Positions 1 through 64,000 of a stretch of 64,000 nucleotides of DNA are shown in pieces. The translations under genes and the position numbers were made by a program. The notes below the pieces were generated by a model. The model was not told where the DNA came from. It did no database searches and saw only the letters and a list, made by a program, of their open reading frames with translations. Positions within the stretch are counted from its first letter, which is position 1. Every line of letters starts with the position of its first letter. This DNA comes from Octopus vulgaris (lineage: Eukaryota). The DNA lies in contig OX597843.1 of assembly GCA_951406725.2 (NCBI GenBank), positions 12,028,001 to 12,092,000 of the forward strand. Reading direction: 5' to 3'.

Positions 1-174
1 CGAATGTGTATGTGTGTGTGTGTGTGTGTGCGTGCGTATGTGTGTGGTTGTGTGTACACTCGTGTGACTACTTGCATGTGTATGTGTACGTGTGTGTTAG
101 TGTGTGTAGCCATCCATGACTAGGTATGTGTATGTATAACTGTGTCTATATACGCACATAGATTTATATGCAAG

Positions 175-405
175 AGGCGGCGAGCTGGCAGAAGCGTTAG
201 CACGCCGGGCGAAATGCTTAGCAGTATTTCGTCTGCCGCTACGTTCTGAGTTCAAATTCCGCCGAGGTCGACTTTGCCTTTCATCCTCTCGTGGTCGATA
301 AATAAAGTACCAGTTTCGCACTGGGTCGATGTAATCGACTTAATCCGTTTGTCTGTCCTTGTTTGTCCCCTCTATGTTTAGCCCCTTGTGGGTAGCAAAA
401 GAAAT
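175..405 (+). mobile_element. tRNA-derived SINE, type 1 (Nin/Deu-like central motif)
   Basis: Head aggcggcgagctggcagaagcgttagc with B-box-like gagttcaaattcc. Central gcctttcatcct..ggtcgataaataaagtaccag, then 3' gtttagccccttgtgggtag. The same 3' part recurs at 53620-53680 and 59885-59992. Confidence 0.75.
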
Positions 406-433
406 ATATACCATGTATATATGTGAATAGAAG

Positions 434-570
434 CAGGCGTGACTGTGTTGTAAGCCGTTCCGGGTTCAGTCCAGCTGCGTGGCACTTTGAGCGGGTGTTT
501 CTACTATAGCCCTGGGTCGACTAAACCCTTGTGAGTAGATTTGGTTGACGGAATCTGAAAAAGCTCGTCA
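434..570 (+). mobile_element. Decayed 5' half of CORE-like SINE (type 2)
   Basis: gttccgggttcagtcc..ctgcgtggcac...ccttgtgagtagatttggttgacggaa matches the full-length copy at 55897-56358. Confidence 0.7.
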
Positions 571-668
571 TATATGTGTTTATCAATATTTAGCAGAAGC
601 AACAGAGTGACTCGAGGGGCGAGAGTTTCGTGTATTGACACTTGTCAAACTACACACAGACACACACA

Positions 669-710
<42 letters not shown>

Positions 711-717
711 TACATAT

Positions 718-985
718 GCATGAGTGGCCGTGTGGTAAGTAGCCTGCTTACCAACCACATGGTTCTGGGTTCAGCCCCATTGCGTGACGCCTTGGTCTTC
801 TACTAGAGCCTCAGGCCAACCAAAGCCTTGTGAGTGAATTTGGTAGACGGAAACTGTGTGTGTGTTTGTGTTTGTCCCCCCGATGGTGGCATGTATATAC
901 ATAATATTATTGGTCTTTCTTGCGAAATATATAGAATTACTTTAAAGAAGTGTTCGGGTCGAAACAAGTAAAAGAATAAAAAAAA
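718..985 (+). mobile_element. Decayed CORE-like SINE (type 2)
   Basis: gagtggccgtgtggtaagtagc...ttgtgagtgaatttggtagacggaaactg...gaaacaagtaaaaga tail. Confidence 0.75.
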
Positions 986-1074
986 AGAATATATATATAT
1001 ATATGTACATTTTTACTTTTATATACATATTTATATTTATTGCATATCTTTTACTTTTTTATATTTATATATAA

Positions 1075-2365
1075 CTAGCAGAGATACCCGGCGTTGCTCG
1101 ATCACATTCAATTGGAGAATTAGACTTTTCTGTTATATCTTCTGTGATGAACTGGAATATCTATGTTTCGAATTTCATCAAAATTGCAGATGAGGGTTAT
1201 TTCAATCTTTACACACCCTAAAAAATTGTAATCGTGCCACATGTATCCCATAATCCTGATTTTTATGCGCATATTCCAAAATTCCAGTCTTATTTAACTT
1301 GTTAAAAAGATTTTGTTCCTGAAAAATGAAGGTCATGGAGCTCTAAAATGTGAGAGTTAAGGCCCCTGTTGGGGGTGGGCATCTTAATGTCAACCAGAGA
1401 AGTTGAATTGTTGAAAATCTTTTTAACTTGGGTCTTATATCTATTGTTTGAATTTCTTTGAAATAGGAAATATATGTTCACTGGGTTTGTAAAAGAGAGC
1501 AAAGCTACAGGAAACCAAAAGACGAATGATCTCAATAAGCAGTCAGTTACCCTACCCTCGTCGTTACCACTCCTAATGTAGGATTCCTCACCATCCAGGT
1601 GACAGGCACAGCCGTAAGATGCATTACAAATCTATAGCAATTGGAAGGGCGTGACCCAACTGAAATCAACATTAACAACTGTTTGACGTGAGAGCTAAGG
1701 AGAAATGAAAGTGTCACTTCTGTAGTTTGCAAATGACCACTATACTGATACGTAACTGGACAGAATAAATTTAAAATCTATAAATGTCTTCGAATAACCA
1801 GTCACTCATCTGGGAAGGCCTTGAAATCAATGTTACCATCTGGGGACTATGTGTGACCGAGTGATAATAAAAAGACTGAAAGGAGGTCTGCAATCAAATA
1901 AATTTTACTCTACACTTTGCAACTGAATCAGTGGAGGCAAAGATGCCTCTCATTTACTTGACAATTTATGCAGTGTGTATGTCAAAGCAAACTGTTACAC
2001 TGTTGTACCATTGAATTACAAATAATGCTCATCTTTTATGCTCGGGTAACCCTACAGCTTCCAAGAGCACAACTGTATTCATTTTTGCTTAGATAAAATG
2101 ACAAAATTGTAGATGTTAAGTCCCCATGGAGGGGTCTTTCTAACTTTGTAAGATGAAATTTTATAGATATTACTTCATTTGTGTCTAATGTCTATGGTTA
2201 AAATTTCATCAACAGCAAAAATATATGAATTGGCATGGGCGTTATGGCCCTTATGCATAGAATATAATTTCCAAATTTCATAAAGATCCATTCAGTACTT
2301 TTGACCAAGTTTTGGATCATAAAAGAAATTACTAAAATTTGGGATTTATGGCTCCCATTAGGGTG

Positions 2366-2418
<53 letters not shown>
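1075..2418 (-). mobile_element. Non-autonomous Helitron-like element
   Basis: The + strand a|ctagcagagatacccggcgttgctcg reads on the minus strand as a degenerate 3' hairpin followed by CTAG|T, as at 44810, 47167 and 48771. The candidate 5' end TCTATATATA at 2418 lies in (TA)n, so that boundary is uncertain. Confidence 0.6.
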
Positions 2419-2504
2419 TACACACACACAAAGATAAATTGATAGATACAACTGAGTGGGCAAACAAAAATATGAGACACAGCCTAGTGCTTTTTTATGT
2501 TGAT

Positions 2505-2692
2505 AAGCCTAGTACTTACTCTATTAGTTTGTTCTTGTGAAACCAGTAAGTTATGTGGATGTAAATAAGTGAACAGCAGTTGTGAAGCAGTGATGAGGGC
2601 GAAACACAGAGACAAAGACACACACATACACTTACATATATACATACATATATATACGATTTATTTGTTACAGTTCCTGTCTACGAAATCCA
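2505..2692 (-). mobile_element. Decayed type-2 SINE remnant
   Basis: taagcctagtactta...aaacacagagac...cagttcctgtctacgaaatcca resembles the minus-strand SINE at 63302-63691. Confidence 0.55.
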
Positions 2693-2698
2693 TATATA

Positions 2699-5127
2699 TT
2701 GTTGTTGGCATCCTTTTTGTCTCAGGAGACAATGGAGTTGCGCATAAAATAATCTAGTCCGGCTTTTACATTTCATGTCCTAATACATCTCTTGCTGTGG
2801 CTGTGTAGTCCTATCCGGGACTCCTAGCAAGCTCTCCGTTGAGTATGTCCTTGGGGATTCTGCCATCTTCCATACGGCTAACATGTCCAAGCGATCTCAT
2901 ACGTCTTTGTGTGAAGAGTGCAAACATGCTTGGTATTCCTGCTTGCTTGAGGACATCTTTGTTAGGGACATGATTCTGCCATTTGATGCGATGGATTTTC
3001 CGGAGACAGCGCAAGTGAAAGATATTTAGGCGACGTATGGCGTCGTATGGCGTGTGTATGGCGTCAAAGTCATACAGTAGAGTGCTAAGTACACATGCCT
3101 GGTAAATCTTCATTTTTGTGGTCTTGGTCAGCTTATTGTTGTCCCATGCGCGTTTGGTGAGTTGGGCCATCACAGCAGCTGCCTTGCCAATGCGTATATT
3201 GAGCTCAGCATCAAGGGATAGGTTGTAGGTGACGGTAGAGCCAAGATAGGTAAACTTCTCCACCTCCTATACTCTGTGGTCTCCAATATGTATGTTTGGG
3301 ATGTCCGATGTAGCCTGACCCATGATGTTGGTCTTCTTGAGGCTGATAACTAAGCCAAAGTTGCCAAATGCTTGCTCAAAACAGTTGCTGAGCCTTCGTA
3401 GGGCTTCTTCTGTGTGTGATACCAGAGCTGCATCATCAGCAAATAGCATCTCCTTGATCAGGATGCTTCTGAAATTTTGGTCTTGGCACGCAGACGCGAG
3501 AGATTGAACAGTTCCCCATCACTTCTACTGTGCAGAAACACTCCATCATCTGATGTCTCAAAGGCATGTGACAGCAGCAGCGAGAAGAAGATGCCAAATA
3601 ATGTAGGAGCAAAGACACAACCTTGCTCTACCCCATTTTTTATTTGGAAGGCGGCTGATGTTGAACCATTGTGCTGTATGGTGCCTTGCATATTAGCATG
3701 GAATGATTTGATGATCCTCAGCAGCTTTGGTGGACATCCGATTTTTTGGAGCAGGATGAAGAGGCCTTTTCTACTTACCAAGTCAAAGCCCTTTGTCAGA
3801 TCAATGAAGGCCATATATAATGGCATGTTCTGCTCTCTGGACTTCTGAAGTTGGCGTACGGAGAATATCATGTCAATAGTTGATCTGCTTCTAAAGCCAC
3901 ACTGCGATTCTGGATAAATTCGAGAAGCAATTAGTTGCAGCCTGGACAGGATAATGCGAGCAGAGGCCTTTCCAACTGTGCTTAGAAGAGATATTCCACG
4001 GTAATTGTTACAATCATCACGGTCACTTTTACTTTTGTAAAGCGTAATGATGTTAGCATCCCGCATATTCTGAGGGACTGTACCCTCTTACCAGCACTGA
4101 CACAGAAGCTCATGAATGTGCCGAAGCAGGATGGTATTTTTGCCGGTTTTGATGATCTCTAAGGGGATGCCGTCTTTCCCCGGAGCCTTGTTACTTGCTA
4201 GGGAGTCAATAGATTTGGTGAGCTCTGCTATAGATGGCAGACTGTCAAGTTCACACATGACTGGCAAGATCTTGACACCCTCGATTGCAGCCTCAGCTAC
4301 CTCTCGTGTGTAGGGATCCTGGTAGTACTCCATCCATGTATCCATTTGCTTGCTTTGGTCCTTGATGAGATCTCCAGTAGTTGATTTCAGAGGGGCTGAG
4401 GTGGTTGCGGATGGACCGAAGGCCTTCTTCAAACCGGCATACATCCCACGGGTGTCACCACTGTCAGCAGCTGACTGGATACTCTGACAGATTTCCTGTC
4501 AATACCCATTTGCACAGCGTCTGGCAGTGAGTTGGGTTTTATTTCTTGCCTTTCTGAGTTCTTCGAGTGACTTCGTAGAAGAAACACTTTTGTATTGCAT
4601 CAGAGCTGCACGCTTTGCTTCGATAACTGTTTCCAGCTCTGAGAGCCCAGCACTGAACAAAATCTGGGTTTTACCTTTCTCTCATTCCGAAAGTATCTAT
4701 TGATGTGGTATACAAAGCTTCCCTGATATAATTCCACCTACATTCAGCAGAGGAGGTTGGGCAGCTACTGAGGGCAACCTTGATAGAAACAGCAAAACAT
4801 TGTCGCAGTGTAGGGTCCGAGGTTCTGGCAGTGTTAACGCGTGGTTGGCTCATTTTCTTGGAGTGATGGACTTTTTAGGCAGAATCCTCACCCTTCTTAT
4901 TAGTGAATGATCTGTGTCACAATCCGCGCTACGGGTCAGTTGAACAGAATTCAGAAAGGATCTTCGTGTAATGATGAGATCCAACTGATGCCAGTGGTGA
5001 GATCTTGGATGTCTCCAAGATGCCTTGTGGGATGTCTTGTTGGGAAAGAATGTGTTGGTGATGCACAGGTTATGGTATGTGCAAAATTCAAGTAGTCTCT
5101 GGCCATTGTCATTCATGTTGCCAATAC
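2699..5127 (-). mobile_element. 5'-truncated, frameshifted RTE-clade LINE (end of APE endonuclease plus reverse transcriptase)
   Basis: ORF fragments: NDNGQRLLEFC..NTFF..WRHPRSHHWHQLDLII..DTDH (APE); NYRGISLLS..GK, PESQCGFR, FIDLTKGFD, GVEQGCVFAPTLF, LFADD (RT); FTYLGS..RIGKA..GHVSRMEDGRIPK. 3' (CAA)n-type tail at ~2699-2708. Confidence 0.95.
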
Positions 5128-5316
5128 TAAAACACATACACTTACATATATACATATATATATACGATTGATTTGTTTCAGTTCCTGTCCACGAAATCAA
5201 TATATATATATATATATATGTATGTACACACACACACACACAAAGATAAATTGATAGATACAACTGAGTGGGCAAACAAAAATGTGAGACACTGCGTACA
5301 GCTTTTTAAAATTTTG

Positions 5317-5590
5317 ATAAGCCTGGTACTTATTCTATCAGTTTCTTCTTGTGAAACCAGTATGTTATGGGGATGTAAATAAACGAACACCAGTTGTGAA
5401 GCAGTGATGAGGGATAAACACACAGACTTACATACATACATAGATATATATACGATTGATTTCTTTCAGTTTCTGTCTACAAAATCCACTGACAAGGCTT
5501 TGGTTGGTCTCAGGCTATAGTAGAAGACACATGCCAAGTTACCACACAGTGGGGCTGAACTGAGAACCATGTGTTTTGGAACCATAAGAA
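5317..5590 (-). mobile_element. Decayed type-2 SINE
   Basis: tttcagtttctgtctacaaaatccact..caaggctttgg..ggctatagtagaagacac..cagtggggctgaac is the reverse complement of the SINE head and core. Confidence 0.7.
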
Positions 5591-5949
5591 TACTTATGCA
5601 AAAATCTAAAATCTTAAATAATTTCTTTGTTATTGTAGTATATATCAGTAAAAAATGGAATATTCCCAAAATTGCATGATTAACTTAAATGATTTTCATT
5701 TCTTATTTAAACGTGGTAATTCTCTTGAAAAAAATCATTGTGAACCCGATAGGATGTGGGTAGTAATAAAATCAACTGAATACTCGTCATGTAGTGCCTT
5801 ACTGCTTTCTGCTGGATTTTACCTCGAGAAAGGAACCCTGAGGAAGGAGGGCTGAATTTCGAATACTTCGTACAACAAACGGCTGCAGGTTAGGAAAAAT
5901 TTTTAATCGCCTCTTTCAATTTAGGTTTTTATTTTTCATGTTTATTATA

Positions 5950-6516
5950 TTGGGTTGTCCGGAAAGTTCGTTCCGATTTTTAAAGGAAAGTACATGGTCA
6001 CTAAATACTTGCCATTACATTTTTAATGAACCAAATCTGAACCATTTCGTTGCACAATACGTCTCCATCTTACATTTACCTTAAAAATACCCTCTTCCCA
6101 GAATTGGGGTGGTTTCAAGGCAAATAATTCATCAAGGTATCTTTTTACGTCATCTAAGGAATTGAAATTTTCACCATTAAGACTATTCTGCAGAGACCTG
6201 AATAAGTGGAAATCCGAAGGAGTAATATCTGGTAAATATGGAGGGTGGGGTAAGTCACCCCAGCCAAGCTGCAGCAATTTTTATCTGGTTCCCAAAGCAT
6301 CAAATGCCGATAATGAATTTTTCTCATCTTTTAATTTAAAGGGTTACAGAATTAACACAGGTTATTGGAACATAAACCTTCTTCCACGAAAAGATAGATT
6401 AAACTGTGCTCCAAATGGAGGTGTAGTCAAATCCTATTTTATGGACTCAAACATGTTCTAAAATAAGTCGAAAGATAAGCTACTATAAATCTGCAAGAAC
6501 TTTCCGGACAACCCAA
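5950..6516 (-). mobile_element. Internally deleted mariner element with TIRs and TA target duplication
   Basis: TA|ttgggttgtccggaaagttc ... gaactttccggacaacccaa|TA. ORF 6023-6277 contains LPHPPYLPDITPSDFHLFRSLQN, the mariner YSPDLAPSD-type motif. Confidence 0.9.
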
Positions 6517-6915
6517 TATTTCTATATTTTTATCATGAAATTTTTAATATAAATATGTGGATATTCGTATGAAATAATACCTCATGTGCTACATCTGAAT
6601 TTTCTTGTCTGAATGTTTTAAGACAAATATCCGAAATTTTTATCGTATACCACATTTTATTAATACTTAGCTCATATACGGAGACAAAAATGTTGTACTA
6701 TATACTGCAGGTTATCTCCATTAAAATTATATTTAGTATTAGAATTCTTCAAGTTGTATAAAAATGGTTATTGTCTGCATCATTCGAAAGCGAAATAAAT
6801 TTTGCATAAGGTGTAAAAGATAAAAATAATTTGTATGGTGTTAGTAACAAAATATTTTGTAAGAAATAGAACTTTTATCGTCTGTCTTAAATATATTTTC
6901 GCCAGTGTATATATC

Positions 6916-9440
6916 TCAGGTCATCCCATAAGTTCTGTCTGAATTTTGGATAAAGAATACAAGTGATCAAATGTTATATTTAATTGAAAGTTAATCATCA
7001 ATGTACTTTCCATAATTATCTATGACTTACCTCCATCTATTTACAAGCTTTTTAATCCCATCAACGTAAAACTCTTTTGGTTTGAAAGCGAAGAACTCTG
7101 AAATGTCAGGTTCGACCTCCCCCTGGCTTGCGAAAGTTGTATCCCCCTACTAATTCTGTAAACTATGAAACAAATGGTATCCTGAAGGAGTAAGGTCAGG
7201 AGAATAAGTTGGATGAAGAAATTTTTCCAAACCGACCCCTTCGATCTTCTGTGATGTGATCTTTGCAGTGTGGGGTTGCGCATTGTCCTGATGAAACATC
7301 ACTCGTTTTCGACTCACTAAAGCGGCTCTTTTTTCCTTCAAAGCTTGGTTCAAACGCTCTCATTGCTGACAGTAGACTTGAGCATTGATTGTTGCATTAG
7401 GTGGTAACAATATAAAGTGAATTACGCCTTTGCAATCGCACCAGATAGAGAGTAGAACCTTTTTCCCATGAAGTTCCCTTCTCGGTTGTGGTTGAGAATT
7501 TTCCCTTTTACCAAGCCACTGTTTACGATGTCTAACATTTCGATAGAAAATCCATTTTTCATCACAAGTCTATCGAAAAAGGGTGAAATGAGTTTGCGAG
7601 AATGGAGAGAAGAGCAGATGCCAACTCGGGATTTGCAGTTGCTTTCGGACAATACCTATTTTCCAAGTTTAGGAATCTTTCCACGTTGTTGTAGATGACG
7701 ATGAACTGTTGTATGGTTTGAAGTAAGCTTTATTGCCAATTCTTCAACTGATAATGACGGATTTTCTTCAAGTAATGCCTCAAGGAGCTTGTCAAACTCA
7801 ACTGGACATCCTGTTCGATATTCATCTTCAATTTTGCAGACGATCTCCTGCAAGTTCTTTCATTCGAGCACTTTACCATAAACTGAGTGTATGTTTCGAG
7901 TCACTTCGGCAGCAGAGTTACCTTTATTGTACTCATAAAGAATTATATGTGCCTTAAATGCTCCTTGGATACTTCCATGTTGAAAGGGGTTTTAATCAAA
8001 GCAATTTTAGGGTGTCCACGAAGTCTGGGTTTATGGAATAAAATCATAACATAAGAAATAATAATTTTCCTTTTTTACTTTTGTTTAAATTAAATAAAAA
8101 AAATACTTTACATTTCTAAATTTATTTGTTATTTTTTCTACAGATGATCGAATGATGGCTCTGTCTAAAGAAGAAAGAATCAAGTTAGTATTATTAAGTG
8201 GACGAGAGGGATGGTCTTATCGCAAAATTGCGGAAGAATTTAATCTTCCACACCCTTGTAGGCAACCTATTTATTTTACTGCCGTCAGGAAATTGATCAA
8301 GACATTCAAAGAAACAGGCAGTGTTTCGGATAAACCCCGTTCCGGGCGACCAAAGACTTCAGATGAAACTAAAGAGGCTGTCGAGGCTAAAGTTTCTGCT
8401 AGCTAGCCCCAAAAAATCACTTCGTCGGACATCTACGGTGTTAGGTGTTCCAAAACCAACCATCCACAAAATGCTGGTTGAGGAAAAGTTTCATCGATAC
8501 AACCTACAGATATTGCATCACTTAAATGAAGACGATCCTGATAGACGAATGTAGACGTGCGAATGGTTTTCAGATAAATTGGATGAAAATATCAATTTTA
8601 CGAAAAACTTTGTGTTGTTCAGTGACAAAGCTACGTTTTATGTAAATGGTGAGGTCAACAGACAGAATCTTATATACTGGTCTCGAGGTAATCCACATTA
8701 GATGGATCTATCCAAACAGCAAAAAGGTGATGGTGTGGTGTGGTTTTTGGAAAGCTCATGTTCTAGGACCCTTCATCATTGAACATGTAACGGATGAGAC
8801 TTATGCAAATATATTGAGAGACAAATTAATATCTTAAATTGAGCGCCTAGGCGAAAGCCTTCCGAATTGGTTTCAGCAGGATGGGGGCCCCTACCCATTT
8901 TGCCACAACTGTTAGAGATTGATTTAATGACATTTTCCTCCTCACTAGATTGGAAGAAGGGGTCATATGGAATGGTCCCCTCGTTCACCAGACCTTTCTC
9001 CCCTTGATTTCTTTTTCTGGGGTATGTTGAAAGAGAAAGTTTACTCAATAAAGATTACAGATTTAAAACACACGAGAGAACGCATTACCAGTCAGTGTGC
9101 TTAAATTGATGGCAATGTAGACTTATTTAATCAAGTTCACCTGAATTTTGCAAGGCGCATCAAGTTATGCATTGAAAATGATGGAAATCACTTTGAAAAT
9201 ATTATTTATTAACATTATAATTAAATAATATTGTTTTGTTTTAAAAGTATGTGTTAATTCCCATGTACGCAGACTTTGTGGACACCGTCTATTATTTTGT
9301 AAAACAATATTGAATTCGTTTAAACGTACACAAATGCATAAAAATAATTTTTAATTGAATTAGACATTTGCAAATACTATTAAATTTCATTCAACTCTAA
9401 AAAGCAGGTAAAATTGGACAGAACTGGCTGGATGACTTGA
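6916..9440 (-). mobile_element. Decayed mariner transposon interrupted by a nested DD41D element
   Basis: Imperfect TIRs tcaggtcatcccataagttctgtc / gacagaactggctggatgacttga. Transposase pieces: MEVSKEHLRHI from ~7978, LEENPSLSVEELA..VHRHLQQRGK, FHQDNAQPH..YSPDLTPSGYHLFHSLQN. Confidence 0.88.
8008..9291 (+). mobile_element. Tc1/mariner-superfamily DD41D (rosa-type) transposon, pseudogenised
   Basis: TIRs ggtgtccacgaagtctg / cagactttgtggacacc. Transposase motifs FKETGSVSDKPRSGRP, FSDKATF, KVMVWCG, WFQQDG, WSPRSPDLSPLDFFFWG. Confidence 0.88.
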
Positions 9441-9915
9441 TATATATAATCTATGATATTCTAGTAAGTTTCAAGTTTATAACACCTTGATATCTCATGT
9501 TATCTCATTTTATATGCCTAAGACGTTTATTTTCTATTCTAGTTTTTATATATTTCTATACATTATATTTGTATATATAATTTATTTTAAGCCGAAACAT
9601 AATACGATCCTTGTACGAACGAAAGAACAAGAATGTTCTCTGGAACGTTTATCTTCCACCGGCGTTTGTAATCGATGGTGACATGTGCGATGATTTTGCG
9701 ACTATCTTATATTTTACAGAGAAATTGGAAGCCCCGAATGTAAGTCAGCGCTTTATGCATAAATCAATATTCATAGTTCTCTATTTCCAACAGAAATTCT
9801 GTCCTCAATAACTATAGATCTATTTCTAAATGTATTTCTTTTTCTTTTCCTTCATGCACTCCCGTCTGTCTCTTGACAAAGCTTTCTTTCACCAGCGTTC
9901 ACCACGTCACGGTTA

Positions 9916-10015
9916 NNNNNNNNNNNNNNNNNNNNNNNNNNNNNNNNNNNNNNNNNNNNNNNNNNNNNNNNNNNNNNNNNNNNNNNNNNNNNNNNNNNNN
10001 NNNNNNNNNNNNNNN
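9916..10015. other. Assembly gap (100 N)
   Basis: Exactly 100 n, a typical scaffolding placeholder. Confidence 0.99.
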
Positions 10016-10480
10016 GGGAGGGTCATTATGCCAATAACGATATGGTTACACATCTGACCAACTTCATAATCGATCGTTTGTTTAACGTGCTGGTTAAACA
10101 ATCAAGGTTTTATTTCTTCGTGAAAGTCCGTTCGTCGCTATTTTTCGCGACCTTTTCAATAGCTTGTCCTTTCTCTTCAACGTCTGCTCTGAATTTGGCC
10201 GCGAATTAATCTTATGTCTGCGTGCAAGCATGCCTTTCTATGTGTGTGTAGATGTGTGTTTGTTTAGAAGAATAAGGGTGAGAGGAAAGGAGATTATGTG
10301 CGTGCGTGCGAATGTGTATGTGTGTGTGTGTGTGTGCGTGCGTATGTGTGTGGTTGTGTGTACACTCGTGTGACTACTTGCATGTGTATGTGTACGTGTG
10401 TGTTAGTGTGTGTAGCCATCCATGACTAGGTATGTGTATGTATAACTGTGTCTATATACGCACATAGATTTATATGCAAG

Positions 10481-10711
10481 AGGCGGCGAGCTGGCAGAAG
10501 CGTTAGCACGCCGGGCGAAATGCTTAGCAATATTTCGTCTGCCGCTACGTTCTGTGTTCAAATTCCGCCGAGGTCGACTTTGCCTTTCATCCTCTCGGGG
10601 TCGATAAATAAAGTACCAGTTTCGCACTGGGTCGATGTAATCGACTTAATCCGTTTGTCTGTCCTTGTTTGTCCCCTCTATGTTTAGCCCCTTGTGGGTA
10701 GCAAAAGAAAT
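10481..10711 (+). mobile_element. tRNA-derived SINE type 1 (copy B)
   Basis: Duplicate of 175-405. Confidence 0.75.
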
Positions 10712-10965
10712 ATATACCATGTATATATGTGAATAGAAGCAGGCGTGACTGTGTTGTAAGCCGTTCCGGGTTCAGTCCAGCTGCGTGGCACTTTGAGCGG
10801 GTGTTTCTACTATAGCCCTGGGTCGACTAAACCCTTGTGAGTAGATTTGGTTGACGGAATCTGAAAAAGCTCGTCATATATGTGTTTATCAATATTTAGC
10901 AGAAGCAACAGAGTGACTCGAGGGGCGAGAGTTTCGTGTATTGACACTTGTCAAACTACACACAG

Positions 10966-11064
<99 letters not shown>

Positions 11065-11067
11065 TAT

Positions 11068-11335
11068 GCATGAGTGGCCGTGTGGTAAGTAGCCTGCTTA
11101 CCAACCACATGGTTCTGGGTTCAGCCCCATTGCGTGACGCCTTGGTCTTCTACTAGAGCCTCAGGCCAACCAAAGCCTTGTGAGTGAATTTGGTAGACGG
11201 AAACTGTGTGTGTGTTTGTGTTTGTCCCCCCGATGGTGGCATGTATATACATAATATTATTGGTCTTTCTTGCGAAATATATAGAATTACTTAAAGAAGT
11301 GTTCGGGTCGAAACAAGTAAAAGAATAAAAAAAAG
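11068..11335 (+). mobile_element. Decayed type-2 SINE (copy B), preceded by an expanded (CA)n
   Basis: Duplicate of 718-985. The (CA)n at ~10960-11060 is longer than in copy A. Confidence 0.7.
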
Positions 11336-11424
11336 AATATATATATATATATATGTACATTTTTACTTTTATATACATATTTATATTTATTGCATATCTT
11401 TTACTTTTTTATATTTATATATAA

Positions 11425-12739
11425 CTAGCAGAGATACCCGGCGTTGCTCGATTACATTCAATTGGAGAATTAGACTTTTCTGTTATATCTTCTGTGATGA
11501 ACTGGAATATCTATGTTTCGAATTTCATCAAAATTGCAGATGAGGGTTATTTCAATCTTTACACACCCTAAAAAATTGTAATCGTGCCACATGTATCCCA
11601 TAATCCTGATTTTTATGCGCATATTCCAAAATTCCAGTCTTATTTAACTTGTTAAAAAGATTTTGTTCCTGAAAAATGAAGGTCATGGAGCTCTAAAATG
11701 TGAGAACTAAGGCCCCTGTTGGGGGTGGGCATCTTAATGTCAACAAGAGAAGTTGAATTGTTGAAAATCTTTTTAACTTGGGTCTTATATCTATTGTTTG
11801 AATTTCTTTGAAATAGGAAATATATGTTCACTGGGTTTGTAAAAGAGAGCAAAGCTACAGGAAACCAAAAGACGAATGATCACAATAAGCAGTCAGTTAC
11901 CCTACCCTAGTCGTTACCACTCCTAATGTAGGATTCCTCACCATCCAGGTGACATGCACAGCCGTAAGATGCATTACGAATCTATAGCAATTGGAAGGGC
12001 GTGACCCAACTGAAATCAACATTAACAACTGTTTGACGTGAGAGCTAAGGAGAAATGAAAGTGTCACTTCTGTAGTTTGCAAATGACCACTATACTGATA
12101 CGTAACTGGACAGAATAAATTTAAAATCTATAAATGTCTTCGAATAACCAGTCACTCATCTGGGAAGGCCTTGAAATCAATGTTACCATCTGGGGACTAT
12201 GTGTGACCGAGTGATAATAAAAAGACTGAAAGGAGGTCTGCAATCAAATAAATTTTACTCTACACTTTGCAACTGAATCAGTGGAGGCAAGGATGCCTCT
12301 CATTTACTTGACAATTTATGCACCACATTGCAGAAATCACAATGTAAGTGTATGTCAAAGCAAACTGTTACACTGTTGTACCATTGAATTACAAATAATG
12401 CTCATCTTTTATGCTCGGGTAACCCTACAGCTTCCAAGAGCACAACTGTATTCATTTTTGCTTAGATAAAATGACAAAATTGTAGATGTTAAGTCCCCAT
12501 GGAGGGGTCTTTCTAACTTTGTAAGATGAAATTTTATAGATATTACTTCATTTGTGTCTAATGTCTATGGTTAAAATTTCATCAACAGCAAAAATATATG
12601 AATTGGCATGGGCGTTATGGCCCTTATGCATAGAATATAATTTCCAAATTTCATAAAGATCCATTCAGTACTTTTGACCAAGTTTTGGATCATAAAAGAA
12701 ATTACTAAAATTTGGGATTTATGGCTCCCATTAGGGTGT

Positions 12740-12780
<41 letters not shown>
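11425..12780 (-). mobile_element. Non-autonomous Helitron-like element (copy B)
   Basis: a|ctagcagagatacccggcgttgctcg at 11425; duplicate of 1075-2418. Confidence 0.6.
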
Positions 12781-12783
<3 letters not shown>

Positions 12784-13061
12784 CACACACACAAAGATAA
12801 ATTGATAGATACAACTGAGTGGGCAAACAAAAATATGAGACACAGCCTAGTGCTTTTTTATGTTGATAAGCCTAGTACTTACTCTATTAGTTTGTTCTTG
12901 TGAAACCAGTAAGTTATGTGGATGTAAATAAGTGAACAGCAGTTGTGAAGCAGTGATGAGGGCGAAACACAGAGACAAAGACACACACATACACTTACAT
13001 ATATACATACATATATATACGATTTATTTGTTACAGTTCCTGTCTACGAAATCCATATATA

Positions 13062-15652
13062 TTGTTGTTGGCATCCTTTTTGTCTCAGGAGACAATGGAG
13101 TTGCGCATAAAATAATCTAGTCCGGCTTTTACATTTCATGTCCTAATACATCTCTTGCTGTGGCTGTGTAACGGAAAAACCTCTCATCACTCCTGTTGAA
13201 TACTTGTAGTTCTCTGTTCACGTACGTCGCCAATCTCCACGGTTCTGGCAACTGCTTCCCAGTTGGTAATATTGATGTTGCAGGCATTCATGTCCCTTTT
13301 GCAAACATCCTTGTATCGTAAGAACGGTCTTCCCACAGACCTAGTGCCCCTAGCAAGCTCTCCGTTGAGTATGTCCTTGGGGATTCTGCCATCTTCCATA
13401 CGGCTAACATGTCCAAGCGATCTCATACGTCTTTGTGTGAAGAGTGCAAACATGCTTGGTATTCCTGCTTGCTTGAGGACATCTTTGTTAGGGACATGAT
13501 TCTGCCATTTGATGCGATGGATTTTCCGGAGACAGCGCAAGTGAAAGATATTTAGGCGACGTATGGCGTCGTATGGCGTGTGTATGGCGTCAAAGTCATA
13601 CAGTAGAGTGCTAAGTACACATGCCTGGTAAATCTTCATTTTTGTGGTCTTGGTCAGCTTATTGTTGTCCCATGCGCGTTTGGTGAGTTGGGCCATCACA
13701 GCAGCTGCCTTGCCAATGCGTATATTGAGCTCAGCATCAAGGGATAGGTTGTAGGTGACGGTAGAGCCAAGATAGGTAAACTTCTCCACCTCCTATACTC
13801 TGTGGTCTCCAATATGTATGTTTGGGATGTCCGATGTAGCCTGACCCATGATGTTGGTGTTCTTGAGGCTGATAACTAAGCCAAAGTTGCCAAATGCTTG
13901 CTCAGAACAGTTGCTGAGCCTTCGTAGGGCTTCTTCTGTGTGTGATACCAGAGCGGCATCATCAGCAAATAGCATCTCCTTGATCAGGACGCTTCTGAGA
14001 TTTTGGTCTTGGCACGCAGACGCGAGAGATTAAACAGTTTCCCATCACTTCTACTGTGCAGAAACACTCCATCATCTGATGTCTCAAAGGCATGTGACAG
14101 CAGCAGCGAGAAGAAGATGCCAAATTATGTAGGAGCAAGGACACAACCTTGCTCTACCCCATTTTTATTTGGAAGGCGGCTGATGTTGAACCATTGTGCT
14201 GTATGGTGCCTTGCATATTAGCATGGAATGATTTGATGATCCTCAGCAGCTTTGGTGGACATCCGATTTTTTGGAGCAGGATGAAGAGGCCTTTTCTACT
14301 TACCAAGTCAAAGCCCTTTGTCAGATCAATGAAGGCCATATATAATGGCATGTTCTGCTCTCTGGACTTCTGAAGTTGGCGTACGGAGAATATCATGTCA
14401 ATAGTTGATCTGCTTCTAAAGCCACACTGCGATTCTGGATAAATTCGAGAAGCAATTAGTTGCAGCCTGGACAGGATAATGCGAGCAGAGGCCTTTCCAA
14501 CTGTGCTTAGAAGATATATTCCACGGTAATTGTTACAATCATCACGGTCACTTTTATTTTTGTAAAGCGTAATGATGTTAGCATCCCGCATATTCTGAGG
14601 GACTGTACCCTCTTACCAGCACTGACACAGAAGCTCATGAATGTGCCGAAGCAGGATGGTATTTTTGCCGGTTTTGATGATCTCTAAGGGGATGCCGTCT
14701 TTCCCCGGAGCCTTGTTACTTGCTAGGGAGTCAATAGATTTGGTGAGCTCTGCTATAGATGGCAGACTGTCAAGTTCACACATGACTGGCAAGATCTTGA
14801 CACCCTCGATTGCAGCCTCAGCTACCTCTCGTGTGTAGGGATCCTGGTAGTACTCCATCCATGTATCCATTTGCTTGCTTTGGTCCTTGATGAGATCTCC
14901 AGTAGTTGATTTCAGAGGGGCTGAGGTGGTTGCGGATGGACCGAAGGCCTTCTTCAAACCGGCATACATCCCACGGGTGTCACCATTGTCAGCAGCTGAC
15001 TGGATACTCTGACAGATTTCCTGTCAATACCCATTTGCACAGCGTCTGGCAGTGAGTTGGGTTTTATTTCTTGCCTTTCTGAGTTCTTCGAGTGACTTTG
15101 TAGAAGAAACACTTTTGTATTGCATCAGAGCTGCACGCTTTGCTTCGATAACTGTTTCCAGCTCTGAGAGCCCAGCACTGAACAAAATCTGGGTTTTACC
15201 TTTCTCTCATTCCGAAAGTATCTATTGATGTGGTATACAAAGCTTCCCTGATATAATTCCACCTACTTTCAGCAGAGGAGGTTGGGCAGCTACTGAGGGC
15301 AACCTTGATAGAAACAGCAAAACATTGTCGCAGTGTAGGGTCCGAGGTTCTGGCAGTGTTAATGCTTGGTTGGCTCATTTTCTTGGAGTGATGGACTTTT
15401 TAGGCAGAATTCTCACCCTTCTTATTAGTGAATGATCTGTGTCACAATCCGCGCTACGGGTCAGTTGAACAGAATTCAGAAAGGATCTTCGTGTAATGAT
15501 GAGATCCAACTGATGCCAGTGGTGAGATCTTGGATGTCTCCAAGATGCCTTGTGGGATGTCTTGTTGGGAAAGAATGTGTTGGTGATGCACAGGTTATGG
15601 TATGTGCAAAATTCAAGTAGTCTCTGGCCATTGTCATTCATGTTGCCAATAC
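13062..15652 (-). mobile_element. 5'-truncated RTE-clade LINE (copy B)
   Basis: Same APE/RT fragments (ORFs 15375-15680, 14613-14969, 14154-14591, 13793-13975, 13187-13789). Retains RSVGRPFLRYKDVCKRDM, which copy A lacks. Confidence 0.95.
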
Positions 15653-16405
15653 TAAAACACATACACTTACATATATACATACATATATATATATACGATT
15701 GATTTGTTTCAGTTCCTGTCCACGAAATCCATATATATGTGAGACACTGCGTTGAGCTTTTTTAAATTTTGATAAACCTGGTACTTATTCTATCAGTTTC
15801 TTCTTGTGAAACCAGTATGTTATGGGGATGTAAATAAATGAACACCAGTTGTGAAGCAGTGATGAGGGAGAAACACAAAGACACACACACAGACTTACAT
15901 ACATACATAGATATATATACGATTGATTTCTTTCAGTTTCTGTCTACAAAATCCACTGACAAGGCTTTGGTTGGTCTCAGGCTATAGTAGAAGACACATG
16001 CCAAGTTACCACACAGTGGGACTGAACTGAGGACCATGCGTTTTGGAACCATAAGAATACTTATGCATAAATCTAAAATCTTAAATAATTTCTTTGTTAT
16101 TGTAGTATATATCAGTAAAAAAAATGGAATATTCCCAAAATTGCATGATTAACTTAAATGATTTTCATTTCTTATTTAAACGTAGTAATTCTCTTGAAAT
16201 AATCATTTTTTATCGATACCCAAAAACTGAACTTTCACAACTTGAATACTCACTATGTAGTGCCTTACTGCTGGATTTTACCTCGAGAAAGGAACCCCGA
16301 GGAAGGAGGGCTGAATTTCGAATACTTCGTACAACAAACGGCTGCAGGTTAGGAAAAAATTTTAATCGCCTCTTTCAATTTAGGTTTTTATTTTTCATGT
16401 TTATA

Positions 16406-16971
16406 TTGGGTTGTCCGGAAAGTTCGTTCCGATTTTTAAAGGAAAGTACATGGTCACTAAATACTTGCCATTACATTTTTAATGAACCAAATCTGAACCA
16501 TTTCGTTGCACAATACGTCTCCATCTTACATTTACCTTAAAATACCCTCTTCCCAGAATTGGGGTGGTTTCAAGGCAAATAATTCATCAAGGTATCTTTT
16601 TACGTCATCTAAGGAATTGAAATTTTCACCATTAAGACTATTCTGCAGAGACCTGAATAAGTGGAAATCCGAAGGAGTAATATCTGGTAAATATGGAGGG
16701 TGGGGTAAGTCACCCCAGCCAAGCTGCAGCAATTTTTATCTGGTTCCCAAAGCATCAAATGCCGATAATGAATTTTTCTCATCTTTTAATTTAAAGGGTT
16801 ACAGAATTAACACAGGTTATTGGAACATAAACCTTCTTCCACGAAAAGATAGATTAAACTGTGCTCCAAATGGAGGTGTAGTCAAATCCTATTTTATGGA
16901 CTCAAACATGTTCTAAAATAAGTCGAAAGATAAGCTACTATAAATCTGCAAGAACTTTCCGGACAACCCAA
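16406..16971 (-). mobile_element. Internally deleted mariner (copy B)
   Basis: Same TIRs and TA flanks as 5950-6516. Confidence 0.9.
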
Positions 16972-17370
16972 TATTTCTATATTTTTATCATGAAATTCTT
17001 AATATAAATATGTGGATATTCGTATGGAATAATACCTCATGTGCTACATCTGAATTTTCTTGTCTGAATGTTTTAAGACAAATATCCGAAATTTTTATCG
17101 TATACCACATTTTATTAATACTTAGCTCATATACGGAGACAAAAATGTTGTACTATATACTGCAGGTTATCTCCATTAAAATTATATTTAGTATTAGAAT
17201 TCTTCAAGTAGTATAAAAATGGTTATTGTCTGCATCATTCGAAAGCGAAATAAATTTTGCATAAGGTGTAAAAGATAAAAATAATTTGTATGGTGTTAGT
17301 AACAAAATATTTTGTAAGAAATAGAACTTTTATCGTCTGTCTTAAATATATTTTCGCCAGTGTATATATC

Positions 17371-19927
17371 TCAGGTCATCCCATAAGTTCTGTCTGAATT
17401 TTGGATAAATAATACAAGTGATCAAATGTTATATTTAATTGAAAGTTAATCATCAATGTACTTTCCCTAATTATCTATGACTTACCTCCATCTATTTACA
17501 AGCTTTTTAATCCCATCAACGTAAAACCCTTTTGGTTTCAAAGCGAAGAACTCTGAAATGTCAGGTTCGACCTCCTCCTGGCTTGCGAAAGTTGTATCCC
17601 CCTACTAATTCTGTAAACTATGAAACAAATGGTATCCTGAAGGAGTAAGGTCGGGAGAATAAGTTGGATGAAGAAATTTTTCCAAACCGACCCCTTCGAT
17701 CTTCTGTGATGTGATCTTTGCAGTGTGGGGTTGCGCATTGTCCTGATGAAACATCACTCGTTTTCGACTCACTAAAGCGGCTCTTTTTTCCTTCAAAGCT
17801 TGGTTCAAACGCTCTAATTGCTGACAGTAGACTTGAGCATTGATTGTTGCATTAGGTGGTAACAATATAAAGTGAATTACGCCTTTGCAATCGCACCAGA
17901 TAGAGAGTAGAACCTTTTTCCCATGAAGTTCCCTTCTCGGTTGTGGTTGAGAATTTTCCCTTTTACCAAGCCACTGTTTACGATGTCTAACATTTCGATA
18001 GAAAATCCATTTTTCATCACAAGTCTATCGAAAAAGGGTGAAATGAGTTTGCGAGAATGGAGAGAAGAGCAGATGCCAACTCGGGATTTGCGGTTGCTTT
18101 CGGACAATACCTATTTTCCAAGTTTAGGAATCTTTCCACGTTGTTGTAGATGACGATGAACTGTTGTATGGTTTGAAGTAAGCTTTATTGCCAATTCTTC
18201 AACTGATAATGACGGATTTTCTTCAAGTAATGCCTCAAGGAGCTTGTCAAACTCAACTGGACATCCTGTTCGATATTCATCTTCAATTTTGCAGACGATC
18301 TCCTGCAAGTTCTTTCATTCGAGCACTTTGCCATAAACTGAGTGTATGTTTCGAGTCACTTCGGCAGCAGAGTTACCTTTATTGTACTCATAAAGAATTA
18401 TATGTGCCTTAAATGCTCCTTGGATACTTCCATGTTGAAAGGGGTTTTAATCAAAGCAATTTTAGGGTGTCCACGAAGTCTGGGTTTATGGAATAAAATC
18501 ATAACATAAGAAATAATAATTTTCCTTTTTTACTTTTGTTTAAATTAAATAAAAAAATACTTTACATTTCTAAATTTATTTGTTATTTTTTCTACAGATG
18601 ATCGAATGATGGCTCTGTCTAAAGAAGAAAGAATCCCAGATCGAATGATGAATCTGTCTAAAGAAGAAAGAATCAAGTTAGTATTATTAAGTGGACGAGA
18701 GGGATGGTCTTATCGCAAAATTGCGGAAGAATTTAATCTTCCACACCCTTGTAGGCAACCTATTTATTTTACTGCCGTCAGGAAATTGATCAAGACATTT
18801 AAAGAAACAGGCAGTGTTTCGGATAAACCCCGTTCCGGGCGACCAAAGACTTCAGATGAAACTAAAGAGGCTGTCGAGGCTAAAGTTTCTGCTAGCTAGC
18901 CCCAAAAAATCACTTCGTCGGACATCTACGGTGTTAGGTGTTCCAAAACCAACCATCCACAAAATGCTGGTTGAGGAAAAGTTTCATCGATACAACCTAC
19001 AGATATTGCATCACTTAAATGAAGACGATCCTGATAGACGAATGTAGACGTGCGAATGGTTTTCAGATAAATTGGATGAAAATATCAATTTTACGAAAAA
19101 CTTTGTGTTGTTCAGTGACAAAGCTACGTTTTATGTAAATGGTGAGGTCAACAGACAGAATCTTCTATACTGGTCTCGAGGTAATCCACATTGGATGGAT
19201 CTATCCAAACAGCAAAAAGGTGATGGTGTGGTGTGGTTTTTGGAAAGCTCATGTTCTAGGACCCTTCTTCATTGAACATGTAACGGATGAGACTTATGCA
19301 AATATATTGAGAGACAAATTAATATCTTAAATTGAGCGCCTAGGCGAAAGCCTTCCGAATTGGTTTCAGCAGGATGGGGCCCCTACCCATTTTGCCACAA
19401 CTGTTAGAGATTGATTTAATGACACTTTTCCTCCTCACTAGATTGGAAGAAGGGGTCATATGGAATGGTCCCCTCGTTCACCAGACCTTTCTCCCCTTGA
19501 TTTCTTTTTCTGGGGTATGTTGAAAGAGAAAGTTTACTCAATAAAGATTACAGATTTAAAACACACGAGAGAACGCATTACCAGTCAGTGTGCTTAAATT
19601 GATGGCAATATAGACTTATTTAATCAAGTTCACCTGAATTTTGCAAGGCGCATCAAGTTATGCATTGAAAATGATGGAAATCACTTTGAAAATATTATTT
19701 ATTATAATTAAATAAAATTGTTTTGTTTTAAAAGTATGTGTTAATTCCCATGTACGCAGACTTTGTGGACACCGTCTATTATTTTGTAAAACAATATTGA
19801 ATTAGTTTAAATGTACACAAATGCATAAAAATAATTTTTAATTGAATTAGACATTTGCAAATACTATTAAATTTCATTCAACTCTAAAAAACAGGTAAAA
19901 TTGGACAGAACTGACTGGATGACTTGA
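17371..19927 (-). mobile_element. Decayed mariner with nested insertion (copy B)
   Basis: TIRs at 17371 and 19927. ORF 17605-17865: TINAQVYCQQLERL..FHQDNAQPH..YSPDL. Confidence 0.88.
18463..19778 (+). mobile_element. DD41D (rosa-type) transposon, pseudogenised (copy B)
   Basis: From 19361 the frame reads WFQQD-GAPTHFATTVRD*FNDTFPPH*IGRRGHMEWSPRSPDLSPL-D, giving 41 codons between the second and third catalytic Asp. Confidence 0.9.
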
Positions 19928-20169
19928 TATATATAATCTATGATATGATATTCTAGTAAGTTTCAAGTTTATAACACCTTGATATCTCATGTTATCTCAG
20001 TTTATATGCCTAAGACCTTTATTTTCTATTCTGGTTTTTATATATTTCTATACATTATATTTGTATCTATAATTTATTTTAAGCCGAAACATAATACGAT
20101 CCTTGTACGAACGAAAGAACAAGAATGTCCTCTGGAACGTTTATCTTCCACCGGCGTTTGTAATCGATG

Positions 20170-20490
20170 GTGACATGTGCGATGATTTTGCGACTATCTT
20201 ATATTTTACAGAGAAATTGGAAGCCCCGAATGTAAGTCAGCGCTTTATGCATAATTCAATATTCATAGTTCTCTATTTCCAACAGAAATTCTGTCCTCAA
20301 TAACTATAGATCTATTTCTAAATGTATTTCTTTTTCTTTTCCTTCATGCACTCCCGTTTGTCTCTTGACAAAGCTTTCTTTCTCCAGCGTCCACCACGTC
20401 ACGGTTAAACAGCCCTTACCGAAAATTTTGACTGTCCTGATTTTGTTAGCAGCTTTGACGTTCCACGTATCTCAAATTTTTATCTAATTT
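20170..20490 (-). pseudogene. Possible highly decayed N-terminus of a LINE APE endonuclease
   Basis: Minus-strand short motifs in APE order across frameshifts: TWNVK (~20460), CQET (~20365), EDRIS (~20290). Weak evidence. Confidence 0.3.
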
Positions 20491-20671
20491 GGTTTGGGGG
20501 AGCAATTGCTTTGACGAAGACGCATCTTGTTGCAATGCGGAGCAAGTAAAATTGCCAACATCTGAGGAAGAGTTGTTTCTTTTTTATATGCAGCCTTCAC
20601 GCTATATTTCTCTATGAATTTAAAATTCTTCTATCTTCTCCTTCAAAGAATTAAATAAGCTAAATAAATAA

Positions 20672-20677
20672 GCTGCG

Positions 20678-20726
<49 letters not shown>

Positions 20727-20733
20727 AAATAAA

Positions 20734-20796
<63 letters not shown>

Positions 20797-20831
20797 GTAA
20801 ATGTTGTTGCTGTTAAATGTTGCTGTTGCTG
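20672..20831. repeat. (GCT)n and (GTTGCT)n microsatellites
   Basis: Directly visible. Confidence 0.95.
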
Positions 20832-21575
<744 letters not shown>

Positions 21576-21612
21576 AGCCAAACCAAAGTATTAATAGTTG
21601 AACAAAGCCATG

Positions 21613-23986
21613 GCGCTCACTGTTAACGTCTCGTAGCCAAGCCGGACATTGAGCTAACGTAGCGCCACTGAGCGTAGCCGCTGGTCGCCGTAGCGCTCAC
21701 TGTTGTCTCGTAGCCGCGGACATTGAGCCCAACGGCGCCCAGAGCGAGCTCTGGTCGCCGTAGCGCTCACTGTTGTCTCGTAGCCGCGGACATTGAGCCC
21801 AACGGCGCCCAGAGCGAGCTCTGGTCGCCGTAGCGCTCACTGTTGTCTCGTAGCCGCGGACATTGAGCCCAACGGCGCCCAGAGCGAGCTCTGGTCGCCG
21901 TAGCGCTCACTGTTGTCTCGTAGCCGCGGACATTGAGCCCAACGGCGCCCAGAGCGAGCTCTGGTCGCCGTAGCGCTCACTGTTGTCTCGTAGCCGCGGA
22001 CATTGAGCTCAACGGCGCCCAGAGCGAGCTCTGGTCGCCGTAGCGCTCACTGTTGTCTCGTAGCCGCGGACATTGAGCCCAACGGCGCCCAGAGCGAGCT
22101 CTGGTCGCCGTAGCGCTCACTGTTGTCTCGTAGCCGCGGACATTGAGCCCAACGGCGCCCAGAGCGAGCTCTGGTCGCCGTAGCGCTCACTGTTGTCTCG
22201 TAGCCGCGGACATTGAGCCCAACGGCGCCCAGAGCGAGCTCTGGTCGCCGTAGCGCTCACTGTTGTCTCGTAGCCGCGGACATTGAGCCCAACGGCGCCC
22301 AGAGCGAGCTCTGGTCGCCGTAGCGCTCACTGTTGTCTCGTAGCCGCGGACATTGAGCCCAACGGCGCCCAGAGCGAGCTCTGGTCGCCGTAGCGCTCAC
22401 TGTTGTCTCGTAGCCGCGGACATTGAGCCCAACGGCGCCCAGAGCGAGCTCTGGTCGCCGTAGCGCTCACTGTTGTCTCGTAGCCGCGGACATTGAGCCC
22501 AACGGCGCCCAGAGCGAGCTCTGGTCGCCGTAGCGCTCACTGTTGTCTCGTAGCCGCGGACATTGAGCCCAACGGCGCCCAGAGCGAGCTCTGGTCGCCG
22601 TAGCGCTCACTGTTGTCTCGTAGCCGCGGACATTGAGCCCAACGGCGCCCAGAGCGAGCTCTGGTCGCCGTAGCGCTCACTGTTGTCTCGTAGCCGCGGA
22701 CATTGAGCCCAACGGCGCCCAGAGCGAGCTCTGGTCGCCGTAGCGCTCACTGTTGTCTCGTAGCCGCGGACATTGAGCCCAACGGCGCCCAGAGCGAGCT
22801 CTGGTCGCCGTAGCGCTCACTGTTGTCTCGTAGCCGCGGACATTGAGCCCAACGGCGCCCAGAGCGAGCTCTGGTCGCCGTAGCGCTCACTGTTGTCTCG
22901 TAGCCGCGGACATTGAGCCCAACGGCGCCCAGAGCGAGCTCTGGTCGCCGTAGCGCTCACTGTTGTCTCGTAGCCGCGGACATTGAGCCCAACGGCGCCC
23001 AGAGCGAGCTCTGGTCGCCGTAGCGCTCACTGTTGTCTCGTAGCCGCGGACATTGAGCCCAACGGCGCCCAGAGCGAGCTCTGGTCGCCGTAGCGCTCAC
23101 TGTTGTCTCGTAGCCGCGGACATTGAGCCCAACGGCGCCCAGAGCGAGCTCTGGTCGCCGTAGCGCTCACTGTTGTCTCGTAGCCGCGGACATTGAGCCC
23201 AACGGCGCCCAGAGCGAGCTCTGGTCGCCGTAGCGCTCACTGTTGTCTCGTAGCCGCGGACATTGAGCCCAACGGCGCCCAGAGCGAGCTCTGGTCGCCG
23301 TAGCGCTCACTGTTGTCTCGTAGCCGCGGACATTGAGCCCAACGGCGCCCAGAGCGAGCTCTGGTCGCCGTAGCGCTCACTGTTGTCTCGTAGCCGCGGA
23401 CATTGAGCCCAACGGCGCCCAGAGCGAGCTCTGGTCGCCGTAGCGCTCACTGTTGTCTCGTAGCCGCGGACATTGAGCCCAACGGCGCCCAGAGCGAGCT
23501 CTGGTCGCCGTAGCGCTCACTGTTGTCTCGTAGCCGCGGACATTGAGCCCAACGGCGCCCAGAGCGAGCTCTGGTCGCCGTAGCGCTCACTGTTGTCTCG
23601 TAGCCGCGGACATTGAGCCCAGCGGCGCCCAGAGCGAGCTCTGGTCGCCGTAGCGCTCACTGTTGTCTCGTAGCCGCGGACATTGAGCCCAACGGCGCCC
23701 AGAGCGAGCTCTGGTCGCCGTAGCGCTCACTGTTGTCTCGTAGCCGCGGACATTGAGCCCAACTGGCGCCCAGAGCGAGCTCTGGTCGCCGTAGCGCTCA
23801 CTGTTGTCTCGTAGCCGCGGACATTGAGCCCAACGGCGCCCAGAGCGAGCTCTGGTCGCCGTAGCGCTCACTGTTGTCTCGTAGCCGCGGACATTGAGCC
23901 CAACGGCGCCCAGAGCGAGCTCTGGTCGCCGTAGCGCTCACTGTTGTCTCGTAGCCGCGGACATTGAGCCCAACGGCGCCCAGAGC
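21613..23986. repeat. 70-bp GC-rich tandem array with a hairpin-forming unit: 32 full units plus partial or degenerate ends
   Basis: Unit tgttgtctcgtagccgcggacattgagcccaacggcgcccagagcgagctctggtcgccgtagcgctcac, first full unit at 21701. 46/70 GC and 9 CpG per unit. Only three variants seen (22009, 23622, +1 nt at 23764). Confidence 0.98.
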
Positions 23987-24173
23987 CCAGCTCAACACAC
24001 TCCTTATACCCTAAGGAAGGCATGTGTAAAATTTGAATGAAATTGGTTGAGTAGTTCTCAAGTTATAGGGAAATACACAGACAGACAGACACACATTCTC
24101 AGATACATAAAAGAATGAGAGTGGGTGATATTTTATATATACACACATTTATATATACGTATTTATATATAGA

Positions 24174-24204
<31 letters not shown>

Positions 24205-24381
24205 TTATAGGGTGAGTGAGGAAGATGGGCCCTAGCAACCACACCTTTTAAGATGGATTTCTAAGGTAGCCCACGAGCATCGTCACCTCATTCTACATGT
24301 CCCTGTAAACTTTGGAGCGAATCGGACGGGATGTAGTGGCATTGAAAGCGATAAAACGCATTTCAGTTTTATATAGAGAGA
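23987..24381 (-). mobile_element. Helitron-like 5'-terminal region adjoining the 70-bp array
   Basis: catgtgtaaaatttgaatgaaattggttgagtagtt...cacagacagacagacacac parallels the 5'-proximal part of 44810-45445. It ends cagttttatatagagaga|t (minus A|TC), compared with cagttttatatatataga|t at 45445. Confidence 0.5.
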
Positions 24382-27300
24382 TATATATAGATATATATAT
24401 ATATAAATATATAAAAATTATATATATGTATACAAATATATACAAATTATATATATGTATACAAATACATACAAATTATATACATGTATGTAAATACATC
24501 CAAATTATATACATGTATGTAAATATATACAAATTATATACCTGTATGTAAAATATACAAATTATATATATGTATACAAATTATATATATGTATATAAAA
24601 GTATACAAATTATATATATGTATATAAATGTATACAAATTATATATATATGTATATAAACGTATACAAATTATATATATGTATATAAACGTATACAAATA
24701 ATATATATGTATATAAACGTATACAAATTATATATATGTATATAAATGTATACAAATTATATATATGTATATAAATATAAACATTATATATATGTATATA
24801 AAGATATACAAATTATATATATGTATATATATATATATATACAAATTATATATATGTATATATATATATATATACAAATTATATATATGTATATATATAT
24901 ATACAAATTATATATATGTATATATATATATACAAATTATATATATGTATATATATATATACAAATTATATATATGTATATAAATATATACAAATTATAT
25001 ATATGTATATAAATATATACAAATTATATATATGTATATAAATATATACAAATTATATATATGTATATAAATATATACAATTATATATATGTATATAAAT
25101 ATACAAATTATATATATGCATACAAATATATAGAAATTATATTTATGTGTACAAATATATAGAAATTATATTTATGTATACAAATATATACAAATTATAT
25201 ATATGTATATATATATGTACAAATTATATATATGTATACAAATATATACAAATTATATATATGTATACAAATATATACAAATTATATATATGTATACAAT
25301 ATATACAAATTATATATGTATACAAATATATACAAATAATTTATATGTATACAAATATATACAAATCATATATATGTATACATATATATACAAATTATAT
25401 ATATGTATACATATATATACAAATTATATATATGTATACAAATATATACAAATTATATATATGTATACAAATATATACAAATTATATATATGTATACGAA
25501 TATATACAAATTATATATATGTATACAAATATATACAAATTATATATATGTATACAAATATATACAAATTATATGTATGTATACAAATATATACAAATTA
25601 TATATATGTATGCAAATATATTCAAATTATATATATGTATACAAATATATACAAATTATATATATGTATACAAATATATACAAATTATATATATGTATAC
25701 AAATATATACAAATAATATATATGTATACAAATATATACAAATTATATGTATGTATACAAATATATACAAATTATATATGTGTATACAAATATATACAAA
25801 TTATATATATGTATACAAATATATACAAATTATATATATGTATACAAATATATACAAATTATATATATGTATACAAATTATATATATGTATACAAATATA
25901 TACAAGTTATATATATGTATATAAGTATATACAAGTTATATATATGTATATAAATATATAAATTATATATGTATAATATATACAAATTATATATATGTAT
26001 ATAATTATATACAAATTATATATATGTATATAAATATATACAAATTATATATATGTATATAAATATATACAAATTATATATATGTATATAAATATATACA
26101 AATTATATATATGTATACAAATATATATATGTATACAAATATATACAAATTATATATATATATACAAATATATACAGATTATATATATGTATACAAATTA
26201 TATATATGTATACAAATATATACAAATTATATATGTGTATACAAATATATACAAAAGGTATATATATGTATACAAATATATACAAATTATATATATGTAT
26301 ACGAATATATACTTTTTATATATGTATACAAATATATACAAATTATATATATGTATACAAATATATACAAATTATATATATGTATACAAATATATACAAA
26401 TTATATATATGTATACAAAATATATACAAATTATATATATGTATACAAATTATATATATGTATATAAAAGTATACAAATTATATATATGTATATAAATGT
26501 ATACAAATTATATATATATGTATATAAACGTATACACATTATATATATGTATATAATACGTATACAAATAATATATAGGTATATAAACGTATATAAATTA
26601 TATATATGTATATAAATGTATACAAATTATATATATGTATATAAATATATACTAATTATATATATGTATATAAATATAAACATTATATATATGTATATAA
26701 AGATATACAAATTATATATATGTATATATATATATATACAAATTATATATATGTATATATATATATACAAATTATATATATGTATATATATATATACAAA
26801 TTATATATATGTATATATATATATACAAATTATATATATGTATATATATATATACAAATTATATATATGTATATAAATATATACAAATTATATATATGTA
26901 TATAAATATATACAAATTATATATATGTATATAAATATATACAAATTATATATATATATATACAAATTATATATATGTGTATAAATATATAGAAATTATA
27001 CAAATGTATATATATATATACAAATTATATATATGTATATATGTATACAAATTATATATATGTATATTAATATATACAAATTATATATATGCATACAAAT
27101 ATATACAAATTATATATATGTATACAAATTATATATATGTATACAAATATATACAAATTATATATATGCATACAAATATATACAAATTATATATATGTAT
27201 ACAAATTTTTATATGTATACAAATATATACAAATAATATATATGTATACAAATATATACAAATCATATATATGTATACATATATATACAAATTATATATA

Positions 27301-30300
27301 TGTATACATATATATACAAATTATATATATGTATGCAAATATATACAAATTATATATATGTATACAAATATATACAAATTATATATATGTATACAAATAT
27401 ATACAAATTATATATATGTATACAAATATATAGAAATTATATATATATGTATACAAATATATACAAATTATATATATGTATACAAATATATACAAATTAT
27501 ATATATGTATACAAATATATACAAATTATATATATGTATACAAATATATACAAATTATATATATGTATACAAATATATACAAATTATATATATGTATACA
27601 AATATATACAAGTTATATATATGTATACAAATATATACAAATTATATATATGTATACAAATATATACAAATTATATATATGTATACAAATATATACAAAT
27701 TATAGATATGTATACAAATATATACAAATTATAGATATGTATATAAATATATACAAATTATAGATATGTATATAAATATATACAAATTATATATATGTAT
27801 ATAATTATATACAAATTATATATATGTATATAATTATATACAAATTATATATATGTATATAATTATATACAAATTATATATATGTATATAATTATATACA
27901 AATTATATATATGTATATAAATAAATACAAATTATATATATGTACATAAATATATACAAATTATATATATGTATACAAATATATATATGTATACAAATAT
28001 ATACAAATTATATATATATATACAAATATATACAGATTATATATATGTATACAAATTATATATATGTATACAAATATATACAAATTATATATGTGTATAC
28101 AAATATATACAAATGGTATATATATGTATACAAATATATACAAATTATATATATGTATACAAATATATACAAATTATATATATGTATACGAATATATACT
28201 TTTATATATGTATACAAATATATACAAATTATATATATGTATACAAATATATACAAATTATATATATGTATACAAATATATACAAATTATATATATATAT
28301 AGAATATATACAATAATATATATATGTATACAAATATACACAACTTATATATATGTATACAAATATATACACATTATATATATGTATACAAATTATATAT
28401 ATGTAAATAAACATATACAAATTATATATGTATATAAATATATACAAATTATATATATGTATATAAATATATACAAATTATATATCTGTATATAAATATA
28501 TACAAATTATATATATGTATATAAATATATAAAACTTATATATATGTATACAAATATATACAAATTATATATATGTATACAATCATATACAAGTTATATA
28601 TATGTATACAAATAGGTACAAATCATATATATGTATACAAATATATACAAGTTATATATATGTATACAAATATATACAAATTATATATATGTATAAAATA
28701 TATACAAATTATATATATGTATACAAATATATACAAATTATATATATAAATACAAATATATAGTTTTTATATATGTATACAAATATATACAAATTATATA
28801 TATGTATACAAATATATACAAATTATATTTATGTATATAAATATATACAAATTATAGATATGTATATAAATATATACAATTTATAGATATGTATATAAAT
28901 ATATACAAATTAAATATATGTATATAATTATATACAAATTATATATATGTATATAAATAAATACAAATTATATATAAGTACATAAATATATACAAATTAT
29001 ATATATGTATACAAATATATACAAATTATATATATGTATACAATTACATACAAATTTTATGTATGTATACAAATATATGCAAATTATATATATGTATACA
29101 AATATATACAAATGGTATATATATGTATACAAATATATACAAATTATATATATGTATACAAATATATACAAATTATATATATGTATACGAATATATACTT
29201 TTATATATGTATACAAATATATACAAATTATATATATGTATACAAATATATACAAATTATATATATGTATACAAATATATACAAATTATATATATGTATA
29301 CAAATATATACAAATAATATATATGTATACAAATATATACAAATTATATATATGTATACAAATATATACAAATTATATACATATATACGAATATATACAA
29401 ATAATATATATATGTATACAAATATATACAACTTATATATATGTATACAAATATATACACATTATATATATGTATTCAAATTATATATATGTAAATAAAC
29501 ATATACAAATTATATATATGTATATAAATATATACAAATTATATATATGTATATAAATATATACAAATTATATATCTGTATATAAATATATACAAATTAT
29601 ATATATGTATATAAATATATAAAACTTATATATATGTATACAAATATATACAAATTATATATATGTATACAAATATATACAAATTATATATATGTATACA
29701 AATATATACAAATTATATATATGTATACAAATATATACAAATTATATATATGTATAAAAATATATACAAATTATATATATGTATACAAATATATACAAAT
29801 TATATATATGTATACAAATATATACAAATTATATATATGTATACAAATATATAAAAATTATATATATGTATACAAATATATACAAATTATATGTATGTAT
29901 ATAAATATATACATATTATATTTATGTATATAAATATTTACAAATTATAGATATGTATATAAATATATACAATTTATAGATATGTATATAAATATATACA
30001 AATTAAATCTATGTATATAATTATGTACAAATTTTATATATGTATATAAATAAATACAAATTTTATATATGTATATAAATATATACAAATTATATATATG
30101 TACATAAATATATACAAATTATATATATGTATACAAATTATATATATGTATACAAATATATACAAATTATATATATGTATACAAATATATACAAATTATA
30201 TATATGTATACAATACATACAAATTTTATATATGTATACAAATATATACAAATTATATATATGTATACAAATATATACAAATTATATATGTGTAAACAAA

Positions 30301-33300
30301 TATATGCAAATAATATATATGTATACAAATATATACAAATTATATATATGTATACAAATATATACAAATTATATATATATATACAAATATATACAAATAA
30401 TATATATATGTATACAAATATATACAACTTATATATATGTATACAAATATATACACATTATATATATGCATACAAATTATATATATGTAAATAAACATAT
30501 ACAAATTATATATATGTATATAAATATATACAAATTATATATCTGTATATAAATATATACAAATTATATATACGTATATAAATATATAAAATATATATAT
30601 ATGTATACAAATATATACAAATTATATATATGTATACAAATATATAGAAATTATATATATGTATACAAATATATACAAATTATATATATGTATACAAATA
30701 TATACACATTATATATATATATACAAATATATACAAGTTATATATATGTATAGAAATATATACAAATTATATATATGTATACAAATATATACAAATTATA
30801 TATATGTATACAAATAAATACAAATTATATATATGTATACAAATATATAGTTTTTATATATGTATACAAATATATACAAATTATATATATGTATACAAAT
30901 ATATACATATTATATGTATGTATATAAATATATACATATTATATTTATGTATATAAATATATACAAATTATAGATATGTTTATAAATATATACAATTTAT
31001 AGATATGTATATAAATATATACAAATTAAATCTATGTATTTAATTATATACAAATATTATATATGTATATAAATAAATACAAATTATATATATGTACATA
31101 TATATATACGAATTATATATATGTATACAAATATATACATGTATACAAATATATACAAATTAGGTATATGTATACAAATATATACAAATTATATATATGA
31201 ATACAATTACATACAAAGTTTATATATGTATACAAATATATACAAATTATATATGTGTATACAGATATATACAAATGGTATATATATGTATACAAATATA
31301 TACAAATTATATATATGTATACAAATATATACAAATTATATATATGTATACGAAAATATACTTTTTATATATGTATACAAATATATACAAATTATATATA
31401 TGTATACAAATATATACAAATTATATATATGTATACAAATATATACAAATTATATATATGTATACAAATATATACAAATTATATATATGTATACAAATAT
31501 ATACAAATATATATATATATATACAAATATATACATATATTATATATATGTATACAAATATACACAACTTATATATATGTATACAAATATATACACATTA
31601 TATATATGTATACAAATTATATATATGTAAATAAACATATACAAATTATATATATGTATATAAATATATACAAATTATATATCTGTATATAAATATATAC
31701 AAATTATATATATGTATATAAATATATAAAACTTATATATATGTATACAAATATATACAAATTATATATATGTATACAAATATATACAAATTATATATAT
31801 GTATACAAATATATACAAATTATATATATGTATACAAATATATACAAATTATATATATGTATACAAATATATACAAATTATATATATATGTATACAAATA
31901 TATACAAATTATATATATGTATACAAATATATACAAATTATATGTATGTATACAAATATATACAAAATATATGTATGTATATAAATATATACAAATTATA
32001 TTTATGTATATAAATATATACAAATTATAGATATGTATATAAATATATACAATTTATAGATATGTATATAAATATATACAAATTAAATATATGTATATAA
32101 TTATATACAAATTATATATATGTATATAAATAAATACAAATTATATATATGTACATAAATATATACAAATTATATATATGTATACAAATATATATATGTA
32201 TACAGATATATACAAATTATATATATGTATACAAATATATACAAATTATATATATGTATACAATTACATACACATTTTATATATGTATACAAATATATAC
32301 AAATTATATATATGTATACAAATATATAGAAATTATATATATGTATAAAAATATATACAAATTATATATATGTATACAAATATATACAAATTATATATAT
32401 GTATACAAATATATACAAATTATATATGTGTATACAAATATATACAAATGGTATATATATGTATACAAATGTATACAAATTCTTATATATGTATACAAAT
32501 ATATACAAATTATTTATATGTATGCAAATATATACAAATCATATATATGTATACAAATATATACAAATTATATATATGTATATGAATATATACAAATTAT
32601 ATATATATATATATATGAATATATACAAATTATATATATGTATATGAATATCTACAAATTATATACATGCATATGAATATCTACAAAATAGATACATGCA
32701 TATGAATATCTACAAATTATATACATGCATGTGAATATATACAAATTATATATATGCATATGAATATATACAAATTATATATATGCATACAAATATATAC
32801 AAATTATATATATGCATATGAATATATACAAACTATATATATATGCATATGAATATATACAAATTATATATATGTATATTAATATATACAAATTATATAT
32901 ATGCATATAAATATATACAAATTATATATATGCATACAAATATATACAAATTATAAATATGCATATAAATACATACAACTTTTATATATGAATATAAATA
33001 TGTACAAATTATATATATGTATACAAATATATACAAATTATATATATGTATACAAATTATATATATGTATACAAATTATATATTTGTATATAAACGTATA
33101 CAAATTATATATTTGTATATAAACGTATACAAATTATATATTTGTATATAAATGTATAGAAATTATATATAATTATATATATAATTTGTATATATTTATA
33201 TACATATATATAAATATATACAAATTATATATATGTATATAAATATATACAAATTATATATATGTATATGAATATATACAAATTATATATATGTATATGA

Positions 33301-35185
33301 ATATATACAAATTATATATATGTATATGAATATATACAAATTATATATATGTATATGAATATATACAAATTATATATATGTATATGAATATATACAAGTT
33401 ATATATATGTATATGAATATATACAAATTATATAAATGTATATGAATATATACAAATTATTTAAATGTATATGAATATATACAAATTATATAAATGTATA
33501 TGAATATATACAAATTATATATATGTATATGAATATATACAAATTATATAAATGTATATGAATATATACAAATTATATATATGTATATGAATATATACAA
33601 ATTATATATATGTATATGAATATATACAAATTATATATATGTATATGAATATATACAAATTATATATATGTATATGAATATATACAAATTATATATATGT
33701 ATATGAATATATACAAATTATATATATGTATATGAAGATATACGAATTGCATATATGTATATGAAGATATACGAATTACATATATGTATATGAAGATATA
33801 CGAATTACATATATGTATATGAAGATATACGAATTACATATATGTATATGAAGATATACGAATTACATATATGTATATGAAGATATACGAATTACATATA
33901 TGTATATAAATATATACAAATTATATATTTGTATATGAATATATACAAATTACATATATGTATATGAAAATATGCAAATTATATATATGTATATGAAGAT
34001 ATATAAATTATATATATGCATACAAATTATATATATGTATATATGTATACAAATTATATATATGTATATATGTATACAAATTATATATATGTATATAAAT
34101 GTATACAAATTATATATATGTATATAAATGTATACAAATTATATATATGTATATAAATGTATACAAATTATATATATGTATATGAATATGTACAAATTAT
34201 ATATATATATATATGAAGATATACAAATTATATATATGCATACAAATTATATATATGTATATAAACGTATACAAATTATATATATGTATATAAACGTATA
34301 CAAATTGTATATTTGTATATAAATATATACAAAATATATATAAATATAAATATAATTAGTATATATCAATATACATATATATAAATATATACAAATTATA
34401 TATATGTATATAAATATATACAAATTATATATATGTATATAAATATATACAAATTATATATATGTATATAAATATATACAAATTATATATATGTATATGA
34501 ATATATACAAATTATATATATGTATATGAATATATACAAATTATATATATGTATATAAACATATACAAATTATATATATGTATATAAATATATACAAATT
34601 ATATATATGTGTATAAATATATACAAATTATATATATGTATTTAAATATATACAAATTATGTATATGTGTATATAAATATATACAAATTATATATTTGTA
34701 TATAAATATATACAAATTATATATATGTATATGAATATATACAAATTATATACATGTATATGAATATATACAAATTATATACATGTATATGAATATATAC
34801 AAATTATATACATGTATATGAATATATACAAATTATATACATGTATATGAATATATACAAATTATATATATGTATATGAAGATATACAAATTATATATAT
34901 GTATATGAAGATATACAAATTATATATATGCATACAAATTATATATATGTATATAAACGTATACAAATTATATATTTGTATATAAATATATACAAAATAT
35001 ATATAATTATAAATATAATTAGTATATATATATATACATATATATAAATATATACAAATTATATATATGTTTATAAATATATACAAATTATATATTTGTA
35101 TATAAATATATACAAATTATATATATGTATATAAATATATACAAATTATATATATGTATATGAAGAATATACAAGTTATATACAT

Positions 35186-35377
35186 AGAGCGCAATGGCCT
35201 AGTGGTTAGGGCAGCGGATCGCAGGATCGTTTCGATTTCAGACCGGGCTTTGAGTGTGTTTATTGAGCGAAAACATAAAATCTACGATCCGGCAGGGGTG
35301 TGATCCCTGCTGTACTCTTTCACCACAATGGCGGTGTATATGGCACAGCTCATAGCTGAAATATATACAAACATAAA
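35186..35377 (+). mobile_element. Deletion-riddled duplicate of the satellite-embedded SINE at 38083
   Basis: gcgcaatggcctagtggttagggcagcgga...; same satellite flanks as 38083-38301. Confidence 0.85.
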
Positions 35378-38082
35378 CATGTATATGAAGATATACAAGT
35401 TATATACATGTATATAAATGTATACAAATTATATACATGTATATAAATGTATACAAATTGTATACATGTATATAAATGTATACAAATTATATACATGTAT
35501 ATAAATGTATACAAATTATATACATGTATATAAATGTATACAAATTATATACATGTATATAAATGTATACAAATTATATACATGTATATAAATGTATACA
35601 AATTATATACATGTATATAAATGTATACAAATTATATACATGTATATAAATGTATACAAATTATATACATGTATATAAATGTATACAAATTATATACATG
35701 TATATATAAATGTATACAAATTATATACATGTATATAAATGTATACAAATTATATACATGTATATAAATGTATACAAATTATATACATGTATATAAATGT
35801 ATACAAATTATATATATGTATATAAATGTATACAAATTATATACATGTATATAAATGTATACAAATTATATACATGTATATAAATGTATACAAATTATAT
35901 ACATGTATATAAATGTATACAAATTATATACATGTATATAAATGTATACAATTTATATATATGTATATAAATGTATACAAATTATAAATATGTAGTTAGT
36001 TAGTTAGTTAGTTAATTGTATACAAATTATATATATGTATATAAATGTATGCAAATTATATATATGTATATAAATGTATGCAAATTATATATATGTATAT
36101 AAATGTATACAAATTATATATATGTATATAAATGTATGCAAATTATATATATGTATATAATTGTATATAAATTATATATATGTATATAATTGTATATAAA
36201 TTATATATATGTATATAATTGTATATAAATTATATATATGTATATAATTGTATATAAATTATATATATGTATATAAATGTATACAAATTATATATATGTA
36301 GTTAGTTAGTTAATTAGTTAATTGTATACAAATTATATATATGTATATAAATGTATGCAAATTATATATATGTATATAAATGTATGCAAATTATATATAT
36401 GTAATTAGTTAGTTAGTTAGTTAATTGTATACACATTATATATATGTATATAAATGTATGCAAATTATATATATGTATATAAATGTATGCAAATTATATA
36501 TATGTATATAAATGTATACAAATTATATATATGTATATAAATGTATACAAATTATATATATGTATATAAATGTATACAAATTATATATATGTATATAAAT
36601 GTATACAAATTATATATATGTATATAAATGTATACAAATTATATATATGTATATAAATGTATACAAATTATATATATGTAGTTAGTTAGTTAGTTAATTG
36701 TATACAAATTATATATATGTATATAAATGTATGCAAATTATATATATGTATATAAATGTATACAAATTATATATATGTATATAAATGTATACAATTATAT
36801 ATATGTATATAAATGTATACAATTATATATATGTATATAAATGTATACGAATTATATATATGTATATAAATGTATACGAATTATATAATGTATATAAATG
36901 CATACAATTATATATATGTATATAAATGTATACGAATTATATATATGTATATAAATATATACGAATTATATATATGTATATAAATGTATACGAATTATAT
37001 ATATGTATATAAATGTATATAATTATATATATGTATATAAATGCATACGAATTATATATATGTATATAAATATAATTATATATATGTATATAAACGTATA
37101 CAAATTGTATATTTGTATATAAATATATACAAAATATATATAAATATAAATATAATTAGTATATATCAATATACATATATATAAATATATACAAATTATA
37201 TATATGTATAAAAATATATATAAATTATATATATGTATATGAATATATATACAAATAATATATATGTATATGAATATAGACAAGTTATATATATGTATAT
37301 GAATATATACAAATTATATATATGTATATGAATATATACAAATTATATATATGTATATGAATATATACAAATTATATATATGTATATGATTATATGCAAA
37401 TTACATATATGTATATAAATATATACAAATTAAATATTTGTATATAAATATATACAAATTATATATATGTATATGAATATATACAAATTATATATATGTA
37501 TATGAATATATATACAAATAATATATATGTATATGAATATATATACAAATTATATATATGTATATAATATATATACAAATTATATATATGTATATAATAT
37601 ATACAAATTATATATATGTATATGAATATATACAAATTATATAAATGTATATGAATATGTACAAATTATATAAATGTATATAAATATGTACAAATTATAT
37701 AAATGTATATTAATATGTACATAATTATATATATGTATATGAATACATACAAATTATATATATGGATATGAATATATACAAATTATATATATGTATATGA
37801 ATATATACAAATTATATATATGTATATGAATATATACAAATTATATATATGTATATGAATATGTACAAATTATATACATGTATATGAATATGTACAAATT
37901 ATATACATGTATATGAATATGTACAAATTATATACATGTATATGAATATATACAGATTATATACATGTATATGAATATATACAAGTTATATACATGTATA
38001 TGAATATATACAAGTTATATACATGTATATGAATATATACAAGTTATATACATGTATATGAATATATACAAGTTATATACAT

Positions 38083-38301
38083 AGAGGCGCAATGGCCTAG
38101 TGGTTAGGGCAGCGGATTCGCGGTCGCAGGATCGCATTTCGATTCTCAGACCGGGCGTTGTGTGTGTTTATTGAGCAAAACACCTAAAAGTTCTACGAGG
38201 CTCCGGCAGGGGGTGGTGATCCCTGCTGTACTCTTTCACCACAATGGCGGTGCCCCAGCATGGCCACAGCTCAAGAGCTGAAACTGGAAAAACAAACAAA
38301 A
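38083..38301 (+). mobile_element. tRNA-derived SINE (type-3 head, type-2-like tail) inserted in satellite
   Basis: A-box-like tggcctagtgg and B-box-like tttcgattc. Tail ggcggtgccccagcatggccacagctcaagagctgaaac plus an A-rich end. Confidence 0.9.
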
Positions 38302-41300
38302 CATGTATATGAAGATATACAAGTTATATACATGTATATGAAGATATACAAGTTATACATGTATATAAATGTATACAAATTATATACATGTATATAAATG
38401 TATACAAATTATATACATGTATATAAATGTATACAAATTATATTCATGTATATAAATGTATTCAAATTATATACATGTATATAAATGTATACAAATTATA
38501 TACATGTATATAAATGTATACAAATTATATTCATGTATATAAATGTATACAAATTATATTCATGTATATAAATGTATACAAATTATATTCATGTATATAA
38601 ATGTATACAAATTATATACATGTATATAAATGTATACAAATTATATACATGTATATAAATGTATACAAATTATATACATGTATATAAATGTATACAAATT
38701 ATATACATGTATATAAATGTATACAAATTATATACATGTATATAAATGTATACAAATTATATACATGTATATAAATGTATACAAATTATATACATGTATA
38801 TAAATGTATACAAATTATATACATGTATATAAATGTATACAAATTATATATATGTATATAAATGTATACAAATTATATACATGTATATAAATGTATACAA
38901 ATTATATACATGTATATAAATGTATACAAATTATATACATGTATATAAATGTATACAAATTATATTCATGTATATAAATGTATACAAATTATATACATGT
39001 ATATAAATGTATACAAATTATATTCATGTATATAAATGTATACAAATTATATACATGTATATAAATGCATACAAATTATATACATGTATATAAATGTATA
39101 CAAATTATATACATGTATATAAATGTATACAAATTATATATATGTAGTTAGTTAGTTAGTTAATTGTATACAAATTATATATATGTATATAAATGTATGC
39201 AAATTATATATATGTATATAAATGTATGCAAATTATATATATGTATATAAATGTATGCAAATTATATATATGTATATAAATGTATACAAATTATATATAT
39301 GTATATAAATGTATACAAATTATATATATGTATATAAATGTATACAAATTATATATATGTATATAAATGTATACAAATTATATATATGTATATAAATGTA
39401 TACAAATTATATATATGTATATAAATGTATACAAATTATATATATGTAGTTAGTTAGTCAGTTAGTTAATTGTATACAAATTATATATATGTATATAAAT
39501 GCATGCAAATTATATATATGTATATAAATGTATGCAAATTATATATATGTAGTTTGTTATTAGTTAGTTAATTGTATACAAATTATATATATGTATATAA
39601 ATGTATGCAAATTATATATATGTATATAAATGTATGCAAATTATATATATGTATATAAATGTATACAAATTATATATATGTATATAAATGTATACAAATT
39701 ATATATATGTATATAAATGTATACAAATTATATACATGTATATAAATGTATACAAATTATATTCATGTATATAAATGTATACAAATTATATACATATATA
39801 TAAATGTATACAAATTATATACATGTATATAAATGTATACAAATTATATACATGTATATAAATGTATACAAATTATATACATATATATAAATGTATACAA
39901 ATTATATTCATGTATATAAATGTATACAAATTATATACTTGTATATAAATGTATACAAATTATATTCATGTATATAAATGTATACAAATTATATACATGT
40001 ATATAAATGTATACAAATTATATACATGTATATAAATGTATACAAATTATATACATGTATATAAATGTATACAAATTATATTCATGTATATAAATGTATA
40101 CAAATTATATACATGTATATAAATGTATACAAATTATATTCATGTATATAAATGTATACAAATTATATACATGTATATAAATGTATACAAATTATATACA
40201 TGTATATAAATGTATACAAATTATATACATGTATATAAATGTATACAAATTATATTCATGTATATAAATGTATACAAATTATATACATGTATATAAATGT
40301 ATACAAATTATATACATGTATATAAATGTATACAAATTATATACATTTATATAAATGTATACAAATTATATACATGTATATAAATGTATACAAATTATAT
40401 ACATGTATATAAATGTATACAAATTATATACATGTATATAAATGTATACAAATTATATACATGTATATAAATGTATACAAATTATATACATGTATATAAA
40501 TGTATACAAATTATATACATGTATATAAATGTATACAAATTATATATATGTATATAAATGTATACAAATGATATACATGTATATAAATGTATACAAATTA
40601 TATACATGTATATAAATGTATACAAATTATATTCATGTATATAAATGTATACAAATTATATACATGTATATAAATGTATACAAATTATATTCATGTATAT
40701 AAATGTATACAAATTATATACATGTATATAAATGTATACAAATTATATACATGTATATAAATGTATACAAATTATATACATGTATATAAATGTATACAAA
40801 TTATATACATGTATATAAATGTATACAAATTATATATATGTAGTTAGTTAGTTAGTTAGTTAATTGTATACAAATTATATATATGTATATAAATGTATGC
40901 AAATTATATATATGTATATAAATGTATGCAAATTATATATATGTATATAAATGTATGCAAAATATATATGTATATAAATGTATACAAATTATATATATGT
41001 ATATAAATGTATACAAATTATATATATGTATATAAATGTATACAAATTATATATATGTATATAAATGTATACAAATTATATATATGTATATAAATGTATA
41101 CAAATTATATATATGTATATAAATGTATACAAATTATATATATGTATATAAATGTATACAAATTATATATATGTATATAAATGTATACAAATTATATATA
41201 TGTATATAAATGTATACAAATTATATATATGTATATAAATGTATACAAATTATATATATGTAGTTAGTTAGTTAGTTAGTTAATTGTATACAAATTATAT

Positions 41301-44300
41301 ATATGTATATAAATGTATGCAAATTATATATATGTATATAAATGTATGCAAATTATATATATGTAGTTAGTTAGTTAGTTAGTTAATTGTATACAAATTA
41401 TATATATGTATATAAATGTATGCAAATTATATATATGTATATAAATGTATGCAAATTATATATATGTATATAAATGTATACAAATTATATATATGTATAT
41501 AAATGTATACAAATTATATATATGTATATAAATGTATACAAATTATATACATGTATATAAATGTATACAAATTATATACATGTATATAAATGTATACAAA
41601 TTATATTCATGTATATAAATGTATACAAATTATATACATGTATATAAATGTATACAAATTATATACATGTATATAAATGTATACAAATTATATACATGTA
41701 TATAAATTTATACAAATTATATACATGTATATAAATGTATACAAATTATATTCATGTATATAAATGTATACAAATTATATACATGTATATAAATGTATAC
41801 AAATTATATATATGTATATAAATGTATACAAATTATATACATGTATATAAATGTATACAAATTATATACATGTATATAAATGTATACAAATTATATACAT
41901 GTATATAAATGTATACAAATTATATACATGTATATAAATGTATACAAATTATATACATGTATATAAATGTATACAAATTATATACATGTATATAAATGTA
42001 TACAAATTATATACATGTATATAAATGTATACAAATTATATACATGTATATAAATGTATACAAATTATATACATGTATATAAATGTATACAAATTATATA
42101 CATGTATATAAATGTATACAAATTATATTCATGTATATAAATGTATACAAATTATATACATGTATATAAATGTATACAAATTATATTCATGTATATAAAT
42201 GTATACAAATTATATACATGTATATAAATGTATACAAATTATATACATGTATATAAATGTATACAAATTATATACATGTATATAAATGTATACAAATTAT
42301 ATACATGTATATAAATGTATACAAATTATATACATGTATATAAATGTATACAAATTATATACATGTATATAAATGTATACAAATTATATACATGTATATA
42401 AATGTATACAAATTATATTCATGTATATAAATGTATACAAAAATATATACATGTATATAAATGTATACAAATTATATTCATGTATATAAATGTATACAAA
42501 TTATATACATGTATATAAATGTATACAAATTATATACATGTATATAAATGTATACAAATTATATACATGTATATAAATGTATACAAATTATATATATGTA
42601 GTTAGTTAGTTAATTGTATACAAATTATATATATGTATATAAATGTATACAAATTATATATATGTATATAAATGTATGCAAATTATATATATGTATATAA
42701 ATGTATACAAATTATATATATGTATATAAATGTATACAAATTATATATATGTATATAAATGTATACAAATTATATATATGTATATAAATGTATACAAATT
42801 ATATATATGTATATAAATGTATACAAATTATATATATGTATATAAATGTATACAAATTATATATATGTATATAAATGTATACAAATTATATATATGTAGT
42901 TAGTTAGTTAGTTAGTTAATTGTATACAAATTATATATATGTATATAAATGTATGCAAATTATATATATGTATATAAATGTATGCAAATTATATATATGT
43001 AGTTAGTTAGTTAGTTAGTTAATTGTATACAAATTATATATATGTATATAAATGTATGCAAATTATATATATGTATATAAATGTATGCAAATTATATATA
43101 TGTATATAAATGTATACAAATTATATATATGTATATAAATGTATACAAATTATATATATGTATATAAATGTATACAAATTATATATATGTATATAAATGT
43201 ATACAAATTATATATATGTATATAAATGTATACAAATTATATATATGTAGTTAGTTAGTTAGTTAGTTAATTGTATACAAATTATATATATGTATATAAA
43301 TGTATGCAAATTATATATATGTATATAAATGTATGCAAATTATATATATGTATATAAATGTATGCGAATTATATATATGTATATAAATGTATACGAATTA
43401 TATATATGTATATAAATGCATACGAATTATATATATGTATATAAATGCATACGAATTATATATATGTATATAAATGCATACGAATTATATATATGTATAT
43501 AAATGCATACGAATTATATATATGTATATAAATGCATACGAATTATATATATGTATATAAATGCATACGAATTATATATATGTATATAAATGCATACGAA
43601 TTATATATATGTATATAAATGCATACGAAATATATATATGTATATAAATGCATACGAAATATATATATGTATATAAATGCATACGAAATATATATATGTA
43701 TATAAATGCATACGAATTATATATATGTATATAAATGCATACGAATTATATATATGTATATAAATGCATACGAATTATATATATGTATATAAATGCATAC
43801 GAATTATATATATGTATATAAATGCATACGAATTATATATATGTATATAAATGCATACGAAATATATATATATATATAAATGCATACGAATTATATATAT
43901 GTATATAAATGGATACGAATTATATATATGTATATAAATGCATACGAATTATATATATGTATATAAATGCATACGAATTATATATATGTATATAAATGCA
44001 TACGAATTATATATATGTATATAAATGCATACGAATTATATATATGTATATAAATGCATACGAATTATATATATGTATATAAATGCATACGAATTATATA
44101 TATGTATATAAATGCATACGAATTATATATATGTATATAAATGCATACGAATTATATATATGTATATACATGCATACGAATTATATATATGTATATAAAT
44201 GTATACAAATTATATATATGTATATAAACGCATACAAATTGTATATTTGTATATAAATATATACAAAATATATATAATTATAAATATAATTAATATATAT

Positions 44301-44809
44301 CTATATACATATATATAAATACATACAAATTATATATATAAATATATACAAATTATATATATAAATATATACAAATTATATATATAAATATATACAAATT
44401 ATATATATAAATATATACAAATTATATATTTGTATATATACAAATTATATATTTGTATATATACAAATTATATATTTGTATATATACAAATTATATATAT
44501 GTGTATGAATATATACAAATTATATATATGTATATCAATATATACAAATTATATATATGTATATGAATATATACAAATTATATATATGTATATGAATATA
44601 TACAATTTATATATATGTATATGAAGATATACAAACTATGTATATGTATATGAATATATGCAAATGATATATATGTATATGAATATATACAAATTATATA
44701 TATGTATATGAATATATACAAATTATATATATGTATATGAATATATACAAATTATATATATGTATATGAATATATACAAATTATATATATGTATACATAT
44801 ATAAAGAAA

Positions 44810-45445
44810 CTAGCAGTATCGCCCGGCGTTGCTCGGGTTTGTAAGGGAAATTTCTATATAAGCATTTTTAGAGAGTTATAGCCAAAAAATAGCAAAAAAT
44901 GCATTAAAAATGGAAAAAATATGATGGTAAATTTTTTTTAAATCGTTGACTCATCGTAGACATTTTTAGAGAGTTACTTCCCTTATATAATAGCGAAAAA
45001 ATGCATTAAAATGGAAAAAAAACGATGGTAAATTGTTTTTTAAATCGTAGACTCATGTAGACGCTTTCTTAGCCATTTCTGTTTTGGTGTCTTCAAGCCA
45101 TGAAGTCGTTGTTCTAAAAGAACGCTGGTCTCCTTGACAACGCATTACGACGCTGATTTCCTTACACTCCCTTCCCCACAGGTGCAGGTGTGAGCGTGGA
45201 CGCCATCTCCGCCGCCATCGACACACGAAAAATTATGCATTAAAATGGAATAAAAAATGATGTTAAATTATTTTTAAAATCGTAGACTCATCGTAGACGC
45301 GTGCTAATACTCAGACGGGCTCGATATGAATCACGTCTATAAGCTTCCCGAATTTGGTTAAACTGCACCGCAAAATGTGGGAGTAGTTAGGAATCTAAAT
45401 CGAAGGGGACAGACACTCACACAACTACAGTTTTATATATATAGA
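44810..45445 (-). mobile_element. Non-autonomous Helitron with both termini
   Basis: Minus strand reads A|TCTATATATATAAAA ... cccgagcaacgccggg hairpin, gatactg, CTAG|T. No TSD. Internal ~100-bp subrepeats (aaaatgcattaaaatgg...gactcatcgtagac). Confidence 0.9.
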
Positions 45446-45449
45446 TATA

Positions 45450-46058
45450 CATAGCGCAGTAGTGGTGAGATGTGATAGCAAAGAAAACCATACATTCACT
45501 CTCTGCATGCAATTAGACTCGGAAAGTTCGTGAGGAACCCATTGACCCAATTTGCTGACTTTTCCGATAGCACACAGGTCTCAATGAATGGTTGAATGAC
45601 CAAATCCAAGCTTCTCTGCTAGTTCCTCAACAGTTACGATGAGATTTTGTTCCACCAGGGTTTTCAGGATGTCCTTGTCGAGTTCTACAGATCTTTCAGG
45701 ATGAGGCTCGTCTTCTAGGCTGTAGTTTATGGCTCGGAATTTCTGGAACCACCATTGACACTGCCTTACGCTTATTGTCCAATCCCCATATACTGCATTA
45801 ATATTTCTTGTACTTTCCGTTGCGTTGTTGTCTTTATTGAACTCATAAAGCAAAATATGCCAAATATGCTCCTTTGTGACTTCCAACATAGCTTTGAAAA
45901 AAATAGCTGTTAAAATCGAAATGCACTCTTCAAAACTTGCACTATGAATAAGGACAAGATAAAATTACTACCTGCTTTTATAGCAAGTTAATATAAGTAG
46001 TTTATCCCATTCCCCTCTGACTTTTAGTTCAAGCTGTTGAAAAAACCGCATTATTATA
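45450..46058 (-). pseudogene. 5' fragment of a mariner element (HTH region of transposase)
   Basis: ORF 45581-45889: EVTKEHIWHILLYEF..CQWWFQKFR..LEDEPHPERS..VTVEELAEKLGFGHSTIH. Confidence 0.85.
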
Positions 46059-46311
46059 TATATATACATACATACATACATACATATACACACACACTCT
46101 CTCTCTCACACACATGCACACATTTATATTCTGTTATTCTTTTATATGTTTCAGCCTTGAGGTTGTGGCCATGCTGGATCATGTGTGTGTGTGTGTGTGT
46201 CTATCTGTCTGTCTGTCTGTATGTATATATATATGTATATGTATGTGTGTGAACAATAATATTTTCAACAGATGTGTTGCAAATGTATCTGATTGTTCTC
46301 AAGCTTCAATA

Positions 46312-46530
46312 CTGTGTGTGTGTGTATGTGTGTGTGTATGTATGTATGTATATGTATGTATGTATATGTATGTATGTATGTATGTATGTATATATGTATG
46401 TATGTGTGTGTGTATGTATGTATGTGTGTGTGTGTGTATGTATGTATGTATATGTATGTATGTATATGTATGTATGTATGTGTGTATGTATGTGTGTGTG
46501 TGTGTGTATGTATGTATGTGTGTGTGTGTA

Positions 46531-46561
<31 letters not shown>

Positions 46562-46570
46562 ATGTATGAG
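46312..46570. repeat. (TG)n/(TGTA)n compound microsatellite
   Basis: Directly visible; paralogue at 48364-48522. Confidence 0.95.
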
Positions 46571-46619
46571 TGTATGTTTACTTTATTACTAACAGAAGCC
46601 ACTACGGTTATTTAATGTA

Positions 46620-47023
46620 AAGTCTTCCTCAAATCACTCTGTCTCGCTATTTACTCTCTTCCAAGAACATTTTCACTCACTCTTATTTGTTAGCTTCCCA
46701 TACATTTTACTCATGTATCTATCAGCGTGATAGACAGAAACAAATATTACATCTAGTTTAACTTTATTCGTTGCCCACTGTGTGTGTGCGTTTGCGCGTG
46801 GTGTAAACCAGACTAAGAAAAGCATTTGACTCACACACCAGAATGTGAGTTTTCTGTAAATTTTGCTGAATTGGAGTTTAAATTTTAAAAACTGGACCTG
46901 GCATGACGCGATGCATTGTACTCTTAAAAATGCTAGGTAAATTGTAATTGAAGAAATCCTATATTGTAGATTTGTATAACTCCCAAAGGGAGGCAGATAA
47001 TATCTGCCTTTTATAATAAGAGA
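46620..47023 (-). mobile_element. Helitron-like 5'-end module (second family)
   Basis: Ends ttttataataagaga|t, which is minus A|TCTCTTATTATAAAA. Homologous to 50010-50269 and 50271-50663. Confidence 0.65.
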
Positions 47024-47166
47024 TTATATATATGTATATGAATATATACAAATTATATATATGTATATGAATATATACAAATTATATATATGTATATGAA
47101 TATATACAAATTATTTATATGTATATGAATATATACAAATTATTTATATGTATATATATATTTGTA
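47024..47166 (+). repeat. Short island of 29-bp satellite between composite Helitrons
   Basis: gaatatatacaaattatatatatgtatat units. Confidence 0.9.
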
Positions 47167-47802
47167 CTAGCAGAATCGCAAGGCGTTGCTCGGGTTTGTA
47201 AGGGAAATAACTATATAAGCATTTTTAGAGAGTAATAGCCAAAAAATAGCAAAAAATGCATTAAAAATGGAAAAAATATGATGGTAAATTTTTTTAAATC
47301 GTTGACTCATCGTAGACATTTTTAGAGAGTTACTTCCCTTATATAATAGCGAAAAAATGCATTAAAATGGAAAAAAAACGATGGTAAATTTTTTTTTAAA
47401 TCGTAGACTCATGTAGACGCTTTCTTAGCCATTTCTGTTTTGGTAGTCTTCAAGCCATGAAGTCGTTGTTCTAAAAGAACACTGGTCTCCTTGACAACGC
47501 ATTACGACGTTGATTTCCTTACACTCCCTTCCCCACAGGTGCAGGTGTGAGCGTGGACGCCAACTCCGCCGCCATCGACACACGAAAAATTATGCATTAA
47601 AATGGAATAAAAAATGATGTTAAATTATTTTTAAAATCGTAGACTCATCGAAGACGCGCGCTAATATTCAGACGGGCTCGATATGAATCACGACTATAAG
47701 CTACCCGAATTTGGTTAAACTGTACCGCAAAATGTGGGAGTAGTTAGGAATCTAAATCGAAGGGGACAGACACTCACACAACTACAGTTTTATATATATA
47801 GA
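47167..47802 (-). mobile_element. Non-autonomous Helitron (duplicate of 44810-45445)
   Basis: a|ctag at 47167 and ga|t at 47802; the 3' hairpin is mutated (cgcaaggcg). Confidence 0.9.
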
Positions 47803-47807
47803 TATAC

Positions 47808-48172
47808 ATAGCGCAGTAGTGGTGAGATATGACAGCAAAGAAAAGCATACATTCACTCTCTGCATGCAATTAGACTCGGAAAGTTCGTGAGGAACCCATT
47901 GACCCAATTTGCTGACTTTTCCGATAGCACACAGGTCTCAATGAATGGTTGAATGACCAAATCCAAGCTTCTCTGCTAGTTCCTCAACAGTTACGATGAT
48001 ATTTTGTTCCACCAGGGTTTTCAGGATGTCCTTGTCGAGTTCTACAGATCTTTCAGGATGAGGCTCGTCTTCTAGGCTGTAGTTTATGGCTCGGGATTTC
48101 TGGAACCACCATTGACACTGCCTTACGCTTATTGTCCAATCCCCATATACTGCATTAATATTTCTTGTACTT
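47808..48172 (-). pseudogene. Mariner fragment, duplicate of 45450-45815 with the 5' ~300 bp deleted
   Basis: STRNINAVYGDWTISVRQCQWWFQK..GHSTIH in ORF 47938-48354; junction gtacttt|gcacacat. Confidence 0.85.
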
Positions 48173-48364
48173 TGCACACATTTATATTCTGTTATTCTTT
48201 TATATGTTTCAGCCTTGAGGTTGTGGCCATGCTGGATCATGTGTGTGTGTGTGTGTCTATCTGTCTGTCTGTCTGTATGTATATATGTATATGTATGTGT
48301 GTGAACAATAATATTTTCAACAGATGTGTTGCAAATGTATATGATTGTTCTCAAGCTTCAATAC

Positions 48365-48397
<33 letters not shown>

Positions 48398-48545
48398 ATG
48401 TATGTATGTATATGTATGTATGTATGTATGTGTGTATGTATGTATGTGTGTGTGTATGTATGTGTGTGTGTATGTATGTATGTATGTATGTATGTATGTA
48501 TGTATGTATGTATGTATGTATGAGTGTATGCTTTCTTTATTACTA

Positions 48546-48586
48546 ACTAGCAGTATGACCCGGCAACGCCGGGTCATAGTGCTAGT
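48546..48586. other. 41-bp palindrome made of two back-to-back Helitron 3' termini
   Basis: actagcagtatgacccggc-aac-gccgggtcatagtgctagt: 19-bp arms with 1 mismatch. Confidence 0.85.
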
Positions 48587-48770
48587 CTATAATAAAAAAT
48601 ATATCTATCTAGCTAGCTATACGTATGTATGTGTGTGTGTGCGCGTGTGTGAATGTGTGTGTATATATATAAATATATATATATTTATATATATAGATAA
48701 AACTTACTTGGAAAAGGATACGTAGCGTTCGATCATATAATAATATAAATAATGTATAAATATATATATA

Positions 48771-49614
48771 CTAGCAGAATATCCCGGCGTTGCTCGGGGC
48801 TGAATTGCTTGAAAGTACTGTTAATGATTGCACTGAATTATGATGATTATTCAGGCAAATATTGAAATAAGCTTACGGTGGGAGATAAGGACTTAACGCC
48901 AAACGTGTGCCATTGCATTGTTTTGGGGGAACCAAATTTCTGATGAGCATTATAGGGGCACTAACTTTAAGTTTGAGAAAGTGTGGTGGTATTCCGGGGT
49001 GCTCAAAGGAATTGAGTACCTCTATTGGATAGTTGATGACGTCCTCTGGGTCAGGAGTTGTATCGATAGACTGATATACATCGACTTCCCCAGGAATGAG
49101 TTTTAGCATTTCATCATTAATATGGTGAACAGTTTTATTCCTCGGGGCCAGTATAGCCTTTTTGCCAATCCAATCCATATTCTGATAATTAGCTTGTAAA
49201 TCTGGGAACACTGCATCTCTGAGATCAGAAGGCGTCTTAACAATGGTATAAATGGAATCGATGGCAATATTACCATTTTCATCCCCTGGTATTTTGCCTT
49301 CGCCAAGTGCAAGGAGAGTGTGAGGAAATGCTGGTGATGTGATATTACGTCGCATATGAGCACGCATATTGGTGTGAAGTTTGAGAGTTACTTCCGTTTA
49401 TTTTAAAAAATATGCATTAAAATGGAAAAAAATGATGGTAAATTATTTGTAAAATCATAGACTCATCGTAGACGCGCGCTAATACCCAGAAGGGCTCGAT
49501 ATGAATCACGACTATAAGATACCCGGTTTTGGTTAAACTGCATCGCAAAATGTGGGAGTAGTTAGGAATCTAAATCGGAGTAGACAGACACACAACCTTT
49601 CTTTTATATATAAA
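48771..49614 (-). mobile_element. Helitron deletion derivative carrying a helicase fragment
   Basis: 3' end a|ctagcagaatatcccggcgttgctcggg. 49383-49614 is homologous to the 5' part of 44810-45445. Confidence 0.85.
48895..49385 (-). pseudogene. Helitron RepHel Pif1-like (SF1B) helicase fragment
   Basis: LKLHTNMRAH..LLALGEG..KAILAPRNKTVHHIN..YQSID..YPIEVLNSFEHPGIPPHFLKLKVSAPIMLIRNLVPPKQCNGTRL, the canonical Helitron helicase segment. No internal stop over ~160 codons. Confidence 0.93.
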
Positions 49615-49689
49615 TACATACATACACACACACATACATACACACACACACACACACACATACATGCATACATACATATACACATAAAC

Positions 49690-49925
49690 CGAGTAAAAAA
49701 TTTCAGTTATCTCTCTTTCACACATTACTCTCTCTGTCTCTTCACACACACTAACAGAAGCACTTCACTTACACAACATACTGTCTGTCTCCCACACTCC
49801 ATCAAACACACACACACACACATGTACATCAATGAGTCCCATGCACGGTAACTTCAAAGGAACTTCCCTCGTCATACAATCGCTTTCTCTTAGTCTCTTT
49901 CGCTCTCATTACTTATGTAAAAAAA
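49690..49925. repeat. Dispersed repeat segment, also inverted at 57925-58165 and 62046-62280
   Basis: cacattactctctctgtctcttc..ctaacagaagcacttcacttacacaacatactgtctgtctcccacac is shared among the three loci. Confidence 0.85.
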
Positions 49926-49989
49926 TAAAATTTTTTTCTATGTGTGTAAAGAGGAAGTGGGAGGCAGAGTGAAAGAATCACTCACTACA

Positions 49990-50663
49990 GTAAGTGAATT
50001 ACTTTCATTTTATTCCTTGCCCACTGTGTGTGTGCGTTTGCGTGTGGTGTAAACCAGACTAAGAAAAGCATTTGACACACACACCAGAATGTGAGTTTTC
50101 TGTAAATTTTGCTTAATTGGAGTTTAAATTTTAAAAACTGGACCTGGCATGACGCGATGCATTGTACTCTCAAAAATGCTAGGTAAATTGTAATTGAAGA
50201 AATCCTATATTGTAGATTTGTATAACTCCCAAAGGGAGGCAGATAAAATCTGCCTTTTATAATAAGAGATTACTCTCTTCCAAGAACATTTTCACTCACT
50301 CTTAGCTCTTAGCTTCCCATACATTTTACTCATGTATCTATCAGCGTCATAGACAGAATACTTTCACTTTAGTCTTCCTCAAATCACTCTGTCGCTATTT
50401 ACTTTCATTTTATTCGTTGCCCACTGTGTGTGTGCGTTTGCGTGTGGTGTAAACCAGACTAAGAAAAGCATTTGACACACACACCAGAATGTGAGTTTTC
50501 TGTAAATTTTGCTTAATTGGAGTTTAAATTTTAAAAACTGGACCTGGCATGACGCGATGCATTGTACTCTCAAAAATGCTAGGTAAATTGTAATTGAAGA
50601 AATCCTATATTGTAGATTTGTATAACTCCCAAAGGGAGGCAGATAAAATCTGCCTTTTATAAT
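49990..50663 (-). mobile_element. Two tandem Helitron-like 5'-end modules (TC end at 50269; second truncated at ~50663)
   Basis: A ~260-bp block is repeated at a 394-bp offset (ORFs 49985-50173 and 50379-50573); same module as 46764-47023. Confidence 0.7.
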
Positions 50664-53614
50664 TATTTATATGTATATGAATATACAAATTATTTATATG
50701 TATATATAAATTATTTATATGTATATATATATTTGTATATATTTATATGCATATATATAATTTGTATACGTTTATATACATATATATAATTTGTATACGG
50801 TTATATACATATATATAATTATTTATATATACAAATTATTTATATGTATATATATATTTGTATATATTTATATGCACATATATAATTTGTATACGTTTAT
50901 ATACATATATATAATTTGTATACGGTTATATACATATATATAATTATTTATATATACAAATTATTTATATGCATATATATAATTTGTATATATTTATATG
51001 CATATATATAATTTGTATACGTTTATATACATATATATAATTTTTATACGGTGATATACATATATATAATTTGTATACGTTTATATACATTTATATAATT
51101 TATATACATATATATAATTTGTATACATATATATAATTTGTATATATTTGTATGCATATATATAATTTGTATATATTCATATGCATATATATAATTTGTA
51201 TATATTAATATACATATATATAATTTGTATATATTCATATACATATATATAATTTGTACATATTCATATACATGGCCTGGACCAATCTCTGGTTGAAACA
51301 TATCTAAGATTATCTAAGTTTATATAATTTGTATATATTCATATACATATATATATAATTTGTACATATTCATATACATATATATAATGTGTATATCTTC
51401 ATATACATATATGTAATTTGTATATCTTCATATACATATATATAATTTGTATATCTTCATATGCATATATATAATTTGTATATCTTCATATGCATATATA
51501 TAATTTGTATATATTTGTATGCATATATATAATATGTATATATTTATATGCATATATATAATATGTATATATTCATATACATATATACAAGTTCTTTATA
51601 TTCATATACATATATATAATTTGTATATTTTCATATACATATATATAATTTGTATATATTCATATACATATATATAATTTGTATATTTTCATATACATAT
51701 ATGTAATCTGTATATATTCATATACATATATATAATCTGTATATATTCATATACATATATATAATCTGTATGTATTCATATACATATATATATGAATATA
51801 TACAAATTATTTATATGTATATGAATATATACAAATTATTTATATGTATATGAATATATACAAATTATTTATATGTATATGAATATATACAAATTATATA
51901 TATGTATATGAATATATACAAATTATATATATGTATATGAATATATACAGATTATATATATGTATATGAATATATACAGATTATATATATGTATATGAAT
52001 ATATACAGATTATATATATGTATATGAATATATACAGATTATATATATGTATATGAATATATACAGATTATATATATGTATATGAATATATACAGATTAT
52101 ATATATGTATATGAATATATACAGATTATATATATGTATATGAATATATACAGATTATATATATGTATATGAATATATACAGATTATATATATGTATATG
52201 AATATATACAGATTATATATATGTATATGAATATATACAGATTATATATATGTATATGAATATATACAGATTATATATATGTATATGAACATATACAAAT
52301 TACATATATGTATATGAAGATATACAAATTACATATATGTATATGTATATATACAACTTACATATATTTATATGAATATATACAAATTATATATATGTAT
52401 ATGAATATATACAAATTACATATCTGTATATGTATATATACAAATTACATATATGTATATGAAGATATACATATTACATATATGTATATGAAGATATACA
52501 AATTATATATATGTATATGAAGATATACAAATTATATATATGTATATGAATATATACAAATTATATATATGTATATGAATATATACAAATTACATATCTG
52601 TATATGTATATATACAAATTACATATATGTATATGAATATATACAAATTACATATATGTATATGAAGATATACAAATTACATATATGTATATGAAGATAT
52701 ACAAATTATATATATGTATATGAATATATATAAATTATGTATATGTATATGAATATGTACAAATTATATATATATATATATGAATATATACAAATTATAT
52801 ATATGTATATGAATATATACAAATTACATATCTGTATATGTGTATATACAATTTACATATATCTATATGAATATATACAAATTACATATATGTATATGAA
52901 TATATACAAATTATATGTATGTATATGAAGATATACAAATTATATATATGTATATGAATATATATAAATTATATATATGTATTTGAATATATACAAATTA
53001 TATATATGTATATGAATATATACAAATTATATATATGTATATGAATATATACAAATTATATATTTGTATATGAATATATACAAATTATATATTTGTATAT
53101 GAATATATACAAATTATATATATGTATATGAATACATACAAATTATATATATGTATATGAATATATACAAATTATATATTTGTATATGAATACATACAAA
53201 TTATATATATGTATATGAATACATACAAATTATATATATGCATATGAATATATACAAATTATATATATGCATATGAATATATACAAATTATATATATATG
53301 TATATGAATATATACAAATTATATATATGTATATGAATATATACAGATTATATATATGAATATATACAGATTATATATATGAATATATACAGATTATATA
53401 TATGTATATGAATATATACAGATTATATATATGTATATGAATATATACAGATTACATATATGTATATGAAAATATGCAAATTATATATATGTATATGAAT
53501 ATATACAAATTATATATATGTATATGTATATATACAAATTATATATATGTTTATGAAGATATACAAATCATATATATGTATATGAAGATATACAAATTAT
53601 ATATATGTATATGA
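50664..53614. repeat. 29-bp satellite continuation with an inverted block (~50730-51790)
   Basis: tataatttgtatatattcatatacatata (reverse orientation), then forward gaatatatacaaattatatatatgtatat. Confidence 0.95.
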
Positions 53615-53619
53615 ACCTT

Positions 53620-53792
53620 TCGTATCTGCCCTTGGTTGTCCTCTCCGTGTTTAGCCCCTTGTGGGCAGTAAACAAATAAGAAGCTTGTGCCGACCATATG
53701 GTTCCGGGTTCAGTTCCACTGCGTGGCACCTTGGGCAAGTGTCACTATAGCCTAGGGCTGACGGAAACTGAAAGAAGCCTACCGTATATGTG

Positions 53793-53863
<71 letters not shown>

Positions 53864-54020
53864 CTGTGTTTGTCCCCCTTGCATTGCTTGACAACTGATG
53901 CTGGTGTGTTTATGTCCCCGTCACATAGCAGTTCGGCAAAAGAGACCGATAGAATAAGTACTGGGCTTACAAAAAGAATAAGTCCCGGGGTCGAGTAGCT
54001 CGATTAAAGGTGGTGCTTCA
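53620..54020 (+). mobile_element. Type-1 SINE 3' fragment followed by a truncated type-2 SINE
   Basis: gtgtttagccccttgtggg, then ggttccgggttcagttccactgcgtggcaccttgggcaagtg...gaccgatagaataagtactggg. Confidence 0.8.
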
Positions 54021-54029
54021 GATTAAAAA

Positions 54030-54036
54030 GGAGAGA

Positions 54037-54067
<31 letters not shown>

Positions 54068-54099
54068 CCAGGCAGACAGACAGACAGACAGATAGATAC

Positions 54100-54132
<33 letters not shown>

Positions 54133-54570
54133 CAGAGAGAGAGAGAAAGACAGATTGCCAGTTAGGGTAGCTTGGAGGGAGGGAGTGTTCTTATTGGAGG
54201 AGGTTAAATAGCTGAAGGATGAGAGTGAAGGAAAAAGAGAGAAGGAAAAGGTAATGTTTAATGCAGAGATGTATTTTATGAAAGAAGTAAAAGGAGAGAG
54301 AGGGAGTGAAAATAAGAGGGGAAAGAAGAGAGTCAAAGAAAGACAGGGAGAGAGAGAGAGGGTCAGTGATGAGAGCTCGGAAAGACGGAATGCTCTTTGT
54401 AGGGAGACAGGGGAAAGAGAGACAAGGAAAAGAAAATATTTAACTGTGGTGGTGGGGGGAGATGTATAATTGACAAAAGTAAAGGAAGAGAGGTGGAATG
54501 AGAATAAGTGAGAGAAGGATAGATAGAGAGAGATAGAGGGGGAGCGAGAGAGTGAGGGAAGGTGTTTAGT
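54030..54570. repeat. (GATA)/(GACA)/(GA) microsatellites and purine-rich low complexity
   Basis: Directly visible. Confidence 0.9.
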
Positions 54571-54792
54571 GAAGGGAACAGCGAAAAGTGTTAGTTTTTG
54601 TTTTGTTTTCTTTCTTTTTATATATTTTTATCACCTATCAGTTAACGCATGCGCGTTAGAGTATTAAGTGTCGTCTGCTCATTCAAAAGTTCGAAAAATG
54701 TCCAAGAAAGGTCGTGTGTTTTTATAGTTTTTCTAATAAATGTCTTAAGATTCATTGAAAATTTAGTGAGACTGAATAACATTATAGATAAT

Positions 54793-55525
54793 GGGATCTT
54801 TTCGGTTTGACCGGCAGTTTTTTTTTTAATAATTTCCACGTAACTAAACACTTTTAAACTTCGTATACTGGTAGAATGTGTTTATAAAACATCTTTTTCT
54901 CTTGGCTTTATTGAGAAAATTCTATGGTTTGTAAGATATTTGTTGGGTTTTTTTTCTTCAATTTCAGCAATATCAACCAATCAATGACGTCTATTGAGGT
55001 AAAAAATATTCTGTCCCGTATGAAATTGTCTCCCATAATTATGACCCTAGTATCGATCTATTGCATTTCAATCTGTTTTAGGGTTAGGATTAGGGGATCT
55101 TTTCCTTTTGAACGGCACTTTGTAACATAATTTCTAGGTAACTAAAAAATCTTAACCTTCGTATACTTGTAGAATGTGTTTATAAAGCATCTTTTTCTCT
55201 TGGCTTTATTGAGGAAATTCTACAGTTTGTAAGATATTTATTTGTTGGGGGTTTTTTTCTTCAATTTCTGCAATTTCAACCAATCAATGACGTCTATTGA
55301 GGTAAAAAAAAGCATGCTGTGCCGTATGAATATGTCCCTCGTTTAAGAAACAGATTGGGTTTATTTACATTTCTGAAGAAAAAAAAGATACCCTTCCCCT
55401 CACCCCTAACCCTAACCTTAAAACAGATTGAAATGCAATAGATCGATACTAGGGTCATAATTATGGGTGACAATTTCATATGACACCGCTAGAAAAAAAC
55501 TGCCGTTCAAACCGAAAAGATTCCC
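54793..55525. mobile_element. Rearranged TIR MITE carrying TTAGGG-like repeats
   Basis: TIRs gggatcttttcggtttgaccggcagttttttt / aaaaaaactgccgttcaaaccgaaaagattccc. A third TIR-like copy starts at ~55094. Inverted blocks at 55020-55095 and 55404-55480. Confidence 0.8.
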
Positions 55526-55706
55526 AAAAAGTCCCCATGTAAAAAAAAAGGGCCTCAAATTAATGGGTTAATAGGATAAAGTTTAATTTGTGGCTAGCCG
55601 CACACCGTGCGGACTTTTGAGCTAGCTCATGCAAAGGGCTAATTGAGCCTGCGGCCCAAAATTAAAGAGTGCAATAATAATAAAGCATTTATTGGTACCC
55701 ATCCAA

Positions 55707-55868
55707 CAGGGCTGGCCCTAGGGTTGGAGGCGGCCCGGACAAGCTGAACTTTGGCGCCCTTACAAGTATAATTTTTTAAAATTTTCACAATGAGAAAAAC
55801 TGAAAATGTAGACTACACATGGCGCCCCGGCCAATTTCCCGTGTTGCCGGTACCTTGAGCCGGCCTTA
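55707..55868. mobile_element. Short hAT-like MITE
   Basis: Imperfect TIRs cagggctggc / gccggcctta, flanked by 8-bp ccatccaa / ccaaccaa (1 mismatch), the hAT TSD length. Confidence 0.6.
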
Positions 55869-55896
55869 CCAACCAATATGGTATTATTTTTAATTT

Positions 55897-56062
55897 AGGC
55901 GCAGGAGTGGCTGTGTGGTAAGTAGCTTGCTAACCATTCACATGGTTCCGGGTTCAGTCCCACTGCGTGGCACCTTGGCCAAGTGTCTTCTGCTATAGCC
56001 CCGGGCCGACCAATGCCTTGTGAGTGGATTTGGTAGACGGAAACTGAAAGAAGCCCGTCGTA

Positions 56063-56161
<99 letters not shown>

Positions 56162-56358
56162 TGTCCCCCTAGCATTGCTTGTCAACCGATGCTGGTGTGT
56201 TTATGTCTCCGTTACTTAGCGGTTCGGCAAATGAGACCGATAGAATAAGTACTGGGCTTACAAAAAGAATAAGTCCCGGGGTCGAGTTGCTCGACTAAAG
56301 GCGGTGCTCCAGCATGGCCGCAGTCAAATGACTGAAACAAGTAAAAGAGTAAAAGAGT
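55897..56358 (+). mobile_element. Full-length CORE-like tRNA SINE (type 2) with internal (TA)/(TG) microsatellite
   Basis: Head aggcgcaggagtggctgtgtggtaag..gggttcagtccc; CORE-like gtggcaccttgg.caagtgtctt; tail cagtcaaatgactgaaacaa(gtaaaaga)n. Confidence 0.9.
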
Positions 56359-56609
56359 TTAAATGAAAAGCTTGTAAGTTCACAAATTTTTGGAGTTCTT
56401 TTAAAAATTTGAATTTTCAACTGTTAGTATATGACAAATTCTCATCCAGACTTGGTGCCAATGCTGGATGTTGAAGAACCCTAACCCTAATTTTCAAACC
56501 TGGGACCATCCTGATTCCAACAAGGTATAATTTGTCCCTGTAGAGCAAATGTAGACTGAGATACAAGGGTTCCAGAGAGAGGGAGAGAATTTCGCTCTTA
56601 TTATTATAG

Positions 56610-56935
56610 AAGTGTGGAGGCGCAATGGCCCAGTGGTTAGGGCAGCGGACCCGCGGTCGGAGGATCGCGGTTTCGATTCCCAGACCGGTCGTTGCCTGTG
56701 TTTATTGAGCGAAAACACCTAAAGCTTCACGAGGCTCCGGTAGGGGGTGGTGCCGACCCCTTTTGTACTCTTTCGCCCCAACTTTCTCTCACACTTTCTT
56801 CCTGTTTCTTGAGTAACGCTGCGATGGACTGGTGTCCCGTCCAGATGGGGGGAACACATACGCCATAGAAACCGGGAAACCGGGCCCATGAGCCTGGCTG
56901 GGCTTGAAAAGGGCACATAAATAAATAAATAAAAA
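56610..56935 (+). mobile_element. Full-length tRNA SINE type 3 with (TAAA)n tail and 10-bp TSD
   Basis: TSD attattatag at 56600-56609 and 56936-56945. tRNA-like head; central ctgcgatggactggtgtcccgtccag resembles V/Meta-type SINE domains (inference). Confidence 0.9.
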
Positions 56936-57114
56936 ATTATTATAGTAGTACAGTTTTGAATTTGCTACTAAAAGTGGTCTATGTTTGTGGTGGTGGTGAG
57001 TAGAGCAGTTTGGGAATCATTGATCTACATCTGAGAAGGGCGATCCTTCGGTACAGGTACCGTAAGTAGCTTTGTTTACATATCTGAAGACAACAGAAAC
57101 TCTTTTCTCCCACC

Positions 57115-57152
57115 CCTAACCCTAACACAAACCCTAACCCTAACCCTAACCC
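57115..57152 (-). repeat. Short interstitial (TTAGGG)n
   Basis: ccctaaccctaa caca aaccctaaccctaaccctaac. Confidence 0.85.
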
Positions 57153-57160
57153 CCTATATA

Positions 57161-57354
57161 TACTCTTTTACTCTTTTACTTGTTTCAGTCATTTGACTGC
57201 GGCCATGCTGGAGCACCGCCTTTAGTCGAGCAAATCGACCCCAGGACTTATTCTTTGTAAGCCCAGTACTTATTCTATCGGTATCTTTTGCCGAACCGCT
57301 AAGTAACGGGGACATAAACACACCAGCATCGGTTGTCAAGCAATGCTAGGGGGA

Positions 57355-57406
<52 letters not shown>

Positions 57407-57582
57407 GATATATATATATATATATACATATATACGATAGGCTTCTTTCAGTTTCCGTCTACCAAATCCACTCACAAGGCATTGGTCGGCCCGAGGCTAT
57501 AGTAGAAGACACTTGCCCAAGATGCCACGCAGTGGGACTGAACCCGCAACCATGTGGTTGGTTAGCAAGCTACTTACCACAC
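57161..57582 (-). mobile_element. Type-2 SINE, near full length
   Basis: Reverse complement of 55897-56358. Confidence 0.9.
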
Positions 57583-57841
57583 AAAGCACTTTCTTGAAAT
57601 GTATCCGGTACTTCCGGTACCTATACCGAAGTTAGCCTCTGAGAAGTATTTGTAGAAAGTTTCATTAAAAAATACCAGTTTTAAAGAAAGTTCTAAGAAA
57701 ACAAAACTTGTGGGGCCCGTTTGTGTAGTTATGCCGCAATATCAGTCTCTGTGACATTGGAATTGTATGTATTCGTTTACTGACGTTTTTATCAACCCTT
57801 TCCTCGTCTCTTCTCTCCATCTCATTTCACACCATTTTCCC

Positions 57842-58383
57842 GGCGATCCTTCGTCTCTAGTAGACCTTTCCGTCGATTTCCGTAAAATATTTTTTTTTTT
57901 TTACATATGGGCTTGCGGGAACTTTTGAAGTAATGAGAGCGAAAGAGACTAAGAGAAAGCGATTGTATGACGAGGGAAGTTCTTTTGAAGTTACCGTGCA
58001 TGGGAAGCATTGATGTACATGTGTGTGTGTGTGTGTTTGTGTTTGATGGGGTGTGGGAGACAGACAGTATGTTGTGTAAGTGAAGTGCTTCTGTTAGTGT
58101 GTGTGAAGAGACAGAGAGAGTAATGTGTGAAAGAAAGAGATAACTGGAATTTTTTACTCGGTATATGTGTATATGTATATTCTTTACTCTCTTTTACTCT
58201 TTTACTTGTTTCAGTCATTTGACTGCGGCCATGCTGGAGCACCGCCTTTAGTCGAGCAAATCGACCCCGGGACTTATTCTTTGTAAGCCCAGTACTTATT
58301 CCATCTTTCCCTTTTGCCGAACCGCTAAGTGACGGGGACGTAAACACACCAGCATCGGTTGTCAAGCAATGCTAGGGGGACAA

Positions 58384-58414
<31 letters not shown>

Positions 58415-58621
58415 CTCTTACTCTTTACTCTTTTACTTGTTTCAGTCATTTGACTGCGGCCATACTGGAGCACCGCCTTTAATCGAACAACTCGACCCCG
58501 GGATTTATTCTTTTGTAAGCCCAGTACTTATTCTATCGGTCTCTTTTGCCGAACCGCTAAGTGACGGGGACGTAAACACACCAGCATCGGTTGTCAAGCA
58601 ATGCTAGGGGGACAAACACAA

Positions 58622-58695
<74 letters not shown>

Positions 58696-58959
58696 GACGG
58701 GCTTCTTTCAGTTTCCATCTACCAAATCCACTCACAAGGCTTTGGTCGGCCCGAGGCTATAGCAGAAGACACTTGCCCAAGGTGCCACGCAGTGGGACTG
58801 AACCCGGAACCATGTGGTTGGTAAGCAAGCTACTTACCACACAGCCACTCCTGCGCCTATATATTACTTCAAAAGTTCCCGCAAGCCCATATGTAAAAAA
58901 AAAAAAAAAATTTTTTTACGGAAATAGACGGAAAAGTCTACTAGAGACGAAAGATCGCC
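57842..58959. mobile_element. TIR element (~95-bp inverted arms) containing nested SINEs
   Basis: ggcgatccttcgtctctagtagac...gggaacttttgaagtaat (57842-57934) is inverted at 58863-58959. Confidence 0.7.
58183..58857 (-). mobile_element. Tandem type-2 SINEs (3' half at 58183-58400; full copy at 58415-58857)
   Basis: Two (ttttactc)n tails; one complete head ending cactcctgcgcct. Confidence 0.9.
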
Positions 58960-58974
58960 CCACCGGCGATCTTC

Positions 58975-59177
58975 ATTCTTTCTCACACCCTTTTCGTTTA
59001 ACACTGCCCCACGTTCTTTCTTCTTTCTTTCTATCTTTCGTCCTTTCTTTCTCTCCTTTCTCTCTCACCCCTCGTTTCTTTTTCTCCCTCACCTTTCTTT
59101 CCTTCTTTCTCTCCCCCGCTTCATACCTTCTTAACTCACCTATTAATTATACCCACCTCTATATTTCCACTTACTTC

Positions 59178-59209
<32 letters not shown>

Positions 59210-59413
59210 ATGTTTCGTCTCATTCGATACCCTGACCCCCAAGGTTTGTTTTGTCCCCTCTTTTTCTCAACCTTATGGTGAATAAAGAAATACTCTCTCT
59301 CTCTCTCTCTCTCTTTTTCTCTCTCTCTTTTTCTCTTTCTCTCTCTCTTTTTTTCTCTCTCTCTCCCTCTCTCTTTCTCTCTTTCTTTTTCTCTCTCTCT
59401 CTCTCTTTCTATT

Positions 59414-59444
<31 letters not shown>

Positions 59445-59735
59445 ATTTCTCTCTCTTTTTCTCTCTCTCTTTCTTCTCTCTTTCTCTCTTTCTCTCTCTC
59501 TCTTTCTCTCTCTCCCTCTCTCTTTCTCTCTCTCTTTCCACCTGTATAAACACACGCACCCACACAGACACAGTCACACATATAGTGACACTCACACACA
59601 CACACATACACAAAACCCTCCCCTTTTTCCCCATTCACCACGCCCCTCATCTACTACGATTTACTCCTCTTCTCTCCTCCCTCTCTCTTTCATTTTAACT
59701 CTTCCTCTTCCGTCACTTCCCCGTCTCTGTTGACC
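58975..59735. repeat. Pyrimidine-rich (CT)n low complexity
   Basis: Directly visible. Confidence 0.9.
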
Positions 59736-59884
59736 CAAACTTTTCATATCGAATTCAGATACAACCACACACGCACTCAATACATATCTACTTATAAACT
59801 CTCACTCACTCACACAAACAAACAAAGGCGAAATCTCATCTGGGGTAAGTTCCGTTTTTAACTAACTATATTATGTCAGCTCAT

Positions 59885-59992
59885 TAAATAAGTACCCGTT
59901 ACGCACTGGGTATCGATATAATCGACTTAATCCGTTTGTCTGTCCTTCTTTGTCCCCTCTGTGTTTAGCCCCCTGTGGGTAGTAAAGAAATA
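59885..59992 (+). mobile_element. 5'-truncated type-1 SINE with 18-bp TSD
   Basis: TSD tatattatgtcagctcat (59867-59884) / tatattatatcagctcat (59993-60010). Confidence 0.85.
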
Positions 59993-60262
59993 TATATTAT
60001 ATCAGCTCATGTATTGACCGTTGCCCAACCTCCTCAGCAACGTTTAAAGACGGAATAAATAGGAGTTTTGACGGTTAAGGCCCCAGGGTTAATCGACTTA
60101 ATCCGTTTGTCTGTCCTCGTTTGTCCCCTCTGTGTTTAGCCCCTCTGTGGGTAGTAAAGAAATATATATTATATCAGCTCATTTATTGACCGTTGCCCAA
60201 CCTCCTCAGCAACGTTTAAAGACGGAATATATAGGAGTTTTGACGGTTAAGGCCCCAGGGTT
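59920..60262 (+). repeat. 171-bp tandem duplication (SINE tail plus flank)
   Basis: aatcgacttaatccg at 59920 and 60091; both copies end ggccccagggtt. Confidence 0.95.
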
Positions 60263-61230
60263 CTTTAGTTCGTGTCCCCAAGTTACCTAAAATATTTTAA
60301 AGTTTTATTTTCATTTCGATAACTTCATGTCATCGAAACCGCTATCAGAAACTAGTTCAACGTCGAGGAAGCAATTTAATCTCTCCTAAATTACATCTAG
60401 TTTTTTTTTATATTTAAAGGACATATTTAATAGTCATCTATGTAGTCCGGTGAGTCACAAGATGAAATATCTGCTCAATATGAGCCCAACAACTATCTGA
60501 GACCGTACACGCAGTTATTAATTAATTAATTAATTAATGAAACCCATGAATTCGATCTGTTTTGAATGAGCGAATTATGAAACTATACCACGAAGTCAAT
60601 ATCATATAGATGTATGTATATATAATGAAATTCCCCCCTCGCGCCGTTGTGTAGGGACCCGTTGTCGTATACCTCCTGTCTTTTTTCTTTTGTTCTTTAG
60701 CTTTCAGATCAACTAGTCAGACATTCTAACCACGACCATCCCTTCTATTCTTTTTTTATTTCTTTTTTTAAACACTACTGTATCACATAGTTGAATTATT
60801 CAACATTTGGCTTGAGGAAGATTTATCGACTTCGTCGGTCGAAGAGCATTTGCTTATTCCATCCAAGTCTGGGAGGTTTCGAAGGAAGAACTGGTTCTTT
60901 ATTTTATCGACTGGGAAGGATGAAAGGCAATGTTCGCATTTGGCGGGGTTTTATTTAACTCAAAACACACACAACTGTGAATGTTTGGGGTAGAAGGGTT
61001 TCCCAAAATCCACACGAGTCAGTGTTGTGACATAACTTTTCAGAAAAAATGTGTATTTTTTTTTAGAATGAAATTTTCAACGAACACGTGTAGATTTTGA
61101 CTATATCGGAATTTAATTAGAAAAATAGGGGGGAGGAAATAAAAAAGGGGGACTCGCACATACATACTGACACATACCACATACATATCTACGAAATTGG
61201 AAATTTCGAAAACAATTGCGATGTAAATTT

Positions 61231-61592
61231 AGGCGCAGGAGTGGCTGTTTGGTAAGTAGCTTGCTAACCAACCACATGGTTCCGGGTTCAGTCCCACTGC
61301 GTGGCACATTGGGCAAGTGTCTTCTGCTATAGCCCCGGGCCGACCAATGCCTTGTGAGTGGATTTGGTAGACGGAAACTGAAAGAAGCCTGTCGTATATA
61401 TGTATATATATATATATATGTATGTGTGTCTGTGTTTGTCCCCCTAGCATTGCTTGACAACCAATGCTGGTGTGTTTACGTCCCCGTCACTTAGCGGTTC
61501 GGCAAAAAGAGACCGATAGAATAAGTACTAAAAGGTGGTGCTCCAGCATGGCCGCAGTCAAATGACTGAAACAAGTAAAAGAGTAAAAGAGT
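61231..61592 (+). mobile_element. Type-2 SINE with a short internal deletion
   Basis: Head aggcgcaggagtggc, tail gtaaaagagtaaaagag; lacks the gtcgag hairpin segment. Confidence 0.9.
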
Positions 61593-62267
61593 GTGTGTAA
61601 GTGTCCATTTTCCTGGATGTTATGAGGAACCCAAGTGCTCGTGTTTAACAGTTGTGTGTGTATTTGATAAAGGTAGTTATGGCCGGTCTCTGGGGGTTAC
61701 CTGTCACGTTCATAAAGCTCTTAGCTTTACAGCATCTCTTCTTAAGGCCCTAATGGGGCAAATAAAACCAAGCACTTTATGGACGTGAAACCCAGGGTAA
61801 CCCCACAAACCTGCCATAACAATCTCTATCTAAATTACTCCACTGCTCCGTATCTTAGAGTGTGTGTCTCTCTTCCGGATTTATGATTTCCTGACGATAT
61901 ACATGTATTTATTCCATCACCACTTGGTAAAACCGGTGCTGGTTTGTTTATGTCCCCATTAATTAGCTGATCGGGATTTTGTTAAATTTCTTCCAACCAT
62001 TTGAATATTTAAAAAGGCGAAGTTTCGCATGTCGTAGATAAGATTTCCGTCGATTTCCGTAAAAAACTTTTATTTTTTTACATAAGTAATGAGAGCGAAA
62101 GAGACTAAGAGGAAGCGATTTTACGACGAGAAGGTTTCACTTTGAAGTCGGCCTGTGTGTGTTTGATGGGGTGTGGGAGACAGACAGTATGTTGTGTAAG
62201 TGAAGTGCTTCTGTTAGTGTGTGCGAAGAGACAGAGAGAGTAATGTGTGAAAGAGAGAGATAACTGA

Positions 62268-62371
62268 TTTTTTACTCGGTGTATGTGTATATGTATGTAT
62301 GCATGTGTGTGTGTGTGTGTATGTATCTATGTGTGTGTGTGTAAGTATGTGTGTGTGTATGTATGTATGTA

Positions 62372-62402
<31 letters not shown>

Positions 62403-62568
62403 GTGTGTGTATGTATCTATGTATGTGTGTGTGTGTATGTATGGCCGATTCATAGTAATTTTTTACTCGGTGTATGTGTATATGTATGTATGCATGTATG
62501 TGTGTGTGTGTGTGTATGTATCTATGTATGTGTGTGTGTGTGTAAGTATGTGTGTGTGTATGTATGTA

Positions 62569-62601
<33 letters not shown>

Positions 62602-62671
62602 GTGTGTGTATGTATGTATGTATGGCCGATTCATAATTTTTTACTCGGTGTATGTGTATATGTATGTCTGC

Positions 62672-62707
<36 letters not shown>

Positions 62708-62779
62708 GTGTGTGTGTGTATGTATCTATGTATGTGTGTGTATGTATGTATGTATGGCCGATTCATAGTAATTTTTTAC
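62268..62779 (+). repeat. ~180-bp tandem units of TG/TGTA microsatellite with a unique spacer
   Basis: Spacer atggccgattcata(gta)attttttact at ~62441, ~62622 and ~62754. Confidence 0.9.
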
Positions 62780-62925
62780 TAGAATCTAGCAAAAACTGTC
62801 CAATGAACGGCAACGTGAAACTCAGAGTAACAGGTTTTGTTGAATTTTCTGCTGCTTTAAATAAAGCATATTACTCTACCACTGGTATTTGAGTACTCTT
62901 TTTTCCACCTTGTTTTACATATACT
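62778..62925 (+). mobile_element. Penelope-like terminal repeat with a mutated hammerhead core
   Basis: ctgt-ccaatga-acggcaacgt-gaaactcagagta-acag...aataaa; homologous to 63872-64000. Confidence 0.7.
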
Positions 62926-63301
62926 CCGATATATATATATATATATAGTTTAATTAAAGGTTAAATGTCTAATTAAGGGATAATAAAATACAATGAATAT
63001 ACTGGTTTATTACCTATTACAAGAAGTATTGAATATTATATTTAATATTCAACTATAAGGTAATTAGATAAACTGGGGTTTATATATATAGGAAAATAAA
63101 GATAATTAAATTGATAATTGTGTGTTGATTACTATTGATGTCCAATTTTGTAACTAATGAATAATTATAAAAATAATTATTTCTATTTTCTTTATATATA
63201 TAAAATTAGAAAAAAAACACCTTTTATCAATTCAAAATGAACAATTAAATTACACCAAATAATAATTAAATTCCCTCAAAATATAATTATATATATATAT
63301 A

Positions 63302-63691
63302 CTTTTACTTGTGTCAGTCATTTGACTGCGGCCATGCTGGAGCACCGCCTTTAGTCGAGCGAATCGCCCCCAGGACTTATTCTTTGTAAGCCTAGTACTT
63401 ATTCTATCGGTCTCGTTTTGCCGAACTGCTAAGTTACGGGGGACGTAAACACACCAGCATTGGTTGTCAAGTGATGTTGGGGGGACAAACACAGACATAC
63501 AAACGTATTCATACACGCACACACACATATATATATATACATACATATATATGACAGGCTTCTTTCAGTTTCCATCTACAAAATCCACTCACAAGGCTTT
63601 GGTCAGCCCAAGGCTATAGTAGAAGACACTTGCCCAAGGTGCCACGCAGTGGGACTGAACCCGGAACCATGTGGTTGGTAAGCAAGCTACT
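63302..63691 (-). mobile_element. Type-2 SINE
   Basis: Reverse complement of the SINE sequence seen elsewhere in the window. Confidence 0.9.
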
Positions 63692-63871
63692 TTGTTTCAT
63701 TATGATTTGCATTGAAGGCATTACAAAGAGGGGATAAACAGAGACAGACAAATATAAAATGGTGTAGTAGCTGCTATATTGTTTTAAAAATTAATGATGA
63801 TAATATACTTTAAAAATACACACACACACACACATATATATACACACATCACACACACACACATATATATA

Positions 63872-64000
63872 CTTTATTCAAAGCAGCAGAAAATTCAACA
63901 AAACCTGTTACTCTGAGTTTCACGTTCCCGTTCGTCAGACAGTTTTTGCTGGAATCTAGCAAAAACTGTCCGACGAACGGGAACGTGAAACTCAGAGTAA
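63872..64000. mobile_element. Head-to-head inverted Penelope-like terminal repeats (truncated by window end)
   Basis: Palindrome 63908-64000 centred on gga-a-tct; each arm carries a hammerhead motif. Confidence 0.75.
63897..63950 (-). ncRNA. Minimal type-I hammerhead ribozyme motif, intact core
   Basis: Minus strand: CUGU-CUGACGA-ACG(GGAA)CGU-GAAA-CUC(A)GA-GUA-ACAG. All core nucleotides present, GUA cleavage triplet, stem I extendable to ~12 bp with 1 mismatch. Confidence 0.85.

What the first reader, a model, noticed from the sequence alone, without database searches (positions are those of the whole stretch)
21613..23986. Homogeneous array of ~33 long GC-rich hairpins in an AT desert
Seen: 54 of each 70 nt form one imperfect stem, aca-t-tgagc-cca-acggcg-c-ccagagc [ga] gctctgg-t-cgccgt-agc-gctca-c-tgt (22 Watson-Crick pairs, 4 single mismatches), separated by a 16-nt linker. 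The unit is 66% GC with 9 CpG, only three variants were seen in 2.3 kb, and there is no CpG decay, while both neighbours are extremely AT-rich. Inference: the stem has the size and mismatch spacing of a pre-miRNA or endo-siRNA precursor, so the array could be a polycistronic hairpin-RNA locus, a multivalent dsRNA (ADAR/Dicer) substrate, or a cruciform-forming DNA boundary next to the satellite. It may equally be a neutral recent expansion.
Basis: partly seen in the sequence, partly recalled or inferred. Interest (0 to 1): 0.72.

Follow-up and report, generated by a model that had tools for sequence, protein, structure and literature searches.

The report
Hairpin repeat riding nested giant transposons
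The hairpin array is a variable-length repeat inside a rolling-circle transposon that itself sits inside a cut-and-paste transposon family reaching tens of kilobases, with copies at dozens of sites in this genome, so it is likely selfish cargo rather than a small-RNA gene, and the AT-rich run on its left is likely a sequencing error.

Summary
The array is real: 33 units, 22-pair stem, fold z -3.0/-3.7. It is not a unique locus. The same unit forms 82 arrays of 1-58 units on 20 contigs among the loci fetched. It lies inside a compound non-autonomous Helitron (window 11425-24381, minus strand, TC...CTAG). A sister lineage still shows free Helitron ends in unrelated flanks. In the window's lineage the terminator hairpin is weakened in 12 of 12 cases, and the Helitron is nested in a 268-bp-TIR, GG-ended element. 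That element has exact 8/9-bp target duplications in 13 of 15 end pairs (6-66 kb; 23 kb shared collinearly between two copies). The window's own right end was not found. Stem arms show double changes at a few pairs but also fixed breaks; template switching likely explains them without selection. The neighbouring microsatellite expanded with the array. The left 'AT desert' is likely a base-calling error for (AAGCC)n; the right satellite is cargo. Small-RNA output was not testable. Helitron-borne tandem repeats are known (oyster, Drosophila); the giant TIR carrier and apparent vehicle switch are the less ordinary part. The scan had noted GG-ended 8-bp-TSD MITEs in this genome, but not this unit.

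The parts
21681..23986 (.). 70-bp tandem array; each unit is two 26-nt inverted arms separated alternately by 16 nt and by GA
21575..21680 (.). irregular first unit and linker; likely miscalled version of the (AAGCC)n end plus the short linker seen in sister copies
   Evidence: sister copies; loose ends
20679..21574 (.). (GCT/GTT)n + (TAAA)n run; likely base-calling error for a long (AAGCC)n microsatellite
   Evidence: 22 of 22 short tracts have no such run; 16 of 17 long tracts read mainly as TAAA, GCTG/GTTG or GGAT mixtures, 1 as GAGCC/AAGCC; loose ends; C15 copy reads (AAGCC)n
23987..24110 (-). conserved mini-Helitron block with a GTCT-type microsatellite; in other copies it runs into a TC 5' end
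   Evidence: (355 first-look candidates)
24207..24381 (-). Helitron 5' end (TC at 24381, A before it); 88% identical to the 5' end of the RepHel-bearing copy on C15
11425..11456 (-). Helitron 3' end: CTAG followed by T, terminator hairpin weakened (-1.3 kcal/mol vs -4.7 in most lineage-B copies)
11425..24381 (-). compound non-autonomous Helitron (about 13 kb as assembled) holding the array, microsatellite and transposon fragments
18466..19773 (+). broken Tc1-like element carried as cargo (terminal inverted repeat; homeodomain-like HTH matches below Pfam cut-off; Tc1 label recalled)
17605..18021 (-). mariner-type transposase fragment (Transposase_1, E 9.9e-26), cargo
13190..15740 (-). broken LINE with reverse-transcriptase fragment (RVT_1, E 1.9e-14; RTE label recalled), cargo
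24391..44803 (.). 29-bp AT-rich satellite; follows the array in a sub-lineage of copies and lies inside the TIRs in two of them
1..44803 (+). part of the large TIR carrier inside the window; its left TIR is at G000:C30:12015296, 12.7 kb before the window; right TIR not found in the window or the next 10 kb

Best explanation
The array is a variable-length palindromic repeat inside a compound non-autonomous Helitron that is nested in a large GG-ended, 8-bp-TSD DNA transposon, and it is likely neutral cargo that expands locally. Shown: the nesting, both kinds of ends in sister copies, the target duplications, and array sizes of 1-58 units. Inferred history: the module first spread by rolling-circle transposition (lineage B). 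One copy landed in a roughly 1-kb TIR element family, its 3' terminator weakened, and it has since moved by cut-and-paste as part of 8-40-kb units (lineage A), using an unidentified, Merlin-like transposase. Inferred mechanism: in lineage A the array and its neighbouring microsatellite grew together by slippage, unequal exchange or gap repair. Single-stranded hairpins during replication or repair promote template switches, which would copy changes from one arm to the other and create the rearrangement joints seen at the units.
For: All 18 arrays taken from the unit search share the window's left body, and 14 of 18 show the right-hand block (3 end in gaps, 1 runs into satellite). Lineage B: 5 of 10 regions show the homologous CTAG|T end in unrelated flanks, 4 of these also an A|TC end 8.4-12.5 kb away, and 0 of 10 have the TIR within 10 kb. 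Lineage A: 12 of 12 occurrences have the weakened hairpin and one shared flank. A C15 copy carries a broken RepHel gene (Helitron_like_N 7.6e-52, PIF1 2.2e-63; GLP motif) between this module and the same 5' end. Carrier: TIRs of 259-269 bp in 4 of 4 measured; 12 exact 8-bp, 1 exact 9-bp and 2 imperfect duplications in 15 end pairs; the 39.1- and 29.9-kb copies share 23 kb collinearly at 95.4%, and the 21.8-kb copy shares 17.7 kb with the window's copy. All 27 arrays of 8 or more units are lineage A; array size tracks microsatellite tract length (rho 0.64, n 39). Stem-breaking states are fixed in whole arrays (pair 23 mismatched in 19 of 49 lineage-A arrays). A 58-77-nt inverted copy of the element's own body sits inside the array in 5 of 5 lineage-B copies tested (one inherited event).
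Against: The window's own right TIR and target duplication were not found, nor a right TIR for 6 other left ends within the 9-10 kb fetched. No transposase with these TIRs was found (30 Merlin loci; 30 MULE loci; 1.5-kb flanks only). No empty site was aligned for the Helitron. Covariation exceeds the shuffles (5 pairs with two-sided change, 6 of 500 shuffles), though that control ignores relatedness. The shared mismatches are not corrected above chance (7 of 18 events restore pairing once the four pair-11 cases that match lineage A are set aside; 11 of 22 with them; about a third expected), which weakens a strong template-switch rate. Two of 12 fully fetched carriers lack the unit. Large lineage-B arrays could have been missed, because lineage B was sampled by one exact pattern.
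Confidence: 0.76

Rival explanations
1. The hairpin is selected as single-stranded DNA: it helps the Helitron during rolling-circle transposition (pause, terminator or protein site), and the array is an amplified cis-element.
For: The transposed (minus) strand folds better as DNA (-25/-26 kcal/mol, z -5.7/-6.0) than the plus strand (-18/-21). Two-sided changes keep pairs 13, 20, 21 and 26. The G-C state of pair 13 occurs on three spacer backgrounds.
Against: The long arrays all lie in the lineage whose Helitron end is weakened and fixed in one flank. The same mini-Helitron block also occurs with ordinary upstream sequence and no unit. Lineage B has 21-22 pairs and several fixed mismatches.
Confidence: 0.11
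2. The array is a functional polycistronic hairpin-RNA locus (endo-siRNA, miRNA-like or ADAR substrate), perhaps silencing its own carrier.
For: Stem size and mismatch spacing resemble precursors. Covariation is above the shuffle and slide controls. Three mismatch positions are shared by both lineages.
Against: No Rfam family at gathering score; the best hits are 37 of 197 bits, generic hairpin matches. Copy number is 1-58 with array-specific fixed breaks. The unit sits deep in transposon debris, and its microsatellite neighbour expanded in step. Two adjacent units fold into a long cross-unit duplex instead of separate hairpins. Template switching can make compensatory changes without selection (PMC8794818, abstract and opening).
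Confidence: 0.07
3. The homogeneity, or the array itself, is an assembly artefact of consensus collapse.
For: The adjacent microsatellite is likely miscalled, 3 of 18 sister arrays end in gaps, and the window's left part is duplicated across a gap.
Against: The 27 long arrays have 13 different array-specific consensus units; collapse would pull them to one. A contig of public run X2 matches 67 nt of this exact variant and one of X17 96 nt, each with no difference.
Confidence: 0.03
4. The shared 20-30 kb are segmental duplications, and the TIR element only marks their ends.
For: Interiors differ by many insertions and deletions between copies; the 65.6-kb and 27.4-kb copies share only about 20 and 7 kb with others.
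Against: Homology stops at the first TIR base in 6 of 6 copies on five contigs, with unrelated flanks, and 13 of 15 end pairs have locus-specific exact target duplications.
Confidence: 0.03

Closest known systems
Cg_HINE elements of Crassostrea gigas carrying satellite-like arrays (PMC7492417, passages) and Drosophila DINE-1 central repeats (PMC4067079, passages)
   Same: Non-autonomous rolling-circle element with a GTCY-type microsatellite, conserved flanks and a central tandem array of variable copy number, dispersed over the genome; subfamilies change in array and flank together.
   Different: The ends here are canonical Helitron (TC...CTAG between A and T; partner with GLP motif, no endonuclease seen), not Helentron subTIRs in TT; the monomer is itself a long palindrome; the element is a 8-13-kb compound with other transposons inside.
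Merlin superfamily (PMC8101967, passages)
   Same: GG termini, TIR within 24-462 bp, 8- or 9-bp target duplication.
   Different: No Merlin transposase was found with these TIRs; the Merlin elements seen in G000 start with other TIRs; the derivatives here reach 6-66 kb.
Multicopy Pack-TIRs and Pack-MULEs (PMC8277862, passages)
   Same: TIR ends with foreign interior, several copies with distinct target duplications.
   Different: That animal survey capped interiors at 5 kb and found four multicopy cases in reference genomes; the interiors here are 6-39 kb or more and consist of transposons and satellites, with no host gene looked for.
TIR elements as satellite carriers: Tetris and miDNA4 (PMC12628747, passages; PMC7492417, one passage)
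   Same: A DNA transposon spreads internal tandem repeats that then expand.
   Different: Here the repeat came in with a nested Helitron, and several unrelated repeats (70-bp, pentamer, 29-bp, 21-bp) expand in one carrier.
Nanopore repeat miscalling, TTAGGG read as TTAAAA (10.1101/2022.01.11.475254, passages)
   Same: A long simple repeat is written as other, unrelated repeats mixed with the true one.
   Different: The (AAGCC)n case is not in the passages read; no raw signal was available and the platform behind G000 was not established.

Membership tests
Canonical Helitron (features from PMC4067079) | 5' TC end | tested here: met
   window 24381; 4 of 5 lineage-B outer ends, 1 decayed into (TA)n
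Canonical Helitron (features from PMC4067079) | 3' CTRR end with 16-20-nt palindrome about 11 nt upstream | tested here: met
   CTAG in 5 lineage-B and 12 lineage-A occurrences; hairpin -4.7 kcal/mol in 4 of 5 B, weakened in 12 of 12 A
Canonical Helitron (features from PMC4067079) | insertion between A and T without target duplication | tested here: inconclusive
   flanking bases are A and T in 4 copies with both ends; no empty site aligned
Canonical Helitron (features from PMC4067079) | RepHel partner with GLP motif | tested here: met
   broken RepHel in the C15 copy, same 5' end at 88%; absent from the window copy
Helentron / HINE | GSP motif and C-terminal endonuclease in the partner | tested here: not met
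   GLP; only Pif1 domains in the last frames scanned
Helentron / HINE | subterminal inverted repeats and TT target | tested here: not met
   ends are TC and CTAG between A and T; no dedicated subTIR search was run
Merlin | 5'-GG termini and TIR of 24-462 bp | tested here: met
   GG ends, 259-269-bp TIRs in 4 of 4 measured
Merlin | 8- or 9-bp target duplication | tested here: met
   12 exact 8-bp, 1 exact 9-bp, 2 imperfect of 15 large pairs; 2 exact, 1 near, 2 none of 5 short elements
Merlin | DDE_Tnp_IS1595 transposase bounded by the same TIRs | tested here: inconclusive
   150 matches in G000; none of the 30 fetched is bracketed by this TIR within 1.5 kb; 120 not examined
MULE / Phantom | MULE transposase linked to these TIRs | tested here: inconclusive
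   0 of 30 fetched MULE loci match the TIR within 1.5 kb; flanks too short for large elements
hAT | 8-bp duplication with short TIRs and hAT transposase (recalled) | tested here: inconclusive
   duplication length fits, TIR length does not; hAT transposases were not searched
pre-miRNA / hairpin endo-siRNA locus | stable 50-70-nt hairpin | tested here: met
pre-miRNA / hairpin endo-siRNA locus | precise mature and star reads with 2-nt overhangs | not testable with these tools
   only assembled contigs were available
pre-miRNA / hairpin endo-siRNA locus | match to a curated RNA family | tested here: not met
   19 matches at E up to 10, none near its gathering score
Pack-TIR | captured host (non-TE) sequence with an identifiable parent locus | not tested
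   20 ORFs scanned gave only transposon domains or nothing; no parent search

The most novel reading that the evidence does not exclude
The array is a transposon-borne hairpin-RNA cassette: its symmetry is kept by selection, it feeds Dicer or ADAR with double-stranded RNA that tunes the activity of its own carrier, and a switch of vehicle from Helitron to a giant Merlin-like element spread it, with newborn satellites, to dozens of loci.
Probability: 0.07. Interest if true: 0.75.

Novelty: new variant of a known kind. Interest (0 to 1): 0.4.

Why it matters
The array alone is an ordinary kind of object: a Helitron-internal tandem repeat. Three points carry value. First, a multicopy, non-autonomous TIR family moving 10-40-kb units of nested transposons and satellites is far above the 5-kb ceiling of the one animal Pack-TIR survey read here, and fragment-based repeat annotation would miss it. 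Second, the two lineages catch a repeat changing vehicle, with the old terminator weakened, which makes satellite birth and dispersal testable with dated, TSD-marked copies. Third, long (AAGCC)n tracts seem to be written as (TAAA)n or (GCT/GTT)n in this assembly, so AT deserts beside such elements should not be interpreted. It is also a clean warning that arm covariation in a DNA palindrome need not mean a functional RNA.

Tried and rejected
Expression: no RNA holder listed. Four runs guessed to be RNA were laid on 23850-24375; contigs of 3 of 4 covered the unit, but RNA status is a guess and contigs show no strand, level or small RNA, so this is used neither for nor against. No contig of the four runs covered 21600-21680; a hole proves nothing and is not counted. 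Octopus miRNA paper PMC9699675: six search terms (five distinct 12-nt arm words) not found in four supplementary files; those files may not list sequences, so inconclusive. Origin of the unit from the parent mini-Helitron: best alignment no better than shuffles (173-289 of 300), rejected. Systematic correction of stem mismatches: not above chance. Autonomous partner of the carrier: not found among 30 Merlin and 30 MULE loci. The 65.6-kb copy as proof of a 65-kb jump: rejected, since about 28 kb is a 21-bp satellite and only 20 kb is shared. Right TIR of the window's copy: not in the window or next 10 kb; carrier pieces at 46.7-50.7 kb lie inverted. Block-follows-array count of 56 of 82 is biased by block-based searches and is not used. 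Earlier notes by sequence: none for the unit or the TIR; none near. Literature searches listed no description of this unit or carrier; Repbase, Dfam and the deposited library of PMC13282606 could not be searched, so 'unreported' is not established.

Full report
Observation. The array is as described. TRF gives period 70, 33.8 copies and 99% matches. Of 33 anchor-to-anchor units, 29 are identical, three differ at one site and the first is an irregular 80-mer. The 54-nt stem has 22 pairs and 4 mismatches and folds better than 199 and 200 of 200 shuffles on the two strands. The unit is two 26-nt inverted arms separated alternately by 16 nt and by GA, so arms can pair within a unit, across the junction, or between units.

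It is a dispersed family. The window is G000:C30:12028001-12092000 in a 2.8-Gb genome. Its repeats look octopus-like to me (recalled), and earlier scan notes say the same. A two-unit query gave 363 matches from 40 of 191 candidates, and the 22-nt junction occurs 641 times exactly, control 0. Among the loci fetched I counted 672 ungapped units in 82 arrays on 20 contigs, 1 to 58 units each; this is a sample, not a census. All 18 arrays chosen from the unit search share the window's left flank at 86-97%, and 14 of 18 show the same right flank. A second lineage (B), found through loose ends, has a changed unit and usually (AACCC)n in place of (AAGCC)n.

Vehicle 1, a compound Helitron. On the minus strand the window has a TC end at 24381 and a CTAG end at 11425. 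Five of 10 lineage-B regions show the homologous CTAG|T end in unrelated flanks. Four of these also show an A|TC end 8.4-12.5 kb away, and none of the 10 has the TIR described below within 10 kb. These are the canonical Helitron ends (PMC4067079, passages). A copy on C15 has, between this module and a 5' end 88% identical to window 24207-24407, a broken RepHel gene with Helitron_like_N and PIF1 domains and the Helitron-type GLP motif. Its array position is an assembly gap. The window copy is therefore likely a deletion derivative. The layout of microsatellite, conserved block and central tandem repeat matches oyster Cg_HINE and DINE-1 (PMC7492417, passages; PMC12628747, passages), but the ends are not Helentron ends.

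Vehicle 2, a large TIR element. In lineage A homology runs past the Helitron end and stops at one base, 12.7 kb before the window, in 6 of 6 copies on five contigs. That base starts a 268-bp inverted repeat beginning GG. Of 15 end pairs 6.2-65.6 kb apart, 12 have an exact 8-bp duplication, one an exact 9-bp one, and two are imperfect (read from flanks, computed). Six other left ends and the window's own had no right TIR in the DNA fetched. Nine of 12 fully fetched elements hold the unit, one has a gap there and two lack it. The 39.1- and 29.9-kb copies share 23 kb collinearly at 95.4%, and the 21.8-kb copy shares 17.7 kb with the window's, so units of 20 kb or more likely moved as such. The 65.6-kb copy is inflated by about 28 kb of a 21-bp satellite. 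Related elements of about 1 kb exist. Ends and duplication fit Merlin (PMC8101967, passages), but none of 30 Merlin or 30 MULE loci carries this TIR, so I say Merlin-like and do not file it. In lineage A the Helitron terminator is weakened and sits in one shared flank in 12 of 12 occurrences, against an intact hairpin in 4 of 5 lineage-B copies. I read this as a change of vehicle (inferred; no rooted tree was built).

The AT desert. In 39 arrays with the body in view, the 22 tracts of 163 bp or less between body and array contain pentamer repeats or almost nothing and no long TAAA run. Of the 17 tracts of 489 bp or more, 16 read mainly as TAAA, GCTG/GTTG or GGAT, often mixed with AAGCC, and one as GAGCC/AAGCC, in elements whose flanks are about 95-97% alike. 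Contigs of two of four public runs continue leftwards from the unit into AAGCC repeats (table 7; library type not on record). This resembles nanopore repeat miscalling (10.1101/2022.01.11.475254, passages). The 29-bp satellite on the right follows the array in several copies and lies inside the TIRs in two, so it is cargo, not a neighbour to be fenced off.

Is the hairpin selected? For: pairs 13, 20, 21 and 26 change on both sides. On 46 of the 95 distinct clean units, 5 of 23 pairs show two-sided change, with 6 of 500 shuffles as high, and slid controls are lower; that control ignores relatedness, and pairs 20-21 are one lineage split. Against: mismatches are fixed in whole arrays (pair 23 in 19 of 49 lineage-A arrays, including this one; pair 18 in 4; pair 24 in 3), and changes at mismatch columns restore pairing in 7 of 18 cases, or 11 of 22 if four lineage-B cases matching lineage A are kept (554 of 670 units passed the filter). 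Template switching can produce compensatory changes without selection (PMC8794818, abstract and opening), and an inverted 58-77-nt copy of the element's own body lies inside five lineage-B arrays. All 27 arrays of 8 or more units are lineage A, with median internal divergence 1.4% and 13 array-specific consensus units. This fits recent local expansion and argues against collapse. Array size tracks microsatellite length (rho 0.64; 15 of 15 long arrays have long tracts), so expansion is not special to the hairpin. Rfam gives no family. Low CpG loss needs no special cause, since octopus transposons are barely methylated, satellites somewhat more (PMC9476566, passages).

Verdict. The finding is a real palindromic tandem repeat of a known kind, likely neutral, inside an unusual double vehicle. 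Shown: array, dispersal, both kinds of ends in sister copies, target duplications, shared interiors. Inferred: order of events, transposase, expansion and symmetry mechanisms, base-calling error. Untested: small-RNA output. PMC13282606 (parts 1-2 of 3 read) lists recently active Helitron and Merlin families in an octopus but gives no sequences in the text; its library could bear on novelty and was not seen.

Noticed in passing
window 1-9915 and 10309-20407: Near-duplicate of about 10 kb (96.6-99%) on either side of a 100-N gap; either a tandem duplication inside the carrier or both haplotypes assembled in a row.
   Followed up: no
window 44600-53615: Carrier pieces and a second 29-bp satellite block lie inverted relative to sister copies, with short internal duplications; rearrangement or misassembly may explain the missing right TIR.
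   Followed up: partly
L176:1687-6202 (G000:C15): A broken RepHel Helitron gene inside an 18.3-kb TIR element with an exact 8-bp duplication: a Helitron coding region moved by cut-and-paste.
   Followed up: partly
G000:C4:29914636-29980207: 65.6-kb TIR pair with exact duplication; a 21-bp AT satellite of about 28 kb starts at the array and has stray units inside it.
   Followed up: partly
L038:5820-5860, L032, L035, L036; similar at window 48545-48585: A near-perfect palindrome with CTAG at both ends abuts a Helitron TC end, looking like two 3' ends back to back.
   Followed up: no
G000:C7:45382446-45397883 and C8:94427853-94445988: The C7 carrier is inserted into another copy of the mini-Helitron block and the C8 carrier apparently into a SINE, so their empty sites can be read from the repeat (SINE label recalled).
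   Followed up: no
L256 (G000:C5:66816066-66816236): Fold-back inversion inside a lineage-B array: units face each other.
   Followed up: no
G000:C30: 9 of the 27 long arrays lie on this 21-Mb contig; may reflect local hopping or search bias toward the window's variant.
   Followed up: no
L184-L213: Many Merlin transposase frames of about 300 aa without stops, several with their own GG-ended TIRs and apparent 8-9-bp duplications.
   Followed up: no
L111, L112 (G000:C31): A 184-bp tandem array built from a dispersed repeat also present at window 10531-10712 lies within the carrier's left part.
   Followed up: no
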